From positions 263,191 to 327,190 of the forward strand of contig CAVSWR010000036.1 in the NCBI GenBank assembly GCA_963731685.1: a stretch of DNA of 64,000 bases, in the 5' to 3' direction. The position numbers and the translations under genes were made by a program. The stretch is from an uncultured Planctomycetia bacterium. GTDB lineage: Bacteria; Planctomycetota; Planctomycetia; Pirellulales; S012-138. The notes under the pieces were generated by a model. The model was not told the origin of the DNA, searched no databases, and saw nothing but the letters and a program-made list of their open reading frames with translations. Of the stretch, positions 1-64,000 are shown one piece after another (positions within the stretch are counted from its first letter, which is position 1; each line of letters starts with the position of its first letter).

Positions 1-1040
1 GCTGGTGGTGCTAATCTGGTCGGTGGCCGGCGTGGTTTCGGGCATGGTCGAGTCTGTCGCCGGGCTGGCCGCTAGCCGTTTGGTGCTCGGGCTGTTTGAA
101 GCCGGACACTGGCCGTGCGCCCTGCGCACGACACAGCGGACATTCCTGCCCGCCTCGCGCACCGGCGCCAACAGCATCCTGCAAAGCGGCGCCTCGATCG
201 GCGCCGTGCTCACTCCGCTGCTGGTGCTGTATGTACACCATCGGAATCCCGAGGATTGGCGGCAGTCGTTCTTCCTGGTCGGCGCTGGGCCTTCCTTGGG
301 TGATTGGCTGGCTATTGTTGGTGCGCGAAAGCGACGTGCGGCGGCCCGTGATTCAAACCGACGAAACCAGCGCCGGCGTCGGCCAGCGGCGCGAGCTGGT
401 CGAAGCGCCGCTGTGGCGCATCTTCTGCTCGCGGCGGTGGCTGTTGCTGCTGCTGACGGTCATTTGCATCAACACGGTGTGGCATTTCATCCGAGTCTGG
501 ATGACCGACTGGCTGGAGAACTTCCACGGATACAGCCATGCGTTCACCAGCGAATTCACTTCCGCGTATTTCTTCTGCACGTTCTTCGGCGCGCTGGCAT
601 CGGGAGGGTTGATCGCCTGGCTCGCTCGCCGCGGCTGGAATGTGCGTCGGGCGCGCATGGCCACGTTTTTGCTGTTCGCCGTGTTGACGGCGCTGATCAT
701 CCCGGCGGCATTCTTGCCCAAGGGAACGGCGCTGTTGGCTTGTCTGCTGGTCGTGGCCTTCGGATCGTTGGGCCTGTTCCCCGTGTACTACTCGCTGAAC
801 CAAGAACTATCCGCCAAACATCAGGGCAAGGTGGGCGGCAGCCTGGGTTTTTGCACTTGGTTTTCGTTGTCCTTTTTTCACGACGCCGTGGGCAGCTTGA
901 TCCAACAGGATCCGGCCTATCGAACCATGGTCTTTTGCATCGTGGGCGTGGCGCCGCTGTTCGCGTGCGCGGCTCTGTACCTTGGTTGGGGCACGCGGGC
1001 CGAGGCGCCCGTCGAATTGGCGCCCGCCGAAGCATCATGA
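1..1040 (+). CDS. MFS-type membrane transporter, 5' end outside window; apparent frameshift near 240-300 (reading continues from the frame of ORF 5.. into the frame of ORF 96..1040)
   Basis: Consecutive hydrophobic multi-TM translation in two frames (LVLGLFEAGHW... then LLLLLTVICINTVWHF...FLLFAVLTALIIPAAF...GVAPLFACAALYL). The overlapping 392-aa ORF 5..1183 is Arg/Ala-rich downstream of ~290 and looks like wrong-frame read-through. Confidence 0.5.
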
Positions 1041-1065
1041 GTACACGAAACTCGGAGGTATCAAC

Positions 1066-1962
1066 ATGCAGTCGATTCGGGTCGCGGCCATCAGTGTCAA
1101 TAGCCCCTTGGGCGACGTTCCCGGCGTGCTGGAAGGAATCGATCATTGGACGCGCCGCGCAGCCGACCAAGGCGCCGAATTGATCCTGTTTCCGGAACTC
1201 CAGATCCACGGACATTGCACGCCCAACACCTGGGAGCTGGCCGAGTCCGTTCCGGATGGTCCCAGCACGCGCCGCCTGATCGAGTTGGCCGAGCGGTACG
1301 GCGTTTTTCTGTCGGTGGGGTTGAGCGAAAAGGAACACGATCTCGTGTTCAACACACAAGTCGTGATCGGCCCCGACGGCTACATCGGCAAACAGCGCAA
1401 GCTGCACCTGTCGCGCGATGAAGTGCTGTTCTACAAAGGGGGCCGGGAGTTGCCGGTCTTCGATCTCGGCAAGTGCCGGGTCGGAGTCATCATTTGCTAC
1501 GACAACCAGTTCCCCGAGCCCGCGCGGATTCTGGCGCTGCGCGGGGCCGACGTGCTATTGATGCCGCACGCCGCGCGGTTGCAAATGTGGGAAGACACGG
1601 CCGAATCGATGGCCGCGGCGCGGCGGCACACGCACGATTTCTTTACCTCCTGCTACGCGCAGCGGGCTCGCGAGAACGCGTGCTTCGTCGTCTTGGCCAA
1701 TCAGGCGGGACGGGCCGGCTACGTCGACACGTATGCGCCCGATTCGCCTCAACAACCCCATCACTGCGGCGGCGCCCTGGTGTTTGCTCCCGACGGCGAA
1801 CGCATCGCCTGCACGCAGCCGGAGGTGATTCGCGACGAGATGATCGTGACCGATCTCGACGCGGCGCGGCTGGCCGCCGAGCGAAGCCTGCCCAACTATA
1901 CCCTGAAGACCCGCCGGCCCGAGCTGTATGGCGAACTGGTGAAAGAGCAGGTCACCTGGTGA
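1066..1962 (+). CDS. Carbon-nitrogen hydrolase (nitrilase/amidase superfamily)
   Basis: GGAGG 8 nt upstream of ATG at 1066. Family motifs: ELILFPEL (catalytic Glu region), KQRKLHL (Lys), VGVIICYDNQFPE (Cys). The longer ORF from 982 has an Arg-rich leader that is unlikely to be coding. Confidence 0.8.
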   Translation: MQSIRVAAISVNSPLGDVPGVLEGIDHWTRRAADQGAELILFPELQIHGHCTPNTWELAESVPDGPSTRRLIELAERYGVFLSVGLSEKEHDLVFNTQVVIGPDGYIGKQRKLHLSRDEVLFYKGGRELPVFDLGKCRVGVIICYDNQFPEPARILALRGADVLLMPHAARLQMWEDTAESMAAARRHTHDFFTSCYAQRARENACFVVLANQAGRAGYVDTYAPDSPQQPHHCGGALVFAPDGERIACTQPEVIRDEMIVTDLDAARLAAERSLPNYTLKTRRPELYGELVKEQVTW

Positions 1963-2154
1963 GCCACGCAAAGTAACCGTCCGAAGTAACCACCCGACGT
2001 GTTTGGAGAATCGCGCCGTCATCGCAGATCGCTCAAGTGCGCCGGCTCGCTCTATGAACGATGGCCGGCTTTTGCTCCCAACTTGCGCGGCGCGACGTTA
2101 TACTGTGTGTTTTGCACATACTATTTTGCCGCCGCGTGTACGAGCAGATTCAAA

Positions 2155-4535
2155 GTGAGCAAAGCATTCCCCATTCGACGTCTGGCGCTGGTTATCGCGT
2201 TGGTCGGCGTCGCACAAGCCACCGCCGCCCGGCAAGTTTTGGCCGATCCCGCGGCGACCGAGGCATTGGCGCCGTTTTTGAAATCGCACTGCACCGAGTG
2301 TCACTCCGGCCAGGAGCCCTCTGGTGGATTGGATCTCTCGCGGCTCAATAGCGATCTGGAAGACGCGGAGTCGCTACGGCGTTGGGTGCGAATCCACGAT
2401 CGCGTGGCTGAAGGGGCGATGCCGCCCAAAGACGCGCCGCGCCCCGACGAACAGGCCCGCCGGCGGTTCCTCTCGTCGTTGAGCGACGCGCTCACGCGCA
2501 CGACGCGGCGTTGCGGCACACGGTTCTGCGGCGGTTGAACCGCGTCGAATATGAGAACACGATTTGCGACCTGTTTGATATTCGCGTCGCCGTCAAGGAC
2601 ATGTTGCCCGAAGATCCCACCGCGCACGGCTTCGACAACATTGGCGACGCTTTGGCGCTTTCGCCCGAGCAAATGGAGGTTTATCTCCAGGCGGCCGACA
2701 GGGCGCTGGACCAGGTCTTCGGCGGCGAGCGGGCGCCGAAGCGCGTACACGCCCGGATGCCGTTGGGACGCGACCCTTTCGCCAGCCGCTCGATCGGGCG
2801 ACTGTTCGTGAAGACCGCGGATGACTCTCTGGTGGCATTCCAAGGTTACTGGTGCCCTACCGTCTTCAATAGTGGACAGGCCACCGTCGATGGCATGTAT
2901 CGCGTGCGGATTCACGCCAAGACCTACCAGACCGACAAGCCGCTGGTGATGGCCGTCTACGGCGGCGATGTGATCGTGGGCCGCAGGCCGTCGCACTTGG
3001 TTGGCTATTACGACATCGCGCCGGGCGACGATTGGACGATCGTCGAGTTCGAAGACTTTCTGGAAGCCCGCGGCGCGTATCAGATGAAGCCCTACAACCT
3101 GCACGCGCCGACGCAGGGCGACAAGCGCTTCAAAGGCCCGGGGCTGGTGATTGGCGAGGTTGAAGTGGTCGGGCCGCTGGAATCCTGGCCGCCGCGCAGC
3201 CGGGGCAAACTGCTGGGGCAGATCGATCCGGCCAAAGCGACCATCGACGACGCCCGCGACGTTTTCCAGCGTCTCTTGCCGCGGGCCTTTCGCCGCGCCG
3301 CGAAAAAAGAAGAAGTCGAATCCTACGTGGCGATCACCAGCGAAGCGCTTGGGAATGGTAGGCCGTTTATCGAGGCGCTGCGCGTGGGATTGCAAGCGGC
3401 GCTCTGCTCGCCGGAGTTTCTGTTTCGCGAAGAGCCGATCGATCCCTCGGCCGGGAGCAATTCGCAGGCCATCTCACAAGATGCGCTGGCCTCGCGGCTG
3501 TCTTACTTCTTGTGGAGCTCGCTGCCCGATAAGGAGTTGCTCGCGCTGTCCGCGGCGGGCCGTCTCGGCGAAGCGGGCGAACTGCGCCGGCAGGTCGAGC
3601 GTATGCTGCAAGACCCCAAGTCGGAGCGCTTTGTCGAAAACTTCACCGGCCAGTGGCTCGATCTTCGCGAAATCGATTTCACCGAGCCCGACAAACGCCA
3701 GTATCCCGAGTTTGATGAAATGCTCCGCTACGCGATGCTGCAAGAGACGCACGGCTTTTTTCGCGAGGTGCTCAAGAACGATTTGCCGGTCACCGACTTC
3801 GTCGACTCCGATTGGGCCCTACTCAACGAACGGCTGGCTGCGCACTATGGCATCGAAGGCGTGACGGGGCAGAAGTTCCGCCGCGTCGCCTTGCCGGCCG
3901 ATAGCGTCCGCGGCGGTGTGATGACCCAGGCCAGCGTTTTGAAGGTGACGGCCAACGGCACCAATACGTCGCCGGTGGTCCGCGGAGTGTGGGTGCTGGA
4001 GAACATCATGGGCCACATGGTCCAGCCGCCGCCGCCGGGCATTGCGGCCATCGAGCCGGACATCCGCGGCGCGACGACCATTCGCGAGCAACTGCGAAAA
4101 CACCGCAACGTCGATTCGTGCGCGTCGTGCCACAGCCACATCGACCCGCCGGGCTTTGCTCTGGAGAGCTTCGACGCGATTGGCGGTTGGCGCGACTGGT
4201 ATCGCAGCCTCGGCGAGGGGGAAAGGGTCAATTTGGAGATCAACCGGCGGCGTGTGCAGTATCGCCGCGGACCCGACGTGGACCCCAGCGGCGCCCTGGC
4301 CAACGGGCGGGAATTCGCCGATATACGGGAACTGAAGAAGTTGTTGCTGGCCGATCCCCGACAGATTACTCGCGGCCTGACCGAAAAGCTGCTCGTTTAC
4401 GCCACGGGGCGAGGCCTCGGCTTCTCCGACCGGCCGTCGGTCGCCGGCATTGTGGATAAAGCCGGCAAACGGCACAATGGATTCCGCTCGCTGATACATG
4501 AAGTCGTGCAGAGTGACACGTTTCGCAACAAGTAA
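2155..4535 (+). CDS. Planctomycete PSD-family protein (DUF1587/DUF1592/DUF1595/DUF1588-type, haem-binding CxxCH-like N-terminus); apparent frameshift ~2485-2510
   Basis: GTG start followed by a signal peptide (VSKAFPIRRLALVIALVGVAQA). HCTECH motif. RRLNRVEYENT, FTGQWLDLREI and CASCH motifs typical of the family. The N-terminal 120 aa are in the frame of ORF 1999..2538, the rest in the frame of 2511..4535. Confidence 0.7.
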
Positions 4536-4550
4536 CTGAAAGCTGGCGCC

Positions 4551-5819
4551 ATGGCCAAACTCGATCGCAGAACGTTCCTTCGCGGCGCCGGCGTCGCGAT
4601 TTCTCTCCCGATGCTGGAAGCGATGGCGCCTGCGGTGGCCAACGCCGCATCGCCTAATCTGAAGGGTCCGCGGCGCCGCATGGTGTTTGTCGATTTAGGG
4701 TTCGGCCTGCACGCTCCCAACCTGTTCCCCACCAAGGCGGGGCGAGACTACGAACCGACTGCGTATCTGGACGTGCTGGGCGACTTCCGCGACGACTTCA
4801 CCATCATGTCCGGCGTGTCGCATCCTGACGTCGACGGCGGCCATCACGCCGCAAAGTCGTTTCTGACGGCCGCCCCCAAGCCGACCAGCGCCAACTTCAA
4901 GAACACCATCTCCATCGATCAATTGGCGGCCGAGCAGATTGGACTGGAAACCCGTTTCGCTTCGTTGACGCTGAGCCTCTCATCCGGCCGCGGCTTGTCG
5001 TATTCGCGTAGCGGCGCCGAAATTCCCTCGGAGAGCCGGCCGTCGAAGTTGTTTGCCCGTCTGTTTCTGGAAGGCAAAGCGGACGAAAAACGGCGGCAGA
5101 TGCAGCGGCTGCGCGACGGTCAAAGCATCATGGACTCGGTGCTGGACAACGCCCGCAGGATGCAGCGCCGGCTGGGCGCGAAAGACCGCGACAAGCTCGA
5201 CCAATACTTCTCATCCGTGCGGGCCACCGAGCAGCGGCTAGCCAAGGCCGAGGCGTGGGAACATCGCCCCAAACCGCACGTCGAGGCAAAACCCCCGCAG
5301 GACATCACCAACACGGCCGACGTGATTGGCCGGGTGCAGTTGATGTTCGACATGACGCACTTGGCGCTGCAGACCGATTCGACCCGGCTGGTCACGCTCT
5401 ACAACCCGGGCGTCAACGCCGTTCCGCCGATCCCCGGCGTCACGCAAGATTACCACAATTTGTCGCACCACGGCCGCGACGAGGAGCGTTTGGCCCAACT
5501 CAAAATTGTCGAGATCCGGCAGATGAAGGTTCTGGCCGAATTCCTCGGCAAGCTCCGCGAAACGCCGGAGGACGGCGGCTCGCTACTGGACCATACGATG
5601 GTCATATTCGGCTCCGACCTGGGAAACGGCAGCAGCCACGACAACCACAATTTGCCCATCATCTTGGCCGGGGGCGGATTCCGCCACGGTCAGCATCTGG
5701 CCTTCGACCGCGATCACAACTACCCGCTGCCAAACCTCTACGTGTCGATGCTTCAGCAACTCGGGCTGGAGGTCGATCAATTCGCCTCCAGCACCGGCAC
5801 AATGACCGGCCTGATCTAG
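4551..5819 (+). CDS. DUF1501 family protein (sulfatase-like fold, Tat signal)
   Basis: N-terminal RRTFLRGAGVAISLPMLEA twin-arginine signal. It sits immediately 3' of a PSD-family gene, the canonical Planctomycete pairing. Confidence 0.85.
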   Translation: MAKLDRRTFLRGAGVAISLPMLEAMAPAVANAASPNLKGPRRRMVFVDLGFGLHAPNLFPTKAGRDYEPTAYLDVLGDFRDDFTIMSGVSHPDVDGGHHAAKSFLTAAPKPTSANFKNTISIDQLAAEQIGLETRFASLTLSLSSGRGLSYSRSGAEIPSESRPSKLFARLFLEGKADEKRRQMQRLRDGQSIMDSVLDNARRMQRRLGAKDRDKLDQYFSSVRATEQRLAKAEAWEHRPKPHVEAKPPQDITNTADVIGRVQLMFDMTHLALQTDSTRLVTLYNPGVNAVPPIPGVTQDYHNLSHHGRDEERLAQLKIVEIRQMKVLAEFLGKLRETPEDGGSLLDHTMVIFGSDLGNGSSHDNHNLPIILAGGGFRHGQHLAFDRDHNYPLPNLYVSMLQQLGLEVDQFASSTGTMTGLI

Positions 5820-5830
5820 CCGCATGACCC

Positions 5831-7042
5831 ATGGGATTCTACGAAGACCTTGGCGTGGCGCCCATCATCAACGCCTCGGGCACGGTTACGCGGTTGGGCG
5901 GCGCGCCGCTTCCCGCGGCAGCGCTGGACGCGTTTTGTGAAGCCGCGGGGCAAACGGCGCCGCTGGATCAGTTGCAAGCTGCGGCCTCGCGCCGCATTGC
6001 CCAACACACGGGCGCCGAGGCCGGCCTGGTCACCTCCGGCTCGGCGGCCGCGCTCACCCTTGGCGCCGCCGCGATTCTCGCACGGCTCGATCTGGGAAAG
6101 ATGGAACGGTTGCCGCATTGCGCCGGCTTTCCCCACGAGATGCTCATCGCCCGCGAACAGCGCAGCGGTTACGATCACGCCGTTCGCGCCGCGGGAGCGT
6201 GCTTGATGGAGGTGGGGTTCAATGAGATTGTGGCGGGCGCCGGCGTGCGGCGCACGGAAGCCTGGGAGTTCGAAGCGGCCATCACGCCGCAAACAGTCGG
6301 CGTGGTCTACGTGTTTTCTCCCGACTCGCGACCGCCGTTGGAGACACTTGTCGAGCGGGCCCACGCCCACAACTTGCCGGTGTTGGTCGACGCGGCCGGC
6401 GAGCTGCCGCCACGGCGCCATCTCAAGTCGATCGCGGCCACCGGGGCCGACCTGGTGTGCTTTAGCGGCGGCAAGGCGATCCGCGGCCCTCAATCCACCG
6501 GCATCCTCTGCGGACGCCGCGAACTGGTTTGCTCAGCGGCCTTGCAAATGCTCGACATGGACGATCACTTCGAGCTTTGGGATCCGCCGGCGGAACTGTT
6601 CGACAAGGGCTCGTTGCCCGGCATTCCGCGGCATGGCATTGGCCGGCCGATGAAGGTTTCCAAAGAGGAGATTGCGGCGTTGCTGGCGGCGCTTGATCTA
6701 TTCGCCTCCGGAGCGTACGACGCCGATTTGCCCGTCTTTCGCGGCTGGTTGGAGACAATCGCCGCGTCGCTGCGCGACTCGCACGCCACGTGCCGCATGA
6801 TCGAACCGCCCGATGGGGAAAGCCCCGCTTGGCTGGAGATTACCATCGACCAACAAGCCGCCGGGCGATCGGCGTTGGAAATCTGTCGCGCCCTGCGCCA
6901 AGGACGCCCGCCGATCTATGTTGGGCATGGCCGCCTGGCCGAGGGCCAACTGGTGATTCGCCCGCTGTGCTTGAGCGATAAGCATACGACAATCTTGGCG
7001 CGGCGGTTGCGGGAAGAGATCGGCCCCAGAACAGATGGTTGA
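5831..7042 (+). CDS. SelA-like PLP-dependent enzyme (L-seryl-tRNA(Sec) selenium transferase / DgaE-like family)
   Basis: Family-like layout with the putative PLP-Lys motif FSGGKAIRGPQSTGIL. Confidence 0.65.
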   Translation: MGFYEDLGVAPIINASGTVTRLGGAPLPAAALDAFCEAAGQTAPLDQLQAAASRRIAQHTGAEAGLVTSGSAAALTLGAAAILARLDLGKMERLPHCAGFPHEMLIAREQRSGYDHAVRAAGACLMEVGFNEIVAGAGVRRTEAWEFEAAITPQTVGVVYVFSPDSRPPLETLVERAHAHNLPVLVDAAGELPPRRHLKSIAATGADLVCFSGGKAIRGPQSTGILCGRRELVCSAALQMLDMDDHFELWDPPAELFDKGSLPGIPRHGIGRPMKVSKEEIAALLAALDLFASGAYDADLPVFRGWLETIAASLRDSHATCRMIEPPDGESPAWLEITIDQQAAGRSALEICRALRQGRPPIYVGHGRLAEGQLVIRPLCLSDKHTTILARRLREEIGPRTDG

Positions 7043-7100
7043 GTTGGATACGGAACGTTGACTCGCGGTTTGAAAGTCGATAAGCGACGGCGAAACTGCC

Positions 7101-8264
7101 TTGTTTGTTGGAGTGCCCCATGAGTGCACAACTTCGAGTTATTTGATTGCGTTGGCGGCGATCGTCATTTTCGGCTTCGGCGCCAAGTCGGTTTGCGCAG
7201 ACGAACCGATTGTTTTCATTTCGGCCTTCGCCAGCGGCGACAAGGGCGCCATCCACGCTTATCGTTTGGATACGGAAACCGGCGCCCTGCAACTGACGAG
7301 CCGCACGACCGATGCGGAGAATCCGTTCTTCATGGCGCTTTCGCCGGACGGCAAGTCGCTGTATGCGATTCACGCCAAGTCGTTTGGCGGAAAAGAGCCC
7401 GAGCAGGTGGCGGCGTATCGCATTGAAGACGGAACCGGCCGATTGAAACTGCTGAACCGCCAGTCGTCTCGCGGTTCCGCGTCATGCTCGCTCGACGTTG
7501 ACGCGACGGGCAAAACCCTGCTGGTGGCCAACTATTCGACCGGCAGCGTGGCCGCGCTGCCGGTTCGGGAAGACGGTTCGCTAGGGCCGGCCGCTTCGTT
7601 CGTGCAGCATACCGGGTCGAGCGTCGATACGACGCGCCAGCAAGGGCCGCACGCCCATTGCATTCTGGCCAGCCCGGATAACCGATTTGTTCTCGTGGCC
7701 GACCTGGGGCTCGACAAGTTGTTGAACTATCGCCTGGACGCCGCGACAGCGAAGCTTTCACCCAACCGCCAGCCGTTTGTGCGAACGGCGCCTGGCGCGG
7801 GGCCACGGCATTTGACGTTCCATCCCAACGGCAAGCACATCTATGCAATCAACGAGATGGAAAACTCGGTCACGCTATTCGACTACGACCCGGAGTCGGG
7901 CTTCCTGATCGAACGACAAAGCGTCTCGACGTTACCCGAGGGATTCGACGGCAAGAGCTATTGCGCGGACCTGAAGATCACACCCGACGGGCGATTCCTC
8001 TATGGCACGAACCGCGGACACGACAGCATCGCCGCGTTTCGGCTTGGCGAGGACGGCCGATTGACGCCGATCGGCATCGAACCGAGTCTGGGCAAAGGCC
8101 CGCAAAACCTGGCGATCGTCGCCGACGGCGCGTTGTTGCTCTGCGCGAACATGCCCGGCGACAACGTGGCGGTGTTTCGCATCGACGGCCAAACCGGCGC
8201 TTTGAAGGCGGTTGGCGAGCCGGTTTCAATGCCCAAGCCTTCCTGCATCATGCCGCTTAGGTAA
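7101..8264 (+). CDS. Lactonase, 7-bladed beta-propeller (6-phosphogluconolactonase-like), secreted
   Basis: N-terminal signal. Repeated propeller blades (HAYRLD..., VANYSTGSVAALPV, HAHCILASPDNRFVLVADLGLDKL, HLTFHPNGKHIYAINEMENSV) typical of PF10282. Confidence 0.7.
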   Translation: MFVGVPHECTTSSYLIALAAIVIFGFGAKSVCADEPIVFISAFASGDKGAIHAYRLDTETGALQLTSRTTDAENPFFMALSPDGKSLYAIHAKSFGGKEPEQVAAYRIEDGTGRLKLLNRQSSRGSASCSLDVDATGKTLLVANYSTGSVAALPVREDGSLGPAASFVQHTGSSVDTTRQQGPHAHCILASPDNRFVLVADLGLDKLLNYRLDAATAKLSPNRQPFVRTAPGAGPRHLTFHPNGKHIYAINEMENSVTLFDYDPESGFLIERQSVSTLPEGFDGKSYCADLKITPDGRFLYGTNRGHDSIAAFRLGEDGRLTPIGIEPSLGKGPQNLAIVADGALLLCANMPGDNVAVFRIDGQTGALKAVGEPVSMPKPSCIMPLR

Positions 8265-8370
8265 TCGCGGGGCGCGGCCGAAGGCAAACGCTCGAAAGTG
8301 GTCGACGCCGGTAGCCGCCCCTTTCGCGAACGCCGAACTTCGGACATACCGAAGGCCTCGCTTCGGGCGG

Positions 8371-8571
8371 TCAATCGGGCCGGCGAGAGGTAGACCGCGC
8401 GGCCGAGGCGCGCCCATGAGGCCCTCGTCCCGGCATTTCAAACGAGCGCAGCGCGGATTTGAAGTTGGGAACCAATCCCATCAGTGCGTTCCACTCACTA
8501 AGTTGCTCGTCGCTCAATTCATCCGGTCGATCTTGACAAATACGCTGTGCCTTGTCGTGGCAAGCTTGCAC
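8371..8571 (-). CDS. Small hypothetical ORF in low-GC islet
   Basis: The first ~45 aa are protein-like (MQACHDKAQRICQDRPDELSDEQLSEWNALMGLVPNFKSA). The tail runs into high-GC sequence and is probably not coding. Confidence 0.25.
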   Translation of the reverse strand: MQACHDKAQRICQDRPDELSDEQLSEWNALMGLVPNFKSALRSFEMPGRGPHGRASAARSTSRRPD

Positions 8572-8587
8572 CGCCGATTCGAATAAA

Positions 8588-8893
8588 TCACAGATGCCCT
8601 TTCACATGCCGGCAAATCGCCATCTGGTGTTGGTTACGCAGCCGGTCGATCGCGCTCGAAAGCTCAGTGGCAATGTATTGCAACATTATCGCCGCGTTCC
8701 ACAATTCATCACTGGCCGAAGCGCATTGCCGCTTCATCTGCTGGTCGACGTCGCTGGCGCCAAGTCTGGTGACGTCGGCCATGGCGCAGCACATAGCGGT
8801 CGTCACCTGCCAGTTTATCCAGATAGTGATCTCCGCTGGGCGACAGAGCCAACTGATCTTCGCTCTCTGATTGGATTTCATCGTTCTGCCCAT
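8588..8893 (-). CDS. Small hypothetical ORF overlapping the 3' end of the NTPase gene; may be the true NTPase C-terminus after a frameshift
   Basis: Protein-like helix-rich translation (…ELWNAAIMLQYIATELSSAIDRLRNQHQMAI…) in a ~48% GC region. It overlaps 8709-8893 in a different frame from the NTPase. Confidence 0.25.
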   Translation of the reverse strand: MGRTMKSNQRAKISWLCRPAEITIWINWQVTTAMCCAMADVTRLGASDVDQQMKRQCASASDELWNAAIMLQYIATELSSAIDRLRNQHQMAICRHVKGHL

Positions 8894-10298
8894 TGAACCG
8901 TCCGACCGTACGAAGCAAACGTCGCTGCATGAGACGCGTAACGCTCAGACGAACGCCGGCCGTGTGGTATCCCAACATCTCGAGTTCGCTCGCCAAACGG
9001 TCGAACGTAATACCGCGCTCCTGGGTCAAGCTGCGCATCGTCTGCAGAATGCAAGCATTGAGGAACCGGCCCAAGGGCTGCGCACATTCGGCGTCGAACA
9101 GGTTGATGAAACTCCCCCCGGAGTCTTCGGTTTGCCGGTGGTGGCGATAGGCGCCGCGGAAACAGGCCATGACCATCTCGTCTTCGTTCCAGGGCTGGCC
9201 GGCCAATCGCCTCTCGATCTGGGAGCAATAATGACCCGAGCGCAACAGGTCTGCAACGTCGTCAAGCACAGCGCGCAAGTCGCCGCAATGAATGCGGCAA
9301 AGCATGTCGTAAAGCGACGGGAATTCGCCCCACGATTCGGCGACCACCTGGTAAAGCGACTCGAGGAATTCGTTGCGGCCGGCCTCAGGCGCCCAACTAA
9401 GGTTGAGATCTTCGCCGTGTTCGAACCGCCGCCAAATGTCCTTCGCGGCGTCCATGCTGCGCACCACTTCGGCCCGCAATCGAAGCACCTCGGTGATCAA
9501 CGGCGGCGCCACGGTGACGCAAACCGGATCGGTCAGGGCCGTTGCGCCGACGGAATTCGGCCGCGCTGCGACGGTCACTGTCAAGTCGGGTGTCGCCAAC
9601 GACGAGGCGTATTCAATGGCAAATCGTTGAATGTCGGCGCCTAGGCAATCCAGGTTGTCGAGAACGATCCAGCCTTGCACACCCTGCTGCGCCATGTCGG
9701 CCGCAACGCTTTCCAGGACATCGGCAAACTCGCGTTCACTCAGGCTGCGGACGCTTTTGAGGGGAATTTGGCTGCCGCGAGTTTCCATGCCGCGCCGGCG
9801 GTGCATTCGAGTGGCGCTTTCGTACAGCCCTTCGCGAATCGACTGCTTGATGAAATCTTGCGCCGACTGGCCGGCCGAACGCGCGGCAATTGCCTGTCCG
9901 TCGAGACGATAGAAATAGCTCGAACTGGCGCGGAATTCTTGCGAGAAAAAACGCAGCATCCAGGTTGTCTTGCCAATGCCCTGGTCGCCTATGAGCAAGA
10001 CGGGACGCAGCGCGGCGTCGGTGGAATCGCCGGCCGTGCGGCGGCCGCGCAATTCACGCAGGTTGTGTTGTTGGGCCTCTGGCTTTGTCTCCAGCCGTAG
10101 CACGGCGGACAACGTTAAACCCGGATACCGTCGTTTGGAGACGGCCGCTTCGAGCTCGCAGTACGCTTCCTGCGCAACAACGTCGGGCGGAAGGCTCAGC
10201 GACAGCAAGAACGGTTCGATCACCTGCCGCCAACCCTCGTCGACGGGACACGTGTCTTCCGCCTCGGGAATGATGTCGATCAAGCGCTTTTGGTTCAT
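8709..10298 (-). CDS. Orphan P-loop NTPase (AAA/STAND-like), low-GC
   Basis: GGAGGG RBS then ATG at 10298. Walker A LLIGDQGIGKTTWML and Walker B-like GWIVLDNLDCLG. Local GC ~50-55% versus ~65% in flanking genes. Confidence 0.65.
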   Translation of the reverse strand: MNQKRLIDIIPEAEDTCPVDEGWRQVIEPFLLSLSLPPDVVAQEAYCELEAAVSKRRYPGLTLSAVLRLETKPEAQQHNLRELRGRRTAGDSTDAALRPVLLIGDQGIGKTTWMLRFFSQEFRASSSYFYRLDGQAIAARSAGQSAQDFIKQSIREGLYESATRMHRRRGMETRGSQIPLKSVRSLSEREFADVLESVAADMAQQGVQGWIVLDNLDCLGADIQRFAIEYASSLATPDLTVTVAARPNSVGATALTDPVCVTVAPPLITEVLRLRAEVVRSMDAAKDIWRRFEHGEDLNLSWAPEAGRNEFLESLYQVVAESWGEFPSLYDMLCRIHCGDLRAVLDDVADLLRSGHYCSQIERRLAGQPWNEDEMVMACFRGAYRHHRQTEDSGGSFINLFDAECAQPLGRFLNACILQTMRSLTQERGITFDRLASELEMLGYHTAGVRLSVTRLMQRRLLRTVGRFNGQNDEIQSESEDQLALSPSGDHYLDKLAGDDRYVLRHGRRHQTWRQRRRPADEAAMRFGQ

Positions 10299-10843
10299 TG
10301 GCTTCCCTCCCTCCCACGCGCTCGTTTTGGCTTTCGCAAGGCGCCCAAGTTGGCCGGCCCAGGAGGCGCCGAGGTTGCGTGCAATCAATGCCGCACAGGA
10401 ATGCTTACAAGGGGCGTCGCCGTGGGCAATCGCAACGACTCGGTTGATTCACTACCTCGTTCGATCTCCGGGTTTTCCAATAGTCTCGCTCCACCCGCAT
10501 CCCACAGCGATGATCCGGGGCCGGCGCGCCATGGTGTTGCCAATGCGTCCGTCGGCGCACCCCGGCATCGATGGCCCTATTCAGAAAAAAGCCCGAAACC
10601 GGCGCCAAGCCTGCCCACAAGGCGACGGATTTCGGGCCTTCGGACGCTAAAAGGTTGTTCCCGCAATAATGAATATCGAAATCGAAAGGAGAAACCGGCC
10701 CCGGGGTTGGAGATAATTTCTAAGGATTAGCGACAACCCGGCGGATGGCAGGCCACGTAGCGACTCCACGGCATGCTGCCCTGCTCCCAGGCTTCGCAGA
10801 ATACGCAAACCTCCATGCTGGCGGCGGGGCCGTCGCGTGGATT

Positions 10844-10938
10844 TTAGTCCACGCGCGCGACGTGACGCACAATGCGGCTAGCGTGGGCGGCTAGCGTGGG
10901 CGGCTAGCGTGGGGCGGCTCGTGTGGAATGAATTCCAC
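10844..10938. repeat. Palindrome GCGTGGAttttagTCCACGC, three tandem 13-bp units GCGGCTAGCGTGG (10875-10913) plus a partial fourth, then palindrome GTGGAATgAATTCCAC
   Basis: Direct reading of the intergenic region between the NTPase start and the nfi stop. Confidence 0.6.
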
Positions 10939-10981
10939 GCTACGGAAGGTTGTGTTCGACTCCAGCCGCCCTGCCGGGAAT

Positions 10982-11507
10982 TCACGCCAAGTCTTGGCCG
11001 CCGTAGCGCGAGAGGTGGTCGGCGCGGCGGATAAGCGTGGGGATGCGATGAGCCCCGTGCATTTGCTCGATGTGGCGGGCCGCGTCCAAAGGGTCGATTC
11101 CCGCCGCAGTGACGATCAACGGTCTGCGACTTGCGCCGCGGAAGACTTCGACCCCACATCCGCCGGCAAATCGGCTCTTCGCCACGCCCACCACGTGGGC
11201 CGACGAACCCAGCGCCTGGTACAGCATGGCGCCAAGTCCTTTGCGTCCTTGGTCGTCCAGCCAGACGTAGCCGTCGATGATGATCGTATCGAGCGAGTCG
11301 ATACACGACCGGGTTGCGGAAAGAATACAAGGCAATTCGCGGCGAAAGAACTCGCCTGGCACATAGTTGGCCGATTCTTGTAGCCGCTCGTCAACGATTT
11401 CGCGCGGGGGCTTCATCCGTCCAATTCTCAAACACGACCACGCCGGTTTGCGATTTGAGCGTGGTGTAGTAGGTGTCTACGCAAGCAATCAAAACGCGGC
11501 GCCTCAT
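10982..11507 (-). CDS. nfi: Endonuclease V (deoxyinosine 3' endonuclease), interrupted by a frameshift at a G5/C5 homopolymer (11406-11410)
   Basis: N-terminal segment MRRRVLIACVDTYY…VVVFENWTDEAP (EndoV DxD region) is in one frame. From KPPREIVDERLQESANYVPGEFF through IIIDGYVWLDDQGRKGLGAMLYQALGSSAHVVGVAKSRFAGG (matching E. coli Nfi [21 protein letters not shown]…GVAKKRLCG) is in another frame. Confidence 0.7.
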
Positions 11508-11964
11508 TGCATAAAGTTGTTGAACCTGGCAGAGCAGGCGAAGTCTTCGCAAACGTTACAAAGCGAACCGTTTAACCTGCGCAGCGAGAAACTTCGCCAT
11601 AGATAGCACTTGCGATTCGTGTTGGACTCGGAAATTTACGATAAATAAGTAGAAATAAGGCGTTCGTGACAATCCAGAAGATTGGAGTATTTTGGCAAAC
11701 GGGCCGTACTGCTCTAAATGGTGGGGCTCAGCCATTGCAGATACTTCCGAACTCGATGCAAAGTCTGGAATGCCAACGTCTTAGGCTAATCCAATGAAGG
11801 ATGACGGGGCGGGGACGTCGCGGGAGTATCGACCAGAATGAAGCGGAACGGCTCGTTCGATCGTTTGTAGGAACCAACGAGGAACGCTTCCCTCGTGTGG
11901 CTGGGTACCGAGGTTCCGCAAACGTGATGGGGCGTTCCGCTTCTTCTGTTTTTCTGCTGATCGC

Positions 11965-12969
11965 TCACTCGGTGATTCTCAATTCGCCCAGCGCCGTCAA
12001 CACGGCCTCGTGCAGCGCGCCGTTTGTGGCGACCAGTCCTCGGTTGGCGGTTAATTCGGCGCCGCGGCCAAAATCCAACGGCTTGCCGAGAAGGTCGGAG
12101 ACCCCGCCTCCGGCTTCTTCCACTAACAGCGCGCCGCTGGCGTGGTCCCAGATCTTCTCGCGGCGGTTCACGCGTTTGGGCGCCCTAAAATAGGCGTCAA
12201 CCTGGCCCCTTGCCACGATCGCATACTTGACCTGGCTGCCGGCGCGCAGCTTCGGCGCCGACGAGCCCAAGTGCGAAGCGACCGCCGCCGTGTTCTCCGC
12301 CCAACCCGGGCTTGTCTCGGTCGATTCGCAAAAGCGAGTCTGTGTGGGGTCCGTCTGAGGACTCACCCGAACCGGCGCCGGCTGCTGCTGGTTGTCCGAA
12401 ATCGGCCGCTGCCACGCGCCGCCGCCGCGCGCCGCAAAGAGGATGACGCCGGTTTCGGATTCGGGACGCAGGGGATCAACCGCCAACGTCGGGCATCCCA
12501 GCACGGCGACGTCAACACGGCCTTCCACAATCAACGCCAGGCAGACCGCATAGTGTTCGCCGCGAATGAAGCCCATCGTTCCGTCGATTGGGTCCATCGT
12601 CCAAAGTCTGGGAGCAAACTCTCGATGGGCGCCCCAGTCGATCCAACGGCAAACATCGTCGCTGCTGGCCGTCGGCGCCGCGCGGCGCGTCAACGCCACG
12701 GCTTGTTCCAGATAGGAAGCGCCGACGGGGGTCCGCAGTTCATCCGCCGTTTCCTCGCCAATGATCAAATCTTCGGGAAACTCCGCCCGGATGGCGCGGC
12801 ACAGCAACGCCTGGCAGGCCATATCGGCCACCGTGACGGGGCTGCCGTCGGGTTTCGTCAACACGCCGTCGGCAAGGTTGTCTTGTGCCGCGCGGCACAC
12901 CTCGCTGCACTGACGCACCACATCGACGGCCAATTGCAGCTCTGTCTCATAATCGAAATCGTTGGGCAT
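11965..12969 (-). CDS. Inositol monophosphatase / CysQ-like 3'(2'),5'-bisphosphate nucleotidase family
   Basis: WTMDPIDGT motif (W-x-DP-[IL]-DGT) together with an EE…metal-binding region. Confidence 0.75.
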   Translation of the reverse strand: MPNDFDYETELQLAVDVVRQCSEVCRAAQDNLADGVLTKPDGSPVTVADMACQALLCRAIRAEFPEDLIIGEETADELRTPVGASYLEQAVALTRRAAPTASSDDVCRWIDWGAHREFAPRLWTMDPIDGTMGFIRGEHYAVCLALIVEGRVDVAVLGCPTLAVDPLRPESETGVILFAARGGGAWQRPISDNQQQPAPVRVSPQTDPTQTRFCESTETSPGWAENTAAVASHLGSSAPKLRAGSQVKYAIVARGQVDAYFRAPKRVNRREKIWDHASGALLVEEAGGGVSDLLGKPLDFGRGAELTANRGLVATNGALHEAVLTALGELRITE

Positions 12970-12976
12970 CGTTCCC

Positions 12977-13948
12977 TCAATCAGGTTCCATTCCGCCGCA
13001 TTGGCGGTTCGGTTCGTTTCCTATCGCAGCCTGCAAGAATTTGTAGCTTCCCACGGCCGCCTCTTCGGGCCCCATCAATTTGGCGTATTGCTGGTGTACT
13101 GTCACATAGCCGCGATAGCCGATGGCCCGCAAGCCGGCAAAGACGGCGTTGAAATCGACGCCGCCGGCCTCCCAAAGCGGCAAATCGAAATAGCGCACCG
13201 CGCCGCGCACCCGGGTGGGCAACGTGACGTCGCCTGACGGCGAGAGGCGATGGTTCTGCACGTAGACGTTCATCAGGTGAGGCGCGAGTCGTTTGAGCGT
13301 TTCGGCCGCATACGGCTGTCCACACAACATCAGATTGGCCGGCTCATAAATCAGTCCGAAGTTGTCGCGGTCCACCCGGCGGATCGTTTCCAGAATCTGC
13401 TCAACCGTCTCGAACAGGCTGTTCGTGTGGCATTGATGGGCGACGCGCACGCCGCGTTCGGCGCCATGTCGGCGGCCCGGGCCGCGGCCGGTATATCGTC
13501 CTCGGCCTTCATGCAAACGCGAATCAGGTCGGCGCCCAGCAGTTCCGCCACGTGCAAACTCGGTTCGAAATCGCGCAGGATTCGCGGGGCCGTCGTCGTT
13601 GTTCAGCGGCACGTTGAAATCGGTCGTCACCATCGAAACCGCCAGGTTCGATTCATCGAGCACGCGCCGCATCGCGCGCAACTCCGCTTCCGGCGTCTGC
13701 ACCCCCCCGGCGGAGGCCCGCACACAAACGGCTGGATAGCCGGTTTCTTTCGCCAGCCGAACGAATTCGGCGAACGGCATCGTCATGCGGTCCTTTGTCG
13801 CCGCCTCGGCAATTCGCACGGAAAGAGATAGTCGCACCGGGAGGTCTCCTCGAACGCTGTATGCGCCAAGCGCGAGAATTATAGCGAAAACGAAAACTCC
13901 TGCCCGCTGCGCGGCGCCGTGTTCACGCAAACGCCGGCTGGGCTTCAC
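12977..13948 (-). CDS. Sugar phosphate isomerase/epimerase (xylose-isomerase-like TIM barrel), with two apparent frameshifts ~13350-13600
   Basis: N- and C-terminal parts are protein-like (…YPAVCVRASAGG…; …NFGLIYEPANLMLCGQ…). The central stretch is Arg/Gly junk in this frame, while the alternative-frame ORF 13351..13557 reads MHVAELLGADLIRVCMKAEDD…. Confidence 0.55.
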   Translation of the reverse strand: MKPSRRLREHGAAQRAGVFVFAIILALGAYSVRGDLPVRLSLSVRIAEAATKDRMTMPFAEFVRLAKETGYPAVCVRASAGGVQTPEAELRAMRRVLDESNLAVSMVTTDFNVPLNNDDGPANPARFRTEFARGGTAGRRPDSRLHEGRGRYTGRGPGRRHGAERGVRVAHQCHTNSLFETVEQILETIRRVDRDNFGLIYEPANLMLCGQPYAAETLKRLAPHLMNVYVQNHRLSPSGDVTLPTRVRGAVRYFDLPLWEAGGVDFNAVFAGLRAIGYRGYVTVHQQYAKLMGPEEAAVGSYKFLQAAIGNEPNRQCGGMEPD

Positions 13949-13955
13949 ACAACAT

Positions 13956-16262
13956 TTACAAGCGTTTGCGGAAACACACCAGCAGAGCGGGCAGAATCAC
14001 CAGGTCTCCGACCAGCGCGGCCGCCAGCGTGGCGCAGGCCATGCCGGCGAAGAGCTGATGCGTCGGCAGCCGGCTCGTCAACACCGTGGCGAAGCCGGCC
14101 AGCATGACCACGGTCGTCATGACCAGCGCCGTGCCTACGGAGTGGAAGGTGGCCAGCACCGCGTCGCGCGGGTCGAGCCCGCGGCGGCGCTCCGACTGAA
14201 ATCGCGACAAGAAGTGGATCGTGTCGTCCACGGCGATTCCCAGGCAAATGGTAAAGGCGCATGCGCTGGCGATATCGAGCGACGTGCTCAGGCAGGCGCG
14301 TACGGCGCCCGTGGCCGCCAGGGGAAACAGGTTGGGGATGATCGAGATCAAACCCAGCGTTAGCGAGCGATAGGCCAGCGTCAGCACGAGCAAGATGATT
14401 CCCGCCGCGGTCGCCAGGCTCTTGGCCAGATCGCGGGCGACGTGGCGAACGATCTTTCCCTCGAGCAACGGTTGGCCCGCCAATTCGATGCGAAAACCCG
14501 GATGGCGGCGGCTGATGTTGGCCAGTTCGCGCTGCAGCCGCCGCACGACCGGTTCGTAACGCACGATGCCCAGGTCTTGCATGCGGCCCACGACAAGGCG
14601 CGACGTTGCTCGGGCCGCCAGAATTGCCGCCGCACGTCTGGCGGAACGCCGTAGGCAAGGGGAAGTTTCAACCAAGTGTCGCCGCCAGGCAGAGCGGACA
14701 GCCAGAGCCGGATCGACATGGCGCCGCGGATCAACGGCTCCTCGGTCAGGAGCTGCTCGCTCTGCTTGATCACGTTCCAGATTTGTGACGGCCGGGCGCG
14801 TTCCGGCCATTCGACCACTGCCTGAACGTATCGCACGCCGCCGAACTCGCGGTCGCAGTGATCGAGCGCTTGCCAAGCCTCGGCGCTGTGGGGAATGCGA
14901 TCCCGGAGTCGATCGTCCGGCTGCAGCCGCAGCGCGAGCAGTGTCAGTGCGAGCGTCAGCACGACGCCGAAACTGGCGACGAGTTTTGGCCGCGCGAGCA
15001 CGAAATCGACAAGCCATGTCAAGCGGCGCATGTTGCGGCCCACCAGGTCGCGTTCGAGCCCAGCGTGAAGCCGCCGCCCAACCCAGGAGACCGACAGCAG
15101 CGGAATCACGCAGATCACAGCCACGAACGTGAACATGACGCCAAGGGCCGCTGCGCGCCCAAAGCTGCGGATGATCTCCGAATCGGACACCATCAGCGAA
15201 CCGAAGCCAATCGCCGTGGTGAGCGACGTCAAAAAGCACGCCGCGCCGACCTGTTTGACGGTCGCGCGGGCGGCTTCGACCGCGCCAAGTCCCGCCGCGC
15301 GCTCGCGTCGCAGGTGGACTACCAAATGCACGCCGTCGGTGAAGCCGACCATCATGAGCATGACGGGCAAGATGATGTCGGAGAGGTCGTTGCGCGGTTC
15401 GCCCAACAGGTTGAGCAGACCGAGCGTCCAGAGAACGCCCAGCACCGAACCGCTGCAGGCAATGGCAATCGCGCTAGGGCGGCGAAAGATGATCATCGCC
15501 AGCACGAAGACCAGCACGTAGCCGATGAGTTGAATTCGCTTGTGGTCCTGCTCGAAAGCCTTGCGATACGCATGAAACAACGGCACGACGCCCGTCAAGC
15601 GAACGCGGAGGCCCGCCTTTTCCAGACTCTCGCGGGCAAGGGCGCTCGCCGCGTCGATCGTCTGGCGCCGATGATCCTTGAAGATAACGGGCATGAGCAT
15701 CGTTCGCCCGTCTCGGGAGAGCAACTGATCGCGAATGAGCGGGTTCTGCAGGAAGGTCTCAGCGGTCACTTTGGGCGGCTTGCCGAGCGACCACGCTTGC
15801 AGTTTGCCCACCCACTCCGGAAGGGAAGCGAGTTCTTCTCGCGTGGCCTTCGCGATTCGGCCCGTCGATCAACGAGTCGGCCGGAAAGTCGATTCCAAAC
15901 GGATACATCCGCGGAATCCTGCCGATCCAGAGAACGCTGGCGACACCCGGCGCCCGTTCGATCTTCTTGACCGTCTCGCGTAACGCCAACATCCGGTCGG
16001 CGCGGAAAAAATCATCCGACTCGATGACGAACACGCACGGCAGGCCCTGGAAATCGAAGCGGTCGGAGGCCTCGTCAATGACCCGCATGTCGCGAGCGAG
16101 ATCCTGGCTGTCGATGGAGGCCCAGGATATATGGCGTCTCTCGCCCAGGCTCACGCCCGACCAGCCAAGCGCCGCCAGCGCTGAAACCGCAACGACGACA
16201 GCCCATCCCAGGTACTTTCGGCGCACGAGCCCGTCCGCAAGCCAGTCGATGACGCGTTGCAT
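13956..16262 (-). CDS. MMPL/RND-superfamily exporter (SSD-type membrane transporter), with two or more apparent frameshifts
   Basis: Three consecutive ORFs (15759..16292, 14381..15811, 13956..15239) together give the N-terminal TM plus periplasmic domain, then a 6-TM bundle, a second periplasmic domain and a second TM bundle (…LVMTTVVMLAGFATVLTSRLP…). Confidence 0.7.
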
Positions 16263-16499
16263 GGAGGGATTCCGAGGGAGGCGCGAATACAAGCCCGCGG
16301 CGTACGCAAGTCGATCGATGGTCCGCGTTCACGCAGGCGCCGCAGTTGGATCGACCGCAAACGTTCAACGCTTGCACATCCTACCCGGGATTCCACATAC
16401 CCGCGATTCCACGGGAGCCGGCCCGCCGCGACGCGCCACGAGAAAACTTGGCTCCCAACGGCGAACCCACCTTAGCACGCCGAGGCCGTCAATTTGCCG

Positions 16500-18035
16500 T
16501 CAATCCTTCCCGGCGGCGGTGGCGTCGGCTTGCTGTCCGCGTTGGAACGCCGCGCCCATCTCGCGGCGGATCTTGGTATACAGCGCCGGGCGGAGCAGGC
16601 TGCCATGGTCCTCGCCAGGCAGAATCACAACGTCGGCGTCGCTGCCGAGGCCCTTGAGCGTTTCGGCCAACAGCGCGACGGCGCCCTCGAGGTAGAACGT
16701 ATCCAAACTGCCGGTCGTAATGTGCAATTTGCCGGCGAGTTTGGGGCCCAGTTCGCGCCAATTGCGCTTCAGCTTGAGGTTGATGTCGTAGGCTTGCCAA
16801 GCCTTGGCCACCTCGGGGTTGATGCGGCCGGTTTTCCGATCCCACAGCTTTTGCGGCTGGCCATCTTTGCCCAAAGGACTGAACACGGCCTCGAACGAGC
16901 GTAATTGTCCTCCCCGTCCGAGACAATCGTCCATTTTGCCAAAGGAGTCGTACCATAGGACCGGCTGGCCCTGTCGCCGGGCGATTGGACGGCGTTGGCC
17001 GCTTTCGTCGTAATACAGGCTCAGCGGCGGCTGCGCATAAAGGTTCACCTGTTGGTAGTCGCGAAAATCCACGGGATCGGGCGACGTGCTCCAAACACCG
17101 CCAAACACGTCGGGATAAGTTACCTGGAGCCACAAACTCGACCACCCGCCGGAGCTGTGGCCGTACAAAAAGCGGGCGTACGGTTTGCCCACCGTGCGAA
17201 ACTGCTCGTCGATCAGCGGGATCAACTCTTGCACCAGCGCCTCGCCGCGCGGCCCGTTGGTCGCACTATCGGCGTAGACGTGGTGGCCCCATTTGCACTG
17301 ACCGCTGAGCGACACGCGGATGAATTCCACTTCGCCGGACTTGGCGGGTACCGGTTGCCCGCCGCCGCGCAATGCCTGCCGGTGGCTGCCGCTAAAACCG
17401 GGAATGGAGTAGATGACGGGATACCGCCGCGCAGGTTGTTCAAAATAGCTGGCCGGCAACGTCACCGCGCAGCGATCCCAAACGTCGCGCCCGTGGAAGT
17501 CCGAGAGCAATTTGCTCTTGTACTTGACCTCGCGAACCCATTTGGTTTCTGCGAACGCCTGCGGTTTCACGGTCTGATCGAGGTGAAAAACCACCTCGGG
17601 CCCTCGGGCGCCGTCGAGTTCAAGGTTGGCCACGTCGCTATAGAAATTGCCCACACCGTAGGCGTGGTTCTGATGATAGAAGTCGTGGTCCAGCAGAGCC
17701 TGAGCGCGGTAACGCCCCGCGGGAAGTTGAGACAGCTTGTCGGGAAAACCATCAGCCGAGTCGTCCAGCACGCGCGATTCGCCCGGTTGAAAGTCCTTGA
17801 CCTCGACGCCAAAAAATGGCTCCGGGTGAAACCAATCGGGGCCCAAGCGGGGTTCGCTCCGGCCGCGTTGCGACAGGAAGACAAACAGCCTGCCGGTGAC
17901 CGGTTGTTGGCTCACTTTGGGATCGAGCGTGACGCGGAATCGCAATCCCGCGGCATGCGCCCCTCCGGCGGAGAAAAGCGAGGCCAACGCCGCGCACAAA
18001 ACGACGAGCTTCGTCAAACGCAAGGCGGCTTTCAA
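16500..18035 (-). CDS. Secreted alpha/beta-hydrolase esterase (putative esterase / enterochelin-esterase-like family)
   Basis: Signal peptide MKAALRLTKLVVLCAALASLFSAGGAHA. Nucleophile elbow GHSSGG. Antisense Arg-rich ORFs on the + strand are discounted. Confidence 0.75.
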   Translation of the reverse strand: MKAALRLTKLVVLCAALASLFSAGGAHAAGLRFRVTLDPKVSQQPVTGRLFVFLSQRGRSEPRLGPDWFHPEPFFGVEVKDFQPGESRVLDDSADGFPDKLSQLPAGRYRAQALLDHDFYHQNHAYGVGNFYSDVANLELDGARGPEVVFHLDQTVKPQAFAETKWVREVKYKSKLLSDFHGRDVWDRCAVTLPASYFEQPARRYPVIYSIPGFSGSHRQALRGGGQPVPAKSGEVEFIRVSLSGQCKWGHHVYADSATNGPRGEALVQELIPLIDEQFRTVGKPYARFLYGHSSGGWSSLWLQVTYPDVFGGVWSTSPDPVDFRDYQQVNLYAQPPLSLYYDESGQRRPIARRQGQPVLWYDSFGKMDDCLGRGGQLRSFEAVFSPLGKDGQPQKLWDRKTGRINPEVAKAWQAYDINLKLKRNWRELGPKLAGKLHITTGSLDTFYLEGAVALLAETLKGLGSDADVVILPGEDHGSLLRPALYTKIRREMGAAFQRGQQADATAAGKD

Positions 18036-18046
18036 GGCCTCGGCTC

Positions 18047-18790
18047 CTATTTCAACGCGATGGTCTTTTGCAATGGCTGCAACAGGTTTTCAACCGCGTA
18101 GCTGTCAACCAACTCGTGGCACGTCGCCAACAGACGCTTCAGCGTTTCTTCATAAGTTACGCCCGGGTCCAGGCTGCCATATTGCCTGGCGGTAACATAA
18201 ACGCTGAGTTGCTCCTCGGGGAATTCGCCGGTGCGAAGGTGATACGCGCTGGTGCGAGTTTCCACGCTCACACGGCACTGGGTGCGGCACTCTTCATCGA
18301 GCGCCAGCGTGATCGACGGCTCGTGGCTGATTACCGAGGCGCCGGGGAACTCCGTCAGCTTCTCCAGCGCCGGGCTGACACCCAGCGCTTCGGCGACAAG
18401 CTGGTTGTGGTTACCGCGATACGTATAGTCGAAGCCAAACAGCAGGTCCAAGGCCTCACAGTCCAAGGGGCTTACCGACAACATGTAAGGCGCCAATTCC
18501 AACACCAGCCGGTGCTGGTGCAAGGGATCGGACAGGCTTTCGGGGTTTACCTGACCTGAGCAGATTCTCCGGTTTTCAATTGATGTCCACCGATACTGGC
18601 CTTTGTCCTTATCCTCCTCAAGCACAAAGTCACCCTTCTCACGGCAGTAAAAGTTCCGCATCGTCGGGTATTCTTTTTGCAGGCGTTCAAAGAAGTGCAA
18701 TACCGTCTCTCGATTACCGGGCAACTCCATCTCGGTGCTGAGGTTCATGTTGATGTAGAAGTCGTCGCACAAAGAGGCGTAAGGATGCAT
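18047..18790 (-). CDS. Hypothetical protein
   Basis: 247-aa ORF with balanced composition and no recognisable motif. Confidence 0.5.
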   Translation of the reverse strand: MHPYASLCDDFYINMNLSTEMELPGNRETVLHFFERLQKEYPTMRNFYCREKGDFVLEEDKDKGQYRWTSIENRRICSGQVNPESLSDPLHQHRLVLELAPYMLSVSPLDCEALDLLFGFDYTYRGNHNQLVAEALGVSPALEKLTEFPGASVISHEPSITLALDEECRTQCRVSVETRTSAYHLRTGEFPEEQLSVYVTARQYGSLDPGVTYEETLKRLLATCHELVDSYAVENLLQPLQKTIALK

Positions 18791-19024
18791 TCGTTGGCCC
18801 TTCAGATACGACTTGGGAAGTGAGCGGCGGAAGCTAGTTGCTCCGCAAAGTCTCTAGTATAGAATGCCTGCAAGCGGAGTGCCAAGCCACGGACTGCCCC
18901 GCCACGGCTCCAGGCAACCTCCAGCGCCAGCCTGCAAAACGCCGAAGGTGTTTCACCATAACGGCTTAGCCATCGACGCCGAGGGCCGATCGCCTAGCTG
19001 GCGCCTTCACGAGAGCTTGGCGCC

Positions 19025-19639
19025 GTGAGCCGGATGTTTTTCATTTACGCCAGCACAACCACAATCGGGGAGGTCGGCATTTTGACAAGTCTAAGTGTGG
19101 ACTACGAGACCGCCGTTTTTCCAACTGCACTGGGTTGGATGGCCCTCGCCGGCCGCGACGATAAGTTGGGCGCTCTCACGTTTGGTCACGACGATCCGAA
19201 ACAGGCCATGGCCGCCTTATCGCTTCCGCTTTCCTTCGCCACAGGCTCCAATGGCGGTGTATGGACCATCCGTCTGACGGATCGGCTACAGGCATACGCC
19301 GCTGGCGCCTTCGACGACTTTGCCAACGTCGCGATCGAAATGGACGACCTGACGGGGTTTCAGCAGGCCGTCATCCGCCATTGCCGTGCAATCCCTTATG
19401 GGCAAACGCTAACCTATGGGCAATTGGCGGCGCTGGCCGGCTCGCCCCGAGCAGCGCGCGCGGTGGGAAACACGATGGCCCAGAACTTGACGCCGCTGGT
19501 GGTTCCCTGTCATCGCGTGGTTCCCGCCGGCGCCGGGCTCGGCGGCTATTCCGCTCGCGGAGGCGTTCGCATGAAGTTGCGCCTTTTGGAAACGGAGGCC
19601 GCCAGGCGCCAAGACAACGCTGCGCTGGCGGGTGTGTAA
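19025..19639 (+). CDS. ogt: Methylated-DNA--protein-cysteine methyltransferase
   Basis: Active-site motif VPCHRVV and the upstream helix-turn-helix region (…TYGQLAALAGSPRAARAVG…). The true start may lie downstream of 19025. Confidence 0.8.
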   Translation: MSRMFFIYASTTTIGEVGILTSLSVDYETAVFPTALGWMALAGRDDKLGALTFGHDDPKQAMAALSLPLSFATGSNGGVWTIRLTDRLQAYAAGAFDDFANVAIEMDDLTGFQQAVIRHCRAIPYGQTLTYGQLAALAGSPRAARAVGNTMAQNLTPLVVPCHRVVPAGAGLGGYSARGGVRMKLRLLETEAARRQDNAALAGV

Positions 19640-19666
19640 TCGGACAGCGCCGAGGGTTTCGGCCGC

Positions 19667-20794
19667 CTACGGTTGCCTTGGCGGTCGGTCGTATTTTCGC
19701 AGCCAGCCCTTCCAGGCGAAAAACACAAACATTCCCGCCGTGGTCACCGCCATCAGCGCCAAGGCAAAGGGATAGCCAAAATACCAATGGAGTTCCGGCA
19801 TGTTCCAAGGTGAAACGTGCGGATCAAAGTTCATGCCGTAAACACCGGCGACGAATGTTAGCGGAATGAACAAAGTCGCAATGATCGTGAGCACGCGCAT
19901 GGTTTCGTTCATGCGATTGCCGATCATGGTCATGTAAAGATCGCGGATATCGGCGATGAGTTCGCGGTCGGTTTCCACGAGTTCGGAAAGTTGGGTCACA
20001 TGGTCGTGGCAATCCCGCAAGAATAGCCGCGTAGATTCGCTGATGAGCGGATGATCTTGGCGTGTGAGCGCCGCGACCGCGTCGCGATGGGGGCGAATCG
20101 TGCGGCGCAGCAAGACTGCGTCGCCCTTCAGGGCGTGAATCTGCTCCAGCGAATTGCCATCGACCCCCTCGAGGACGTCGTCCTCCAAGGCGTCCAGTTG
20201 CTCGGCGTGTTGGTCCAGCACGGGGTAGTAGCCGTCGATCACCGCGTCCAACAGCGCATACATCAGGTAGTCGGCGCCGGTTCTGCGAATTCGCCCCGAC
20301 CAGCCCCCGGTACGAATACGCTCGCGCACCCCGTCCAGACAATCGCCGGGGCATTGCTGGAAGCTGAGCACGAACCCGTCGCCGAGAAACAAGCTCACCT
20401 GCTCGACCTGCACATGGCCGTCGAAGGTTACCATTTTGGCGATCAGGAACAGTTGCCTGCCATATTCCTCCGCTTTGGCGCGATGGTGGATGTTGGAAAC
20501 ATCCTCCAGCGCCAACGGGTGCAGATTGAACAGTTCGCCGAATTCCTGAATCGTTTCAGCGTCGCCAAGTCCGTTGACGTTGATCCACACCACGGGCCAA
20601 CGCTCCAAGTAAGGCATCGCGTCGGCAGGCTGCTGTAGCGTACACTCGTCAAACCCTTCCGAGCCGTAAGCCATGACTTGAATCTCTGGCTTGGGAGCAT
20701 CGTGCGGCGGAGTAATCTTGCCGGGTGAACTACCCGGAGGAGTCCTGAGGCGAATCTTCGGTCTGCGGAGTCGCTTCCGCCAGAGCTTTGTCAT
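19667..20794 (-). CDS. corA: Mg2+/Co2+ transporter CorA
   Basis: YGMNF (GMN) motif followed by two C-terminal TM helices. GAAGGAG RBS before ATG at 20794; the longer ORF extends to 20827. Confidence 0.85.
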   Translation of the reverse strand: MTKLWRKRLRRPKIRLRTPPGSSPGKITPPHDAPKPEIQVMAYGSEGFDECTLQQPADAMPYLERWPVVWINVNGLGDAETIQEFGELFNLHPLALEDVSNIHHRAKAEEYGRQLFLIAKMVTFDGHVQVEQVSLFLGDGFVLSFQQCPGDCLDGVRERIRTGGWSGRIRRTGADYLMYALLDAVIDGYYPVLDQHAEQLDALEDDVLEGVDGNSLEQIHALKGDAVLLRRTIRPHRDAVAALTRQDHPLISESTRLFLRDCHDHVTQLSELVETDRELIADIRDLYMTMIGNRMNETMRVLTIIATLFIPLTFVAGVYGMNFDPHVSPWNMPELHWYFGYPFALALMAVTTAGMFVFFAWKGWLRKYDRPPRQP

Positions 20795-21009
20795 GTTGGC
20801 TCCTTCACTACCGGGCTGTCTGCGCACTTACGCGCCATTTGGCCGTTGTATCCGCTCGGCCGGGCGTCGAAAAGAGGCGCGTTCAACACCGCGGCTGCGC
20901 GCCGCTGGCAAGCACGCCTGACGCGTTGTGCTGTCCTTCCGTCCGATGAATGAAAACCCTGGCGGCAACCCCCGTCTCGCGCCGCCCGCAAGCCGCGCGG
21001 CCGTGGGCG

Positions 21010-21663
21010 TTAGCGCAGGAACGACTCGGGCTGAAGAACCCGGCCTCCCTTAACTCGCAGCCGAAAGTCGGCTAGTTCCTCGGCTTCAGCGCGATTGTGC
21101 GTGACGTGCAACACGGTGACGCCGGTCTCTTGCTGCACCTTCTTGAGCAGCCTCATCATGGCTTGCCGGGAATCGTCGTCCAATGCGCTGAGCGGCTCGT
21201 CAAGGCACAAGATGCTGGGGCGAAACGACAGCGCCCGGCCCAGCGACACTCTTTGCGATTCGCCTCCGGAAAGCCCGTGGGGACGCCGGTTCAACAACTT
21301 ATCGACACCCACCAGCGAGGCGACCTGGTTGACGCGATCCTGCATGAGGTCGTGGCGCCAGCCGCGGATGCGCATGGCGAACTCCAAGTGGTCTCGCACG
21401 GTCATGGTCTCAAACAAGGCGCCGTCCTGCGGCACATAGCCGATGCCGCGATCGGCCGGCTTCAAACGCGTGATGTCGCGCTCGGCGAAATAGATCGAGC
21501 CGCCCCGGGCTCGCTTCAAGCCGCAAATGGTCTCCAGCAGGGTTGTCTTTCCCGAACCGGTATCGCCCATCAACACGGCGTATTGCCCGGCGGGAATTGT
21601 GAAGTTGATCTCCGCCAGCGAGAAGGCGCCGGCGCCCACAGTCAGATTGACGGCCTGAATCAT
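21010..21663 (-). CDS. ABC transporter ATP-binding protein (no adjacent permease)
   Basis: Walker A GDTGSGKTT, signature LSGGESQR, Walker B ILCLDEP, H-loop HVTHN. Confidence 0.85.
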   Translation of the reverse strand: MIQAVNLTVGAGAFSLAEINFTIPAGQYAVLMGDTGSGKTTLLETICGLKRARGGSIYFAERDITRLKPADRGIGYVPQDGALFETMTVRDHLEFAMRIRGWRHDLMQDRVNQVASLVGVDKLLNRRPHGLSGGESQRVSLGRALSFRPSILCLDEPLSALDDDSRQAMMRLLKKVQQETGVTVLHVTHNRAEAEELADFRLRVKGGRVLQPESFLR

Positions 21664-22126
21664 CGAGACTCTTCGCCTTGCGCCTCGCGAGTGCGGCCCT
21701 GCTCAAAAATGGCCCTCGCAATGGTTCTTCCTCAGTCCTGCGGCGCGAGCCACAAAAGCGCCGCCGCAACCTCCAAACAAGCTAACCCGCGCCCGTCGGA
21801 CGTGCAACCACGCCCCGTTTTTCCGCGTGCCAAGGCGCCCGCCTCCTCGCGCACCGCCGCGGAAGCTCCCGCGCTGTTTAAGCGCTAACCGCGTTCTCAA
21901 AAACGCCGGATGTGGAATTGAACCAAACGGCGAAAACTGCTAGTGGGGCGTCTTCACGCTCGGCCTCACTTTTCACATCGGAGGCGAGTTCACTTCAAGG
22001 GCCAGTTCTCGCCTCTCAACGTGGGGGGGCGCCAAGTCTACTAGAACTGCTGTTACAGGGGACACAACCCGGCCGGCGGCCGTTGGGCGCGCAAGGAAGC
22101 GGCGCCGCGGACGCCAGCTCAAACTC

Positions 22127-24875
22127 TTGCCCCGGGAAAACATGCAAACAACCCGTCGTTTTCGGATGACCTCGGCTTTCGTTCCAGGGATGGGCCAGCC
22201 GAAGAAATCATCTGCTCGCCAAGCGCACTCGAAGCTTTCCTCGCATCGCATGCTTTGCTTCGAGCGTCTGGAAGATCGCCTGCTGTTGTCCGCTGATCCC
22301 CTCGCCGGATTGCAAAGCGTGGCCGGTGACAACGCCATCGATTCGGGACCGCCATCCAATATCGCGGCGGAGATCCAAGGCAGCAATGATCTCATCGCGG
22401 TCAGCAACACCACTGCCACGCCTTGGAGCCGAATCGTTCGCCTGCGCGTGCATTGGCGCGACGGTTCCGCCAGCGTTTGCAGCGGCGCCTTAATCGACGC
22501 CTCGCATGTCTTGACCGCCGGACATTGCGTCTACGACGCCGAGAACCAGCACGGCGGCGGCTGGGCGCAAAGCATTGAAGTCTATGCTGGACGCGACGGC
22601 GGCGAGATGCCTTTCGGCGTGGCCTACAGCCAGGGTCTGCACGCCTTTTCCGGCTGGACACAAGGCGCCGCCGCGGGCGACGATATGGGCTGGTTTCAAC
22701 TGGACCGCAGCCTCGGAGACTACACCGGCGCCTTTACGCTGCGCACAGACCGACGCGGAACTCACCGGCGCCACGGTCAACCTGGCCGGTTATCCGGGAA
22801 CGTCGGGTTACACCGGCAACGACCTCTACCGCGCCTTCGGTTCCATTGACTCCGTCACGAGCGGGCAGCTTCGCTACAGCGGAACGCTCGACACGCTAGG
22901 CGGCATGAGCGGCTCGCCTGTCTGGCGCTACAACGCCAGCGCCGGCGAGCGCTACCTGGTGGGCGTACACGCCAAAGGCGGCAGTTCCTTTAACGCCGCC
23001 ACCCGGTTGACCTCCGGCAAACTCTCGACAATCATCAGCAGCATCGCGGCTGATCCTCCGCCCGCGGATAAGCCCGCCTTGATGGACTACGACAGTTGGT
23101 TCGGCGCCCAGTCGGCGAGCTTGTCGGCGACTTCCGTGGCGCCGGGGCAGAGTCTTACGCTCGCCTCCAGCGTCTTTAACGGCGGCACGCGCGCCGGCTC
23201 ATCGGTCAAGGTGAATTTCTACGCCTCGACGAACACAACCATTTCATCCGCCGACCATCTCATCGGCTCGTCCTACGTGAACGTGGCGCCGTACAGTCGC
23301 AGCGTCGCAACTTGGACCGGCGCCTTTCCCGGCACGATTCCCGCGGGAAGCTACTACGTCGGCTGGCAGATCGATCCGGACAACACGGTTTTGGAATTCG
23401 CCGACGGCGCCAATACCGGGCAGTTCTCGTCGGCGACAAAGCTGAGCGTTACGGCCGGCCAACCGAAACTCGTTGGGGCCTCGCTGGCGGTTTCCCCCAG
23501 CCGGTTAGCCGCCGGCGACGCGTTCGATGCGAGTTTTCGCGTGCGCAACGACGGCGCCGCCGCGGCCGGCGCGTTCGACGTGAAGTTCTACATCAGCTCC
23601 AACAGCATCATTTCCACCGCCGACCGGCTGCTCGGCGCCTATCGCGTGTCGGGACTGGCCGCCGACACGACAAGCGCCGCCATGCACAAGTCGTTGGCGC
23701 TGCCTGCGCGCGGCGACAGCTTCTGGAACGTCGACGGCACATATTACATCGGCATGATGGTCAATCCCAGCCTGGTCGCCAGCGAAGTGACGGCCGAGGT
23801 CGCGGATGCCTCAAGCCGAAACGCGCCCGTTGACATCGTCGGCGCGCAATTCGCCACGTTCAACTTGATTGGCCGCGACGCGTCCGGTCAATGGAAAATG
23901 GCCAGCGAGGCCGACGGGGTTTTGTCGTCCACTGCGCTTGGCGCCTGGGATGAATCGGCCGGTTGGCGCGACGTTGTCACCGGCGACTTTAACGGCGACG
24001 GCCAGACCGATGTCGTGAGCCGCACCGCCACGGGCCAATGGTGGCTGGGCGGCGCCAACGGCGACTCGTCCATAAACGAATATCTCGGCGCGTGGGACGA
24101 ATCGGCCGGTTGGCGCGACGTGACGGCCGGCGACTTCAACGGTGACGGGCGACTCGATATTGTCGGCCGCACCGCCACGGGACAATGGTGGCTGGGCCAA
24201 AACACCGGCGCCTCGTTCGTCAACGTTTATCTCGGCGCCTGGGACGAATCGGCCAATTGGCGCGACGTGATGACGGGCGACTTCAACGGCGACGGGCGAC
24301 TCGACATCGTCGGCCGCACCGCCACGGGACAATGGTGGTTGGGCCAAAATGTCGGGACTTCGTTCGTCAACGTATACCTCGGCGCCTGGGACGAATCGGC
24401 CAATTGGCGCGACGTGATGACGGGCGACTTCAACGGCGACGGGCGACTCGATATTGTCGGCCGCACCGCCACGGGACAATGGTGGCTGGGCCAAAACACC
24501 GGCGCCGCCCTGGTCGAACAGTTGTTTGGCGACTGGAGCGACACAAAGGATTGGCGCGATGTGGGCCTGGGTGATTTCGACGGCGATGGGCGATTGGACG
24601 TGATCGGCCGCACAGCCGGAGGCGCCTGGCGCGTGGGCCGCAACACGGGGTCGGCCTTCGAGAATCAAATCTTTGGCGCTTGGGATGAATCGGCCGGCTG
24701 GCGCGACGTGTTCGCGGCCGACCTCAATCACGACGGTCGAACGGACGTGATCGGCCGCACCGCCAGCGGGCAGTGGTGGCTTGGCGCCAGCGACGGCGCG
24801 GAACTCGTAAACCATTACCTGGGCGTGTGGAGCGCAACAGACGACTGGCGCGACGTGTCGGTGCTGCCCGGTTAA
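22127..24875 (+). CDS. Secreted trypsin-like (S1/glutamyl-endopeptidase-like) serine protease with C-terminal FG-GAP/VCBS-type tandem repeats; apparent frameshift ~22730-22760
   Basis: N-terminal MLCFERLEDRLLLSA motif. Catalytic His in TAGHC and Ser in GMSGSP. C-terminal GDFNGDGRLD repeat units. The protein is split between ORFs 22127..22849 and 22575..24875. Confidence 0.7.
23935..24860 (+). repeat. About five to six near-identical ~180-bp tandem repeats (coding, FG-GAP-like units)
   Basis: The unit LGAWDESA(G/N)WRDV..GDFNGDGRLDIVGRTATGQWWLGQN.G.SFVNVY is repeated with >90% nucleotide identity between central copies. Confidence 0.8.
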
Positions 24876-24927
24876 TGGCCGCGTTCCGGCGCGTCGCAAG
24901 AGCAAACGCCGCGGAATCGCGCGCCGG

Positions 24928-25863
24928 TCAAGGCGACGTGCTCGGCTCCATCTTGGACTGCCGTTCGCACCGCTTGCGCATCGTCATTTCGTTACCCGAC
25001 TCATTGAATGTAACGTCGTCCATCACGATTTGAATGAGCGTCAGGCCGCGGCGTTTGCCGCCGTCGAACGAGCTGGCCGGGTCGGCGCCCGTAACCGATC
25101 GCACGCTGAACCCGCGACCTTCGTCGCGAATGACAAACTTGACCTGCGTTTCCGACACACTGGCGACGACCAGGATCTTGCGATCGCGGAAGCGGGGCTG
25201 GCTGCGCCGCTCCTTGACCAGCGCGGTGAGCCGGCCGCCATCCAATTCGGCCCGGGCAGTCGCTAACTCTCGCTCGGAAATCTCCAAATTACCGTGATAC
25301 ATGGCGTTGAGCAGCGCCTCTTCCAATGCCTCGACGACACGAATCCGCTCGCCCACGTCGGCGAAATGGACACTGGCCATCATTTCCTGCACCTGATCGG
25401 CCAAGGCGCGAATCAAGGCCGGATCGTTATCGAGCACGAAACGCGTCTGATGTTCCAGCACGCAATGCACGAGCCGCTCGCGGCGCTGGTCGGAAACGGC
25501 TCGGTCCAACACGCGCTCGACCGTTTCCAGCAGGCGTTCGGCCTGCCGTGCCTTGGGAACATAGTGGGCCGCCCCGGCTTGTAGCGCTTCAACCGCCACG
25601 GATTCGTTGCCGAAGGCGGTCATCAGAATCACGGGAATCTGCGGATAACGGCGGCGCATCAGCCGCACCAATTCCAGTCCGTCGATCTCCGGCATGACTA
25701 GATCGGTGACGACAAGGTCGGGCGCGGCGGTGTCGACGAGCTCCAGGGCCTCCCGGCCATTTTCGGCCAATTCGATGTCGTAGTTGGGATTGTTCCGCAA
25801 CAGCCCAGCGACCAACGAGCGGTCCACGGACGAATCGTCCACAACGAGGATTCTCGACACCAT
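24928..25863 (-). CDS. Response regulator: CheY-like receiver fused to a RsbW/SpoIIAB-like HATPase_c (anti-sigma-factor kinase-like) domain
   Basis: AGGAGG RBS then ATG at 25863. Receiver motifs ILVVDDS and TDLVMPEIDG. C-terminal EALEEALLNAMYHGN…VKFVIRDEGRGF. Confidence 0.65.
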   Translation of the reverse strand: MVSRILVVDDSSVDRSLVAGLLRNNPNYDIELAENGREALELVDTAAPDLVVTDLVMPEIDGLELVRLMRRRYPQIPVILMTAFGNESVAVEALQAGAAHYVPKARQAERLLETVERVLDRAVSDQRRERLVHCVLEHQTRFVLDNDPALIRALADQVQEMMASVHFADVGERIRVVEALEEALLNAMYHGNLEISERELATARAELDGGRLTALVKERRSQPRFRDRKILVVASVSETQVKFVIRDEGRGFSVRSVTGADPASSFDGGKRRGLTLIQIVMDDVTFNESGNEMTMRKRCERQSKMEPSTSP

Positions 25864-26273
25864 CTTGGCCTCCTTGGTTTTTGGGCCTGGATACGAAACT
25901 CGCATTTGATTGAGCAGCCAGTGCGGCGGCGCCCATGATTCGGCCGAGACAGAAACGATCTCGGTCGCATTCGTCGATCGGCGGCGCCATTTCAGGCGAC
26001 GCGCCTTGGAAAACGGCGGCCCGCGCTGGCAGGGTCGAAACTTACCGGCTGTGGCAAAACAAGACCACGAACGATGTTGGCTTCCCGGAAAAAGGCCCGC
26101 TCGTGATCGTTTACAGCAAGACCGCCTATGTCGCACGCGATTTACGGAAACTGAAAGGTTGAGAAAATGCTATACCACCCGCCGACGAAGTCAAGCCGCT
26201 ACTGCGAACGGTCGGGCTTCCCCACAGGTGGCAGAGAGCGAGTTTCGCGGCGCATTTCGGGGGGCGAAGAGAT

Positions 26274-26933
26274 TCAACATCCGTGGCGGCTGGACGACGC
26301 TGGCGCCGCATTTAACGCTCCGCCGTGCTGGCGGGACGCCGACGTGCGCGAGGTCTTTGCCGCCGGCCGGATTGGCGCCCGGCGACCGTCATTTGTCGGG
26401 CGGCGACCGTCGCGGCGAATCGCGGGGCGGATCGCGCGGGGATCCTCGATTTCCAACCATTCGATTCGCGCGAGCAGCGAGTTGACCAGCGCACCGCCGC
26501 CGAGCCCAATCGCGGCGCCGAGGCACAGCCCGAGAACGTATGCGTCGTAGCGGTCGGGGAACGCCAAACCACACAGGGCCACCCCGCCGATGAGCAGCAG
26601 GGTGACGCCAAATCCGCCGACCTCGAGTTGGCGTCCGATGACCGCGACCGCCAAACCGACACCGGCGCCGGCCGAGGCCGCCAGCAACACGCGCCAAGCC
26701 GTTTGGGCGGGAAGCCAAGCCAGGCCGACAACGACGGCGCCCACGACGCCGGCGAAAATGACCAGAAAGAGCAACGCCAGAAACGGACGGCCAATCCGCA
26801 TTCGCCGCCGCGACGGCGACGGTCGGCCGCTTGACGGTTCAGCCGGCGACGACGAATTCCGCGAGGTCACGCTTTGGGACGGCTCGTCTGCCGAAGGCTG
26901 GTCGCGAGTGGGGGGCGTGGGGTCGGATGTCAT
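26274..26933 (-). CDS. Hypothetical membrane protein (Pro/Ser-rich N-terminus, 3-4 TM); C-terminal ~60 codons probably not coding
   Basis: Hydrophobic segments FLALLFLVIFAGVVGAVVVGLAWL and GVTLLLIGGVALCGLAF. Confidence 0.4.
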   Translation of the reverse strand: MTSDPTPPTRDQPSADEPSQSVTSRNSSSPAEPSSGRPSPSRRRMRIGRPFLALLFLVIFAGVVGAVVVGLAWLPAQTAWRVLLAASAGAGVGLAVAVIGRQLEVGGFGVTLLLIGGVALCGLAFPDRYDAYVLGLCLGAAIGLGGGALVNSLLARIEWLEIEDPRAIRPAIRRDGRRPTNDGRRAPIRPAAKTSRTSASRQHGGALNAAPASSSRHGC

Positions 26934-27050
26934 CGCGGCCGGGACGAACGATTCTGTTGGCGCGGTTTCCGTGGAGAGTTTTGCCGATTTCGCGGCGGCG
27001 GCGTTTCCACCGCCAAGCGCGCTGTCATGATCGCTGGCGGGAAGCGGCCG

Positions 27051-27323
27051 CTAATTTGCGATCGTGCCGTCAGCCACATAGATATTGTGCATGAATCCGT
27101 CGACCTTGACCAGCCGCCCTTGAAATTGGACGTCTTGGCCAATGCGGCGCCGCAGGGCGTCTTCATCGGCGCCGTTGACTTGCACCGTCGCGATGATCTT
27201 GTGGTTGCCGTAGAGGCCGCCTTGGGTTTCGTAAATCTCGACGACCGCCTTCAGGCCCGCGTCGCCCTTGAAGACGAAGTCGAAGTGATAACGTTCGACC
27301 TTACGCAGCGCACGGTCCAGCAA
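27051..27323 (-). CDS. Small hypothetical protein (possibly the C-terminal domain of the upstream ORF after a frameshift)
   Basis: 90-aa ORF with globular-like composition (…AVVEIYETQGGLYGNHKIIATVQVNG…). Confidence 0.35.
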   Translation of the reverse strand: MLDRALRKVERYHFDFVFKGDAGLKAVVEIYETQGGLYGNHKIIATVQVNGADEDALRRRIGQDVQFQGRLVKVDGFMHNIYVADGTIAN

Positions 27324-28416
27324 ACACTTCGATCCTGGTATTCGTCCTTGAATTGTTGCGTTGTGGCAAAGCTGGTTTGATGGGTTTCAAACAAGACTTG
27401 GCAAACCGAGGCCGCATCGAGCGCACCGCCCGGCGAAGACACGGCAGCTTGCTCCGCGGGTTGGGGTTCCGCCGATTGCAGCGCCTTGGGGTCTGGCTGA
27501 GTGGTCTGGGTTTCCGAGAATTCTGTTGGGCGCGTGGACTCTCCTCCTCGTCCTCCGGCGCTGCGCGCCGCGACTCGGCGAAGGCGGCATAATCCTCGTC
27601 CTGGCGGTCGGCCAGATTCCGCAAGTCGGCTTGGACTCGTCTGCCTTCGGCCGACGGCATCGACGTATTGATGACGGGAATCGGCGGAGGCTTCCGGCGA
27701 GGCGGCGCAATGGACGGCGGAGCAAAGGGGCCTTGTCGCGACGTTTGCGGACTCGCGTTGGCCAGTTCCGCCGCGTCAGTCGGGCCGCCGTTTTGCCCGC
27801 TTTCGCCTAGCAACGCAGTCGCCAGCGCGGCCATCGCGCGGACGACTGCGACAACGCGCCGAGAGTCGCTCACCAACCCCGGTTCAACAATTTGAATTCC
27901 ACGGTCGTCGATGGTCACATTGGGACTGCCTCGCAGAAACCGCTGGATTCGCAGCTGCCGCTCGGGCGTCAGGAACGCGCGCACGGCGTCGGGATCGGCG
28001 CCTTTCACCAGCGCCTCGGCGTCGAACGACGGGTTGCCCACCTCGATGTCTTGGGCTCCAAACTCTTTGGACACGCTGCTGATGAACCCCTCGCGGGTGA
28101 TCCGGAGACCCAAATTCAAGGACTGAGAAAACGTCAATCTGAAGCGCATGTGCGCGCCGGAGTTTCCGGAGCGCGCCGCGTACGTATCCAACTTGACGTA
28201 GAACCCACGATACGATCCTTGCATGAAACGCCGCTGCAAAACCCCGCCGCCGTGATTGGCGAGTCCCAACTGCGCGGCTGCGGTTTTCCACGCCGAGTCG
28301 GCCTCGCTGGTGCGGGCCACGTTGACGAGTACGCAAATCACAACAACAATGACGATGATGTAGACGACGGTCATAGCGGCAGTCCCACCTGGCGAGTCCC
28401 CCGTCCCCAACGTCAC
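27301..28416 (-). CDS. Hypothetical N-terminally membrane-anchored protein
   Basis: N-terminal TM helix VVYIIVIVVVICVLVNVA. The central region is protein-like; the C-terminal 80 aa are Arg/Pro-rich and suspect. Confidence 0.45.
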   Translation of the reverse strand: MTLGTGDSPGGTAAMTVVYIIVIVVVICVLVNVARTSEADSAWKTAAAQLGLANHGGGVLQRRFMQGSYRGFYVKLDTYAARSGNSGAHMRFRLTFSQSLNLGLRITREGFISSVSKEFGAQDIEVGNPSFDAEALVKGADPDAVRAFLTPERQLRIQRFLRGSPNVTIDDRGIQIVEPGLVSDSRRVVAVVRAMAALATALLGESGQNGGPTDAAELANASPQTSRQGPFAPPSIAPPRRKPPPIPVINTSMPSAEGRRVQADLRNLADRQDEDYAAFAESRRAAPEDEEESPRAQQNSRKPRPLSQTPRRCNRRNPNPRSKLPCLRRAVRSMRPRFAKSCLKPIKPALPQRNNSRTNTRIEVFAGPCAA

Positions 28417-30812
28417 TTGTTCAAGTCGACAGGCTTGCCGTCGTTGCGCATGAACAGGTTGCGCAGGTTCTCCCCATTCACGTTTTCACTGATGAAACGG
28501 ACGGAGCCGTCGCCCAGCAAGGCGAAAAACCCGCCTTTTCGGTGGCCGATCAGCGACTGCGTCGGTTTCTTGGGATCGAACTTCCATTCCTCGGGTTTGG
28601 TCCAAATCACGGCGCTTTCCGGCGCCGCCTCCACGACCATCGCGGTGTTAGAAAGTCCGTCGGTAACTTGTGCAAAACTGATTCCTTGGCCGTCGGCCCT
28701 CTTCGACGGCGGAAACAGCGTGTCTTTGCCCACCGGCACGAGGAAGCAGGTCTCGTACATGCCGACCTTCTTGCCGCCGGGCGACTTGAAGACGTCGGGC
28801 ATTTGCTTAATCAACTTCTTATTGTGTTCGCTGTCCCAAGGCTCGTCGAGGTGGAACTTTTGATACAGCGCTTGCTGCTCCAAGAACGGCAATACATGCA
28901 CGCGCCAACTCAGCAGCGGCTTGCCGTCTTTGTCGACGCTGGCGGGGGCGGGCAATGCGCGGTAGACATCGTGGAAATTGTGCATCGCCAAGCCAAGCTG
29001 CTTCAGGTTGTTCGACGCTTGCGTGCGCGTGTTGGCGACCCCAAAAGATTGGTACGCCGGCGTCGCGAAACCCATCAGCGTGGAAGCGGCGCCCAATCCG
29101 CCACTGACGCCCGGAATGCTCTCGTGGCTGACGGAACCGACACCGTCCTTGTGGCGCGTCACGGTGCTGACGGCCGGCGTCAAGTGCGGATAGATCGCCG
29201 TGGCCGAGGGCAGCAGCGACGTGTCGAAGTTAATCTCTTGCCTGCGGAGTTCTCCGCTCACGACCGGCGTCACCGCTTGCAGCACGGGGTACAACAGCCG
29301 GAAGAATTGGCCGGTGTCCTGATAGCTGAGCATGGCGGGCCGTTGCTTGAGCGCCGCGGCCACCGCCGGCGCCTTGGCCAACGATGGCGTAGCTTTGCCG
29401 TTGCGAGCCAGGAAGGCTTTGATCGTTTGCGGATACAGGCCGAAAACCAGGGCGTCGTCGGTCAGGCACCAGGCTGGCGCCAAGGGAGCGTTTCTCAGCC
29501 GCAAATAGTACACCTGCTGGCCGTGCGATTGGAAGGTCGCCACCGCGTCGTCATCGGTCGAGTTGCGAAGCATCGTGTTGATGCGCCCGAGCAGCTCTTT
29601 TCCGCGGGCCGGATCGCGCACTTCCACCATGGCGATGAGCCCGGTGACCAATAGACCGCCGTCGCCGGGCGAATTGTAAAACGACCAAACGTCTCCCAGC
29701 GGCTCGAGCACGTCCTGTTGGATACGGAAGCCCATGCTGGTTTCCATCTGGTCGATCTCGCCCAGGATGCCGTCATGGGCGACGGGGTTGATGTCGCCAA
29801 TGGCGTCTAACACGTCCTGATAGACCTTCGCCGCGTCGAAACGGCTGACGACCGCCCACGTTGCGTCGAGCGGAACGCGCCGCAGGTCTTTGGCGGTCAG
29901 CGGCTTGTCAGAAATCAGTTTGAACACGCCGCCGGGCTCGCCCGATGTGGCGATGAACGACCGCGTAAGCGTGCTCGTGTCGTCCAGTCCCATGACATTC
30001 GCGGCCCACTCGACATTCTCCAGCCCCAATGCTTCGATCACCTTCGGCGCCGTGGCGCCCAGGAACGGCAAGACCGTATCGCGGATCTTCGATAGGTTCA
30101 CATATTGCACCATGGCCGGCCGCGCGACCGGCATGCGGCCGTGTACCTGCTTGAGCCACGCCGGCGGTTCGCCCGGCTCAGCCAGGTTCCTGACGATTCG
30201 CTCGGCGGTTCCCTGTCCCACGGCCAACACGAAATAGTCGCCTTGGAAACCCCATTGAACCGGCGGAATCGGTCCGGGCAAAGGCAAGTCCTTGAACGCG
30301 GCGCCGGCGATGGTCACATCGCGAGGCGCCAACGCGCCGCGCGCCATGAGTTGCTCGACCTGGCCGACCAGCCGCTTTAACTCCGCGGCCTGGTCGCCGC
30401 CGCTGACGATCAACCCCGCCTTGATGTTCACGTTGGCCGCGCTGATCGGCCCCACTTCGGAGACAAACATGGCGGTCGGCCGGGTCAACACAAGCTTTGC
30501 CAACGGCAGGCCAATACTGGCCGCCATCTCCCCCTCCCCGCCGCCATTGCGTCGCAGCGTCGCGTCAATCTCGTCGAACACGCCGTGCAGAAACGCCTGC
30601 ACTTCTTCGTCGGCGAGCAACTGCTCGGTTTGGTTCGTGCTGTCCGCGTCCGGTTCGGCGGCGCCATACCAACTTAGGTAGCCCAAACACTCCGCTGGCG
30701 CCGCGGCCGTTAACGTGGTGTCTTCCGGCAAGGGAGGAATTGACAACGGCAGGCCGCTCGAGCCGCGCGCCGCAAAGAGCAACACAAAAACGGAGAGGAA
30801 ACCGGCGGTCAT
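28413..30812 (-). CDS. Large secreted protein with C-terminal DUF1559-type domain
   Basis: Signal peptide at the N-terminus. C-terminal block TRTQASNNLKQLGLAMHNFHDVYRALP…VRFISENV matches the DUF1559 core, which is normally found after a prepilin-like N-terminus. Confidence 0.6.
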   Translation of the reverse strand: MTAGFLSVFVLLFAARGSSGLPLSIPPLPEDTTLTAAAPAECLGYLSWYGAAEPDADSTNQTEQLLADEEVQAFLHGVFDEIDATLRRNGGGEGEMAASIGLPLAKLVLTRPTAMFVSEVGPISAANVNIKAGLIVSGGDQAAELKRLVGQVEQLMARGALAPRDVTIAGAAFKDLPLPGPIPPVQWGFQGDYFVLAVGQGTAERIVRNLAEPGEPPAWLKQVHGRMPVARPAMVQYVNLSKIRDTVLPFLGATAPKVIEALGLENVEWAANVMGLDDTSTLTRSFIATSGEPGGVFKLISDKPLTAKDLRRVPLDATWAVVSRFDAAKVYQDVLDAIGDINPVAHDGILGEIDQMETSMGFRIQQDVLEPLGDVWSFYNSPGDGGLLVTGLIAMVEVRDPARGKELLGRINTMLRNSTDDDAVATFQSHGQQVYYLRLRNAPLAPAWCLTDDALVFGLYPQTIKAFLARNGKATPSLAKAPAVAAALKQRPAMLSYQDTGQFFRLLYPVLQAVTPVVSGELRRQEINFDTSLLPSATAIYPHLTPAVSTVTRHKDGVGSVSHESIPGVSGGLGAASTLMGFATPAYQSFGVANTRTQASNNLKQLGLAMHNFHDVYRALPAPASVDKDGKPLLSWRVHVLPFLEQQALYQKFHLDEPWDSEHNKKLIKQMPDVFKSPGGKKVGMYETCFLVPVGKDTLFPPSKRADGQGISFAQVTDGLSNTAMVVEAAPESAVIWTKPEEWKFDPKKPTQSLIGHRKGGFFALLGDGSVRFISENVNGENLRNLFMRNDGKPVDLNK

Positions 30813-31301
30813 GGGGACATTCCTTGAAACGAGAATAGGTTGTTCGGCGCAGCGGAGCTATATCGGGCGGCCGGATTCAGGCCGCCACGAGACGCTAAGG
30901 GAAACGCTTTGGCAAGCACTTCGTCGTCGGCGGCAAAAGATTGGACATCAGGCTGAAAAAAACTGGGCCCCCAGTCGAAAAACACGGCCCCAACTCGCAG
31001 CCAGAACGGCCGCTTCGGACGGCCAGTATCCTAAGACTCCGCCCAACGGCGTGCAAGGCGCCGGTTGGCAGACAGGACTGGCGTTTACCCGCTTTCCCTA
31101 CCCAAGACGCCGGCGAACCGCCGCCGTCCCGCTCGCCGTGCTCACGACCCCGTCTCGCCGGAATTGAAACGCAACAACTCGCCGAGTCGCCGGACGCAAA
31201 TTGGCGCGGTGGATTGGTTGGCGGCAAGTGGAGCCGTGGGGAGACTGAGACTCACTCCAACGGCGATGGGCGGCTCGCTCGGGCGATGAGAATCTGCCGG
31301 T

Positions 31302-32765
31302 TCAGTACTTGTCGGCGCCGCCGAGCAGTTTTGACTCCACTTTGTCCGCCTGGTACGCCACGGCCGCCAGCGCGCGGCTGACTTCCAGCGCGTCGAGGGT
31401 CTCGGCCAGTTGGTTGGCCTGAATCACGACCAGGTCGGCGCCGTTACGCGTGATCACGGCGAAGGCTCCGTGCATGAGTTGCGTGTTGTATCGCAGCAGG
31501 CGCATGGCGTTGCGTTCGGTCGAGGGCCCGCAAATCGAGACATAGTTGACGACCGAGTGCCCGTCTTCATCCTTGGCGTCGAAGCGTACCTCGACCACCT
31601 GCTTCCGCAATCCGCCAATTGGCACGGTAACTCGCCAAACGCCACTGTCTTCTTCGATTTGGTATCCGGCCGTTTCCGCCACGGTTCGCACGATCTGTTG
31701 CGGACTCGCGCCTCGGGGAGGGGCGCTGGAGGCCAGATCGTCGAAATCGACAGCCGCCGAGGACGGCGCAGAGGAGGCGGGCGCCGGAGCCGTCGCCGGT
31801 TGCGGCGGCGGGGCGGCGGGCGCGGCCGGAGGTTGAGCGGCGCCGCCCGCGGCGTGTTGGGCGTCCATCGCCTGCCGCAACATTCCGGGCACCATCATGC
31901 CGAAGCCGGCGCCCATTCCCATGCCCATCGCGCCGCCGTCGCCGCCGCGTTCGGCCATTTTGTTCATGCTCTGGGCCGCCTGATACTGCATAAAGGCGTT
32001 CAAGTCGCCCACGGCGCCCATGGCGCTGCGTTGATCGATGGCCTTTTGCACTTCCTCCGGCGGCGTGATGGCGTTGATGAAGAAGTCGACCAGTTCCATG
32101 CCATACTTGCTGAAGTCCTCGGCGACCTTGGCCCTGGTACCCGAGGCGACTTCATCGTACCGTTGCGGCAAGTCCAACAAGCTGATCTGAAGCGTCCCCA
32201 GCAGGTCGGTCATGCGGGAAACGATCCGGTCACGCAAATAGGCCGTAACTTCCTCGGTGGTGTACTTGCCTTGTGTGCCCACCACGGTGCTCAACAACAA
32301 TTGCGAATCAACAACGCGGAAGGAAAACTTGCCAAAGCTCCGCAGGCGCACCATGCCGAAGTCGCGGTCTCGAAAAACGATCGGCTGCGGCGTGCCCCAT
32401 TTTTGGTCGAGAAAGGTTTGCAGGCCAAAGAAATAGACTTGGGCCTGAAACGGCGACTTCTCCCAGGGAATCGTCAGCAATCGCGTGAGGATTGGCACAT
32501 TCATCGTGGTCAGCGTATGGCGGCCGGGAGCGAACTTGTCCAGCGCCTTGCCATCGCGGAAAAACACCGCCTCTTGGTTCTCTTGCACGACGAGTTGCGC
32601 GCCCAGTTCGATATCGGCCGAGCCCTGCTCCGGCACACGGTGTACGAGTGATCGATTGGAGTTGTCGAAGAACTGAATTACTTCCAGACGCAAACCCATG
32701 CTCGTCTCCTCCGCCAAAAGGCGATCAGACCCCTCATAGGGCCAAAGTCGAAAATCTTGAGTCAA
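31302..32765 (-). CDS. SPFH/Band-7 family protein with Gly/Ala/Pro-rich linker and C-terminal YbjN-like domain
   Basis: N-terminal region resembles the Band_7_1 family (…GQWLDLREI-type absent; …[37 protein letters not shown]…). Low-complexity [11 protein letters not shown] linker. Confidence 0.65.
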
Positions 32766-32913
32766 ATTCCAGCAACCAACCGGAGCGCGTTCTTGCAGTC
32801 GAGCGGCGGCTCGAAACCGGTTCGGAGGTCCTGCCTCGTTACGTTCGTCCGCCGGTTTTGTTGCTTTAGAACAAGCGGCCTCGCGTTTGTCGCCAACCGG
32901 CGGCGCGCGCCGG

Positions 32914-33044
32914 CTAGTGCTCTGTCAACGCTAAGAATTCCGGTAGCAGAAGTCGTGAGACTTCTGTAAGTTCAATCGCAGTAACGAATTCCCGAACTCT
33001 CACGAGTTCGGCTACCCTAAAATCAAGGTGTAACAAAGCAGTAG
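32914..33044 (+). repeat. MITE-like ~130-bp element, copy 1 (imperfect terminal inverted repeats CTAGTGCTcTGTcAaC…GtTaACAaAGCAgTAG; internal hairpins CAGAAGTCgtgaGACTTCTG and CGAACTCtcacGAGTTCG)
   Basis: Near-identical sequence at 34563-34692 (same orientation) and 36642-36770 (reverse complement). Confidence 0.8.
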
Positions 33045-33052
33045 CGTTCATA

Positions 33053-33562
33053 TCACTCCAATCCCTGGAGAATCTCCGCCCTCGTTAGCCATTCGCGCTG
33101 CACACCGTCCACTTGTTTCGCCAGCGATTTCAAGGTCTCCGACACCGTGCCGGTTTGTTGCGGGGCCCGTTCTACGGCCTCCGCCAGGGCTTCGACCTGC
33201 TCCATGATCGCCACGTCGCGCTCGTACACCCGGTCGAGTGTCTGCTCGTCAACCTGCGCCAAATCGAAGAAGCCGCTGTAGCCCTGCATGGCGCCGCGAA
33301 TACTAGCGATGAGTTTGTCGAGGCGGCCGCGCAAGCGGTCGCACTCCGGCAGGTCGTCGATGGCGGCCCGATCTGCCAGCGAGCGCGCCAGCTCATCGAG
33401 CCCTGCCTTGGAACGTTGCAAGCGGTCGGCCAGCCAGTGGCGTTGGAGTTGGTCGGCGTCGCGGCGATACTCTCGTTCGAGGTATCCGCCGAACCCCGGC
33501 AGTCGGCGGAGAATGGTCTCGAAGAATCCCCGATTCTGCAAGTGCTCGCTGGGATCGCGCAT
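33053..33562 (-). CDS. Hypothetical protein
   Basis: 169-aa helical-looking ORF immediately 3' of MITE copy 1. Confidence 0.45.
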   Translation of the reverse strand: MRDPSEHLQNRGFFETILRRLPGFGGYLEREYRRDADQLQRHWLADRLQRSKAGLDELARSLADRAAIDDLPECDRLRGRLDKLIASIRGAMQGYSGFFDLAQVDEQTLDRVYERDVAIMEQVEALAEAVERAPQQTGTVSETLKSLAKQVDGVQREWLTRAEILQGLE

Positions 33563-33855
33563 GGAACGGCCTCATTGCGAATGCGATGGGTGAACACGAT
33601 AGCGTAGTATAAGAAGCCTTGCTAACTGAGATGATAGCGAAGCGGGCATCGAACAAAAGAGCCTTTCTCCAGAAAGCGCGCTGGAGTTTGCCGGTTGGGG
33701 TGTCCGATATGATTCTTCGTTCGTGCCGGCCGATTCTTGGGCGAATTCGCCGAACGACTCGTCTGGCGGGTCACGGCGCCGTTTGCTATATTCCGCCGCC
33801 ACGGTTCGCCCGATTCCGGCGCGTTGGGCGCCGATCGCTTCTTTTCGCAGATTCC

Positions 33856-34566
33856 ATGCAAGCACATCGACCCCAACTTATCTTGGCGTTTTGCGGGTGT
33901 TTGCTCGGCGCCGGTGGATGCTCGACGACCTGGGCTCCGCGTTGGGCGTTCTGGGATACGGGCGAATGGCGCGATCCCAACATCGAAGCGCCCATCCAGC
34001 GCATCCAGCGCTATCAAAAGCTCGCGAAGGCAGCCGCTGATAAAACACCCGAAGAGCAACAGCAAGTTTCCGAACAACTTGCCCGAGAGATCGCCGCGGA
34101 ACTGGACCCCCTGGTGCGGGCCCAGATCGTACACACGCTGGCCGCCTATCCCACCAAAATATCCAACAACGTACTGCTGGCGGCGTTAAAAGACGTGAAC
34201 GAAGAGGGCAAGCCAACCCGCGAAGTGCGCATCGCCAGTTGCGACGCCTGGGGCGCGCGCGGCGGTCCCGAGGCGGCAAACGCTTTGCGTGCCGTGCTGC
34301 GGGACCAGGAAAACGACATCGACGTCCGCCTGGCCGCCGTGCGCGCGTTGGGCCAGGTGCGCGATCCGTCGGCGGTGCCGGCGCTCGCCGTGGCGTTGGA
34401 AGACACCGACCCCGCCATGCGCTATCGCACCATGGAATCACTCCAAAAAGTTACGGGACGAAATTACGGCTTCGACGTCACGTTGTGGCGCCAGTTTACC
34501 GAAGGCAAGGAAGTTCCAGAAAAGGAGGAGTCGCTTGTCGAGGAAATAAGGCGGATTCTGTTCTAG
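33856..34566 (+). CDS. HEAT-repeat (PBS-lyase-like) lipoprotein
   Basis: Lipobox LLGAGGCS after the ATG at 33856. Repeated …VR.AA..ALG.. HEAT-like units (VRIASCDAWGARGGPEAANALRAVL, VRLAAVRALGQVRDPSAVPALAVAL). Confidence 0.65.
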   Translation: MQAHRPQLILAFCGCLLGAGGCSTTWAPRWAFWDTGEWRDPNIEAPIQRIQRYQKLAKAAADKTPEEQQQVSEQLAREIAAELDPLVRAQIVHTLAAYPTKISNNVLLAALKDVNEEGKPTREVRIASCDAWGARGGPEAANALRAVLRDQENDIDVRLAAVRALGQVRDPSAVPALAVALEDTDPAMRYRTMESLQKVTGRNYGFDVTLWRQFTEGKEVPEKEESLVEEIRRILF

Positions 34567-34692
34567 TGCTCCGTCAACGCTAAGAATTCCGGTAGCAGAA
34601 GTCGTGAGACTTCTGGAAGTTCAATCGCAGTAACGAATTCCCGGACTCTCACGAGTTCGGCTACCTAAAATCAAGGTGTAACAAAGCACTAG
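34563..34692 (+). repeat. MITE-like element, copy 2
   Basis: >90% identical to copy 1; terminal inverted repeats CTAGTGCT…AGCACTAG. Confidence 0.8.
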
Positions 34693-35097
34693 TATCGCCG
34701 AAAGTGTCGCTGTCCAACGAGCGCTTGGTCGCAGCTAGGATTTCGGAGGGCCGAAGTCCAGCGCCGGCCAATTCGAGCAATGACCGGTGCTAGGACCGTT
34801 TGTTCGTATTTGGAAAACACTAAGACCTGGGGTAGCGTTATCGGTTCAGACAAGGCAGACGCGTGGATCGATTGCTGGGGGCTGTGCGGAAAGTGCAGGG
34901 CCGTTTGGGGGAATGGGCGCGAATCAACGCCGCCTGCTAGCAAATTGACGTGGACGCTTGTGGTTTGGGATACCGATATCACACCTGTCTCGCGAGGCGT
35001 CGTGTCCGATGCCGCGCGGCGAGCGACTTGGACGCACCGGTCCAGTTCACACCGCACATGACCGTCCCCACCTGCAAGCAAGGAAGTTTGACCCAAA

Positions 35098-36534
35098 ATG
35101 CCCGCTCGTTCCTTCATTTCCGCCCTCGCCATTTGCTTCCAAACGACCTTCCTGCTCACTGCGGCGAGCGCGGACGAGAGTCTCAGGCTGAAGTTTCCCA
35201 CCGAAACCGCCAAGACGGACAAGCCAAGCCTCAAGGTTTCCACCAAGGTTTCCGGCGCCGCGCAACGCGGCATCGAGGCGCCCGCCGAAGCGGCCGTTGG
35301 CGATGAGCTTCGCGTCAAGGTCACTAAACCTGCCGGCGCGGACAATCCGGACGCCAAGCCGTCTGGCGATTCGGCTCCCGCCGAAGTGGCAGTATCGGCG
35401 GCTGAGCAAGGCGACGCCGACGAGGACGGCGTGGAATCGGCGTCGGTGACCGTAAAATCGGGCGAGGAAGCCGGACGCGAGGTTCCGCGCCAACTGCGTT
35501 CGTTGCGCACGCGCATCGCCCACGTGCTCGAGATGTACGCCCCCGAGCATCTGAACGATTACGAGCATTCTCCGTGGGAAGTGATGCACGCCATCATCTC
35601 CTACGGCGTCAAAACGAAGGTCCTCATCGGCGGCCCCCGCGGCGAGACCGAGAGCGCCATCGGCTGGATTTGTTATAACCACCCGTTCAAAGGCCAACGG
35701 TTGCTGCGGCTTGAAAACGGGCGGCTCGACGGTATCAAAGGCGTTGGCCTGCAGGGCCATCATGGCCAACTGCTCGCAATGTTGGCGCAAAGCCACTTGG
35801 TGCGATCCTATCCGATTCGCGTCGAGGGCAGGTCGTTCACCGTCGATGACTTGATCGAAAGCGAAAAGCTCACCTGCCGGGCCGGCGAAGAACTCACGTT
35901 TAAACTCATCGCGCTGGCGCATTACGAACCGACCGACGTGACCTGGCGCAGCGAGGATGGCCAGGATTGGTCGATTCCGCGGCTCCTGCGCGAAGAACTC
36001 AAACAGCCCATCCAAGGCGCCGCGTGCGGTGGCACGCACCGTCTGATGGGCCTGAGCTACGCCATCCGCAAACGTGAAAGTGAACAGGCGCCGATGTCCG
36101 GAGAGTATCGGGTCGCCAAGAACTATATCGACGCCTATCACGAATTCGCCCTGCGGTTGCGAAACCCCGACGGCTCGTTCAGCACCCAATGGTTGGAGTA
36201 TCGCCAGGCGCTGCCGGACCTCGAACGCCGCCTGCAAACCAGCGGCCACATTCTGGAATGGCTGGTGTTCTCCTTGCCGGCCGACGATCTCTTCGATCCG
36301 GACTTTACCCGGTCGGTCGATTACGTCACAACATTGCTCGAGCGCGGCCCTCAGCAGGATTGGAAGATTGGCCATTTGGGCCACGCCCTGCACGCGCTGG
36401 CGCTGTACGAGCGGCGGATTTCCAAAGCCCTCGCCGGGTCAGGCGGGCCGTCGGTTGCCGCAAGCAAAGCGCAAGAGGCCGGTGACGACGAAAACGCCGG
36501 CCAGAAACAGCTTGTGAAACGCCGCTTTCAATAA
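35098..36534 (+). CDS. Hypothetical secreted protein (bracketed by inverted MITE copies 2 and 3)
   Basis: Signal peptide MPARSFISALAICFQTTFLLTAASA. Protein-like composition. The antisense ORF 35047..36393 is Arg/Gly-rich and rejected. Confidence 0.6.
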   Translation: MPARSFISALAICFQTTFLLTAASADESLRLKFPTETAKTDKPSLKVSTKVSGAAQRGIEAPAEAAVGDELRVKVTKPAGADNPDAKPSGDSAPAEVAVSAAEQGDADEDGVESASVTVKSGEEAGREVPRQLRSLRTRIAHVLEMYAPEHLNDYEHSPWEVMHAIISYGVKTKVLIGGPRGETESAIGWICYNHPFKGQRLLRLENGRLDGIKGVGLQGHHGQLLAMLAQSHLVRSYPIRVEGRSFTVDDLIESEKLTCRAGEELTFKLIALAHYEPTDVTWRSEDGQDWSIPRLLREELKQPIQGAACGGTHRLMGLSYAIRKRESEQAPMSGEYRVAKNYIDAYHEFALRLRNPDGSFSTQWLEYRQALPDLERRLQTSGHILEWLVFSLPADDLFDPDFTRSVDYVTTLLERGPQQDWKIGHLGHALHALALYERRISKALAGSGGPSVAASKAQEAGDDENAGQKQLVKRRFQ

Positions 36535-36641
36535 GCGCGGCGCAAGTTGCACAGCGCCGCTTTGCAGGGTTGGACGGAACAGATCAGCCGTTTTGGCGCC
36601 GCCTCGTGGTTGCATCGCAACCGAAAGCGGCGCTGTCCGAC

Positions 36642-36770
36642 CAGTGCTTTGTCACACCTTGATTTTAGGGTAGCCGAACTCGTGCGAGTTTGGGAATTCG
36701 TTAATGCGATTGAACTTCCAGAAGTCTCACGACTTCTGCTACCGGAATTCTTAGCGTTGACAGAGCACTG
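36642..36770 (-). repeat. MITE-like element, copy 3 (inverted orientation)
   Basis: Reverse complement of copies 1 and 2. Confidence 0.8.
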
Positions 36771-36790
36771 GAGTCTTTAAGCGTCGGACT

Positions 36791-38392
36791 TTATTGCCGG
36801 CGCTCTGCAAAGACTTGGCGTCCCTCGATAACCTCGCGGCGGCGGCGGAGCAGCACGGGATTTCCCGGATGGGCCAAGAGGCCGCGTTCGTACAGCGCAA
36901 CGGCCTGTGCGGTGTCGCCGCGCTGCGAGCAGGCTTGGGCGGCTAGCACGATCATGTCAATATCGGCGTTGGCTAGCTTCCCTCCCTCGGGCAGGCGCCG
37001 CCGGGCGTCGGCCAGCAGTTGCAAACTCTCTTCCACGCGTCCACCGGCGGCCAGGCTCGCGGCCCAACGGCGGTAAATGTCGCCACTGGATACGACGAAC
37101 TTCGGGCTTTCCGGCGCCTCGGCGACCGCCTGTTGCAGCGTCTGCAAGGCTTCCGCGAAACGGCCCTCGCGGCACATGGCGTCAACCCACTGTTGGCTCA
37201 AAGCCACGTGATTGATGGCAAACGTCGCGTGCCCCGGCGCCAGGCGCCGTCCTTGCTGGATCAGAGCCAACGCGTCGGCGAAACGGCGCCGCTGTGCTAA
37301 ATCGAGCGCCCAGTTGTTGATCGCCGCGTGCAAATTACCGCGCGCCGTCACGTTTCGCGGGTCCAGCCGCAACGCCTTGAGATTCGCCCCCACGGCCCCG
37401 GCAAACTCCTCTTGCTCGACATGATCGACGCCGCGGTTGTAGTACACCAACGCCAGCAGGCCGTTGGCGTCGAGGGTCCGCGCCGCCGGTTGTTCGCCGG
37501 AGGCGCCGCGAGGTTCCGCTTTGGCGGTGGGAGGTGAGAACTCGGCGCGCCGCCGCGGGTCGTCGAGCAATTCGAACCAGCGAGGGCAAGTCGTTTCAAC
37601 CTCCCACTGGGCGCCGCCCCAGTTCACGACACTCAACACGTGGCCTGGTTTCACAACGGCCGACGCCGGGAGTTCGACCGCCGCCGCCAGGCAATTGTAG
37701 AGCACCGTCGCGCTAATGCAGTTGTAACGGCCGCTGTCGAGACATTCCGCCAGGCTCGTGCAGTCGATGTCGTAGTCGCCGCGCAGAATCTCGTGGTGCA
37801 AGAACTCAAAGGCCAACTCGGCGCGGCGGCGCTCGCCGAGCGGCTGGCCGTCGGATTCCGCGTCGGCCACAACCCGCTTAAGCTGGCTGGCCAGGCGGAC
37901 AAAACGTTGTTCGTACGATTTCACAGCGGACTCGTCCAAGCCGCTGGCGACAAACGCCCCCCAGAGCAGGTTCCCGTTGTCCAGCCGGTGTTCCGCGGCC
38001 AAGTCGAACAGCGCGGATTCCAGCGGGCTGAACGCGATGGACGATTCCAGCGGCGCGGTAAATCTCGCGCACTCGGCCGAAACAGCGGACGCAGGCGCAG
38101 AAGCTCTGCGCGACTCGGCCAATGCGCCTGAACAGATTTCCGCGGCGCAAAGCAAGGCAAGCAGACGGAGCGTCAATACAGGTCGCACGGAGTGATCTCT
38201 TGGCAGGAGTGGCGACGATAATTCCGTTCGGGAAAGCCTCGGCGGTGAGGTAAACTCTCCGACCAAGAAATCTACGTTGCAAAAACGCGACGCGCCGGCG
38301 AGTCGCTGCAAAAAGTCAACAACCACTCGGCGGCGCGAGTCCGTTTGCAACGGCTGGTTCACATGCGCGGCGCCACGCCCCCGGGCGGCCAA
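36791..38392 (-). CDS. Transglutaminase-like domain + TPR-repeat protein, secreted
   Basis: Region …GRYNCISATVLYNCLAAAV… resembles the transglutaminase-like Cys core. The C-terminal half has TPR-like helical repeats. Confidence 0.55.
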   Translation of the reverse strand: MAARGRGAAHVNQPLQTDSRRRVVVDFLQRLAGASRFCNVDFLVGEFTSPPRLSRTELSSPLLPRDHSVRPVLTLRLLALLCAAEICSGALAESRRASAPASAVSAECARFTAPLESSIAFSPLESALFDLAAEHRLDNGNLLWGAFVASGLDESAVKSYEQRFVRLASQLKRVVADAESDGQPLGERRRAELAFEFLHHEILRGDYDIDCTSLAECLDSGRYNCISATVLYNCLAAAVELPASAVVKPGHVLSVVNWGGAQWEVETTCPRWFELLDDPRRRAEFSPPTAKAEPRGASGEQPAARTLDANGLLALVYYNRGVDHVEQEEFAGAVGANLKALRLDPRNVTARGNLHAAINNWALDLAQRRRFADALALIQQGRRLAPGHATFAINHVALSQQWVDAMCREGRFAEALQTLQQAVAEAPESPKFVVSSGDIYRRWAASLAAGGRVEESLQLLADARRRLPEGGKLANADIDMIVLAAQACSQRGDTAQAVALYERGLLAHPGNPVLLRRRREVIEGRQVFAERRQ

Positions 38393-38737
38393 GGTTGCGC
38401 CGCGGCGTGCGGCGCACGATAGACAAAGAGCCTAGGCCGCCCCTCAAGGCATCGCCCCCTTTGCCCGGGCGAGACAAAAAGCGGCCAGCGCCCGATTGCG
38501 GCACAAAAAAAACGCCGCGGCTAGGAAGCCGGCCCGTTTTGCGATAACTTGAAGTGAGAAGTGCAGTTCGCTTGGGGTAGATTGCTTTTCTTGATTTTTG
38601 TCGAGTTGCCGCGACCTCCGCCACAGGCTTGAGGGGCAACATCGGCCAGCGAGTCGGTTCGTCGAGACGAACATTACGATTGGGTTGCGCCCCTTGGCGG
38701 GGACGCGACGCCGATTTCAGCGTATAAGGAATCAAAT

Positions 38738-39943
38738 ATGACGCGAGGGCGGTCATCCGCATCGACTCGTGACGTCTCCTTTGAAGCCGCGGCGGTTGGC
38801 GCCGGCGCCGTGGGGCGCGTCGAAGTACGGCCCGTGGCGACGCGGCGCGACCTCAACGAGTTTCTACAGCTTCCGCACACGATCTATCGCGACGACCCGG
38901 TCTGGGTTCCCCAACTGCGAATCGAAACCAAAGCGTTTCTTAACCGCCGGCGGCACCCGTTTTATCTGCACGGCGACGCCCAGCCGTTTTTGGCGCGTCG
39001 CGGCGACGAGGTCGTGGGCCGGATTCTGGTCAGCGACGATCCGCGCTACAACCAACAGCACGACGCCAACGTCGGCTGCTTCGGCATGTTCGAGTCGATT
39101 GACGACGCGCAGGTCGCCGAGGCCCTGCTGCAAACGGGGGAGGATTGGTTGCGGCAGCGCGGCCGCGACGAGATGATGGGGCCCATCGACTACTCCACGA
39201 ACTATTTAGCCGGCTTGCTGGTCGAGGGATTTGACACACCGCCGAGGGTGATGATGAATCACCATCGGCCGTATTACCAAGACCTGTTGGAAGCCTGCGG
39301 CCTCAGCAAGGTCAAGGACCTGTACGCCTGGTGGTTTGACGAGAACAACGCGATCGACGGAAATTGGCGGGAGCAGGTCGAGCGGCTCAAACGCCGCATG
39401 AAGGTTACGATCCGGCCCATTTCGCTCGCCGATTTTGACGCCGAAGTCGAGCGAATCAAACACGTGTACCATGAAGCCTGGGTCGACAGTTGGGCGTTCG
39501 TCCGCATGACCGACGCGGAGTTCAGACACATGGCGGACCAGATTCGCCAGATCGCTCCGCCCGAGTTGACCTTGCTGGCGGAGGTTGACGGTGAGCCGGT
39601 TGGCGTCTCGGTCACGCTGCCTGACGTCAACGAAGCCATCAAGCCGCTGGGCGGCCGCCTGACAACGTGCGGTGTGCCGATTGGTTTGGCGCGGTTACTG
39701 CTGAACATGCGCAGAATCCGCCACGCGCGGATGGTCTTGCTCGGCGTGCTCAAGGGCCACCGCCGCCGCGGCATCGCCGAAATGCTGATCCTGCAAACCT
39801 TCGATTACGGTAAAGGCGTGTTGGGCTACACCGGCGCCGAATTGAGTTGGACGATCGAGGACAACCACGTCATCACACACGGCATCCAGCACGTCGGCGG
39901 ACGCCATTACAAAACCTACCGCATTTACCGTAAGGCCATTTAG
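38738..39943 (+). CDS. GNAT-family N-acetyltransferase-like protein
   Basis: C-terminal acetyl-CoA-binding-like region …VLKGHRRRGIAEMLILQTFDYG… (R/Q-x-x-G-x-A pattern). Confidence 0.55.
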   Translation: MTRGRSSASTRDVSFEAAAVGAGAVGRVEVRPVATRRDLNEFLQLPHTIYRDDPVWVPQLRIETKAFLNRRRHPFYLHGDAQPFLARRGDEVVGRILVSDDPRYNQQHDANVGCFGMFESIDDAQVAEALLQTGEDWLRQRGRDEMMGPIDYSTNYLAGLLVEGFDTPPRVMMNHHRPYYQDLLEACGLSKVKDLYAWWFDENNAIDGNWREQVERLKRRMKVTIRPISLADFDAEVERIKHVYHEAWVDSWAFVRMTDAEFRHMADQIRQIAPPELTLLAEVDGEPVGVSVTLPDVNEAIKPLGGRLTTCGVPIGLARLLLNMRRIRHARMVLLGVLKGHRRRGIAEMLILQTFDYGKGVLGYTGAELSWTIEDNHVITHGIQHVGGRHYKTYRIYRKAI

Positions 39944-39959
39944 GCGCGGCCGCCGGCCC

Positions 39960-41390
39960 GGATGCGCGCTCTGCTTTGTAGTCTGCTGAAAGCGTCACAA
40001 CTTGCACAACTTCCCCGTCATGCTTGTATCGCAGCCGTAAGGCGGCGCGGTCCAACGAGTGCGCAGCTCGAAGCAATGTAACGCGCTGACCGCCTGGCTT
40101 CCGCACGCGAGTAAGAATCCGCCGCAAAAAAACATTTGCATTCCTCGCGGCAAACGGCTAGCCCATGTTTGACAAGTGTCGTCGTAAGTCCTTGCGCCGT
40201 AAGGGCTGGATTTTGGATTGGTCACTACATTCTGGTTTCGGCGCCCGGCGGCGGGGATGGCGGGCGATGGTCGGAGAGCTTCAACGCCTTGAGTACCTGG
40301 CGGCGGACTGCCGGGAGTTGTGCCGCAGCGTAGCTGACCCTCGATGCGGAACTGCACGTGGCTGATCGTCCGCAGCGATTCCCAAGCCGCTTGGGACGAG
40401 AGAGGCACGCCCGCCTCGCGCAACGCACGATCCAACATGCGGTCGATCAAGAACGACAACGCGGCCACGAAAATGTGCGCCTTCACCCGCCGGTCGGCGC
40501 GATGCCAGATCGGCCGCACGCCCAGCGGGTTCTTCAACGAGCGAAAGGTGCGCTCCACTTCATCTAAGTCTTTGTAATGAGCTACGGCGTCCTCCGGCGT
40601 GATGTCGGACTGATCCGTTTGGATCAGGTACTTGCCCTCGTACTTCTTCTCGCGCCAGGTTCACCGGGTGTTCAGAAATCTCAAACTTCCCGTCGTTGAG
40701 TTCCCAAGCATAGTAGCGATACCAGCGTTGCAGTTGAGCCTGGTCCACTTGCACGCGACCGCGCTGTTTCCAGCAAGGCACATAGCGGCGGCCGTCGCGA
40801 TCGCAGAGGTAATCAGTCTCCAGCCAACTGGCCAACGCATGCTCGCTGCCGGGCCGCGTCAAGTGGTTGACGATCAGTACCAGCACCCGGCTGACCCAAT
40901 CGTCGTCGGGGTCTTCACTCGGCTGCAACTTGTCCCACCGCCGGCCAGCGTCCAGCAGTATCCAGAGTCCCAGTTACTGGAAGAAATGCCGCGCCACGAG
41001 CATTGGTCCCCAGGTGCTGGCGTCGAGCGGTTCGACTGGACATTCTTCGCCGAGTTGGCGCGCCAGTTGTTGCTAATCGTCCTCGCCTCGCAGAAAGCGA
41101 TTGAGCATCGGCAAGACGGCTTCCAGTACCTCGCGTCGCCCGAGGTTGGCGATGACCTTCTGCTTGACTTTCTCACCCTCGCGTACGGAGGTGACGATGC
41201 GAACGTATTCGTGGACGGTCCCGTTGGACGAGCGGACTTTGACGGATCGGATGAACATAGAGAGCTATGATGGCGCGCTTCATATATTGTCAACACTTAA
41301 AATGGATCAATATGTTTCAATATAGGTACAATAGCGAATGTCATGTTAATATATTGTCACTACGCTTTTTCGGAAACAGCCCTTCCGCGC
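39960..41390 (-). mobile_element. IS1634-family insertion sequence remnant with AT-rich end (41260-41380)
   Basis: Transposase fragments plus an AT-rich terminal region with the duplicated ATATATTGTCA(A/C)(C/T)AC motif. Confidence 0.45.
39995..41258 (-). pseudogene. IS1634-family transposase, degenerate (three or more ORF fragments in different frames)
   Basis: Fragment 41073..41258 has the IS1634-type N-terminus (MFIRSVKVRSSNGTVHEYVRIVTSVREGEKVKQKVIANLGR). Fragment 39995..40558 has the C-terminal …LKNPLGVRPIWHRADRRVKAHIFVAALSFL… motif. Confidence 0.65.
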
Positions 41391-42072
41391 GTTGTGGCGC
41401 AACGACTTACATCGCGAATTCGGCGGGCGTCTGTCAAACATGGGCTAGCCACCCCTCAATGGTACGAAAATCTTCTTTGGGGGGTGCGTGGGCTGCTATC
41501 GGTCCAATCGGGGCGCCGCGCGAGGGTTCCAGCCGGTTTATGTATTGCCGAGAGCGCAGTGTGGCGCGTACGATCGCCGCCGCCTTCGTGGGACAGCGCC
41601 ACTTCCGGCCGCCATACAAGCACGACGCGCGAGCAAGTGAGTCGGTAACGTCAAGACCCACTCGCTCGCGCGTCGTGCTCGTATTCACGGTGGAACATGC
41701 AAAGGTGGCGCTGTCCATTTACAGGGCTGCGCGAAGGCGCCAACGCGGGCGGCCACGGTTGCAAAGCGGGTTGCGGTCAGAGGCAACACCCTGTCGTAAC
41801 CGCGGCACTGAACCTGACAGCGGCGCGGGCGTGAGTTGCGAATAGTCTGGCGACTTCTGCTACAGGGAAACGTGCAAGACCCGAATTCTGTCGGCGATCG
41901 TGCGATGTCTCCGCTGACGCCTGCGCACGAATGACCGGAGCGACACATCTCGAAGACACGACCGCGACAACGTATTGCTTGCGAGCCAAAGCCCGGCTGC
42001 CGTACAATCGAGTGGGCCTGTTCTGCCCGCGGGCCGCTGTTGCTCGAAACATTTGCCTAGGAGCCTCCCATC

Positions 42073-42749
42073 ATGCGAACGTCACTCGTCGCTGCACTCG
42101 CCGTATTCTTTGTTTCTTGCGCTGCCTCACTTTGCGCGGCGGACAAGCCGGTAGACGCCGTGCAGCTTTTTAACGGCAAAGACCTCTCGAATTGGACGTG
42201 GGTCTCGGACAAGGCCGGCTCGAAAATCGGCGATGTCTGGAGCGTCTTGGATGGCGTGTTGTATTGCACGGGAAACCCCCGCGGCTACATTCGCACCAAG
42301 CGAGACGACTACCACGATTACGTGCTCACGGTCGAATGGCGCTGGCCCAAAGGCGGCAAAGGCGGCAACAACGGCGTGTTGGCGCATACCACGACGCCCG
42401 GGCGCTGGGCGTCTGGCCCAAGTCGATCGAGGTGCAGTTGGCAAGCGGCAACGCGGGCGATTTTTGGGTGATCGGCACGGAACTCGACGTGCCGAACGAA
42501 GAAACCCGCAAGAAGGGCCGCCGCCATCTCAATCTTACGGACGATTCAGAAAAGCCGTTCGGGGAATGGAACCAGATGGAGATCACCTGCCGTGGCGACG
42601 AGATCATCGTGAAGGTCAACGGCGACTTGGTGAATCACGCCACGAATTGCAGCGAGTCCAAGGGTTCGATCAGCCTGCAGTCCGAAGGCGCGCCGATCAG
42701 CTTCCGCAAGGTCGAGTTGAAACCGCTGCCGAACGCCAAAGATCGTTGA
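42073..42749 (+). CDS. DUF1080 (3-keto-disaccharide hydrolase-like / LamG-fold) secreted protein; apparent frameshift ~42400
   Basis: Signal peptide, then …LFNGKDLSNWTW…DGVLYCTG…GYIRTKRDDYHDYVLTVEWRW… followed in the second frame by …GDFWVIGTELDV…GEWNQMEITCRGDEIIVKVNGDLVNHA…SFRKVELKPL. Confidence 0.65.
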
Positions 42750-42836
42750 ACTTTGACGGCCGCACGCCGCTATGACCGCGCCCTGCCGGCCAACGCCACC
42801 GCGGATGTCTTTACGCGATTTACGGAGTTTTTTTCC

Positions 42837-44177
42837 ATGCAGCGATGTTTTCTTGCCTTCGTCGTCACGGCATTCGCCGCCAACCTGTCGGCGGACGACT
42901 CCAAGAGCCAAAGCGGTGGCAATTGGCCGCAATGGCGCGGTCCCCACGCCTCGGGTGTGGCGCCGTTGGCCGATCCGCCGATTCGTTGGGATGAAAACAC
43001 CAACATCAAATGGAAGGCCGAGATTCCCGGCGCCGGCAGTTCGACGCCGATTGTCTGGGGAAACCGCCTGTTTGTGCTCACCGCGGCGCCAACCGACCGC
43101 CTCGCCGAAAGGCCGCCGCAAGCCGACGAGCGGTCGAAGACCGAACCGCCAAAACATATCTATCAGTTCGTTGTCCTGTGTCTGGACCGCGCGACCGGCA
43201 AGACGCTGTGGCGGCGAGTGGCCTGTGAGGAAACTCCGCACGAGGGCCGGCATGGCACGAACAGTTACGCCTCCGGCTCGCCGACAACCGACGGTCAGCG
43301 GCTGTACGCTTCCTTCGGCTCCCGCGGCGTGTACTGTTACGATCTCGACGGCGACTTGCTTTGGAAGCGCGACCTGGGCGACATGCGCACCCGCTACGGC
43401 TGGGGCGAAGGCGTTTCGCCGGTCGTGCATGACGGGCGCCTGATCGTCAACTGGGATCACGAAGACCAGTCGTTTATCACCGCCCTGGACGCCAAGACCG
43501 GCAAGACGCTATGGAGGGTGGACCGCGACGAGCCGACGTCCTGGGCCACTCCGCTGGTCGTCGAGCACGCCGGCAAAACGCAAGTGATCACCAGCGGAAC
43601 CAACCGCGTGCGCAGCTACGACCTGGCCAACGGCGAGTTGATCTGGCAGTACGGCGGGCTGACGGTCAACGCGATTCCTTCGCCCGTGGTCTCCGGCGAC
43701 GTTGTTTTTTGCACGAGCGGCTATCGCGGTTCGATCGCCGTGGCGATCCCGTTGGACTCCAGCGGCGACATTGCCGAAAAGCCGGAGAGCGTCGTCTGGC
43801 GCCATGAAAGGGGAACGCCGTACGTGCCGTCGCCGATTGTTTATGGGAACCAGATTTATTTCACGCGGACCAACACGGCCGTTTTGTCCTGCTTGGATAT
43901 CGCCACGGGAAAACCGGTTTTCGAGACCCAGCGCATCCAGGGCTTGAGCAGCTTGTATGCTTCGCCCGCCGCCGCCGCGGGGCGGATTTACTTTGTCGGG
44001 CGCGACGGAACGACGGTGGTCCTGCGACATGGGCGGCGTCTCGAGGTGCTGGCGACCAATAAGCTCGACGAGCCGGTGGACGCCTCGCCCGTGCTGGTCG
44101 GCAGGCAGTTGTTCTTGCGCGGCGCGCGGCACGTTTACTGCATTGAGGCCGCGGCGCCGAGCGATCCTGGCGAATGA
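42837..44177 (+). CDS. PQQ-like beta-propeller repeat protein, secreted
   Basis: Signal MQRCFLAFVVTAFAANLSA. Repeated …G..LW… propeller units (NWPQWRG, TLWRRVA, LLWKRDLG, TLWRVDRD, LIWQYGG). Confidence 0.8.
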   Translation: MQRCFLAFVVTAFAANLSADDSKSQSGGNWPQWRGPHASGVAPLADPPIRWDENTNIKWKAEIPGAGSSTPIVWGNRLFVLTAAPTDRLAERPPQADERSKTEPPKHIYQFVVLCLDRATGKTLWRRVACEETPHEGRHGTNSYASGSPTTDGQRLYASFGSRGVYCYDLDGDLLWKRDLGDMRTRYGWGEGVSPVVHDGRLIVNWDHEDQSFITALDAKTGKTLWRVDRDEPTSWATPLVVEHAGKTQVITSGTNRVRSYDLANGELIWQYGGLTVNAIPSPVVSGDVVFCTSGYRGSIAVAIPLDSSGDIAEKPESVVWRHERGTPYVPSPIVYGNQIYFTRTNTAVLSCLDIATGKPVFETQRIQGLSSLYASPAAAAGRIYFVGRDGTTVVLRHGRRLEVLATNKLDEPVDASPVLVGRQLFLRGARHVYCIEAAAPSDPGE

Positions 44178-44195
44178 CGCCGTGCGAGTTCAAAT

Positions 44196-45194
44196 ATGCG
44201 AAACGCAATTCTCACGACGGGCCTGATCGCGCTGGCCCTGCTGGCGCAAGACGCTCGCGGCCAAGCTAACGACCAGCCGCGGGGTCTCTCGCCCGAGCGG
44301 CGAGCCGTGGCGTTTCTGTCGCGCGAAGTTCCGCGCTGGCGCACGGCGAACAAGTGCTACTCGTGCCACAACAACGGCGACGGTGCGCGGGCGTTGCTCC
44401 AGGCGGCGAAGGCAGGTGTCGCCTTCGATCGCACGGCGCTGCGCGATTCGATTGACTGGCTCGGCCATCCGCAGCGTTGGGCCGACCGGCAAGGCGACGG
44501 AGAATTCAAGAACGAGACCTTGTCGACGATTCAATTCGCCTCAGCCTTGCGCCTCGCCACGCGGCAGGGCCTGGTGAAGACCAAGACCCCGCTGACTCAG
44601 GCGGCCGAAATGGTCGTGAAGTTTCAAGAGCCCGACGGGTCTTGGAAACCCGACCGGCAAGGCGCCGTCGGCTCGCCGGTGACGTATGGAACACCGCTGG
44701 CCACGGCCATGTGTTTGCAGATTCTCTCGCAAGCCGGCCGCGACAAGTTCCGGGGGCCGATCGCCAAGGCCGAAGCGTGGCTGCGCCAGCGGAAGCCGGT
44801 CAACGTGCCGGACGCCGCCGCGACGCTGATCGGCCTGGCCGCGAGCGATGACGACTTGGCCGTGCGGCAGCGCCGCCATTGCCTCGACTTGCTGCGGCGG
44901 GCTGAAGACAAATCCGGCGGCTGGGGGCCGTTCGCCAGTTCCGCGCCCGAGCCGTTCGACACCGGCTTGGCGCTGCTGGGATTGGCGGCCGTTTCGGGCG
45001 AAGACGCCGCGCGGCGGGAGATGATCCAACGCGGGCGGCGTTACCTGGTCGGGCAGCAACTCGAAGACGGGAGCTGGCCGGAAACAACGCGGCCGCCCGG
45101 CGCCGAGAGCTACGCCCAACGGGTCTCGACTACGGCTTGGGCGGCGCAGGCGTTGCTGGCGACGCGGAAACCGGGACGCGAGCCGCGCAAATAA
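44196..45194 (+). CDS. Prenyltransferase/squalene-oxidase-repeat-like secreted protein
   Basis: Signal peptide. Repeated …DGSW… motifs (QEPDGSWKPD, DKSGGWGPF, LEDGSWPET) typical of the terpenoid-cyclase-like alpha/alpha toroid repeat. Confidence 0.55.
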   Translation: MRNAILTTGLIALALLAQDARGQANDQPRGLSPERRAVAFLSREVPRWRTANKCYSCHNNGDGARALLQAAKAGVAFDRTALRDSIDWLGHPQRWADRQGDGEFKNETLSTIQFASALRLATRQGLVKTKTPLTQAAEMVVKFQEPDGSWKPDRQGAVGSPVTYGTPLATAMCLQILSQAGRDKFRGPIAKAEAWLRQRKPVNVPDAAATLIGLAASDDDLAVRQRRHCLDLLRRAEDKSGGWGPFASSAPEPFDTGLALLGLAAVSGEDAARREMIQRGRRYLVGQQLEDGSWPETTRPPGAESYAQRVSTTAWAAQALLATRKPGREPRK

Positions 45195-45195
45195 A

Positions 45196-45250
45196 AACCC
45201 GGCCTCCCGAAACGAATCGAGAGACCGGGCGGGTTCGTTTTACTTCACAA
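45196..45250. terminator. Putative bidirectional rho-independent terminator between convergent genes
   Basis: Stem CCCGGCCTC…GAGACCGGG with an alternative AAACGAA…TTCGTTT stem, followed by TTTTAC. Confidence 0.4.
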
Positions 45251-45256
45251 TCCGTG

Positions 45257-46359
45257 TTACGGCAGCATGATGGAGCGAAGGTTTTGCTCGCCGCTTTCGG
45301 TTTGCACGAGGATGACGGCGGCCAAGTCGTTGAGGCGATCCAACTGCACGACGCCTTTCAGGTTCTCAATCGTTTCGTACGATTGTCCGGCCGTGCCGGT
45401 GATCCTCTGATTGATGGCCGTCTGGTTCTCGATGTTGTCGGTGCTGATCTTCATTACACCGCGGCGGCTGTTGGCCATCAGCAGGAAGTCCTTGCCGTTT
45501 TTCTTGTAGACGATCATGTCCAAGGGACGGTTGCCATTGCCCAATTCGGCGATGGTCGTGCCGCGGACTTTCTCGCCCGGCTTCAGGCTTTCGACCGGGA
45601 ACTTGACGAGCGGCGTGCATTGAAAGCCCGCCAGCAAGTTGGGTTCGCCGCCGATGTTAAACGGCACAAAGGCGTAGATGGCGCGCTGTCTTCCAGCTTG
45701 CCGTGGGCGCCGTGGAAGATTTCCAGGCTCGTGCCTTGGTTGGCCTTGTCGGTGAAGGGGAACTCGATCTCCCGCACGTTGGACGGCGACGCCTCGGCGC
45801 TGAGACCCGAGATCAGCACCTTGCCGTCGATGAACGCCAGGTCGGTGATCGACGACCCGCGGTTGTTGCGGCGGCGGCGTCCCTGGCCGGTTTCGCGGTC
45901 GGCCGGCGGATTGGGCAGCGTCGCTTTCGAGAAAGCCACGTTCTTGAGCGCCACTTGGCTCAGTTTGCCCGCGGGGTTGATCCGCAGCAAAGCGGGTTTG
46001 CCGTCCGGCCCGGCGCCTTGCGACACCGAGAGGTAAACATTGCCGCTCATCGGGTTGACCGCCAGGTCGTTGATGGTGACCTTCTCGGCGCCAAGCAGCT
46101 TGGCGGCCTTGGCGTTCACGTTCTCGACATCGTATTGGGCCTTGGAGGGGTCGCCCTTGGTGTCGCTGGTATCGATTGCGAACACGGTGGCGCCCTTGGT
46201 ATCGCCCACCAGCAGAATCCCGTCGGGACCGAAGGCCAGCGGACCCGCCGATTTCAAACCGGGCGTGCCTTTCTTCAGCCCCCACTCCGCCGCGTTCGCG
46301 GCCGATACGCCTAACAATGCGACCAACGCCAAGCCCGCCAGAACTCGTCGTAACGTCAT
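45257..46359 (-). CDS. Hypothetical secreted protein; apparent frameshift ~45680-45730
   Basis: Signal MTLRRVLAGLALVALLGVSAANA in ORF 45583..46359. The protein-like continuation …RAIYAFVPFNIGGEPNLLAGF… lies in the frame of ORF 45257..46552. Confidence 0.5.
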
Positions 46360-46432
46360 GACTGCATCCTTTTAAGAAAACCGTGAAGCGACACGAAAAG
46401 CGACAACGCGAAAAACCGACTTCCTCAATCTT

Positions 46433-47494
46433 GTGGGAGGGGCCATTCGACCCGACTTCAGGTCCAGAGCGAACCCGATTCCCGTCCGGTTCCCCATTAT
46501 CAAGATTCCCTCGCACGACGCAACTATTTCCCCAAGTCGATTGGCGCCTCACGCCACGGCCGTCACAATGGGTGGTAGCGGTTACCAGTCACTTTCTTTC
46601 GCCAAAAAAAGTTCGCCCGTGCCTGTATTCGTCGATTCGCATTCCGACGCGAAAACCCTCTCGCTACCGGCGGCGTCCGAGCAGCCGGCCGCGCCCAGCG
46701 AAACCACCGGCATGCCGCCCTCGGCCTGGTCCCAAGTCTTTGCGTCGTTATTTACCCCGAGTTGGAGCCTCGGCTTGCTGCTGTTCGTCAGCTTCTTGTT
46801 GCCTTCCTACCAGGGCTGCAACGGCCACACCGTGTACGTGAGAAACATTGTCGTGGAATGTAAATTCACTCCCGGCGACGTGCTGACGGCGCTTGTGTTG
46901 ATCTGGCCGTTTTCTTTTGGGCTGATCGTGGCCGTGGGAACGGTGGCGCTTTCGCTGTCGTGCAATCCCGAGCGGGCACGTTGGCTGTGGTGGAGCTACG
47001 CCGGTTTGATACTCCTCTACGCTCTGCAACTCTGCGTTGTCGTTGTCGGATTCTTCGCCGCCTTGGCGACCGGCAAGGCGGATTACAATTGGGACTGGCA
47101 GGACATTTTGGGTGGAGCGTGTTTTTGGGCCGGGTCGGCGGCCTTGATCGCGCTATTGCCGATCACGCGCCGCCGTTGCCAGAATTGGTTCAACGCGGCG
47201 ATGTGGCTGCAACTCAGCCTGGCTTTGCTCGCCGCCTTGTACGTTTCGCTTTTCTTGCCGGCCATCACCTTCGCCAAAGGCCTGTTGATCGGCGGCAAAC
47301 TGTCGATTGCCGCCAGCGTGTTTCTGGTTCTGGCGACCCTTGTGGCGCGGCTGGACGGCTACCGCGTGCTGACGCGGGCCAGAGGCGAGAGCCCTTGGCA
47401 GTTGAGCCTCAAGTCGCTCATGCTGCTGATGTCCCTTGGCGGCATCGCGTGCGCGTGGGTGGGGGCCTACGTTTTCGACATTTGGAGCCCTTGA
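46433..47494 (+). CDS. Hypothetical polytopic membrane protein (start uncertain; probably internal, ~46568 or 46716)
   Basis: Six or more hydrophobic helices in the C-terminal 250 aa. The N-terminal 60-90 aa are Pro/Arg-rich. Confidence 0.5.
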   Translation: MGGAIRPDFRSRANPIPVRFPIIKIPSHDATISPSRLAPHATAVTMGGSGYQSLSFAKKSSPVPVFVDSHSDAKTLSLPAASEQPAAPSETTGMPPSAWSQVFASLFTPSWSLGLLLFVSFLLPSYQGCNGHTVYVRNIVVECKFTPGDVLTALVLIWPFSFGLIVAVGTVALSLSCNPERARWLWWSYAGLILLYALQLCVVVVGFFAALATGKADYNWDWQDILGGACFWAGSAALIALLPITRRRCQNWFNAAMWLQLSLALLAALYVSLFLPAITFAKGLLIGGKLSIAASVFLVLATLVARLDGYRVLTRARGESPWQLSLKSLMLLMSLGGIACAWVGAYVFDIWSP

Positions 47495-47626
47495 GCCGCA
47501 CTCTCCAGTCATTGCTAGTTGGGCTGCAAAGTCCTACAATCTTTGCGGAGGGGGAAGGAAACTGGCCGTCGCGGCACACATCTTGTCATTGCCGTAGCGC
47601 TTTGTCCTCTCTAGCCGCCGTTTTTT

Positions 47627-47699
47627 GGGGACGTAGCTCAATCGGGAGAGCACCGGCTTTGCAAGCCGGGGGTTGGCGGTTCGATCCCGCTCGTCTCCA
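47627..47699 (+). tRNA. tRNA-Ala (anticodon TGC)
   Basis: Cloverleaf GGGGACG/CGTCTCC acceptor stem with the G3:U70 Ala identity pair. Anticodon loop TTTGCAA. T-arm GGTTCGATCC. Discriminator A. CCA is not encoded. Confidence 0.9.
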
Positions 47700-47702
47700 C
47701 TA

Positions 47703-47736
47703 AATGGCCACTCGCAGATTCCTGTAAGTGGCCATT
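47703..47736 (+). other. Perfect 10-bp hairpin AATGGCCACT-n14-AGTGGCCATT immediately 3' of tRNA-Ala
   Basis: Read directly from the sequence. Could be a tRNA terminator or an island attachment-site structure. Confidence 0.5.
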
Positions 47737-47777
47737 GTTATTGCGCTTGCATCTACACCTGCGCCGCCGAAATTGCC

Positions 47778-47865
47778 TGATTTTGTCTGCTGTGTCTGAT
47801 TTTGTGTCTGAGAATCGCCTCTTTGTGTCTGATCTTGGCCCCTATAATGCCATTTTCAGACACGA
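47778..47865 (+). promoter_or_regulatory. Operator-like cluster: 3-4 direct repeats T(T)TGTGTCTGA, one inverted copy TCAGACAC, and a perfect TATAAT (47843-47848)
   Basis: TGTGTCTGA at 47791, 47804 and 47824. A degenerate copy at 47778. Inverted copy at 47857. TATAAT lies between them, 55 nt upstream of a small ORF. Confidence 0.45.
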
Positions 47866-47963
47866 GACTCCACTTGATTCAGCGAGTCATGGGCGATGGC
47901 TAAGGAAACTCCATCATCGCGAAAGACAAGGTCGATACTCTCAAGATTCGTGCTCGCGCAATC

Positions 47964-48152
47964 GTGGGGCGCGATGGCGATTCCAAACAGGTTGCTGCGC
48001 TACGCAACCTGAATGCTCACCTTCACGGCATCGAGATCATTACGTACGATCAGTTGCTGCGGATCGCCGCCCGAGTACTCGACGTCTTTGAAACTGCTGG
48101 CACCGCTACAACAGAAGCAACTGCTGACTCAGATGCGGAGATTCAGTTCTAA
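47964..48152 (+). CDS. Small hypothetical ORF (GTG start; frame open from 47904) downstream of the regulated promoter
   Basis: …KDKVDTLKIRARAIVGRDGDSKQVAALRNLNAHLHGIEIITYDQLLRIAARVLDVFE… with an acidic tail. No family recognised. Confidence 0.3.
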   Translation: MGRDGDSKQVAALRNLNAHLHGIEIITYDQLLRIAARVLDVFETAGTATTEATADSDAEIQF

Positions 48153-48296
48153 CCGCCCACCAAGAAAACTGCTGAACCAATAACGCAACCAATAAGGCTT
48201 TGACTTCGCGAGCTTGCGAGCCGGAATAGGCCGGTCGGCTCGCTTCGCTCGGCAGCGTCAACCCCCGGCCACGTTATCCAAAACATTCTGTGGCAG

Positions 48297-48800
48297 ATGA
48301 GTCTGGATCATGAATCCTTCACAATGAACGACATCGAGACACAACCTCCCCAGCGAATCCAGTTCGGCATTCGTGCTCTTCTCGGAGCGGTCACGCTGGT
48401 GGCTGCATTCTCCTCTGCGTATGCTTGGTTTCACCGCGCGTATATTTCCCCTCGCCGCCATTCGGAGGCCGTAGAACGACTGATCGAGTCACTGGTTGAC
48501 CGACGGCCGCCTGACATGACGCGTGGACAATGGGGTTGTGCCGTTGCCTGGACGCTTAACTTGCATGGCAACAGTCTTCTGCAGTTCGAGGCCACCGGCC
48601 CCACTATTGAAGCGTTTAAGCAACGGCTGAAACAGAAACTTGACGGCGACGTCGATTTGGAGACCATTCACTGGATCTGGGATGAATATGCAGGCATTTG
48701 TCCACACGGCGCTAGCTACCAGCGGTTTAAGGCCCAAATGCAGGATGAGATTGCCAACGTCGGCCCAAATGACGACCCTTGGTCAATGAGGGTACCCTAG
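48297..48800 (+). CDS. Hypothetical protein, lower GC, island-borne
   Basis: 167-aa ORF with an N-terminal hydrophobic helix ALLGAVTLVAAFSSAYAWF. Confidence 0.45.
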   Translation: MSLDHESFTMNDIETQPPQRIQFGIRALLGAVTLVAAFSSAYAWFHRAYISPRRHSEAVERLIESLVDRRPPDMTRGQWGCAVAWTLNLHGNSLLQFEATGPTIEAFKQRLKQKLDGDVDLETIHWIWDEYAGICPHGASYQRFKAQMQDEIANVGPNDDPWSMRVP

Positions 48801-48915
48801 CGCACGTGTGGTGGCGCACTCTGATCCGCAGATCCTGCCAGATAACCAAGGCTCCTCCCGCGGACACGTCCCCCACGCTTAGATCGAGACGTACCCGACG
48901 GGAAAAAGGTTCTCG

Positions 48916-51693
48916 GTGCCAGCCCGGGTTGATACAATCAGCAAAGCAAATGCCGCGCCCCGGCCCGACTACGACCGCGACCTGGCGCTGCTCGACGCCG
49001 ACACCGGCTACCAGTCCGACAGCGCCGCCCGCTACGCCAGTGAGATGCTCGCGCTGGCCCAAGGCAGCGACACGCCCTGGGGCTGGGAGCACTCTGCGGA
49101 GGCCGCCGCCGCGGCCGAATACGCCTCCTCGATGGCCGCCGCCGCACTGACCGACGGCACGGCCACGATCGACGAGAGCTACACGTTCGCGCAGACCGTG
49201 GCCGACGAGACCCGCACGCTTTCGGTTAACGAGGCCACGGCCGCCTTCAATTCCGCCACGGCGCTGGCCGCGGCCGAGTACAACCACGTGACGTCCCACG
49301 CCACGGCCCTGGCCAACGACAACTACGACATCGCCGAGCGCGTGCCGACGGCGGTGATCACCTTGGTGGGATTGGACGACCTGGATGGCCGCGCGGCCGG
49401 CGACCCGGCCGACTTCATCGCGGCCTTGAACAAGAACGGCGGCTCCCCGTTCAGTGACCTCGGCGACAGCTTCTACACGGCGGCCGTCGACAAGATGTTC
49501 TACACGCCGCCGGAGACCGACGAACTCGGCTACAGCAACAGCTTCGACCGCTGGCTCGGCGAGAACCTCATCCGCCCCGCCGTCGGCGACGACAACCTCA
49601 TCAACGCCACCGACGCCCAGCTATTCTGGGGCACCGCGGCCTTCGCCGCGATAAGCGCGGTGAGCATTGTCTACGCCGCCCCAGTGCTCGCCACGGCCGT
49701 GGTCGACATGGGCATCAAGGGGGTGGTGTTCACACTGGCGAAAGATTTCATCATTGGCGGCGCGATCTCTGGCATCATCGACGCGGGCGTGCAGTTGGAG
49801 CACATGTACGAAAACGGCGGCGACTTCAATTGGAGTCGACTCGGCGAGTCCATCGTCGTGGGCGGTGTGATGGGCATGGGGATGGGAACGGCCTTCCGCG
49901 GCGTGCAGACCTTGTCGAAGGCCCTCACCACGCGCTACGCCGCGGCTTGCGTGCCGGTCACCATCGGCCAAAAGCTGGGGCTCGGCTACTTGGGCAGCAA
50001 GGGCATCGCTCATGGCGTCGAGGCCATCGGCAACGGCGAGACGGTCGAAGGCGTCAGCAGCATCTTGTTCGGCGCCCTCGGCGTGGCCGGCGCCCTGTCC
50101 ATGCGTTGGAACTGCTTCACGGCCGGCCATCAGATTCTCGCCTTGCCGCTCGGCGTGACCGTCGCTGAAGCTTCGGCAAGCATGAGCGACGAAACGCGAG
50201 GTTGGCGAACTGAGTATTTCATCGGCGCCAGCGTGGCGATTGCGGTCGGCATGACCGGTTGGGTGCGCGAACGCCGCAAACGCCGGCGACTGTTGGCGCA
50301 AGCCCGCGACCATGTGTATGGTTCCCAGTGGGAATCAAACTCGCGACATGACCTCGACGATGACGCATATCCAGATTTGATGCCGGAAGCAATCGCCATG
50401 GATGACGCCGAGGCTACTATTTGGGCGGATGAATCGTACCTGCCGGACGCGGACTATTTTGATGAGCGCGCAGCTCTACTTCAGGCGCTGAACAAGCTTG
50501 CGGCGTAGCGTGCCTACCGCGGCCACAAGCGGAGTTGATTCGCGATCCGCGCGCCGCGAAGCCATCCGCTGCGCGCAAAGCGAAGATCCCGGCCGATCAG
50601 CCGAGAGAATCACATCGCGGCGCGTCTATGGATCGGCCTTTCACTCATCGTCGCTTTCTTCTGTCTTTTCCAGGCGCTGCCCCGTTGGTCGCGCACCGAC
50701 GGCCTTTCTTCGTCGCGCACGCGACACGCTGTCGCTCCGTCTTCGCTCGACACGAATATCGCCAGCGACTACCGCGTCGGCGCCGAGAACTACAAGTTCT
50801 TCAACATCGAGGACATTCGCCCGGGACAGCTGGTCCTGGCGTCCAACCCTGCCACCGGCCAGCTTGAACCGCGCCGTGTCCTCCAAACCTTCCAGCGCAC
50901 AACCTACCACCTCCGCTACCTGACCTTCGAGTCTACCACCGGCGTCCGCCAAACCTTCGAGACAACGGACGAGCACCCGTTCTGGTCGCAATCTGAATTC
51001 CGCTGGGTATCCGCCGGCGACCTCCAACCCGGTGACCGCGTCATCGACCCGCACGGCGCGCAATCCCTCCTCGTCACCACCCACCGCGAGCCCCACCCCG
51101 AAGGCGTAACCGTCTACAACTTCGAGGTCGAAGGCTTCCACAGCTACTTCGTAGCGGCAAAAGGCCCTGGCGGTGAGCCGGTATTGGTGCATAATGCGGA
51201 CTGCGGCCCCAACTCGCCCAGCCGCTCCAGATCCCGTCCGTCAAACGACAACTTCCGTAACGGCTATGATCGGATATTTGGAAATGGTTCATCAGCAGAA
51301 ACGCGGGTGTTCCAAAATGAAATCCCCATCATGACACCAGCGCAAACGCAGCAAGCGCTAAGGGCTGGCGGCTACACAGGAAACACTTCGTGGGCATACA
51401 GCATTCATGATCATCACATCTCTCCGCGTTGGCTGGGTGGAAAAGACGCGGGACCACTGCTACGTGTGCGAGGTTTCGAGCATATTACCGATCTCGAACC
51501 TGGACTCTGGGCGCACGTGAAGCGAAACATCCCGGGGCTGACGGAAAAAACTACTGCAAATGTGCAGCGATTGATGCGAGACGGATTCGTCACAAGTGAA
51601 GAAATCATGCGAACGTTGTTCAGTTTTTACAAGGCTCGATATCCGCAACTATCGGATGAGGCAATCCTAAACGTGCTGAGACAGGGGTTGTGA
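48916..51693 (+). CDS. Polymorphic-toxin cassette A: 5'-truncated (homology to full-length copy starts ~48965, about aa 205) with two apparent frameshifts (~50440-50470 and ~50618); Hint domain plus C-terminal toxin tip A (DHH-type putative HNH/EndoVII-fold nuclease)
   Basis: ORFs 48916..50508, 50535.. and 51184..51693 together parallel copy 57352..60717. Landmarks are CFTAGHQILAL, …VYNFEVEGFHSYFVAAKGPGGEPVLVHN, then the tip …SIHDHHISPRWLGG…. Confidence 0.55.
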
Positions 51694-51694
51694 G

Positions 51695-52162
51695 ATGAAA
51701 TTCAACGAACAGATCCAAATTCGCGGCGAACCTTTTCCTAGCCCGCTCCCGTTGCCCCCATCACAAATGATTTCCCTGCTGGAGGCGCATGGCTTGCGAT
51801 TTGTGTTCGACGATGGCGTTTTGCGACTTCGTGGCACATATGACCCGACAAGATGCGAAACTTTAAAAGCGGTGTTGGCATCTAATGACCTTGATGTGAA
51901 TGTTTGGCAGCAAGTCTGGACAACATATGACGATGACGATTTCGACATGGCTCCTCTTTGGCTCGTCTTGGGGATTCCTGAAGTACGGATAGCGGGAATT
52001 GACTTTACTGTGACTTGCCCCATGTGCGCAAGAACCAAAGTCCACGTGGATACCGATGTACAAGTTCCAAGAGTGAATACACGCAAACCAATAGTCAACG
52101 TGAATGGGCAATTTACGATCGTTGGCGCAGAACTTGCCAGCGCATCGAAACGGACTTGCTAG
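51695..52162 (+). CDS. Candidate immunity protein for toxin tip A
   Basis: ATG overlaps the toxin stop (TGAGATG). ~48% GC. 155 aa. Confidence 0.45.
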   Translation: MKFNEQIQIRGEPFPSPLPLPPSQMISLLEAHGLRFVFDDGVLRLRGTYDPTRCETLKAVLASNDLDVNVWQQVWTTYDDDDFDMAPLWLVLGIPEVRIAGIDFTVTCPMCARTKVHVDTDVQVPRVNTRKPIVNVNGQFTIVGAELASASKRTC

Positions 52163-52176
52163 GATTCTCGCTGCCC

Positions 52177-52476
52177 ATGTTTGACGTTGCGGGCAGATAC
52201 CATTATTTGCGGTCTACGTGCCAACTTCGGCACCCTGCTATTCGTTCTGCTTACGCTATTGGTCTAAGAGGGAACTGCACGCTATGTTCGCTGCCACTCT
52301 ATGACAAATTCTTCGGCCCGCTGGAGTACCCCAGAAAGGAATGGCACGATGAGGATATTGTCTACTGCGACTTTTATAGTTGCAATGCATACACACCTAA
52401 GGCATACAATTTGCTTCGGAACGCTGACTCGGCTATTGTTCGAGACCGGATCATCTTGATGGAAGCATCGACGTGA
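52177..52476 (+). CDS. Second small low-GC ORF downstream of cassette A (hypothetical; possible additional immunity gene)
   Basis: 100-aa Cys/Tyr-rich ORF (…YCDFYSCNAYTPKAYNLL…). Confidence 0.3.
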   Translation: MFDVAGRYHYLRSTCQLRHPAIRSAYAIGLRGNCTLCSLPLYDKFFGPLEYPRKEWHDEDIVYCDFYSCNAYTPKAYNLLRNADSAIVRDRIILMEAST

Positions 52477-52539
52477 GTGAGCGGCTTTTCACATCTGACC
52501 GCACTGCAGTTCAGACGTCACACAGTCCAGGACGAGAAA

Positions 52540-52660
52540 AAGCTGGTATGTGGGTAACGCGATTTTAGCAACAGCGCGTACCGATTGCGCCTCCTGCGTT
52601 GCAGTCTTTGAAAGTTCAGTCGAAGGACTCGGCGCGGTTGCGGCGATCGACTCATCTCGG
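52540..52660 (+). repeat. ~115-bp inter-cassette element, copy 1 (second copy at 60995-61108)
   Basis: …CGCG(A/G)TTTTAGCA(A/G)CAGCGCGT…GAAAGTTC(A/C)GTCGA(A/C)GGACTCGGCG(C/T)GGTTGCGGCGATCGACTCATCTCGG… is conserved at both sites. Confidence 0.7.
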
Positions 52661-52752
52661 TCGATTTTCTGAGTTGTTCTCGCCAACTTGTCATAAAAGA
52701 GGCCAAGGCGCCGAGCTGCCATATCCGGCGTGCAACTTCTCGACAGAGCGCC

Positions 52753-54088
52753 GTGCTCTTGAAAAACGGCCTTGGCTCGCCAGCTTTCGCCGGCGGCGGC
52801 GCCGACCATGTCTACGAATCGCAATGGTGGATGGAACTGCCGCGCCACGCGGATGAAGACGATGAATTCGATCGGGCGATGAGCGAAGGAATCGCCGTGA
52901 CTGACGGCGCCGATGCGGATGTCTGGTCGGACGAGTCATTCCTCCCTGAGGCCGATTCTTTCCGTGATTGCGAACCTTCGCCAACTTCCGTTGGAGTTCA
53001 CGCTTTAGGCTGCTTGACGCCGCCGCGCGCGGAACGATCAACGGCAACGGCGCGCTTTTCGAAAGGCGCCACGTTCCCATAAAACGCTTATCGAGTCCAA
53101 GCCGCCGCGCGAATCCCGCCGCGGCGCGCTCTGGCTCGGTGTTTCGCTCCTCGTGGCCTTCTTCTCTCTGTTCCAGGCCCTTCCCCGTTGGTCAGCAAAC
53201 GACGGCCTTGCGCCGACGTGCGTTGAGCAAGCCGTCACTCTCGACTCGCTCGACACCAAACTTGCCGGCGACTACCGCGTCGGCGGCGAGTCCTTCAGCT
53301 TCTTCAACATCGAGGACATTCGCCCCGGACAACTCGTCCTCGCCTCGAACCCCGCCACCGGCCAGCTTGAGCCCAAACGCGTCAAGCAAATCTTCCGCCG
53401 CATTACGGACCATCTCCGCCACCTCACCTTTGAATCCTCCACCGGCGCCCGCCAAACCTTCGAAACCACCGACGAGCACCCCTTCTGGTCGCAATCCGAA
53501 TTTCGCTGGCGCCCCGCCGGCGACCTCCAACCCGGCGACCGAGTCATCGACCCCCACGGCGCCACCTCTCTCCTCGTCGCCACGCATCGCGAACCCCACC
53601 CCGAAGGCGTCCCAGTCTACAACTTCGAGGTAGAAGGCTTCCACAGCTACTTCGTAGCGGCAAAAGGCCCTGGCGGCCAGCCAGTGTTGGTGCATAATGC
53701 AAATTCACAAACATATGGCCCCCACAAATCAATTGGAACGAAAACCGGAGAGCAACGTCATCACATAATCCAAGATGCAAGAGCCAGGATTGTCGACAAC
53801 TACAAGTATGGCGATGCTCCCGCGGTTCGACTTCGGGGGAACCGCTTGCGTGGCACGCCGCATGGCGATGCGAGCGCGATGCAAACTCGAATAAATCAGA
53901 CGCTCCTAAAGAAAGGCACGACTCGGATAAGGTATCCACAAGCTCGATCGGCGGCGCGCGCTGAACTAAGGGCCGCAGGTCTCACGGAAAAGGAAATAGA
54001 CATCTTGATAGAGGAAGCCGACGATTACTTCATAAACGAACTGAAAATTGATGTAACGCAACGCATTTTCAACGTCCCAACGCAATGA
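52753..54088 (+). CDS. Polymorphic-toxin cassette B: 5'-truncated orphan (homology starts ~52800 at ADHVYxxQW); apparent frameshift ~53040-53090; Hint domain plus toxin tip B (RHHIIQ-type putative HNH-fold nuclease)
   Basis: …VYNFEVEGFHSYFVAAKGPGGQPVLVHNANSQTYGPHKSIGTKTGEQRHHIIQDARARIV… The tip is unrelated to tips A, C and D. Confidence 0.55.
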
Positions 54089-54921
54089 AAACCTGTAACT
54101 ATGTACGTATAAGGCGTGGCCTAACTGAGTGTAAATCACTAGTCTTGGCTCATATCGAAGATGATGACTCGCCAGATGTAATAGTGAGTCAACTCATTTC
54201 TATTGGCAGCGGTGACTGCGAAATTGTGGGTGACTTTCCAGGTGAGTGGATCACGTGCTTCGACGTTCAAGAAGACCTATGTGTTGCGGTTTCGTCGCTC
54301 GGAACAATCTACGAATATCGCCATGGTAAATGGAGCATCATTGCACAATTGACCTTTCCTAATGTGATCGCTGATGTGATCATATTGGATCGTGGCACGT
54401 ACTTGATTGCTGGCCAAGGCGGATTGATAGGCGAGTGGTCGCATGATGGATTTGTGCGAACCAGAGCATCTCGACGTGTGGACTTGATCTCAATTTGTCG
54501 CGATGAAGACGGTGGTTACTTGATATGTGGTGACCAAGGAACCATCCTGAGGTATCGCGACAATGCGGTGTTTAGCGAAGATGCAGGCACGCGTGAAAAG
54601 CTAACGAGGATTCTTTGTACGAATGCAGGTTTGTCATTTGCTTGTGGTTGGAACGGCGCATTGATACGGCGCGAAAGCGGAAAATGGCTACCGATGGATA
54701 GTGGCACAGATTGGTGCCTTACCGGGATCGCAATCACCGATCACGACCAAGTCTATGTGGCAGGTGGCGGGCTCGCCCGAGTTGGAAACGGTACTTGCTG
54801 TGTAGAAATAGATTCTGATCTAACGAATACATATTTATTTGACATATGGAAGATTCGTGACGAGCAGTTTATCGTTACCGGCGTGGACCAGGTATTGACT
54901 GGACCTCCGTGGAAAGTTTAA
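54085..54921 (+). CDS. Candidate immunity protein for toxin tip B
   Basis: ATGA start/stop overlap. ~45% GC. 278-aa protein with repeated G-x-L/I-rich units suggesting a repeat/propeller fold. Confidence 0.45.
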   Translation: MKTCNYVRIRRGLTECKSLVLAHIEDDDSPDVIVSQLISIGSGDCEIVGDFPGEWITCFDVQEDLCVAVSSLGTIYEYRHGKWSIIAQLTFPNVIADVIILDRGTYLIAGQGGLIGEWSHDGFVRTRASRRVDLISICRDEDGGYLICGDQGTILRYRDNAVFSEDAGTREKLTRILCTNAGLSFACGWNGALIRRESGKWLPMDSGTDWCLTGIAITDHDQVYVAGGGLARVGNGTCCVEIDSDLTNTYLFDIWKIRDEQFIVTGVDQVLTGPPWKV

Positions 54922-55062
54922 TGCAACCTTGAATATTGGTTTCAAACGTGGACTGCTGATCGTTGCGATGGTCTGCCCGTGCTACCTGTTGCGGAATTGA
55001 GGGCGACCAAGAACAGCCAAATCCGACTTGTGAGCCAGTTAGGTTCGCAACTAGCTCGGACT

Positions 55063-56712
55063 TACCTACCTGAGCGGCAAAGGCATCGCTCATGGCGTCG
55101 AGGCGATCGGCAACGGCGAGACGGTCGAAGGCATCAGTAGCGTCCTCTTGGGCGCCCTCGGCGTGGCCGGCGCCTTGTCGATGCGTTGGAACTGCTTCAC
55201 CGCCGGCCATCAGATTCTCGCCTTGCCGCTCGGCGTGACGGTGGCCGAAGCCGCGCTCGGCGCGAATGATGAAACGACCGGTTGGCGAACCGAGTATCTC
55301 ATCGGCGCCGGCGTAGCGATTGCCGTCGGCATGACCGGTTGGGCGCGCGAGCGCCGCAAACGCAGGCGATTGTTGGCGGAAGCCCGCGACCATGTGTATG
55401 GTTGCCAGTGGGAAACAAACTCGCGACATGACTTCGACGATAACGACGACCCGTTGCGGGAAGCAATCGCCATGGACCACGCGGAAGCCGCTATTTGGTC
55501 AGATGAATCGTTCCTCCCAGACGGGGATTCGTTCAATGAGCCAACAACCACGTCTTTTACTTCAGGCTCTGAACAAGCTCACAGCGTAGCGTGCCTTGCG
55601 CCGCCGCATGTGGCGCTTTCCGCTCGAATGCCGTGCGCCACGAAACCATCCGCTGCCCGCAATGCGAACGTGAAAGTTAAGACGCCGCGCCGATCCCGTC
55701 GCAGCGGTCTTTGGCTTGGTCTTTCACTCGTCGTAGCTTTCTTCTGCCTGTTCCAGGCGTTACCTCGCTGGTCTTCCACCGATGGCCTGCCATCGGCGGG
55801 CAATCGGCACGCCGTCGCTCCTTCTTCGCTCGACACGAACATCGCCAGCGACTACCGCGTCGGCGCGAACACGTACAACTTCTTCAACATCGAGGACATT
55901 CGACCCGGACAACTGGTCCTCGCCTCGAACCCCGCCACCGGCCAACTCGAACCGCGGCGAGTCCTTCAAACCTTCCGCCGCACAACCCATCACCTGCGCC
56001 ACCTGACCTTCCAATCCCCCACCGGCGCCCACCAAACCTTCGAAACCACCGACGAGCACCCCTTCTGGTCCCACGGCGCCGCCCGCTGGACCCCCGCTGG
56101 CGACCTCCAACCCGGCGACCGAGTCATCGACCCCCACGGCGCCAATCCCTACTCATCGCCACCCGCCGCGACCCCCATCCCGAAGGCGTCACCGTCTACA
56201 ACTTCGAGGTCGAAGGTTTCCACAGCTATTTCGTAGCCGCCAAAGGCCCTGGCGGCCAACCGGTATTGGTTCATAATGCAGCCTGCGGCCCCAACTCGCC
56301 CAGCCGGTCCAGATCCCGTCCGGCCAACGACGAATACCGTTCGAGTTACGACCGGATTTTTGGTGGCACCCCTAGGGGCGGAGCACATCCTGCTACTAAG
56401 AAAGCTGCAAGTTTTGGCAGTACAATGCATGCCGATAAACCCGGACACCTTCCGGACCAACTGCGTCAACGCTTTCCAGAGACTGAGTTTGAATTCACCA
56501 AACCGGGCGTTGCAGGACAAGATGTAAAGGTCGCGGGTGGCAAACACCCTTCGGATTACGCTGGATCGACGTGGCCAAGCGGAGTTAACCATGCTGATTT
56601 CAAACCGAATACCCCCGGTGGCTTGAAGACGTTCCAATCCGACCAGCTCAAGAAATGGTTGGAGAGGACCGAAATGTTACGCTACAATCCATCAACCGGA
56701 GACCTACTGTGA
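55063..56712 (+). CDS. Polymorphic-toxin cassette B2: 5'-truncated orphan (homology starts ~55063, just before the CFTAGHQ motif); 1-nt deletion ~56150; Hint domain plus toxin tip C (unassigned)
   Basis: ORFs 55148..56236 and 55711..56712. The tip shares its first ~25 aa (ACGPNSPSRSRSRPANDEYRSSYDRIFGG) with tip A and then diverges (…HADKPGHLPDQLRQRFPETEFEFTKPGVAGQDVKVAGGKHPSDYAGSTWPSGVNHADFKPNTPGG…). Confidence 0.5.
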
Positions 56713-57152
56713 TTAGCAAACAATTGGCGTATCCAGGGTTTACGATTGATGTTCCATGCAGCTGGGATGATATTACGGCGACTCTTGATGATGCGGACGC
56801 GCCTATTACAATCGCAGATCCTCAAGCAGGTTTGGGGGCGTTTCAGATATCGCCTGCGTTATATAAACGTGGTGTCTTACCCAAAGTGACGCCCAACGAC
56901 CTGCGGACTATGCTTCTTGAGTTTACGTCCGCTAAGGGCTTTCATGCCGCTGGCGACGTGATAGAGAATCTGGGCGACACCATTGTGGTGGGCGGCGTTT
57001 TTCGCAGTTCAAACTACGCCGTGGAAGTTGCCTACGCCTCTGACGGGCGGAGTATTCTGTTGGTAACCTATGTTTGTGAATGGTTTCAGAGGCGTCAGGA
57101 ATCGGACGTGAGAATGGCAGTGATCCGCTCAATCCGCTTTGTTGATTCTTAA
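56709..57152 (+). CDS. Candidate immunity protein for toxin tip C
   Basis: GTG overlapping the toxin stop (GTGA). 148 aa, soluble. Confidence 0.4.
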   Translation: MISKQLAYPGFTIDVPCSWDDITATLDDADAPITIADPQAGLGAFQISPALYKRGVLPKVTPNDLRTMLLEFTSAKGFHAAGDVIENLGDTIVVGGVFRSSNYAVEVAYASDGRSILLVTYVCEWFQRRQESDVRMAVIRSIRFVDS

Positions 57153-57351
57153 AGGCATGACGCATGACCAAGTCATGCTGTAACGACTCGTAGACCGCCA
57201 ATGCTTTAACCGAGAAGTAAAACGGGGACATCCTACTTTTTCGTTGCGGGTGCGCCGGCGTGCTGTCGAATGATCCGCCGCCGTGACCATCGTCTACGGC
57301 GGCCCGGCGATCGTCGCTGAGGTGAAGAGAAAAAGGGGATAAGTCCAATAT

Positions 57352-60300
57352 TTGCTCAATTTCAATCTGCCGTCGGTCGAGTTTTTGGTCGATCGGGCGT
57401 CGCACGAGGCGACCTGGGCCGCGGCCGAGGCGCCGCAATACGTCGCCTATCGCACGGCGGCGGCCCAGCTTCAACGCACTTACGACACCGCCGACATCAA
57501 CGCCGGGCGGGCCTGGGAAACCGCCCTGGCCACGGCCGGCTACAACCGCGACGTGGCCGAGGCCGCCGCCGAATATGCGAAAGAAACGGCCGTGGCCGCC
57601 GCGGGCAAGGCCTACGTCGACGGCGTCGCCCCCGTGGAGAGGACGCGCGCCGCCGACGTGGCCATAGCCTATCTCCTCTACGACTTCGCCGTGGCCGGCG
57701 CGCAATACGATTACGACATCGCCGATGTCCCGGACATGAACGTCTACAACGCCGCCGTGTCGGCCGCCGCGGGCGTTCGCGACGCGGCCGTCAAGACCGC
57801 CGAAAAGGCCTACGACACCGACGCCATCCAGGTCGAAAAGACGCGTCTTATCGCCCAGGCCGGCGCCGAACGTGACGCGAGCGTGGCTTTCGCCACCGCC
57901 GACGAGACTTGGCTCATCGCCGCCGCCGACGCCACGAAGACCGCCGCGCTGGCCGACGCCACGGCCGTCCACGACCGCGACCTGGCGCTGTTGAACACTG
58001 ACACCGGCTACCAGTCCGACAGCGCCGCCCGCTACGCCGATGAGATGCTCGCGCTGGCCCAAGGCAGCGACACGCCGTGGGGTTGGGAACACTCTGCGGA
58101 GGCCGCCGCCGCGGCCGAATACGCCTCCTCGATGGCCGCCGCCGCACTGACCGACGGCACAACCACGATCAACGAGAGCTACACGTTCGCGCAGACCGAG
58201 GCCGACGAGACCCGCACGCTTTCGGTCAACGAGGCCACGGCCGCCTTCAATTCCGCCACGGCGCTGGCCGCGGCCGAGTACAACCACGTCACGTCCCACG
58301 CCACGGCCCTGGCCAACGACAACTACCACATCGCCGAGCGCGTGCCGACGGCGGTGATCAACCTGGTCGGCCTGGACGACCTGGAAGGCCGCGCGGCCGG
58401 CGACCCGGCCGATTTCATCGCGGCCTTGAACAAGAACGGCGGCTCTCCCTTCAGCGACCTCGGCGACAGCTTCTACACGGCGGCCGTGGATAAGATGTTC
58501 TACACGCCGCCGGAGACCGACGAACTGGGCTACAGCAACAGATTCCAGCGCTGGCTTGGCGAGAACCTCATCCGCCCCGCCGTCGGCGACGACAATCTTA
58601 TCAACGCCAGCGACGCCGAGTTATTCTTCGGCACGGCCGCCTTCGCCACGATCGCGGCCGTCACCATCGTCTACACAGGGCCGACAATCGTTAGTTCGGT
58701 GATCGCCGCGCAGGGCGCCATCGCCGCCTTTGCCGGCAGTTCGTTTTTGGCGTATGAAGTCACGCAAGCGGCCACCGGCGCCGTCATCTCGGGCATCCTC
58801 GATGTGGCCATGCAGTTGCAAGCCGGCACGTCTTGGAGCCGCATCGACTGGGGGCAGGCCGGCATGGCCGCCTTGAACGGCGCCGTGACCGGCGCGGTTT
58901 TCGGCGCGGGCTTCAAGGGTCTCCAATTCGCCGCGACCGCCATCACCACGCGTTTCGCTGCGGCGTGCTTGCCGGTCACCTTCGGACTTAAAGGCATGAT
59001 GGCGGGCATGGCGGTCGACGGTATCAAGAATGGCGTCGAAGCGTGGAACAACGGCGACTTTGTCGGAGGCGCCACAAGCATAGCCTTTGGCATACTCGGC
59101 TTGAAAGGCGCCTTGAGTTTGGGCACAAACTGCTTCACCGCCGGCCATCAGATTCTCGCCTTGCCGCTCGGCGTGACGGTGGCCGAAGCCGCGCTCGGCG
59201 CGAATGATGAAACGACCGGTTGGCGAACCGAGTATCTCGTCGGCGCCGGCGTAGCGATTGCCGTCGGCATGACCGGTTGGGCGATCGAACGCCGCAAACG
59301 CCGGCGATTGTTGGCGGAAGCCCGCGACCACGTGTATGGTTGCCAGTGGGAATCAAACTCGCGACATGAACTCGACGACGACGCCCCGTTGCGGGAAGCA
59401 ATCGCCATGGACCATGCGGAAGCCACTATTTGGGCGGATGAATCGTTCCTGCCAGACGCGGACTCGTTCTATGAGCCAACAACCACCTCTTTTACTTCAG
59501 GCTCTGAACAAGTTCACAGCGTAGCGTGCCTCGCGCCGCCGCAAGTGGCACTTTCCACTCAAACGCCGCGCACCGCAAAAACATCCGCCGCCCGCAAAGC
59601 GAAGGTACCGACCGAGCCGCAGCGTAAATCACATCGCAGCGGTCTCTGGCTGGGTCTTTCACTCGTCGTTGCTTTCTTCTGCCTCTTCCAGGCGCTACCT
59701 CGCTGGTCCCGCACCGACGGCCTAACATCAGCGGGCACCCAACACGGTGTCGCGTCCGCGTCTTTCGACACCAACTTAGGCGCCGACTACCGCGTTGCCG
59801 GCGAATCCTACCAATTCTTCAAAATCGAGGATATCCGTCCCAACCAACTCGTCCTCGCCTCGAACCCCGCCACCGGCCAACTCGAACCGCGGCGAGTTCT
59901 CCAAACCTTCCGTCGCACAACCTATCACCTGCGCCACCTGACCTTCGAGTCCCCATCCGGCGCCCGTCAAACTATCGAAACCACCGACGAGCACCCCTTC
60001 TGGGCGCAATCCGAGTTTCGGTGGCGCCCTGCCGGCGACCTCCAACCCGGCGACCGCGTCATCGACCCGCACGGCGCGCAATCCCTCCTCGTCACCACCC
60101 ACCGCGAGCCCCACCCCGAAGGCGTAGCCGTCTACAACTTCGAGGTCGAAGGCTTCCACAGCTACTTCGTAGCGGCAAAAGGCCCTGGCGGGGAACCAGT
60201 GTTGGTTCATAATGCTAGTTACGGTGAGAATGCGCCAAGGGCGGGAGTCGCGTCAGCTGGCCCGGGAGCGGCGCAATCAAAGTCCAGCGGTTTTACGATG

Positions 60301-60717
60301 TGGCGTTGGATCACTGGTGAGCCCACAAAAGCGTTTCCGCAGGCTCGATTTTCTTTCTACCGTGTCGCCAGATCAGAGAAGTTTGCTTCGCACTTTGGAT
60401 TTTCGAGAGTAGGAGCCGCAAATCGGTCCGAATACGCAGCTTTCCTGCGACAATTGCGTAGCGCTGAGTTTAGACAAAGCAACGTCGTACAAGGCGGTTG
60501 GGCTGGCCGCGGTGCTGACGGAAACATCGTTATGGCACTAAGCCAGCGCAATCTGAACAACACTATGGCTGCGACTCATGAACTGACGCATTTAGTTCGG
60601 AACTTCCGGGGGATTACGCCTTTTGAGGCTGAGGCATCAATGCGTGGAGTCTTTCGATACAGAGCTTGGATTGAGGAGGCCAGAACATGGTGGCACATGT
60701 GGAGAGGTGGGCAATGA
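57352..60717 (+). CDS. Intact polymorphic toxin (1121 aa): Ala-rich N-terminal region, variable Gly-zipper-like hydrophobic segment, split Hint domain, C-terminal HExxH (zinc-metallopeptidase-like) toxin tip D
   Basis: Single uninterrupted ORF from TTG 57352. Contains CFTAGHQILALPLG…(insert with RRKRRRLL and the TM helix LWLGLSLVVAFFCLF)…IEDIRPNQLVLASNPATGQLEPRRV…TTDEHPFW…GDRVIDP…VYNFEVEGFHSYFV…VLVHNAS, then tip D with AATHELTHLV. Confidence 0.7.
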   Translation: MLNFNLPSVEFLVDRASHEATWAAAEAPQYVAYRTAAAQLQRTYDTADINAGRAWETALATAGYNRDVAEAAAEYAKETAVAAAGKAYVDGVAPVERTRAADVAIAYLLYDFAVAGAQYDYDIADVPDMNVYNAAVSAAAGVRDAAVKTAEKAYDTDAIQVEKTRLIAQAGAERDASVAFATADETWLIAAADATKTAALADATAVHDRDLALLNTDTGYQSDSAARYADEMLALAQGSDTPWGWEHSAEAAAAAEYASSMAAAALTDGTTTINESYTFAQTEADETRTLSVNEATAAFNSATALAAAEYNHVTSHATALANDNYHIAERVPTAVINLVGLDDLEGRAAGDPADFIAALNKNGGSPFSDLGDSFYTAAVDKMFYTPPETDELGYSNRFQRWLGENLIRPAVGDDNLINASDAELFFGTAAFATIAAVTIVYTGPTIVSSVIAAQGAIAAFAGSSFLAYEVTQAATGAVISGILDVAMQLQAGTSWSRIDWGQAGMAALNGAVTGAVFGAGFKGLQFAATAITTRFAAACLPVTFGLKGMMAGMAVDGIKNGVEAWNNGDFVGGATSIAFGILGLKGALSLGTNCFTAGHQILALPLGVTVAEAALGANDETTGWRTEYLVGAGVAIAVGMTGWAIERRKRRRLLAEARDHVYGCQWESNSRHELDDDAPLREAIAMDHAEATIWADESFLPDADSFYEPTTTSFTSGSEQVHSVACLAPPQVALSTQTPRTAKTSAARKAKVPTEPQRKSHRSGLWLGLSLVVAFFCLFQALPRWSRTDGLTSAGTQHGVASASFDTNLGADYRVAGESYQFFKIEDIRPNQLVLASNPATGQLEPRRVLQTFRRTTYHLRHLTFESPSGARQTIETTDEHPFWAQSEFRWRPAGDLQPGDRVIDPHGAQSLLVTTHREPHPEGVAVYNFEVEGFHSYFVAAKGPGGEPVLVHNASYGENAPRAGVASAGPGAAQSKSSGFTMWRWITGEPTKAFPQARFSFYRVARSEKFASHFGFSRVGAANRSEYAAFLRQLRSAEFRQSNVVQGGWAGRGADGNIVMALSQRNLNNTMAATHELTHLVRNFRGITPFEAEASMRGVFRYRAWIEEARTWWHMWRGGQ

Positions 60718-60971
60718 CGGGACACACAACAAAGCTACAACGAGCGTTCTGGTGGTGGCGAAACCCGTTTGTAAAGTTAATCATGCTCATAGCCTTTTCA
60801 GCAATCGGTGGTATAGCTCTTGCAACGCATGAGCTGCCGTTCTGGGTCCGTTTTCCCATTTACATTCTGTGGAGCGTCACTGCAATTCTCACGTTGATTT
60901 GTGCCGCGGCTGTTCTATTGGAGGAACGCGCGCGAAAGAAAAGGCGGAAAGTGTCGGAGGATAAATCATGA
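60714..60971 (+). CDS. Candidate immunity protein for tip D: small two-TM membrane protein
   Basis: ATGA overlap with the toxin stop. Hydrophobic helices LIMLIAFSAIGGIALA and ILWSVTAILTLICAAAVLL, then a KKRRK tail. Confidence 0.5.
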   Translation: MTGHTTKLQRAFWWWRNPFVKLIMLIAFSAIGGIALATHELPFWVRFPIYILWSVTAILTLICAAAVLLEERARKKRRKVSEDKS

Positions 60972-60994
60972 GTTGATGAGGGAAAAAAGCTGTC

Positions 60995-61108
60995 ATGTGG
61001 GGAACGCGGTTTTAGCAGCAGCGCGTGCGGATCGCGGCCCAGCGTCGCGGGTTTTTCGAAAGTTCCGTCGACGGACTCGGCGTGGTTGCGGCGATCGACT
61101 CATCTCGG
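60995..61108 (+). repeat. ~115-bp inter-cassette element, copy 2
   Basis: Homologous to 52540-52660. Confidence 0.7.
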
Positions 61109-61321
61109 ACGGAAGAAAGGACGCGGGCGCATATATTGGGACACTTGCACAATCTGTCGGAGAAAGGAGGACATTCTACTTTTCCTGAATACGTGGAACG
61201 CCCCTTTGTTGTCAGAGCGCGACCTCACTGGCGGCAACTTCCTCCGTGACGGCCTTGTGATCGACTCGTCCGTTTCCTGCGACGACGATGTCCACACGTC
61301 GGTCGCCACACACGGAGGAGA

Positions 61322-64000
61322 TAAGTCCAATATTTCCTCCGTTCCCTTGCTCAATTACAACCTCCCGTCGGTCGATTTTCTGGTCGATCGGGCGTCGCAC
61401 GAGGCGACCTGGGCCGCGGCCGAGGCGCCGCAATACGTGGCCTATCGCACGGCGGTGGCCGGGTTGCAACGGGCTTACGACACGGCCGACATCAACGCCG
61501 GGCGGGCCTGGGAAACCGCCCTGGCCACGGCCGGCTACAACCGCGACGTGGCCGACGCCGCCGCCGAGTATGCGAAAGAAACGGCCGTGGCCGCCGCCGG
61601 CAAGGCCTACGCCGACGGCGTCGCCCCCGTGGAGAGGACCCGCGCCGCCGCCGTGGCCGCCGCCTATCGCGTCTACGACCTCGCCGTGGCCGACGCCCAG
61701 CGCGATTACGACACGGCCGATGTCCCGGATATGAACGCCTACAACGCCGCCGTGTCGGCCGCCGCGGGCGTTCGCGACGCGGCCGTCAAGACCGCCGAGA
61801 AGGCCTACGACACCGGGGCCATCCAGGTCGAAAAGACGCGTCTCATCGCCCAGGCCGGCGCCGAGCGTGACGCGAGCGTGGCTTTCGCCACGTCCGACGA
61901 GACTTGGCTCATCGCCGCCGCCGACGCCACGAAGACCGCCGCGCTGGCCGACGCCGCGGCCGTCCACGACCGCGACCTGGCGCTGCTGAACACCGACACC
62001 GGCTACCAGTCCGACAGCGCGGCCCGCTACGCCGACGAGATGCTCGCGCTGGCCCAAGGCAGCGACACGCCCTGGGGCTGGGAACACTACGCGGAGGCCG
62101 CCGCCGCGGCCGAATACGCCTCTTCGATGGCCACGGCCGCACTGACCGACGGCACAACCACCATCAACGAAAGCTACGCGTTCGCCCAAACCGAGGCCGA
62201 CGAGACCCGCACGCTTTCGGTGAACGAGGCCACGGCCGCCTTCAATTCCGCCACGGCGCTGGCCGCGGCCGAGTACAACCACGTCACGTCCCACGCCACG
62301 GCCCTGGCCGACGACAACTACCACATCGCCGAGCGCGTGCCGACGGCGGTGATCAACCTGGTCGGCCTGGACGATCTGGAAGGCCGCGCGGCCGGCGACC
62401 CGGCCGACTTCATCGCGGCCTTGAACAAGAACGGCGGCTCTCCCTTCAGCGACCTCGGCGACAGCTTCTACACGGCGGCCGTCGACAAGATGTTCTACAC
62501 GCCGCCGGAGACCGACGAACTCGGCTACAGCAACAGCTTCGACCGCTGGCTCGGCGAAAACCTCATCCGCCCCGCCATCGGCGACGACAATCTCATCAAC
62601 GCCACCGACGCCCAGCTATTCTGGGGCACCGCGGCCTTCGCCGCGATAAGCGCGGTGACCATCGTCTACGCCACCCCAGTGCTCGCCACGGCGGTGGTCG
62701 ACATGGGCATTAAGGGTGTGGCGTTCACTCTCGCGAAGGATTTCATAATCGGCGGCGCGATTTCTGGCGTCATCGACGCCGGAGTCCAGTTGGAGCACAT
62801 GTACGAAAACGGTGGTGACTTCAATTGGAGCCGACTCGGCGAGTCCGTCGTCGTGGGCGGCGTGATGGGCATGGGCATGGGAACCGCCTTCCGCGGCGTG
62901 CAGACCTTGTCGAAGGCCCTCACCACGCGCTACGCGGCGGCTTGCGTGCCGGTCACCATCGCCCAAAAGCTGGGGCTTACCTACCTGAGCGGCAAGGGCA
63001 TCGCGCATGGCGTCGAGGCGATCGGCAACGGCGAGACGGTCGAAGGCGTCAGTAGCGTCCTGTTGGGCGCCCTCGGCGTGGCCGGCGCCTTGTCGATGCG
63101 CTGGAACTGCTTCACCGCCGGCCATCAGATTCTCGCCTTGCCGCTCGGTGTGACCGTCGCCGACGCTGCGCATCGGCGGCAAGTGATGAAACGAGCGGTT
63201 GGCGAACGGAGTATCTCATCGGCGCCGGCGTGGCGATTGCCGTCGGCATGACCGGTTGGGCGCATGAACGCCGCAAACGCAGGCGACTGTTGGCGCAAGC
63301 GCGCGACCATGTGTATGGTTGCCAGTGGGAATCAAACTCGCGACATGATGTTGACGACGACGACGAATCGAGCCCGTTGCGGGAAGCAATCGCCATGGAC
63401 GACGCGGAAGCCGCTATTTGGTCGGATGAATCGTTTCTGCCAGACGCGGATTCGTTTGATGAGCCAGCAACTACCTCCTTCGCTTCAGGCGCCGAGCAGT
63501 TCACGGCGTAGCATGCCTGCCGCCGCCGCAAGCGGCGCAGTTGATTCAAACGCCGCGCGCCGCAAAACCATCCGCTGCCCGCAAAGCGAAGATCCGACCG
63601 AGCCGCTGCGAGAATCACATCGCGGCGGTCTTTGGTTTGGTCTTTCACTCGTCGTCGCTTTCTTCTGCCTCTTCCAGGCGCTACCCCGCTGGTCCCACAC
63701 CGACGGCCTTCAATCAGCGCGCACTCGACACGGTGTCGCTCCGCTTCTCTCGACACGAACATCGCCAGCGACTACCGCGTCGGCGCGCGACACCTACAAA
63801 TTCTTCAACATCGAGGACATTCGTGCCGGACCAACTCGTCCTCGCCTCGAACCCCGCCACCGGCCAACTTGAACCGCGGCGCGTTCTCCAAACCTTCCGT
63901 CGCACAACCTATCACCTGCGCCACCTAACCTTCCAGTCCCCCACCGGCGCCCGTCAAACCTTCGAAACCACCGACGAGCACCCCTTCTGGTCTCACGGCG
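61322..64000 (+). CDS. Polymorphic-toxin cassette D (3' end outside window): starts at the same boundary as the intact copy (GDKSNI…LLNYNLPSVDFLV); three or more apparent frameshifts (~63165, ~63505, ~63790)
   Basis: ORF 61086..63251 matches copy 57352.. from 61322 on. The central hydrophobic segment is of the cassette-A type. After CFTAGHQILALPLGVTVA the frame is lost and resumes in ORFs 63230.., 63264.. and a further frame to the window end. Confidence 0.55.

Follow-up and report, generated by a model that had tools for sequence, protein, structure and literature searches.

A minus-strand gene split by likely assembly indels encodes an ORC/Cdc6-like AAA+ NTPase of a rare family that probably acts in inter-genome conflict

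Initiators of the Cdc6/ORC type have an origin-linked role and are universally conserved in archaea and eukaryotes. Defence STANDs carry a C-terminal TPR, WD40 or LRR sensor, typically of at least 400 aa (PMC13581612), and the BREX and MADS systems are multi-gene operons, MADS comprising 8 genes (10.1101/2023.03.30.534895). The gene analyzed here lies in a window of 64,000 nucleotides, which is the whole stretch of planctomycete DNA that was studied, and its product belongs to a rare, unnamed and uncharacterised family of AAA+ NTPases that are ORC/Cdc6-like and related to STANDs. The reading that we consider probable is that the locus holds one ORC/Cdc6-like gene of about 641 codons, split by likely assembly indels, and that its family most likely takes part in inter-genome conflict.

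The P-loop ORF was confirmed on the minus strand at 8709-10388 when counted from the first TTG. From the homologue-supported ATG, which is preceded by a GGAGG-like Shine-Dalgarno sequence, it spans 8709-10298 and encodes 529 aa. A sequence-only reading had described an NTPase with Walker A and B motifs and small same-strand ORFs downstream of it; both motifs were present in the ORF at 8709-10298, and the small ORFs were found on the minus strand at 8588-8893 and 8371-8571, the former overlapping the 3' end of the NTPase ORF. The features of the locus, all on the minus strand, are as follows.

10299..10981, minus strand: non-coding spacer upstream of the NTPase, carrying the Shine-Dalgarno sequence (gggagggagggaagcca-ATG) and a terminator-like hairpin
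8371..10298, minus strand: whole repaired ORC/Cdc6-like AAA+ NTPase gene, 641 codons plus a stop at 8371-8373, in three frames in the assembly
8787..10298, minus strand: fragment 1, residues 1-504, the 529-aa ORF less its out-of-frame Arg-rich tail (8709-8786)
10014..10298, minus strand: small helical N-terminal domain, residues 1-95, in which W23 and Y46 are invariant and D15 and P29 nearly so
9504..10013, minus strand: AAA+ P-loop core, residues 96-265, from the alignment, the AF2 model and structure matches
9966-9989, minus strand: Walker A, GDQGIGKT(T), residues 104-112
9648-9671, minus strand: Walker B, WIVLDNLD (WIVLDN being residues 210-215)
9558-9563, minus strand: sensor-1-like R246-P247
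9099..9503, minus strand: helical lid region, residues 266-400, with PP(S/L)L...R275 and Y..RG.Y.HHR (Y379, R381, G382, R388)
8814..9086, minus strand: winged-helix-like domain, residues ~405-495, from predicted secondary structure
8446..8801, minus strand: C-terminal three-helix bundle, residues ~500-617, spanning both frameshifts
~8786 (approximate), minus strand: frameshift 1, one extra base within gtgctgCgccatg, removal of which joins ..DDRYVL to AMADVT..
8597..8785, minus strand: fragment 2, residues 505-567, inside the small ORF 8588-8893 and profile-contiguous with fragment 1
~8596 (approximate), minus strand: frameshift 2, one extra base within gtgaaagggCatctg, removal of which joins ..RHVKG to ICDLFESAVQACH..
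8371..8595, minus strand: fragment 3, residues 568-641, corresponding to the small ORF 8371-8571

The repaired protein of 641 aa aligned over its full length with 19 homologues, which measure 611-685 aa. The three fragments were also tested against an HMM built from the homologues with the window protein left out, in which fragment 1 matched profile positions 2-517 (E 4e-96), fragment 2 matched positions 517-570 (E 6.6e-6) and fragment 3 matched positions 591-632 (E 0.41), the last being weak by sequence alone, yet collinear. In the AF2 model, fragment 3 is confidently placed (pLDDT about 90) as the last of the three helices in the bundle, and its final ~20 residues are unconserved and of low confidence. 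At frameshift 1, the tblastn match obtained with P0002-P0005 in the frame of fragment 1 ended at 8787-8790, the GC3 phase changed near 8800, and R501, Y502 and A505, which lie across the junction, were invariant or near-invariant; frameshift 2 was less well supported than frameshift 1. Judged by these comparisons, the three ORFs at 8371-10298 are one gene of about 641 codons split by two single-base insertions. The suggestion that the overlapping ORF might be the true C-terminus of the NTPase was thus borne out by the homologue alignment and the homologue-only HMM, but the small ORFs are not separate genes: both belong to the C-terminus of the same gene, and hence there is no multi-gene module. 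Programmed frameshifting was rejected, since all the homologues are single uninterrupted ORFs.

Assembly indels are a likelier source of the extra bases than real decay, because the same kind of break occurs in at least four other, unrelated genes of the window, which encode endonuclease V, an MMPL transporter, a trypsin/FG-GAP protein and a 3-keto-disaccharide hydrolase; in the organism itself the gene is probably uninterrupted. A less likely explanation is that both frameshifts are real and that the locus is a true pseudogene, left by a conflict NTPase that was acquired at one time and is now decaying. It would agree with the position of both frameshifts within the last quarter of one gene, with the sequence at frameshift 1 (gtgctgcgcc), which is no homopolymer, with the break in the neighbouring endonuclease V gene, and with the frequent loss of sporadic conflict genes. 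However, those four or more further frameshifts across 64 kb point to an assembly-wide indel problem, the repaired gene contained no in-frame stops or deletions, and the invariant and near-invariant residues of the family were all kept, including those past the shifts (R501, Y502, A505, N534 and E549).

The Walker A motif, Walker B motif (hhhhDNLD), sensor-1 RP and lid arginine of the protein were all intact. D214, N215, D217 and R246-P247 were invariant or near-invariant across 20 sequences, and in the model the Walker B acids and R246-P247 lie on strands 208-214 and 239-245. The protein thus has the extra Walker B acid and the sensor-1 arginine after strand 4 that mark STAND/NACHT proteins. 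We take DNLD, with its second acid, to resemble the DGxDE of NACHT proteins, and the RP after strand 4 presumably resembles their TSRP. The winged-helix-like domain was modelled with helices at 408-424, 432-440 and 446-458 and strands at 462-465 and 482-485, and the N-terminal helical domain aligned to the nuclease-ATPase linker of long-form relatives.

The rarity of the family was evident from the database searches. An exhaustive phmmer search of 1.84 billion cluster representatives returned the query's own cluster and 35 relatives at E<=1e-3, and a single locus of the family was found among 185,579 species-representative genomes. A k-mer-indexed homologue search gave nothing beyond the protein itself when run with the protein, and with alignment A1 it added a single distant Hyalangium protein. 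When the repaired protein was compared by tblastn with 72,556 plasmids and 50,697 phages, no match appeared; Foldseek against viral structures gave nothing significant, and a PDB sequence search gave only P-loop-level Rab/Ras noise. The sole PHROGs match was phrog_14719 (function unknown), which at 833 profile positions is as long as the long-form relatives. NCBIfam and PADLOC offered nothing usable for the window protein, and no profile of a housekeeping ATPase family matched it. The PADLOC check that had been proposed was run on the window protein and its fragments, and the v2 anti-phage models (Avs, bNACHT, Septu PtuA, RADAR, BREX, MADS and others) matched neither.

The earlier statement that the NTPase had no placeable family held, as it reached no curated family at threshold and gave only sub-threshold matches to AAA_16, NACHT, ATPase_2 and nSTAND. 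The match to AAA_16 (PF13191) scored 26.0 bits (E 1.5e-5), or 24.2 bits for the repaired protein, below the gathering threshold of 32.6 bits; among the relatives, 15 of 20 matched AAA_16 at E<=0.01 (best E 3.4e-8), and the source database lists PF13191 for P0001. On sequence grounds the window protein is a relative of the AAA_16 superfamily that falls below the member threshold. NACHT (PF05729) matched over the P-loop only, at 16.8 bits where the cut-off is 26.7, and weakly in 12 of the 20 relatives (best E 1.1e-5). Sub-threshold matches to NACHT, AAA_16, NPHP3_N and nSTAND occurred in most relatives, and PF24389 (ORC-CDC6-like) matched at just E 0.0055, in the distant relative P0040. Matches of the BrxC/mad8 type were weak in the relatives (E 4e-4 to 5e-3; mad8 in 8 of 20, at E >= 3.7e-4), as was PtuA. 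The best structural matches of the window protein were Cdc6/ORC initiators, spanning the AAA+ core through the winged-helix domain; TnsC also matched, and the Foldseek matches included Avs3 and NRC4.

We also analyzed the architectures and gene contexts of the relatives, whose genes stand alone on plasmids, in defence islands, at variable chromosomal sites or between housekeeping genes. One clade, the long forms, carries an N-terminal PD-(D/E)xK nuclease and is plasmid-borne on Klebsiella, Shewanella and other plasmids, examples being QYQ71_RS28855 from Klebsiella and CEQ32_RS22740 from Shewanella. Each long form amounts to a nuclease plus the entire short form (hhalign E 4e-43, 517 columns), the nuclease residues E55, D65 and E79-A80-K81 are invariant, E79 and K81 being numbered as in P0016 of alignment A2, and one long form matched the N-terminal domain of type IIG restriction enzymes (E 6e-7). 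Another clade is paired with an adjacent PLP-dependent decarboxylase of the Orn/DAP/Arg type, in a tight pair on a conjugative plasmid. Other contexts included RelA_SpoT with NUDIX and AAA_13; ISL3 with DUF4365 and a Schlafen-like gene; N6_Mtase; ArdC with RadC and AbiTii; TIR-WD40; and Trypco2. Further relatives lay near an integrase of a plasmid-like contig, on a conjugative plasmid, or beside the R-M system of a Shewanella plasmid. The partner genes of the PADLOC systems listed above were absent from the relatives' neighbourhoods examined, and no conserved small partner gene was found among the relatives' neighbours or in the window, nor any conserved neighbour within the window's clade.

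Together, the fold and the gene contexts place the family among the NTPase switches of conflict systems, and by analogy the most likely role would be that of an ATP-dependent DNA-sensing switch. ATP binding would drive oligomerisation or a conformational switch, as in Cdc6/ORC and STAND switches, and the winged helix would hold the nucleic acid on which this takes place. The output in relatives would be the cis PD-(D/E)xK nuclease or the adjacent PLP-dependent decarboxylase, and the part of the family in conflict would most likely be to sense phages or plasmids. The copy in the window would represent a single-gene form that has no nuclease. A bolder version of the same idea, which we hold only tentatively, is that these are undescribed compact single-protein ATP-dependent immune sensors, in which an ORC/Cdc6-like module, rather than a canonical repeat-sensor STAND, would serve interchangeable outputs: the cis nuclease in the plasmid long forms, the decarboxylase in trans, or no recognisable effector in the Planctomycetota copy. 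We know of no defence system in which a decarboxylase is a metabolite-depleting or metabolite-producing effector, and a search of the available literature for decarboxylase-containing defence systems gave nothing relevant. As points against immunity, no experiment or curated defence model links the family to it, and the short form has no recognisable effector or large C-terminal sensor of the Avs/NLR type.

We think it improbable that the protein is not immune but serves a mobile element in replication, segregation or maintenance, as a factor of the ORC/Cdc6 type. The structural matches to Cdc6/ORC initiators and TnsC speak for such a factor, as does the location of several relatives on plasmids near Rep genes. 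However, the window copy and P0023 are surrounded by chromosomal housekeeping genes and by no other mobile-element genes, fusion to an intact restriction-type PD-(D/E)xK nuclease or pairing with a decarboxylase is unexpected for initiators, and the relatives' neighbourhoods are rich in defence genes.

The base composition of the locus was then compared with that of the whole window. The region 8300-10400 had been described as a low-GC islet of ~48-55% against a ~65% background, but its measured GC was 60.4% (ORF 60.6%) against a window mean of 61.6%, where the 5th percentile over 2100-nt windows is 55.9%. GC dips locally only at 8400-8900, to about 56%, with single 100-nt bins at 51%; the true low-GC stretches of the window are at 11.3-12.0 kb and 51-57 kb. 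GC3 of the NTPase gene was 0.70-0.71, compared with 0.69-0.85 in neighbouring genes, and its synonymous-codon log-likelihood was the second-lowest among 22 native-looking genes, inside their range. Since the locus is not a low-GC islet and its codon usage is not clearly anomalous, composition gives no argument for acquisition, and the claim that it signalled horizontal transfer fails. A low-GC acquired islet with a multi-gene defence or addiction module of the NTPase and one or two small partners is very improbable, for although the family is very patchily distributed, codon usage is near the bottom of the range of native genes and small unconserved ORFs adjoin some relatives, neither GC nor GC3 departs from native values, the small ORFs of the window line up collinearly with the C-terminal end of full-length homologues and match nothing in PADLOC, Pfam or PHROG, and the relatives' neighbours are similar neither to one another nor to those in the window. 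What stands of the sequence-only reading is a plausible horizontal, conflict-type role, which the patchy distribution and contexts of the family suggest; neither composition nor a multi-gene defence or addiction module supports it.

The genes on either side of the NTPase gene are ordinary ones of metabolism and repair. A terminator-like hairpin at 10612-10589 in the upstream spacer probably ends the endonuclease V gene, and the NTPase would therefore have its own promoter; the ORF at 10408-10719 in the same spacer had no protein-family match. Scans for repeats, tRNAs, Rfam families, promoters and terminators revealed neither the borders of an island nor an integrase, attachment-like repeats or RNA genes in the vicinity. 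The ordinary neighbours, the near-native composition and the gene borders with no integrase, repeats or tRNA count against a conflict role. Three Planctomycetota contigs from the nearest available genomes, with a lactonase 73-76% identical, shared no neighbours with the window and had no NTPase, no gene order being preserved at that distance.

For the window itself, the result is mainly an annotation correction, in which three ORFs become one gene and the compositional island argument fails; the frequent frameshifts on the contig will mislead ORF-based readings. The gene nevertheless belongs to a very rare protein family covered by no curated resource. Its modular relatives are clonable candidates, namely the nuclease fusions on Klebsiella and Shewanella plasmids and the decarboxylase pair on a conjugative plasmid, and they raise two questions: can an ORC/Cdc6-like module with no repeat sensor work as an immune receptor, and can a PLP decarboxylase work as a defence effector?

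In comparison with known systems, the window protein shares the AAA+ core, lid and C-terminal winged helix of Cdc6/ORC. However, its identity to Cdc6/Orc1 and ORC is only 9-16%, it matches no Cdc6/ORC model of Pfam or NCBIfam, its Walker B reads DNLD rather than DE, it adds an N-terminal domain and a C-terminal three-helix bundle, and its family is sporadically distributed in bacteria, is associated with mobile elements and includes nuclease-fused relatives. Unlike BrxC of BREX and mad8 of MADS, which are also ORC/Cdc6-like ATPases, it lies beside none of the other genes of these systems, as do the relatives examined, and it has no match to either ATPase. It differs from RdrA of RADAR in having no RdrB-like deaminase partner, and from RdrA and archaeal ATPase_2 (PF01637; PDB 2qen, 2fna) in its identity of 9-13% and its other C-terminal domains. 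Relatives with an N-terminal nuclease have the effector-NTPase layout of immune STANDs (NACHT/bNACHT, Avs and NB-ARC NLRs), whereas PADLOC Avs and bNACHT models matched none, and in place of the large repeat sensor of defence STANDs the modelled C-terminus of the window protein is a winged helix followed by a three-helix bundle.

A single gene occupies 8371-10298 on the minus strand; it encodes an ORC/Cdc6-like NTPase of a rare and uncurated family that has conflict-system relatives. The P-loop ORF described in the sequence-only reading was real, with GDQGIGKTT as its Walker A and WIVLDN as its Walker B motif, and the small same-strand ORFs which that reading placed beside the NTPase were also present:

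8709-10298, minus strand, NTPase ORF, starting at an ATG supported by homologues and preceded by gggagggagggaagcca
8588-8893, minus strand, small ORF
8371-8571, minus strand, small ORF

The annotated NTPase ORF closes with a tail rich in Arg (LRHGRRHQTWRQRRRPADEAAMRFGQ), as is typical when GC-rich DNA is read out of frame, and at about 8800 the GC peak leaves the third codon position of the NTPase frame for that of the 8588-8893 frame. Exhaustive phmmer analysis showed that matches of the homologues (611-685 aa) to the query stop at about residue 503, after which they read ..RYIQAMADVT... By tblastn, the first frame reads ..DDRYV up to 8790 and the second reads AMADVTRLGAS.. from 8785, the two being set apart by one extra base in gtgctgCgccatg (frameshift 1). 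Frameshift 2 was located within gtgaaagggCatctg, where ..RHVKG is joined to ICDLFESAVQACHDKAQ.. (homologue counterpart, ..GFFYSGVWECHKQFKAL..). The repaired protein of 641 aa aligned end to end with 19 homologues, and invariant or near-invariant residues (R501, Y502, A505, N534, and E549) flank junction 1 on both sides. As an independent check, an HMM built from the 19 homologues only was run on every stop-to-stop segment in the window (1175 in total), and three matches, collinear in the profile, were obtained:

8712-10448, E 4e-96, profile 2-517
8591-8944, E 6.6e-6, profile 517-570
8374-8601, E 0.41, profile 591-632

Judged from sequence, the two small ORFs are the C-terminus of the NTPase gene; the suggestion that the true C-terminus lies in the overlapping ORF was correct, and the second small ORF belongs to it as well. 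Frameshift 1 is firmly supported as a break between frames of one gene, because conserved residues lie across the junction and the homologue-only HMM matches are collinear. Frameshift 2 is moderately supported, by collinearity and by an AlphaFold2 model of the segment as a confident third bundle helix.

Breaks of the same kind were found in unrelated genes elsewhere in the window:

10982-11552, minus strand, endonuclease V, in two frames with a break at a C5 run near 11410 (11395-11425; gaagCCCCCgcgc)
13956-15868, minus strand, MMPL transporter, split between 13956-14720 and 14384-15868
21944-24872, plus strand, trypsin/FG-GAP/CARDB protein, trypsin domain split between 21944-22846 and 22515-24872
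42061-42746, plus strand, 3-keto-disaccharide hydrolase, break near 42410; one frame matches positions 2-82 of the Pfam profile, the following frame positions 82-187

In the endonuclease V gene, which lies directly upstream of the NTPase gene, deletion of one C restored ..WTDEAPREIVDE.., and the C-terminal piece matched Pfam Endonuclease_5; the hydrolase domain was broken exactly at profile position 82. With at least six frameshifts in unrelated genes (those of the NTPase and endonuclease V included) in 64 kb, and most long ORFs intact, the data suggest scattered indel errors in the assembly, and the NTPase gene is probably intact in vivo. A real pseudogene would be consistent with frameshift 1 lying outside any homopolymer, but the same kind of break recurs in the unrelated genes, and we consider this explanation somewhat doubtful. 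Programmed frameshifting is unlikely, because each homologue is a single uninterrupted ORF.

The region 8300-10400 had been read as a low-GC islet (about 48-55%) against a background of about 65% GC, and neither value was borne out. The GC mean of the whole window was 61.6%, and the region (60.4%; NTPase ORF, 60.6%) was unremarkable, since 2100-nt windows had a mean of 61.6% (sd 2.7) and a 5th percentile of 55.9%. The local dip was confined to 8400-8900 (about 56%, with single 100-nt bins at 51%). GC3 and codon usage were within the native range: GC3 of the NTPase ORF was 0.70-0.71 versus 0.69-0.85 in confident neighbouring genes, and by leave-one-out synonymous-codon log-likelihood the gene was second-lowest of 22 native-looking genes, inside their range. 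By far the strongest codon-usage outlier in the window was ORF 54085-54921 (GC 0.48, GC3 0.45), which is a better recent-acquisition candidate than the flagged region. Genuine low-GC stretches of the window were seen at about 51200-52200, 53600-54900, and 56300-57200 (500-nt GC 0.46-0.52). GC also dipped to 51% at 11250-12000, over the N-terminal end of endonuclease V and a non-coding stretch of about 410 nt (11553-11964) that separates this gene from the bisphosphate nucleotidase gene; neither a tRNA nor an Rfam match reaching the gathering score was found in this dip. At 10874-10913, immediately 3' of the stop codon of endonuclease V, a 13-nt unit (GCGGCTAGCGTGG) occurs three times in perfect tandem repetition.

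Against Pfam, the window protein gave a sub-threshold AAA_16 match (26 bits, cut-off 32.6) and matches to NACHT, Ras, and ATPase_2 over the P-loop only. NCBIfam and PADLOC gave no match, and PHROGs gave one family of unknown function. Across 20 family members, AAA_16, NACHT, AAA_22, ATPase_2, NPHP3_N, KAP, and nSTAND recurred as weak models. The conserved motifs were GxxG[VI]GK[TS][ST]W; hhhhDNLDxY (D214, N215, D217), followed by Q224; hh.LRP.TY (R246, P247); PPSL..hL..R (R275); and Y.RG.Y.HYRG (Y379, R381, G382, R388), numbered on the repaired protein. The AlphaFold2 model, with the family alignment as input (pLDDT 83.4, pTM 0.83), comprised:

residues 1-95, N-terminal helical domain
residues 96-265, five-stranded P-loop core
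residues 266-400, helical lid
residues ~405-495, winged-helix-like domain
residues 500-617, three-helix bundle

Members of the family are very scarce. A k-mer search with the NTPase matched only itself, and an exhaustive search of 1.84 billion cluster representatives returned its own cluster and 35 relatives at E<=1e-3, mostly metagenome singletons. The family was found at one locus in 185,579 species-representative genomes and at four loci in the metagenome collection; the relatives' host contigs had 43 to 59% GC. Their neighbourhoods differed from one another and abounded in genes of conflict or mobile-element type: RelA_SpoT, NUDIX, and AAA_13; ISL3, DUF4365, and Schlafen-like genes; an N6 methyltransferase; ArdC, RadC, and AbiTii; TIR-WD40; or an integrase on a plasmid-like contig. 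On contig L016 (192-6040), a neighbourhood of conflict-system type, a 651-aa member lies directly 3' of a TIR-WD40 protein of 1102 aa and an ORF of 145 aa, the latter overlapping the member's start. The window copy is flanked by a lactonase gene (homologues at most 77% identical, from Planctomycetales and Thermoguttaceae MAGs) and the endonuclease V/bisphosphate nucleotidase pair, a setting resembled by that of one relative, flanked by uvrC/ferritin and murB. Judged by these lactonase homologues, the organism of the window belongs to the Planctomycetota. No conserved neighbour gene was found within the window's clade, and the NTPase is therefore a single-gene unit there.

One clade carries an Orn/DAP/Arg-type PLP-dependent decarboxylase immediately 5' of the NTPase (gap 1-18 nt), in three independent contigs:

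L009 6515-9785, on a conjugative plasmid of a Methylococcaceae MAG (Rep3, VirB4, VirB11, VirD4)
L018 6690-9938, with a Trypco2-domain ORF upstream
JGI contig of family protein P0013, genes 3977-5251 and 5253-7187

The L009 and L018 pairs were orthologous (68% and 54% identity; two pairs compared). A literature search found no defence system with a decarboxylase of this type.

In long forms of 800-830 aa (n=13, within the set P0016-P0036), the whole short form is preceded by a further domain. This N-terminal domain has invariant E55, D65, and E79-A80-K81 (P0016 numbering), a PD-(D/E)xK signature that marks a predicted nuclease domain, and one long form matched type IIG restriction enzymes in their N-terminal domain (E 6e-7). 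By hhalign (E 4e-43), short-form positions 6-555 corresponded to long-form 203-773. In all, 31 sequenced plasmids (from Klebsiella, Shewanella, Paracoccus, and others) carry a long form, there annotated as 'hypothetical' or 'P-loop NTPase fold', for example:

L013 6959-9403, Klebsiella pneumoniae plasmid
L014 6983-9424, Shewanella plasmid

The Shewanella long form adjoins a methyltransferase/restriction endonuclease pair (an R-M system; one case).

Because of its intact ATP site, ORC/Cdc6-like lid and winged helix, and nuclease-fused relatives, the NTPase may be a nucleotide-dependent switch. Nucleic acid would be bound via the winged helix, ATP binding would cause oligomerisation or a conformational change, and in relatives the switch would license the nuclease or a partner enzyme. 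No effector is recognisable in the window's short form; one might be recruited by the C-terminal bundle or by the N-terminal domain, which is conserved (W23, Y46), or the protein itself might occlude or remodel DNA. The functional reading with the best support, at about an even chance of being right, is a putative role in conflict with phages or plasmids, and its main rival, mobile-element replication or maintenance, is improbable. The main interest lies in the family's modular relatives rather than in the assembly-broken window copy.

Similarities to PADLOC mad8 (MADS) and BrxC were weak, and the multi-gene operons of these systems (10.1101/2023.03.30.534895; PMC12839542) were absent. The NTPase has STAND-like motifs but no gathering-score match, and it lacks the large repeat sensor described for defence STANDs (PMC13581612). 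It resembles ORC/Cdc6 in architecture, but not in sequence or biology. Although by profile a member of neither, the NTPase would work like the Cdc6/ORC and STAND switches.

Follow-up and report, generated by a model that had tools for sequence, protein, structure and literature searches.

The closest described systems are the REPIN-RAYT pairs of Pseudomonas fluorescens SBW25 (Bertels & Rainey 2011, PMC3116915) and the REP/BIME sequences of E. coli with TnpA-REP (PMC3333891). Common to both are a GTAG preceding a short hairpin, inverted REP pairs that form a larger hairpin, an extragenic and dispersed distribution, and a usually single-copy HUH/Y1 transposase gene flanked by the same REPs. GTAG-REPs and RAYT genes, with the REPtron rba11751, have already been reported for Rhodopirellula baltica (Di Nocera et al. 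2013, PMC3733652), where REP dimers are heterodimeric and head-to-head and REPs lie between convergent or unidirectional genes. The same paper describes GTAG-15 of Anabaena variabilis and CGTC-1 of Halothiobacillus as REP dimers regularly nested in a longer conserved palindrome, of which these genomes hold no 'empty' copies; CTAG-ended arms in Planctomycetes are not described in it.

Here we analysed three repeats in a 64-kb stretch of DNA, hereafter the window, which the first-pass annotation had presented as MITE-like elements poorly catalogued in Planctomycetes, a fair remark, although the R. baltica report (PMC3733652) came before. The repeats are real (copies A to C, Table 1), with A and B in the same orientation and C inverted. 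A pattern search allowing up to three mismatches retrieved only their six half-sites and six termini from the 64 kb, where shuffles expect 0.0 and 0.1, respectively. Copies A and B share 95% identity over 108 nt and B and C 93% over 109 nt, while A and C show 96% complementarity over 125 nt, bearing out the predicted identity of more than 90%. The coordinates first given were right for A and B, but one base too short at each end of C. Alignment further revealed CTAG...CTAG as the exact limit of similarity among the copies, with unrelated flanks beyond it, so the three are not a segmental duplication. All of them fall within 3.9 kb, and the window is otherwise devoid of such elements.

Table 1. 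Coordinates of the three window copies and their component parts.
Feature	Position	Strand	Remark
Copy A, whole palindromic element (CTAG...GTAG)	32914..33044	+	131 nt
Copy A, left arm CTAGTGCTCTGTCAACGCTAAGAATTCCG	32914..32942	+	terminal CT 29 nt before GTAG
Copy A, REP 1 = GTAG-CAGAAGTC-gtga-GACTTCTG	32943..32966	+	8-bp stem, GTGA loop
Copy A, central spacer, 25 nt	32967..32991	+	weak self-complementarity
Copy A, REP 2 (inverted) = GTAG-CCGAACTC-gtga-GAGTTCGG	32992..33015	-	sub-threshold match to Rfam Acido-Lenti-1
Copy A, right arm, 3' end ...GTAACAAAGCAGTAG	33016..33044	+	
Copy B, whole element (CTAG...CTAG)	34563..34692	+	130 nt
Copy B, REP 1 = GTAG-CAGAAGTC-gtga-GACTTCTG	34592..34615	+	
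Copy B, REP 2 = GTAG-CCGAACTC-gtga-GAGTCCGG	34641..34664	-	one A.C mismatch
Copy C, whole element (CCAG...CTGG)	36641..36771	-	131 nt, inverted with respect to A and B
Copy C, REP of the CGAACTC type = GTAG-CCGAACTC-gtgc-GAGTTTGG	36670..36693	+	slight decay of loop and stem
Copy C, REP of the AGAAGTC type = GTAG-CAGAAGTC-gtga-GACTTCTG	36719..36742	-	

All three copies lie 0-107 nt downstream of stop codons. Copy A is placed 8 nt 3' of the stop of a minus-strand ORF (33053-33562) and upstream of an SPFH/Band7 gene (31302-32765), and copy C occupies the gap between two genes that converge on it, 35098-36534 (+) and 36791-38392 (-, TPR), 107 and 20 nt from their respective stops. Relative to transcription, copy A is antisense and copy B sense. 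The elements are nearly all intergenic, as had been claimed; the first four bases of copy B, CTAG, nonetheless include the stop codon (TAG, 34564-34566) of a HEAT-repeat gene (33856-34566).

Within each copy, the two internal hairpins constitute a head-to-head, inverted doublet of GTAG-tagged REPs. All six half-sites consist of GGTAGC, an 8-bp stem and a 4-nt loop, according to the half-motif GGTAGC-N-GAA-N-TC-GTGA-GA-N-TTC-N-G, and each doublet combines one GAAGTC/GACTTC stem with one GAACTC/GAGTTC stem, the loop being GTGA in each. Both internal stems first noticed, CAGAAGTC/GACTTCTG and CGAACTC/GAGTTCG, were found in the copies. Outer arms of ~28 nt (CTAGTGC..GTCA…) ending in CTAG enclose the doublet, and their termini, CTAGTGCTYTGTYA.C, are indeed imperfectly inverted, with pairing at 12 of the first 14 positions. 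The length of the central spacer of copy A is what defines the 130-nt 'long form'. As a whole, the element is an imperfect palindrome with an RNA fold z-score of -5.3 to -7.3 on both strands and of -4.1 to -4.6 as ssDNA; for REP 1 alone, the ssDNA fold energy is -7.7 kcal/mol (z = -5.0). The label 'MITE-like' suits these small, non-coding, dispersed sequences with inverted termini and unrelated flanks, but it describes shape only, and the internal hairpins are those of a REPIN. They are not incidental, and the class is tied to HUH/Y1 transposases (RAYT/TnpA-REP) rather than to a deleted DDE insertion sequence.

The family extends well beyond this locus, so the refuting case named in the first-pass annotation, an element confined to three sites within a segmental duplication, does not apply. 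When GTDB representative genomes were scanned for exact matches to the half-motif, more than 107 loci emerged, which is a lower bound; among the matches listed, nearly all were in Planctomycetota MAGs of several orders, and Pirellulaceae G1-WW12-08 accounted for at least 11 loci and Pirellulales SMAG_U5535 for at least nine. Homologous elements in other genomes are 79-88% identical to those of the window. For the genes that flank the copies, the closest relatives reach only 46-63% identity. An inverted partner was located within 90 nt of 100 of the 117 half-motif matches. In these 117, the four free positions of the motif form Watson-Crick pairs in 89% and 96% of cases, with CG, GC, TA and AT all in use, evidencing that the hairpin is kept by compensatory changes across copies. 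Single non-Watson-Crick pairs on the GTAG strand were G.T or T.G in 129 instances and A.C or C.A in 13 (copies not all independent), a bias indicating that one specific strand folds. The REP hairpin is therefore a selected single-strand structure.

We next turn to the enzyme. Homologues of the R. baltica RAYT, retrieved with the rba11751 sequence as query (PMC3733652, supplement 5), are ~60% identical across the phylum, and the PDHxH (HUH) and YIARNPER (Tyr) motifs are invariant in 40 sequences of this clade. Its AlphaFold model (pLDDT 92.5) had as top match 4ER8_A (E 2e-7, TM 0.61/0.70), the E. coli RAYT (TnpA-REP) with a bound REP hairpin (PMC3479197), followed by the TnpA proteins of IS608, ISDra2 and IS200; a PDB profile match to 4ER8 gave E = 0.026. 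Scores fell below the curated cut-offs of NF047646 (30-42 bits vs 80) and PF01797 (14-16 bits vs 23), and the clade is, as judged from such profiles, divergent from the curated families. GTAG hairpins accompany the RAYT gene in 79 of 86 Planctomycetota loci (70 on both sides, nine on one side), at 7.8 per kb within 300 nt and 0.38 per kb beyond, and the GTGA-loop class of the window flanks RAYT genes in at least six of them. RAYT proteins associated with the same REP stem class share 67% identity vs 55% between classes, a difference reached by none of 1,000 permutations, and in 71 of 79 cases a RAYT and its nearest neighbour agree in stem class. REP class thus tracks RAYT similarity, a correlation to which shared vertical descent could contribute in part. 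Neither the window nor the 107 REP-bearing loci contain a RAYT gene, and a cognate RAYT for the three copies is assumed to be encoded elsewhere in the host genome. Conversely, CTAGTGC arms are absent from the REP doublets beside RAYT genes at the 86 loci.

Collectively, these data lead us to read each copy as a REPIN-like non-autonomous element mobilised in trans by a RAYT, with a probability of roughly two-thirds. Arguing against it are the lack of a RAYT gene in the window, the armless doublets beside RAYT genes, the other cores carried by such arms, the CTAC...CTAC ends of two relatives, the sub-cut-off scores of the RAYT clade, and the sight of no more than three copies, all within 3.9 kb. 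In this reading, a RAYT encoded elsewhere in the genome would bind single-stranded DNA at the hairpin folded from the GTAG strand and, guided by GTAG, cut each terminus at its CT dinucleotide; it would then re-insert the cut strand beside a CT/CTAG target, which would account for dispersed copies with unrelated flanks. Given their position just after stop codons, the elements may have a secondary role as mRNA 3'-end hairpins.

The termini invite a more specific proposal. In 24 of 30 half-elements, drawn from at least nine genomes, the terminus opens with CT and its distance to GTAG is a constant 29 nt; cleavage by TnpA-REP has been mapped to CT, chosen through GTAG (PMC8266576). At copy B, the CTAG holds the native stop codon, since 10 of 14 homologues of the HEAT-repeat protein likewise end in ...F*; this CTAG therefore derives from the target, the insertion having used a pre-existing CTAG, and the empty site would have joined TTCTAG directly to TATCG. 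The same arms also enclose REP class D in loci L080 and L050 and, in L074, a GC-rich hairpin that is not a REP; with such varied cores, the arms might be a carrier in their own right or a favoured target. It is tempting, if tentative, to regard the CTAG-ended arms as the true REPIN boundaries, with a GTAG-guided RAYT cut at CT 29 nt outside each hairpin, insertion beside CT|AG targets, which would often be a gene's TAG stop, and arms that serve as a modular carrier for different REP classes.

A classical MITE, whose arms would be terminal inverted repeats read as dsDNA by a DDE transposase and whose REP doublet would be a passenger or a later insertion, appears unlikely. Either an IS630/Tc1-like (TA in CTAG) or an IS5/IS701-like enzyme (4-bp YTAR duplication) would fit the ~14-bp inverted termini bounded by CTAG, the host-derived CTAG at copy B, the different cores carried by the arms, and the two abutting elements with a single common CTAG in L074 and in L040. 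The ends themselves are equivocal: the direct CTAC...CTAC of L038 and L057 looks like the 4-bp target duplication that DDE transposases typically leave, copy A has CTAG/GTAG, the CCAG...CTGG of copy C is an inverted and not a direct pair, and CTAG, being palindromic, renders direct and inverted flanking repeats indistinguishable. The earlier annotation had proposed to seek a cognate autonomous IS whose terminal repeats match, but none was found: across the window and 1.1 Mb of related loci, a limited and biased sample, no transposase gene lay within such termini, and IS-sized terminus pairs were only chance matches around ordinary genes. The fixed 29-nt distance from GTAG, with termini that start with the RAYT cleavage dinucleotide, also weighs against a DDE enzyme, and the one-of-each hairpin heterodimer, constant in every arms-class element, is unexpected for a random passenger.

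Even less probable, in our view, is an RNA or DNA structural element selected by the host and spread by recombination instead of transposition, with possible roles as 3'-end mRNA stabiliser, Rho-independent-like terminator, small RNA or protein-binding site. The location of the three copies after stop codons, the strong folds on both strands and the tolerance of G.T pairs on the GTAG strand would all be consistent with it, as would a sub-threshold resemblance to the Acido-Lenti-1 RNA motif, a REP doublet 4 nt past the stop of a HEAT-gene orthologue from another genome and a rough excess of doublets in convergent intergenic regions (23/74 vs 100/511 background gene pairs). However, the stems are not followed by a T tract, and a scan for intrinsic terminators was empty at every copy (four sites elsewhere in the region vs 5.5 expected). 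Elements are found both sense and antisense to transcription, a syntenic relative has none, and a purely regulatory role leaves the tight physical link to RAYT genes unexplained. As for known RNAs, Acido-Lenti-1 (RF01687; Weinberg 2010, PMC2864571) resembles the window REPs in its 8-bp stem, 4-nt YNAC loop and 3' GCUA tail, the reverse complement of GTAG plus hairpin. The matches reached 24.7 and 20.6 bits where the gathering score is 37, no Rfam family attained its own threshold, and membership was rejected, stem sequence and host phyla being different as well. Chance similarity or local duplication has a negligible probability: the clustering in 3.9 kb would favour it, but flanks unrelated up to the termini, the zero expectation from shuffles and the presence of the family in many other genomes rule it out.

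Compared with the REPIN-RAYT system, the window elements belong to another host phylum, bear extra 28-nt arms ending in CTAG, and have a REP sequence kept across several orders instead of one genus. Their stems are perfect 8-bp helices with a GNNA-type loop, whereas E. coli REPs are bulged, and the Planctomycetota RAYT clade has ~15% identity to 4ER8 and no conserved WQ motif. The R. baltica REPtron shares its phylum and RAYT family with the system analysed here; the stem of a Roseimaritima relative differs (GGATCTT-gtta-AAGATCC). GTAG-15 and CGTC-1 are unrelated in sequence and host phylum, and window-type arms, unlike them, also occur with other cores. The single-strand 'peel and paste' elements IS608 and ISDra2 of the IS200/IS605 family offer a further parallel, with a Y1 HUH enzyme that recognises sub-terminal hairpins, a 5' tetranucleotide that guides distant cleavage, and insertion beside a short specific target in the absence of true duplication. 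The window elements, by contrast, carry no transposase, cleavage at their CTAG termini is inferred, and both strands look alike because they are palindromic. Correia elements of Neisseria and ERIC of enterobacteria are also full-length imperfect palindromes of ~100-150 bp in transcribed intergenic regions, yet both are devoid of a GTAG-REP core and RAYT association. Correia ends start with TATAGTGG and target TA; any likeness between the termini is anecdotal.

The window repeats are thus a tidy new example of an already known type of small non-autonomous element. To our knowledge, studies of REP/REPIN-RAYT have been conducted almost entirely in Gammaproteobacteria, and the sites of REPIN excision and landing are still poorly defined. 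In the family described here, the hairpin is strongly conserved over several orders of Planctomycetota, the RAYT clade is divergent and well folded, the termini are sharp, begin with CT and keep a constant distance from GTAG, and for one insertion the conserved C-terminus of a protein allows the empty site to be rebuilt. These properties make it a convenient system to probe how RAYTs select their cleavage sites. For annotation, it accounts for conspicuous intergenic palindromes of Planctomycetota that might otherwise be called MITEs, terminators or small RNAs, with the caution that the elements can supply or overlap stop codons. If the boundary reading is true, these would be the first REPINs with the full transposition unit and target site legible from sequence, and the RAYT-REP pair would be conserved phylum-wide rather than genus-wide.

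The first-pass annotation had described three repeats of ~130 nt with more than 90% identity. Repeat search and alignment bear this out: copies A, B and C are present, with C bounded here as listed in the table, and share 93-96% pairwise identity. A three-way alignment including 20-25 nt of flank revealed that similarity is bounded exactly by CTAG...CTAG (CCAG...CTGG in copy C) and that the flanks of the three copies are mutually unrelated, which rules out a segmental duplication. No further copies were found in the 64-kb window (≤3 mismatches), and none are expected from shuffled sequences. The confinement of all three copies (32914-36771) to 3.9 kb could be explained by local hopping or by chance.

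Features located in the window
Feature	Position	Orientation or context	Basis
Copy A	32914-33044	same orientation as B	repeat search and alignment
Copy B	34563-34692	same orientation as A	repeat search and alignment
Copy C	36641-36771	inverted	repeat search and alignment
Pretoxin-HINT (PF07591) ORFs	53153-54088, 55148-56236, 57352-60717		
tRNA gene	47627-47699	just upstream of the 48916-64000 toxin array	

Beyond two hairpins and terminal repeats, the entire 130 nt constitutes an imperfect palindrome, with folding z-scores on both strands of -5.3 to -7.3 as RNA and -4.1 to -4.6 as single-stranded DNA with respect to shuffled controls. Read inward from either end, every half-element follows the identical plan, that is, CTAGTGC, three variable bases, GTCA, ~14 poorly paired bases and GGTAGC, followed by an 8-bp stem closed by a GTGA loop, with a 25-nt spacer between the two halves. 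The hairpins match the pattern GGTAGC-N-GAA-N-TC-GTGA-GA-N-TTC-N-G. The GTAG superfamily of REPs is defined by a GTAG tetranucleotide and the short palindrome that comes after it, and a head-to-head pair of such units makes up a REPIN or BIME-like doublet (PMC3733652, PMC3116915, PMC3333891).

We scanned genomes, one per GTDB species, with the half-motif GGTAGCNGAANTCGTGAGANTTCNG, which retrieved at least 107 stretches; since exact matches are demanded, per-genome copy numbers are lower bounds, and the window's own genome is absent among the listed matches. Nearly all listed matches belong to MAGs of Pirellulales, Pirellulaceae, Planctomycetaceae/Planctomycetales, Thermoguttaceae, Gemmatales, Schlesneria and Limnoglobus. 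A few come from MAGs that carry the label Deltaproteobacteria, Verrucomicrobiia or Kuenenia, perhaps through faulty binning or labelling. In at least four other MAGs, BLAST detects relatives that span the whole 130-nt element at 79-88% identity. Four positions of the pattern were left free in the scan, and their pairing was scored over 117 of the listed matches. The outer pair was Watson-Crick in 89% and the inner pair in 96%, with CG, GC, TA and AT all represented, and 100 of these 117 matches had an inverted partner within 90 nt (spacers of 1-59 nt). Compensatory change thus maintains the hairpin, and the normal state is the doublet.

Single non-canonical pairs were counted over 504 class-A hairpins, whose copies are partly non-independent and where one stem position dominates; read on the GTAG strand, they were G.T/T.G in 129 cases vs A.C/C.A in 13. 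Despite these limits, the asymmetry shows that folding is required of the GTAG-bearing strand, which fits single-strand recognition and disagrees with a double-stranded protein-binding site. Many REPs of the RAYT loci L110, L119, L121, L128, L150, L170-L173 and L185 have a conserved G.T as the fourth pair of the stem (CTGGATTC...GAATTCAG and CCGGACTC...GAGTTCGG), without exception on the GTAG strand; this pair may serve in recognition much as the bulge does in E. coli REPs.

For Rhodopirellula baltica, Di Nocera et al. (PMC3733652) described GTAG REPs as well as tyrosine transposase (RAYT) genes flanked by REPs, and we took the sequence of the RAYT rba11751 from supplement 5 of that work (PMC3733652). 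As a query, it retrieved 863 relatives of ~190 aa, ~60% identical across the phylum, with invariant PDHxH (HUH) and YIARNPER (catalytic Tyr) motifs. NF047646 sees this clade weakly (30-42 bits vs a cut-off of 80), its PF01797 score lies under the gathering score, and its best PDB sequence match is 4ER8 (E = 0.026). A confident AlphaFold model of a clade protein (pLDDT 92.5) again had 4ER8, the structure of the E. coli RAYT in complex with a REP hairpin, as the top structural match (E 2e-7, TM 0.61/0.70), followed by the IS608, ISDra2 and IS200 transposases.

We examined the surroundings of the gene for an rba11751-type protein at 86 loci, 6 from genomes and 80 from metagenomes. GTAG hairpins lie on both sides of the RAYT gene at 70 of these loci, on one side at 9 and on neither at 7. 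Up to 300 nt from the gene they number 7.8 per kb, vs 0.38 per kb beyond. Most RAYT-flanking REPs display the stem family of the window, C-N-GAA-N-TC, with gcca, gcaa, gtaa or gtga loops, and the exact gtga class of the window accompanies RAYT in L135, L137, L148, L152, L159 and L183. RAYT identity is 67% within a common REP stem class vs 55% otherwise (reached by 0/1000 permutations), and the nearest-neighbour RAYT is of the identical stem class in 71 of 79 cases, as would be expected if enzyme and hairpin were inherited or evolving together. Some RAYT genes have long tandem REP arrays on their flanks, as in L185 (2159-3400; 18 REPs no farther than 350 nt from the gene), and a run of the half-hairpin unit GAGAATTCTGAGT occupies 3085-3188 of L137. 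Neither a motif regex nor phmmer with 11 published RAYT/TIRYT sequences revealed a RAYT in the window or among the 107 listed REP-bearing loci, the sole match being a short fragment in one of the latter (L005). This absence is normal because the RAYT gene usually occurs once per genome; the cognate RAYT serving the three copies, unobserved in these sequences, presumably lies elsewhere.

Outer arms set the window elements, and a subset of those elsewhere, apart from plain REP doublets. This subset includes short forms (111-113 nt) from MAGs of Thermoguttaceae and Schlesneria as well as long forms from those of Pirellulaceae. Thirty half-elements, taken from at least 9 genomes, give the consensus cTAGTGC..tGTCA...CT.a..tTt.GGGTAGC, and in 24 of the 30 GTAG occupies nt 30-33. 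Every such element combines one GAAGTC and one GAACTC hairpin, a conserved heterodimer that introduces mismatches into the long fold-back and favours two local hairpins. A possible IHF-like site (ATCAAG) spotted by eye in one arm was dropped, as it is not conserved in short-form elements. The termini start with CT. On the 5' or the 3' side of the REP, CT is where TnpA-REP enzymes cut single-stranded DNA, one of them cutting at CA too, and the GTAG guide determines the site (PMC8266576). The terminal CTAG of copy B includes the TAG stop of a HEAT-repeat gene, with an identical database gene call, and the same final Phe is the end point in 10 of 14 homologues, so the stop is native and the empty site can be reconstructed as TTCTAG|TATCG. 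At least one CTAG is thus target sequence. This reconstruction excludes an element bringing both CTAGs to a random position, while a 4-bp duplication, a TA duplication and HUH-type insertion 3' of CT would each agree with it.

In a rival explanation the REPs would be cargo, and the arms either a preferred landing pad or the termini of a DDE-type MITE. This explanation is kept alive by RAYT-adjacent REP doublets, which have no arms, and by arms that hold other contents. In L080 (289-422) and L050 (1560-1620), the same CT.GTGCTTTGTCA arms surround a different REP class, GTAG-CCACGMTC-gcca-GAGCGTGG, a class also found beside RAYT genes in L127, L141, L177 and L184. A 146-nt palindrome in L074 (2798-2943) has similar CTAGTGG..ACAACTTAAG arms around a 22-bp GC-rich perfect hairpin core devoid of REPs, so the arms behave as a modular carrier. 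It adjoins a REP-type element with a single CTAG common to both, as can occur between neighbouring arms-bearing elements. Direct CTAC...CTAC ends in L038 and L057 would likewise be given for free by a 4-bp target duplication, whereas the inverted CCAG...CTGG of copy C would not be expected from it. Further against a MITE, a search of 1.1 Mb, a small sample, for terminus pairs ≤3.5 kb apart yielded no autonomous IS with CTAGTGC..GTCA ends and no transposase bounded by arm-type ends. A candidate in L026 was discarded: between its ends lie a HEAT gene and one for a ParD-like antitoxin but none for a transposase, and the left 'terminus' falls within coding sequence. The closest homologues of copy-flanking genes (63% and 46% identical) are too distant for nucleotide alignment of empty sites, and the syntenic locus L197, which has no element, is not alignable to the window.

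The copies neighbour SPFH/Band7, HEAT-repeat and TPR genes and two of unknown function, and all lie 0-107 nt past stop codons, between genes that are tandem or convergent. A reading as terminators was rejected, as the elements have no T tracts. E. coli REPs are known as mRNA 3'-end hairpins, and by analogy a similar role of the copies is plausible. Rfam at gathering thresholds returned nothing but one tRNA, and a permissive search added only spurious miRNA models and a sub-threshold match to Acido-Lenti-1, a motif whose consensus resembles GTAG plus hairpin when reverse-complemented. The HEAT-gene orthologue in L195, from another Planctomycetota assembly (GCA_973787255.1), carries an arm-less gcca-loop REP doublet (3688-3745) 4 nt past its stop, which reflects either an old common insertion site or repeated preference for this gene's 3' end. 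The excess of REP doublets in convergent intergenic regions is only suggestive, given a crude GC3-based gene caller that renders 20 'inside ORF' cases unreliable.

Other repeats of the window are of a different nature. Its end (48916-64000) contains ~4-kb units repeated four to five times (families D2-D20), which make up polymorphic-toxin cassettes arrayed in series. At 23919-24861, a 147-nt unit recurs in tandem five to six times; since these copies lie within a 766-aa FG-GAP/CARDB repeat protein (22575-24875), they are protein-domain repeats and not a non-coding array.

Collectively, the three repeats are real and best regarded as REPIN-like, each a doublet of GTAG REP hairpins whose extended arms end in CTAG. 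They belong to a REP family that spans the Planctomycetota and is linked to a divergent clade of RAYTs. This kind of REP/RAYT system is known and has already been reported in the phylum (PMC3733652), and the novelty is therefore limited to a well-delimited further member, whose arms and fixed CT termini are the one feature deserving follow-up.

Follow-up and report, generated by a model that had tools for sequence, protein, structure and literature searches.

The only tRNA gene that ARAGORN finds in the window, as we call the whole 64,000-nucleotide stretch analysed here, is an intact tRNA-Ala(TGC) gene on the forward strand at 47627-47700 (Rfam RF00005, 67.9 bits), which we take to be the target of a past integration. 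A terminator-like hairpin of 15 pairs with a 4-nt loop follows it on the same strand at 47703-47736, as detected by inverted-repeat search and folding. Its outer stem is a perfect 10 bp (AATGGCCACT/AGTGGCCATT), as the preliminary description of this DNA had pointed out, and if one mismatch and a G-U pair are allowed it extends to the full 15 pairs. The computed folding energy is -21.8 kcal/mol (z = -4.8), and none of 200 shuffled sequences was equally stable. A consensus scan of the tRNA flank called no intrinsic terminator, and the T-tract of the window is weak. The region has a single sigma-70-like promoter match (TTGCTA-17-TACAAT, 47512-47540), which precedes the tRNA-Ala gene by about 87 nt and may be that gene's own promoter.

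Beyond the hairpin lies an array of short repeats. Three exact direct copies of the nonamer TGTGTCTGA, here named R1, R2 and R3, occupy forward-strand positions 47791-47799, 47803-47811 and 47824-47832, R2 coming 12 bp after R1 and R3 21 bp after R2, and a degenerate copy, TTTGTCTGC, precedes them at 47782-47790. R3 stands where a -35 element would be and ends 10 bp before the hexamer TATAAT (47843-47848), the -10 box of what would be, or would once have been, an integrase promoter. Seven base pairs past the hexamer, and over the expected transcription start, an inverted copy (TCAGACAC) is read on the reverse strand at 47856-47863, followed by a 5'-leader block, GAGACTCCAC, at 47864-47873 on the forward strand. 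Measured from the 3' end of the tRNA gene, R1 to R3 span +97 to +137 and the inverted repeat lies at +161. The clustering is not what chance would produce: TGTGTCTGA occurs in four copies in the 64-kb window against 0.16 expected, and none of 100 shuffles reached four. With one mismatch allowed, the scan of the whole window gains a single site, the inverted copy at 47856-47864, and shows no other cluster. The array of three direct, one degenerate and one inverted repeat around TATAAT is as it had first been described. The claim of a consensus -10 box can be kept for the hexamer, but a consensus scan for sigma-70 promoters called none in this flank and the -35 hexamer is absent.

Past the leader, the sequence consists of the remains of two genes. 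The twelve bases ATG GCT AAG GAA (M-A-K-E; ATGGCTAAGGAA) at 47898-47909 on the forward strand are identified by alignment with related loci as the start of an integrase gene, which in relatives reads ATGGCGAAGAA(G/A)AAAGAACTCTGC... (MAKKKELC...). The alignment departs after ATGGCTAAGGAA, where sequence of the nuclease gene sduA of the Shedu defence system begins; the integrase gene has thus been deleted from about codon 5. Integrase similarity ends at about 47909 and SduA DNA similarity starts, by blastn against SduA loci, at 47905-47909, so that the two overlap in a short ambiguous GGAAACT, which places the junction within ten bases, at 47903-47912. The deletion may have occurred through this microhomology. 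The preliminary description had found no integrase gene nearby; tblastn with five members of the integrase family detects no other fragment in the 64-kb window, but the first four codons of one do survive.

The same description spoke of small low-GC open reading frames following the repeats. None of the three frames downstream of the repeats holds a credible gene, and the forward-strand segment at about 47906-48152 is instead a 3' remnant, about 80 codons long, of an SduA gene, as judged by PADLOC (SduA PDLC00402, E = 1e-10, profile positions 278-354 of 354), Pfam (SduA_C, E = 0.0016) and homologues. Its 82-residue frame runs from 47903 up to a stop at 48152 and has no start codon before 47964. 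A database search gives 28 relatives, the fragment being up to 84% identical to metagenomic SduA C-termini; they look short only because of short contigs, an IS3 insertion or an assembly gap, and two loci (L087 and L088) carry the full gene of about 370 codons. The fragment resembles Shedu (SduA, DUF4263) in matching the C-terminal end of the SduA profiles, but it comprises the last 80 or so residues only: the whole N-terminal part is missing, and so is the nuclease motif (D..EIVEIK in homologues), which would lie about 50 residues upstream of its start. With neither a start codon nor the catalytic E-x-K region, the remnant must be regarded as a pseudogene and not as a defence system. It has the same orientation as the integrase gene and was presumably cargo of the island.

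Further downstream, at 53153-63251, lies a polymorphic-toxin cassette array with Pretoxin-HINT (PT-HINT) domains, comprising among others the open reading frames at 53153-54088, 55148-56236 and 57352-60717. Those starting at 57352 and 61086 share near-identical opening segments of about 200 residues and have no good start codons, as expected of orphan recombination cassettes. Pfam and NCBIfam searches of the open reading frames downstream of the tRNA gene returned nothing beyond these toxin cassettes. On the other side of the tRNA gene, the flanking host gene has its closest named relatives in Pirellulaceae MAGs. A contig scan with the upstream 353-aa protein yielded only a 48%-identical match on a non-syntenic Pirellulaceae MAG contig without a tRNA gene.

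The nature of the flank became apparent from its relatives. When metagenome contigs were scanned for the repeat in two direct copies and an inverted one, 18 loci came up, 17 of which are unrelated repeats. The remaining one (L102, also represented by L107) is truly homologous to the flank over its whole length: it has a tRNA-like 3' end, a hairpin with the stem seen in the window, repeats that are spaced as they are there, TATAAT and the inverted repeat, after which ATGGCGAGGAAAAAAGAACTC... opens a long reading frame. Searches with the protein led to further loci (L108, L109, L110-L115, L116-L118 and L119-L120). In all, the same module occurs at the same spacing in ten other loci from Planctomycetota metagenomes (L107, L108, L109, L110-L113, L116, L119, L121 and L122), and the window shares homology with element DNA, starting at 47701, in seven loci. 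In these relatives, a tmRNA or tRNA-Ser gene adjoins the module with its 3' end, and the start codon of a protein of about 615 residues lies on the other side. The order in the L102/L107 locus and in L108-L120 is tmRNA 3' block, hairpin, R1, 12 bp, R2, 21 bp, R3, 10 bp, -10 box, inverted repeat, leader, ATGGCGAAGAA. Taking the integrase of the L102/L107 locus as the 100% reference (the window has no identity value, its own integrase being deleted), contigs of family members at 100, 86, 73, 71, 57 and 48% identity all carry the module upstream. The offsets of the repeats from the 3' end of the target gene are similar in most of them.

The hairpin belongs to the module. Its 15 pairs are kept across seven loci, with compensatory double changes in five pairs, and the tract 3' of the stem reads TTTTCAT or TTTTTAT in relatives as against the degenerate GTTATTG of the window copy. 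Most simply, it would act as a terminator, carried in by the element for the tRNA or tmRNA gene that it regenerates.

The targets themselves differ among loci. Complete tmRNA genes stand upstream of the module in L109 and L116 (ARAGORN; Rfam 171 and 169 bits), and only the last 25 or so nucleotides of one precede the hairpin in L108 and L110-L113, which is how an attP or a tandem array would look. Two IMG/VR contigs (L121 and L122, at 35 and 30% integrase identity) have a tRNA-Ser(GCT) gene in this place. After it come a terminator hairpin, a -10-like box and an array of three direct repeats with an inverted copy, the repeat words being altered. The tmRNA gene, ssrA, is a classic integration hotspot, and tmRNA has a tRNA-Ala-like domain in which the acceptor and T arms are mimicked. 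Comparison of the last 23 or so nucleotides of the window's tRNA-Ala gene (GGTTCGATCCCGCTCGTCTCCA, 47678-47700) with the tmRNA 3' block of related elements (L109, 365-391; L116, about 9785-9812) shows identity at 19 of 23 aligned positions. Judged from these alignments, target switching among tmRNA, tRNA-Ala and tRNA-Ser genes within one integrase family is suggested. Two of the loci also show a marginal tRNA-like match some 95 bp past the stop codon of the integrase gene (L110, 5421-5489; L112, 11955-12023), which scores 30 bits in Rfam against a threshold of 29 and is not called by ARAGORN.

Searches in collections of mobile elements were less rewarding. The flank has no blastn match in plasmid and phage collections. 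A scan of viral contigs for three 8-mers with free gaps gave 84 stretches, almost all of them plain tandem repeats in coding DNA, and was discarded. Two low-GC, Bacteroidota-like phage contigs from IMG/VR (L059, 8780-9060, and L077) do carry irregular, iteron-like clusters of direct and inverted TGTGTCTGA, located in an intergenic region beside the gene for a 1115-aa primase-helicase. That they have this 9-mer in common with the window is probably the coincidence of a short word.

The preliminary description had counted absence of the repeats from homologous loci against its reading; they are present there and conserved. Over seven loci, the 8-mer cores of R1, R2 and R3 are 0.96-0.98 conserved (0.98 for R1), as against 0.63-0.66 in the longer spacers. 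The inverted copy reaches 0.88, the leader block 0.87 and the -10 box 0.86; the degenerate copy, at 0.67, is conserved in the closest relatives only. At the position of TATAAT, relatives have TATAAT, TACAAT, TAGAAT or TAAAAT, always at a fixed gap of 9-10 bp from R3. Spacing is preserved as well: R1 and R2 are 12 bp apart and R2 and R3 21 bp apart in all loci with at least 48% integrase identity, and at 30% identity the distances are still 13 and 21 bp. The inverted copy is present in all loci down to 57% identity; it is altered in L121 and L122 and absent from L116.

The words, by comparison, drift together with the integrase. GTGTCTGA is found three times in the reference locus and at 71-86% identity. 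At 57%, R3 has become ATGTCTGA; at 48%, there are two copies of GTATCTGA and one of ATGTCTGA; at 35%, TGTCTGATAA occurs three times with TATCAGACA as its inverted copy; and at 30%, TTGTCGGATTT occurs three times with ATCCGACA inverted. The path thus runs from GTGTCTGA to ATGTCTGA or GTATCTGA, then to TGTCTGATAA and on to TTGTCGGAT, the inverted copy, where present, changing in step with the direct ones. The integrase is also the only constant neighbour gene of the module across loci. Conservation above that of the spacers, together with drift in parallel with the integrase, suggests that the repeats are sites for a protein encoded by the element and not for a host factor.

The protein whose gene follows the module has more than 200 relatives of 600-620 residues, nearly all of them from Planctomycetota-type metagenomes, and a few are labelled "integrase" by their source. 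Pfam (Phage_integrase included), NCBIfam and a phmmer search of the PDB all failed to recognise it as an integrase; what sequence searches did return was a weak C-terminal helix-turn-helix (HTH) and a marginal match to the core-binding domain of λ Int. An AlphaFold (AF2) model built from a 50-sequence alignment (mean pLDDT 85.8) gave a clearer answer. In Foldseek, it matched XerA, XerH, λ Int, Tn1549 Int, IntI and Cre with a probability of 1.00 and E values of 2e-6 to 1e-3, and on this predicted structure the protein is a tyrosine recombinase with core-binding and catalytic fold. The assignment is owed to structure prediction and fold search only, the sequence searches having failed to make it. 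With it, the proposal made from the window itself, that the tRNA 3' end marks an island boundary, is supported: in homologous loci, the same module precedes a tyrosine-recombinase gene.

Other parts of the protein are informative too. Motif inspection points to invariant K410, R497 (in LRKT) and Y532 and near-invariant H519 as candidate catalytic residues, and the usual position of the first catalytic arginine seems to be taken by GLNCGF, with an invariant N365. The N-terminal domain is strongly conserved, with many invariant residues between positions 13 and 53, and its predicted β-sheet plus helix (AP2-like) resembles the DNA-binding domain of λ Int and other known arm-binding domains. At the C terminus, many members have an HTH recognised by Pfam as HTH_23 or HTH_7, and a profile search of the PDB matches HTHs of the IS21 type and of resolvases at E ~0.02. 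A peculiarity of the reference locus is an in-frame TGA after codon 59 of its integrase gene (L102, 1505-1503 on the minus strand; L107, about 384-386), at the end of the N-terminal domain, which leads gene callers to split the gene into products of 59 and 778 aa. On sequence grounds, this could be a pseudogene, a sequencing error or a case of recoding.

Taken together, these data make it highly probable that the flank is what is left of an integrative element at its int-proximal boundary and that it retains the int promoter along with element-specific, putative protein-binding repeats. From the anatomy of the boundary, its homologues, the recombinase fold, the covariation of the sites and the deletion junction, we infer an integration event, a binding protein, a transcription start and a form of repression, which might be linked as follows. 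An element would have inserted by site-specific integration into the 3' end of the tRNA-Ala gene, making 47701-47912 the attL or P' side. In intact relatives, the element contributes the last part of its target RNA gene together with the terminator-like hairpin. Some 95-135 bp from the core it has three direct repeats in phase, at distances of 12 and 21 bp or approximately one and two helical turns, and an inverted copy, bracketing the -10 box of a promoter from which int, of about 615 codons, would be transcribed away from the tRNA gene. Binding of the AP2-like N-terminal domain of the integrase to the repeats would help to build the recombination complex. It might also shut the int promoter, with R3 occupied at the -35 position and the inverted copy over the start site. 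A later deletion, extending from codon 5 of int to the last 250 bp of the downstream SduA cargo gene, would then have left the control region behind as an orphaned relic.

Most of this arrangement has precedents. Elements inserted at the 3' end of tRNA genes are known to regenerate the target gene with sequence of their own (PMC4383910). [quoted passage not shown] The same negative autoregulation, established by experiment in KplE1, was reported for Int of phage P4, and it was argued to be common to, or shared by most, tRNA-associated integrases (PMC2951348). The loci studied here share with KplE1 and P4 an int gene beside a tRNA 3' end and transcribed away from it, a promoter inside attL and several short repeats over the -35 region, -10 box and start site, and by analogy negative autoregulation would be expected. 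They differ in the integrase, which has about 615 residues, falls outside Pfam Phage_integrase and possesses an extra C-terminal HTH, and in the sequence of the repeats; moreover, the integrase of the window is deleted. Because of this KplE1-like anatomy, we read R1 to R3 and the inverted copy as arm-type sites for the integrase that double as the operator of its promoter. As regards the specific point that the repeats are arm-type sites for the N-terminal domain, we lean only slightly towards it, and the full statement that combines the boundary relic with this claim strikes us as moderately probable.

Analogies with λ Int go in the same direction. Like P'1-P'3 of the λ P' arm, three direct repeats lie at some 100-135 bp from the core on the arm next to int, and like λ-type arm sites in general they are unrelated to the core and within about 150 bp of the crossover region; the predicted N-terminal β-sheet plus helix domain and the matches of the core-binding and catalytic folds add to the likeness. 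Spacing differs, being 12 and 21 bp here and not contiguous, and the sites overlap the int promoter, whereas in λ, int is transcribed from PI/PL towards attL. The opposite arm differs as well. λ-type integrases normally have arm sites on both arms, but the repeat cluster studied here is one-armed, on the int side, in every locus examined. In the attP-like loci (L108 and L110-L113), the other arm holds no convincing copies, a single one-mismatch match being at the background rate.

This one-sidedness bears on what binds the repeats. They could be operators for a separate regulator encoded by the element, an Xis-like RDF or a repressor, which would govern excision and the expression of int, with the integrase itself not binding. 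Sites of RDFs are typically short phased direct repeats in one att arm, the TorI sites of KplE1 share attL with the int promoter (PMC2951348), and both the one-armed cluster and an inverted copy over the start site, which resembles a classic operator, would fit such a protein. Candidates exist among small unannotated open reading frames near the core, such as one of 78 aa in L110, L112 and L114. However, no small gene is conserved beside the module in all loci, where the integrase is the sole constant neighbour, and it is with the divergence of the integrase that the motif changes, so that we rate a separate regulator as fairly unlikely. Less likely still, and in our view improbable, is that the integrase reads the repeats through its C-terminal HTH, which would make them an autoregulatory operator and not recombination arm sites. 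The HTH (HTH_23, HTH_7 and the IS21-type/resolvase match) is there in the family and the sites are one-armed, but nothing links the HTH to them, and it is the highly conserved N-terminal domain that resembles known arm-binding domains.

Response regulators of the OmpR/PhoB type bind direct repeats that replace the -35 element, and the direct repeats of about 11-12 bp that end 10 bp before a -10 box lacking a -35 resemble activator-dependent promoters of this kind. A host promoter with sites for such a host factor, which would serve the genes beyond the tRNA and be unrelated to any mobile element, is nonetheless very improbable and largely refuted by the comparative sequences: the module always accompanies the integrase gene, at tmRNA, tRNA-Ala and tRNA-Ser targets and in different organisms, its motif changes with the integrase, and in the window merely a 4-codon int stub and a pseudogene follow it. 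The end of a Tn7- or Mu-like transposon, suggested by TGT-initiated repeats (transposase-binding sites in such elements) beside a tRNA gene and a truncated gene, has a negligible probability and was rejected, as the window contains neither a second, inverted cluster nor transposase genes, the partner gene is a tyrosine recombinase in every homologous locus and the module abuts the tRNA or tmRNA 3' block.

Reading the flank as the boundary relic of an integrative element explains a tRNA flank devoid of an integrase as a scar. Islands of the kind found by Islander and TIGER are tyrosine-integrase elements that occupy the 3' end of a tDNA, and here too the target tRNA-Ala gene is intact; the difference is that the window copy has neither the integrase gene, which adjoins the target gene in relatives (L107-L122) and is reduced to a 4-codon stub in the window, nor a displaced tDNA fragment inside the window. 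Island finders that require both would miss such a scar. As for attR, neither a search allowing up to three mismatches to the last 22 nt of the tRNA-Ala gene nor blastn-short gave a match in the 16 kb downstream, and attR was likewise searched for in related loci and not found. It may lie beyond position 64000 of the window, or it may have been lost. At least part of the downstream DNA, starting with the Shedu remnant, would be horizontally acquired.

The arrangement as such is well known and represents an ordinary genomic-island scar with no new mechanism; it is the integrase family that is somewhat unusual and lacks annotation. With eleven loci, three target genes and a motif covarying with a protein, there is now a comparative set for a family that current profile libraries do not see, which should help when prophages and islands of Planctomycetota are annotated or sites for binding tests are selected. 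It is tempting to go further and to envision, as a tentative and rather doubtful possibility when taken as a whole, a family of large planctomycete integrases (about 600-620 aa) whose attP departs from the two-armed λ paradigm. Such enzymes would combine an AP2-like arm-binding N-terminal domain with an HTH at the C terminus, might depart from the canonical first catalytic residue, and would move among tmRNA, tRNA-Ala and tRNA-Ser genes with a one-armed site array embedded in a promoter. On the same tentative reading, the orphaned and presumably de-repressed promoter of the window may now drive the genes downstream.

Two further observations concern SduA. The IS3-family element mentioned above (HTH_Tnp_1 + rve; L087, 653-1785) interrupts a homologous SduA gene just upstream of the nuclease motif and represents another inactivation of SduA in these organisms. 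In addition, the subfamily to which the remnant belongs has an acidic tail ending in ...DDDIPF, with the IPF end in 10 of the 19 sequences read; most of the other tails consist of an acidic stretch followed by P/A-F, and the window remnant (48100-48152) ends in ADSDAEIQF. A full-text literature search retrieved no paper linking Shedu SduA with SSB. The single-stranded DNA-binding protein of E. coli ends in DFDDDIPF, the same C-terminal tip, and from this resemblance in sequence the SduA tail may be a mimic of the SSB tail carried by a defence nuclease.

Follow-up and report, generated by a model that had tools for sequence, protein, structure and literature searches.

The window analysed here, a stretch of 64,000 nucleotides whose PSD/PSCyt, DUF1559 and DUF1552 genes point to a Planctomycete host, contains five related cassettes, all on the + strand, in which a HINT domain precedes a candidate toxin tip and a putative immunity ORF. 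The features referred to below are as follows, with the basis of each call in brackets where applicable.

47627-47700, +, tRNA-Ala (anticodon TGC), bordering the array on its left (ARAGORN)
48297-48800, +, 167-aa ORF with one N-terminal hydrophobic helix (ORF list, hydropathy)
48952-51693, +, cassette 1, toxin pseudogene (BLASTN, tblastn, translation)
51196-51693, +, tip 1, DHHI..GG HNH-like motif
51695-52162, +, imm1, intact putative immunity ORF, 155 aa, GC 0.49 (ORF list)
52537-52660, +, intergenic segment, repeated at 60984-61108 with 88-94% identity (BLASTN)
52804-54088, +, cassette 2, short orphan beginning in the loop region, aa ~659 (tblastn, Pfam)
53699-54088, +, tip 2, weak Tox-SHH
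54085-54921, +, imm2, intact putative immunity ORF, 278 aa, GC 0.48 (ORF list)
55070-56712, +, cassette 3, orphan beginning at aa ~553 (tblastn)
56278-56712, +, tip 3
56655-57152, +, imm3, intact putative immunity ORF, 165 aa, GC 0.51 (ORF list)
57352-60717, +, cassette 4, 1121 aa, TTG start (ORF list, tblastn)
57352-58614, +, Ala-rich helical stalk fragment, aa 1-421, 24% Ala, net charge -39 (composition)
58615-59121, +, Gly/Ala-rich hydrophobic block, aa 422-590 (hydropathy)
59128-59169, +, HINT block A (NCFTAGHQILALPL), carrying the Cys nucleophile and separated from the remaining domain (sequence, AF2)
59230-59697, +, insertion in the HINT domain (hydropathy, charge, AF2)
59230-59289, +, predicted helix TM-a (hydropathy, AF2)
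59290-59640, +, loop, Arg-rich then acidic (charge)
59641-59697, +, predicted helix TM-b, resembling a signal peptide (hydropathy, AF2)
59785-60213, +, HINT core, from block B (TTDEHPFW) to the C-terminal VLVHN
60214-60717, +, tip 4, 167 aa, HELTH (HExxH motif)
60687-60971, +, imm4, putative immunity ORF, 94 aa, two strong TM helices, GC 0.50 (ORF list, hydropathy)
61347-64000, +, cassette 5, same start point as cassette 4, running off the end of the window within HINT block B (BLASTN, tblastn)

Using positions 57001-61100, which include cassette 4, as reference, BLASTN returned matches at 48952-51197, 53097-53700, 55092-56279 and 61347-63990, with 79-93% identity across 0.6-2.3 kb (E=0 to 1e-153) and a common end at reference base 60215. 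This similarity is far above chance, and tblastn gives the same picture, so that the array of same-orientation cassettes proposed in an earlier note on this DNA is confirmed. The Ala-rich region that the note had assigned to every cassette is present in cassettes 1, 4 and 5, but not in cassettes 2 and 3, which begin later in the reference. The repeated intergenic segment is a relic of a cassette junction, and at least two further cassettes lie on the same 338-kb contig. The adjacency to tRNA-Ala was likewise correct; GC content falls to 0.51-0.58 just 3′ of this gene, the 3′ end of which is not repeated elsewhere in the window. The ORF at 48297-48800 (GC 0.55), which has no Pfam match, is a possible orphan immunity gene.

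In cassettes 1-4 the conserved part ends in a VLVHN junction (51181-51195, 53684-53698, 56263-56277 and 60199-60213), past which the sequence switches abruptly. The four visible tips are mutually unrelated save for a 29-aa linker common to tips 1 and 3, in agreement with the suggestion that each cassette carries a different C-terminal domain. While the ‘HH’ and HExxH motifs described earlier are present, profile support extends to tip 2, and weakly so, with a Tox-SHH match (E 0.006) that scores 17.8 and falls below the Pfam gathering cut-off of 22.7; tips 1, 3 and 4 match nothing in Pfam or the PDB, and a fragment 86% identical to tip 4 occurs elsewhere (P0031). The comparison with related genomes that the note had called for showed that tips differ between close relatives: neither the tips nor the immunity ORFs of the window occur in three closely related metagenome contigs (L001-L003) or in 78 GTDB loci. 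Across those three contigs Endonuclease_NS_2 is seen, and the immunity position downstream is taken by SUKH, SMI1_KNR4 and further DUF-type ORFs; the tips in relatives include WHH, AHH, EHHH, HHH, GH-E and Ntox8. These domains, together with the bona fide toxin domains Pput2613 deaminase (E 2e-20) and Tox-URI2 (E 6e-9) in the further cassettes on the same contig, suggest that the tips of the window are toxic.

The downstream ORFs have a GC content of 0.48-0.51 as opposed to 0.60-0.74 in the conserved cassette parts. The earlier description of a low-GC ORF overlapping each toxin stop is accurate for GC in all four cases and for overlap in three: imm2 forms an ATGA overlap with the tip-2 stop, imm3 overlaps the tip-3 stop by 58 nt, and imm4 either runs for 94 aa or, from an alternative ATG at 60714, for 85 aa with an ATGA overlap; imm1, however, starts two bases past the stop of tip 1. 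None of the four has a significant family match in Pfam or NCBIfam (imm1 has no match in either), and imm2 is a probable Kelch-like β-propeller, given phmmer matches to designed six-bladed propellers (SAKe, E 1.2e-5). Their position, and the SUKH/SMI1-type immunity genes that flank relatives, are consistent with an immunity function.

Cassette 4 is the only uninterrupted toxin ORF (3366 nt). Its stalk fragment has no Pfam match and is rare, with 25 matches among 1.8 billion representatives. A profile search agreed with the earlier observation that the protein lacks a secretion or trafficking motif, finding no match to TPS/FHA, RHS, DUF1020, LXG or PAAR, but the proposal of a complete 1121-aa toxin with a novel N-terminal domain is not supported in that form, as the protein aligns inside others of 2333-3573 aa. 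Residues 2-607 match positions 2440-3027 in P0008 (3573 aa), and the N-terminus also fits internal positions of 2333-3341-aa proteins (residues ~1700-3000 overall). In the closest relative (L003) the same sequence runs on upstream into an ORF of ~2459 aa. A Planctomycete-type leader, LE(S/P)R.(M/L)L, is found in the three giants with an intact N-terminus (P0012, P0016 and P0020) and in a complete 1591-aa Isosphaeraceae gene (L034), and relatives carry Big_13 Ig repeats and/or more than 1000 aa of Ala-rich helix, or in some cases an RHS stalk. Since the N-terminus corresponds to an internal part of these giants, the sequence continues upstream in L003 and relatives have leaders, we consider the window copies to be 5′-truncated, which largely explains the missing trafficking domain.

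It may nevertheless be that the leaderless 1121-aa product is made and works in some other way, with cassette 4, and formerly also cassette 5, being complete genes in an array of expressed paralogous toxins that are exported by a non-Sec route or inserted into the membrane through the hydrophobic block. The ORF is intact and annotated by a gene caller, cassettes 4 and 5 share their starting codon behind a common SD-like GG(G/A)GA plus 18 nt upstream of the TTG, exactly at the truncation point, and P0010, an independent homologue of 1056 aa, aligns from residue 34 onwards. However, the first 33 residues of P0010 are still stalk-like and it may be a truncated call too, the same codons are internal to the giant ORF in L003, and tandem duplication of an orphan would also give a common 5′ boundary. 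As every homologue with a recognisable leader is far longer, and the N-terminus of the window protein has no signal peptide and a strongly negative net charge, a genuine short form is unlikely.

The Hint domain named in the earlier note is well supported: PT-HINT (PF07591, Pfam) was detected in cassette 4 (E 1.7e-19), in cassette 2 (E 7.9e-21), where the core runs to 53698, and as a C-terminal fragment in cassette 3, while translation of cassette 1 revealed the same sequence; PDB entry 2lwy matches it (E 5e-15), and the fold agrees. The domain appears to be split by a membrane-spanning hairpin, a reading supported by two AlphaFold models. The first strand, NCFTAGHQILAL, which bears the Cys, precedes the remaining HINT by ~200 aa (block A at 50113-50145 in cassette 1 and 55193-55225 in cassette 3), with two hydrophobic helices and a loop between. 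Blocks A and B are 206-383 aa apart in 12 proteins of the Planctomycete type; in 19 proteins with unsplit PT-HINT the distance is 64-98 aa, and 64-70 aa in 17 of these. AF2 predicts both helices of the insertion and models block A of the window protein with β strands at a pLDDT of 87-91, and that of a distant RHS-linked protein (P0109) at 95, each in surroundings below 50. The P0109 model superposes on 136 of the 138 residues of 2lwy at 1.2 Å; as its contiguous HINT part comprises only ~126 aa, the detached strand must occupy the β1 position. In the subfamily of the window a local DYRVAGES directly ahead of the HINT core looks like a degenerate block A, and by the models either this strand or NCFTAGHQILAL may fill β1 in the window protein. 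GTDB loci of Planctomycetaceae, Pirellulales, Isosphaeraceae and Planctomicrobium show the split layout again, and so do distant Planctomycetota relatives, RHS proteins included.

Truncation, frameshifts or stops affect four of the five toxin cassettes, while all four immunity ORFs are intact, and we therefore view the locus as mainly an orphan reservoir. Cassette 1 is 5′-truncated, picking up the reference at aa 207, and its frame is broken by stops at 50506 and 50536, flanked by -7 and +1 indels; since no in-frame start follows the second stop before 51184, tip 1 in its present form is silent. In cassette 2 a frameshift lies near 53063 and TM-b is truncated, the ORF beginning in the middle of that helix, and a 1-nt deletion at 56142 shifts the frame within the HINT domain of cassette 3. 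Cassette 5 reads intact to 63170, after which six frame-breaking indels follow (63172-63825). The earlier note did not record these disruptions. The Gly/Ala-rich block exists as two alleles, one in cassette 4 and the other in cassettes 1 and 5, with 42-60% DNA identity between them and 88-99% in the flanks, and this mosaic identity indicates that exchange between cassettes happens.

Short cassettes could also be stand-alone Sec-secreted toxins, with TM-b (…RSGLWLGLSLVVAFFCLFQA-LPRWS) serving as their N-terminal signal peptide or anchor; each unit of TM-b, HINT without block A and tip would be expressed by itself, and recombination onto a main gene would be unnecessary. Dozens of Planctomycete ORFs of 230-450 aa indeed open with a Met, a charged n-region, a hydrophobic helix and then HINT without block A (for example those with a conserved ‘MNSSSTPTQRL…’ N-terminus in six clusters), and ~25 GTDB loci show a ‘TM-b only’ pattern. 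Yet the breaks just described in cassettes 1, 2 and 3 leave no window cassette able to encode such a product, and a HINT domain without its first strand misses part of the fold, as the completed superposition of P0109 illustrates, so that we regard this scenario as improbable. Just as improbable is the scenario in which the pseudogenisation, and in part the array itself, is an artefact of fewer intact genes mis-assembled or mis-polished at repeats. The frameshifts, notably the six single- or double-base indels within 650 bp of cassette 5, could be such errors, and frameshifted HINT regions are also seen in metagenome contigs of relatives and on further contigs of this genome. However, cassettes diverging by 7-20% (DNA) with distinct tips and immunity genes are separate loci rather than collapsed reads, cassette 1 is broken by substitution-type stops and a 7-nt deletion, polishing errors cannot produce the differing 5′ truncation points of cassettes 1-3, and the rest of the window has long unique ORFs without breaks.

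The explanation we favour, with a probability of roughly 0.8, is a tandem array of orphan toxin/immunity cassettes of a Planctomycetota-specific polymorphic toxin family, forming a truncated reservoir with a split HINT domain. Full-length members, as seen in relatives, consist of the N-terminal Planctomycete-type leader, a very long stalk (Ig repeats and/or Ala-rich α-helix, or RHS repeats in some relatives), the Gly/Ala-rich hydrophobic block, a bacterial-intein-like PT-HINT domain and the tip, followed by the immunity gene, with the window copies 5′-truncated at three different depths. Such an array could keep immunity against toxins circulating in the population and store silent tips, which homologous recombination across 0.6-2.3 kb of shared sequence (stalk, TM and HINT) might move onto an expressed gene. 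No full-length leader-bearing gene was found for the host genome, so that the idea of a reservoir serving a main gene derives from the gene order seen in L003. During maturation the HINT domain would cleave at its C-terminal His-Asn by Asn cyclisation and release the tip. The split falls after the first strand (C-F-x-A-G-T/H), and by hydropathy, where TM-a scores below 1.4 on the Kyte-Doolittle scale, and the positive-inside rule the R/K-rich and acidic loop is probably cytoplasmic, which would place both HINT pieces at the outer side of the cytoplasmic membrane. The membrane tether would thus be the autoprocessing domain itself, from which cleavage at Cys1 and/or Asn could free stalk and toxin.

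The polymorphic-toxin locus with orphan modules proposed in the earlier note is upheld by PT-HINT, the abrupt change of tips and the toxin domains on the contig, while the likeness to Rhs, CdiA and MafB, including contact dependence, is to be read as analogy. The locus would represent a known kind of bacterial warfare, in which the apparent interruption of the self-cleaving domain by a two-helix membrane hairpin is the part that we did not find described in the literature searched. Neisseria MafB systems comprise multiple toxin-immunity cassettes in genomic islands, some with BIL/HINT pre-toxin domains, plus orphan C-terminal cassettes; DUF1020 (MafB-N) and MafA are lacking here, and neither the architecture of the N-terminus nor the host phylum has anything in common with them. 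As in CdiA-CT/CdiI and Rhs-CT/RhsI orphans, the silent 5′-truncated cassettes have a lower-GC toxin/immunity module, keep upstream homology that could serve recombination onto a main gene, and lose identity abruptly at a fixed junction, VENN or PxxxxDPxGL in those systems and VLVHN here. In contrast to them, the window has neither TPS/FHA nor RHS repeats, no main gene upstream of the array and, in a non-exhaustive screen, no CdiB or T6SS genes, and release would presumably proceed via HINT autoproteolysis; in some relatives (L030, P0109) an RHS protein carries the same split-HINT module.

Closest in kind are the PT-HINT polymorphic toxins, in which a pre-toxin HINT directly precedes the hypervariable C-terminal toxin, with the immunity gene downstream, and for which Planctomycetes, α-helical stalks (ALF) and HNH/SHH, deaminase and URI tips have been listed (Zhang, Aravind et al., 2012, PMC3482391). 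These systems likewise form arrays of 5′-truncated cassettes, and Planctomycetia homologues already bear the NCBI name ‘polymorphic toxin-type HINT domain-containing protein’. For the possibly undescribed family of the earlier note, poorly described is a fair term, given a stalk without a Pfam entry and with 25 relatives. Here, however, the stalk has no Pfam ALF, RHS or FilH repeat, the window copies have no leader, and the HINT domain appears to be interrupted after block A. With the BIL domain of Clostridium thermocellum (PDB 2lwy) the family shares block A C-F-x-A-G, block B T-x-x-H-P-F and the C-terminal H-N, and with cleaving BILs a +1 residue that is Ala or Gly and not Cys/Ser/Thr; it differs in the β1-β2 loop, which here accommodates an insertion of 190-300 aa with two TM helices.

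The five toxin cassettes lie beyond the sole tRNA gene of the window and share one orientation. Copies besides cassette 4, whose 1121-aa ORF serves as the reference, were located by BLASTN of bases 57001-61100 against the window, and their extent in reference residues was read from tblastn with that ORF.

2511-4535, 4551-5819 and 28413-30812, minus strand: Planctomycete hallmark genes, a PSD2-5/PSCyt3 protein (DUF1585-1595) adjoining a DUF1552 protein, and a DUF1559 protein
47627-47700: tRNA-Ala(TGC)
48952-51197, plus strand: cassette 1, covering reference residues 207-958
53097-53700, plus strand: cassette 2, covering reference residues ~659-968
55092-56279, plus strand: cassette 3, covering reference residues 553-962
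57352-60717, plus strand: cassette 4, the reference ORF
61347-63990, plus strand: cassette 5, covering reference residues 1-886, then the window end

The copies are 79-93% identical to bases 57001-61100, and the similarity of every one of them stops at reference base 60215, where the common peptide ends in …VYNFEVEGFHSYFVAAKGPGG(E/Q)PVLVHN. Four sequences follow this fixed junction (tips 1-4), mutually dissimilar except for a 29-aa linker common to tips 1 and 3, and close relatives carry other tips behind the same conserved region. In four of four cassettes a same-strand ORF (155, 278, 165 and 94 aa; imm1-4) abuts or overlaps the toxin stop and is a putative immunity gene. The GC content of tips and downstream ORFs is 0.48-0.55, as against 0.60-0.74 in the conserved cassette parts. 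No family is assigned to any of the four downstream ORFs. The common end, the downstream ORFs and the GC contrast show, far beyond chance, that the array of cassettes with changing tips described in the earlier note is real, and the hallmark genes bear out its Planctomycete host.

Several smaller features accompany the array. Directly 3' of the tRNA-Ala a short remnant reading frame without a proper start (47890-48152, plus strand; …DKVDTLKIRARAIVGRDGDSKQVAALRNLNAHLHGIEIITYDQLLRIAARVLDVFE…) resembles the C-terminal end of a real protein and may be the relic of a former insertion at the tRNA. Between the tRNA and the truncated cassette 1 there is a 167-aa ORF (48297-48800, plus strand; GC 0.55) with one N-terminal hydrophobic helix and no Pfam match, which could be an orphan immunity gene left by a lost cassette. 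An intergenic repeat of ~124 bp, 88-94% identical between 52537-52660 (upstream of cassette 2) and 60984-61108 (downstream of imm4), includes a weak terminator-like hairpin and marks an earlier duplication or deletion between cassettes. No att-like repeat of the tRNA 3' end was found elsewhere in the window and no integrase was seen among the neighbouring genes tested, so that an island targeted to the tRNA is at most possible. A promoter and terminator scan gave the same counts as shuffled sequence.

The sole profile match among the window tips is a weak one, of tip 2 to Tox-SHH (E 0.006, below the cut-off); tips 1, 3 and 4, together with imm1, imm3 and imm4, had no significant match in Pfam, NCBIfam or PDB sequence searches. 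Tip 1 carries a DHHI…GG motif, tip 4 an HELTH motif and tip 3 neither; imm2 resembles six-bladed Kelch-like propellers (E 1e-5), and imm4 has two strong TM helices. A strong case that tips of such cassettes are predicted toxins, as judged by sequence comparison, comes from outside the window: on the same 338-kb contig the tips of further cassettes match Pput2613 deaminase (E 2e-20) and Tox-URI2 (E 6e-9), and relatives have WHH, AHH, EHHH, HHH, GH-E and Ntox8 tips. Neither the window tips nor their immunity ORFs recur in the relatives' loci L001-L003 or in 78 GTDB loci, the variation between relatives that the earlier note had proposed as a test. 

A linker of ~30 aa, A(D/A)CGPNSPSRSRSRP(S/A)ND..R..YDRIFG, stands between VLVHN and unrelated toxins, of which the HNH-like tip 1 is one and a deaminase tip another. 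It occurs in the window at 51196-51300 and 56278-56380, in proteins P0037 and P0036, and at 12027-12131 of L001 and 17034-17171 of L003, and may be a small pre-toxin or translocation element between HINT domain and tip. P0037, from the same 338-kb contig outside the window and called as 532 aa, begins with a Cys_rich_CPCC domain (E 4e-5), which is joined in frame to a cassette of hydrophobic helix (TM-b, just before the HINT core), HINT and deaminase; the gene call has probably run a small immunity-type ORF together with an orphan cassette.

The Hint domain itself, first recognised from the sequence alone, was confirmed by profile search. Pfam PT-HINT (PF07591) matches cassette 4 (E 1.7e-19) and cassette 2 (E 7.9e-21), phmmer against the PDB matched the bacterial intein-like (BIL) domain 2lwy of Clostridium thermocellum (E 5e-15), and an AlphaFold2 model of reference residues 590-960 has a core pLDDT of 93-98. 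It lies directly upstream of the tip, as PT-HINT does in polymorphic toxins, and carries the BIL features of a block A Cys (NCFTAG), a block B TxxH (TTDEHPFW) and a C-terminal HN with no +1 Cys, Ser or Thr (VLVHN/A). Since the residue after His-Asn is Ala, it is predicted to be a BIL domain that cleaves, as opposed to an intein that splices.

The 1121-aa ORF had been taken for a full-length toxin, a view that its relatives overturn. A word-indexed search with reference residues 1-820 found only four close relatives, three of them from one ENA metagenome assembly; the contigs of these three (L001-L003) hold similar arrays, in which each HINT ORF precedes a small ORF of SUKH, SMI1_KNR4 or DUF type. 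An exhaustive HMMER search with residues 1-612 matched only 25 proteins among 1.8 billion representatives, and a scan of GTDB representative genomes with the same 612 aa gave no relative. Among the 25 are five giants (2333-3573 aa), each matched by the query in its interior; in P0008, for instance, the match is to residues 2440-3027. The giants have hundreds to thousands of residues of Ala-rich helix, with Big_13 Ig repeats in P0008 and P0020, and all except P0020 also contain the hydrophobic block of the window cassettes; the Ala-rich stalk matches no Pfam profile, ALF repeats included. PT-HINT and a tip are present in P0008, P0012 and P0027, while P0016 stops just after block A, the Cys-bearing first HINT strand, and P0020 ends in unrelated sequence. 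A leader with LE(P/R)R.(M/L)(L/F)(A/T) opens P0012, P0016 and P0020, and a complete 1591-aa Isosphaeraceae gene (L034) likewise bears one ('MKTRSRR…SLESRQMLTA'); for all four the leader is summarised as LE(S/P)R.(M/L)L. In L003, the closest relative, the codons with which the window ORF starts (LLNFNLPSVDF…) run on upstream into an ORF of ~2459 aa.

Because the longer relatives bear a leader and the window ORFs do not, we regard the window copies as truncated. The earlier claim that a trafficking domain is missing therefore stands for the window, where no cassette ORF has a signal peptide or trafficking domain, and loses most of its force as a family trait, the absence being largely accounted for by truncation. 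Homologous to longer relatives and lacking their start, as orphan cassettes do, the copies are truncated at aa 207 (cassette 1), ~659 (cassette 2), ~553 (cassette 3) and 1 (cassettes 4 and 5), counted on a reference that is itself internal to the giant homologues. Cassettes 4 and 5 start exactly at LLNFNLPSVDF…, inside what is the giant ORF of L003, and the 18 nt upstream, non-homologous but common to both, include an SD-like GG(G/A)GA; the simplest reading is a duplicated 5'-truncated copy, which may be translated from the TTG. That cassette 4 is a functional short form is the rival account, to which the SD-like sequence and the one uninterrupted toxin ORF of the array lend themselves, and against which stand the internal position of its start in L003 and the leaders of the longer relatives.

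All other cassettes are disrupted. Cassette 1, which lacks the first 206 residues, has a -7/+1 indel pair, in-frame stops at 50506 and 50536 and no in-frame start before 51184; cassette 2 starts in the loop region, with a frame change near 53063 and a truncated TM-b; cassette 3 has a 1-nt deletion at 56142, within the Hint domain; and cassette 5 is intact for its first 1.8 kb and then carries six frame-breaking indels (63172-63825). The downstream immunity ORFs are intact in four of four. Assembly artefacts are the rival explanation of these frameshifts, with which the differing 5' truncation points of cassettes 1-3 do not fit. As a separate observation, a frameshift in L003 divides the giant stalk ORF (1716-9095) from the cassette homologous to those of the window (9055-10950), and several of its downstream cassettes are frameshifted too, so that whatever affects the window, decay or a sequencing problem, affects L003 as well.

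The copies also appear to have exchanged sequence. Windowed DNA identity showed two alleles of the Gly/Ala-rich hydrophobic block: cassettes 1 and 5 are 89-95% identical there, whereas the allele of cassette 4 (58652-59048) shares 42-60% with those of cassette 1 (49650-50040) and cassette 5 (62650-63040), within flanks that are 88-99% identical between cassettes. Such mosaic identity argues for exchange between cassette copies, and it follows that the tips are not the sole swapped module. In the best-supported reading, the orphan toxin/immunity array would give immunity and act as a recombination reservoir of tips for a leader-bearing giant surface toxin of the family, in which the Hint domain would free the tip by Asn cyclisation at VLVHN/A and a TM hairpin would hold the precursor at the cytoplasmic membrane until cleavage. 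What the analysis shows is the homology and architecture of the cassettes, the fold of the domain, the disruptions and the mosaic identity; toxicity, immunity and membrane topology, cleavage, delivery and any use in recombination are inferred.

The Hint domain appears to be split. The Pfam PT-HINT match begins at profile position 10, and the canonical block A (C-F-x-A-G-T) is absent just before it; a perfect block A, NCFTAGHQILAL, is found ~200 residues upstream of the core in cassettes 1, 3, 4 and 5. The insertion, about 200 residues long in the protein of the window and 170-300 in related ones, consists of a moderately hydrophobic helix (EYLVGAGVAIAVGMTGWAI; TM-a) and RRKRRR, an acidic, poorly conserved loop with a K/R-rich stretch, and finally the strongly hydrophobic, signal-peptide-like TM-b (GLWLGLSLVVAFFCLFQAL). 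The positive-inside rule would place the loop in the cytoplasm and the two Hint pieces together on the outer side. In support of the split, a motif survey over all retrieved proteins has blocks A and B 64-98 aa apart in 19 unsplit PT-HINT proteins (64-70 aa in 17 of them) and 206-383 aa apart in 12 Planctomycete-type proteins, including ones with 27-32% identity and RHS-linked ones. Further support comes from AlphaFold, which models the detached strand with pLDDT 87-91 in the window protein and, in P0109, a distant relative linked to RHS, with pLDDT 95 against less than 50 around it. The latter model superposes on 136 of 138 residues of 2lwy at 1.2 A while its contiguous Hint part comprises ~126 residues, so that the detached strand would fill the beta-1 position. 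The split should be read with the caveat that a local 'DYRVAGES' stretch in the window subfamily resembles a degenerate block A.

Short Planctomycete ORFs that begin at TM-b, without block A, are numerous and may be orphans or stand-alone secreted toxins; the latter, led by TM-b, are a further rival to the best-supported reading. It is possible, if rather doubtful, that the pre-toxin HINT/BIL is a membrane-embedded split autoprocessing module (Cys1 strand, TM helix, cytoplasmic loop, second TM helix, remaining ~125-140 residues) and also the sole membrane tether of a giant surface protein. Were this split membrane HINT real, self-cleavage at Cys1 and the terminal Asn would release stalk and toxin from the anchor, unless the two were instead ligated in a BIL-type splicing that lacks a +1 nucleophile, and maturation could be linked through the loop to a signal in the cytoplasm. 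The module also ends RHS-repeat proteins (L030 19-6774, from a Pirellulales MAG, and P0109) and is found behind Ala-rich, Ig-repeat and RHS stalks, which makes it portable between stalk types. If real and active, it would be a natural intein-like fold assembling across a long insertion with two transmembrane helices. Planctomycetota are not known to have the usual T5/T6/T7 toxin-delivery systems, and the split HINT suggests how bacteria without these could tether and release toxins, with a bearing on interbacterial competition in the phylum and on split-intein engineering. None of the literature that was searched describes a HINT domain split by TM helices.

In GTDB species representatives a scan returned 309 HINT relatives, and nearly all of those with 44% identity or more belong to Planctomycetota (Planctomycetia, Blastopirellula, Thermoguttaceae, Planctomycetaceae, Fuerstiella, Schlesneria, Pirellulales, Isosphaeraceae and Phycisphaerae); 2-4 cassettes are present at many of these loci, and Actinomycetota come next at lower identity.

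Mobile inteins are inserted in a conserved host protein, have a +1 nucleophile and often contain a homing endonuclease. The cassettes are no such element, with Ala at +1, no host protein, a variable toxin as C-terminal 'extein' and TM helices instead of an endonuclease as the insertion. Membership of the Rhs, CdiA, MafB, LXG or PAAR families is rejected likewise, since the defining domains are absent from the cassettes: no window protein has an RHS_repeat match, RHS repeats being confined to L030 and P0109, which carry the split-HINT module; the cassettes, with the rest of the window sampled, gave no Pfam match to the TPS, FHA or CdiB of two-partner secretion (CdiA), and the junction is VLVHN, not VENN; and DUF1020 (MafB), LXG (T7SS) and PAAR (T6SS) gave no match at E<=0.1, nor did sub-segments searched at E<=10. 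The general framework is that of Zhang et al. 2012 (PMC3482391), who list PT-HINT, Planctomycetes and alpha-helical ALF stalks, and homologues already bear the NCBI name 'polymorphic toxin-type HINT domain-containing protein'. Within it this locus stands as a real and well-defined orphan array of the polymorphic-toxin kind, itself textbook, which adds a Planctomycete example with several putative toxin and immunity domains outside assigned families. Its relatives define a phylum-restricted family of putative giant surface toxins built of leader, Ig/Ala-rich stalk, hydrophobic block, HINT and tip, a poorly described Planctomycetota group with an unprofiled stalk and an apparently undescribed membrane-hairpin-split HINT.
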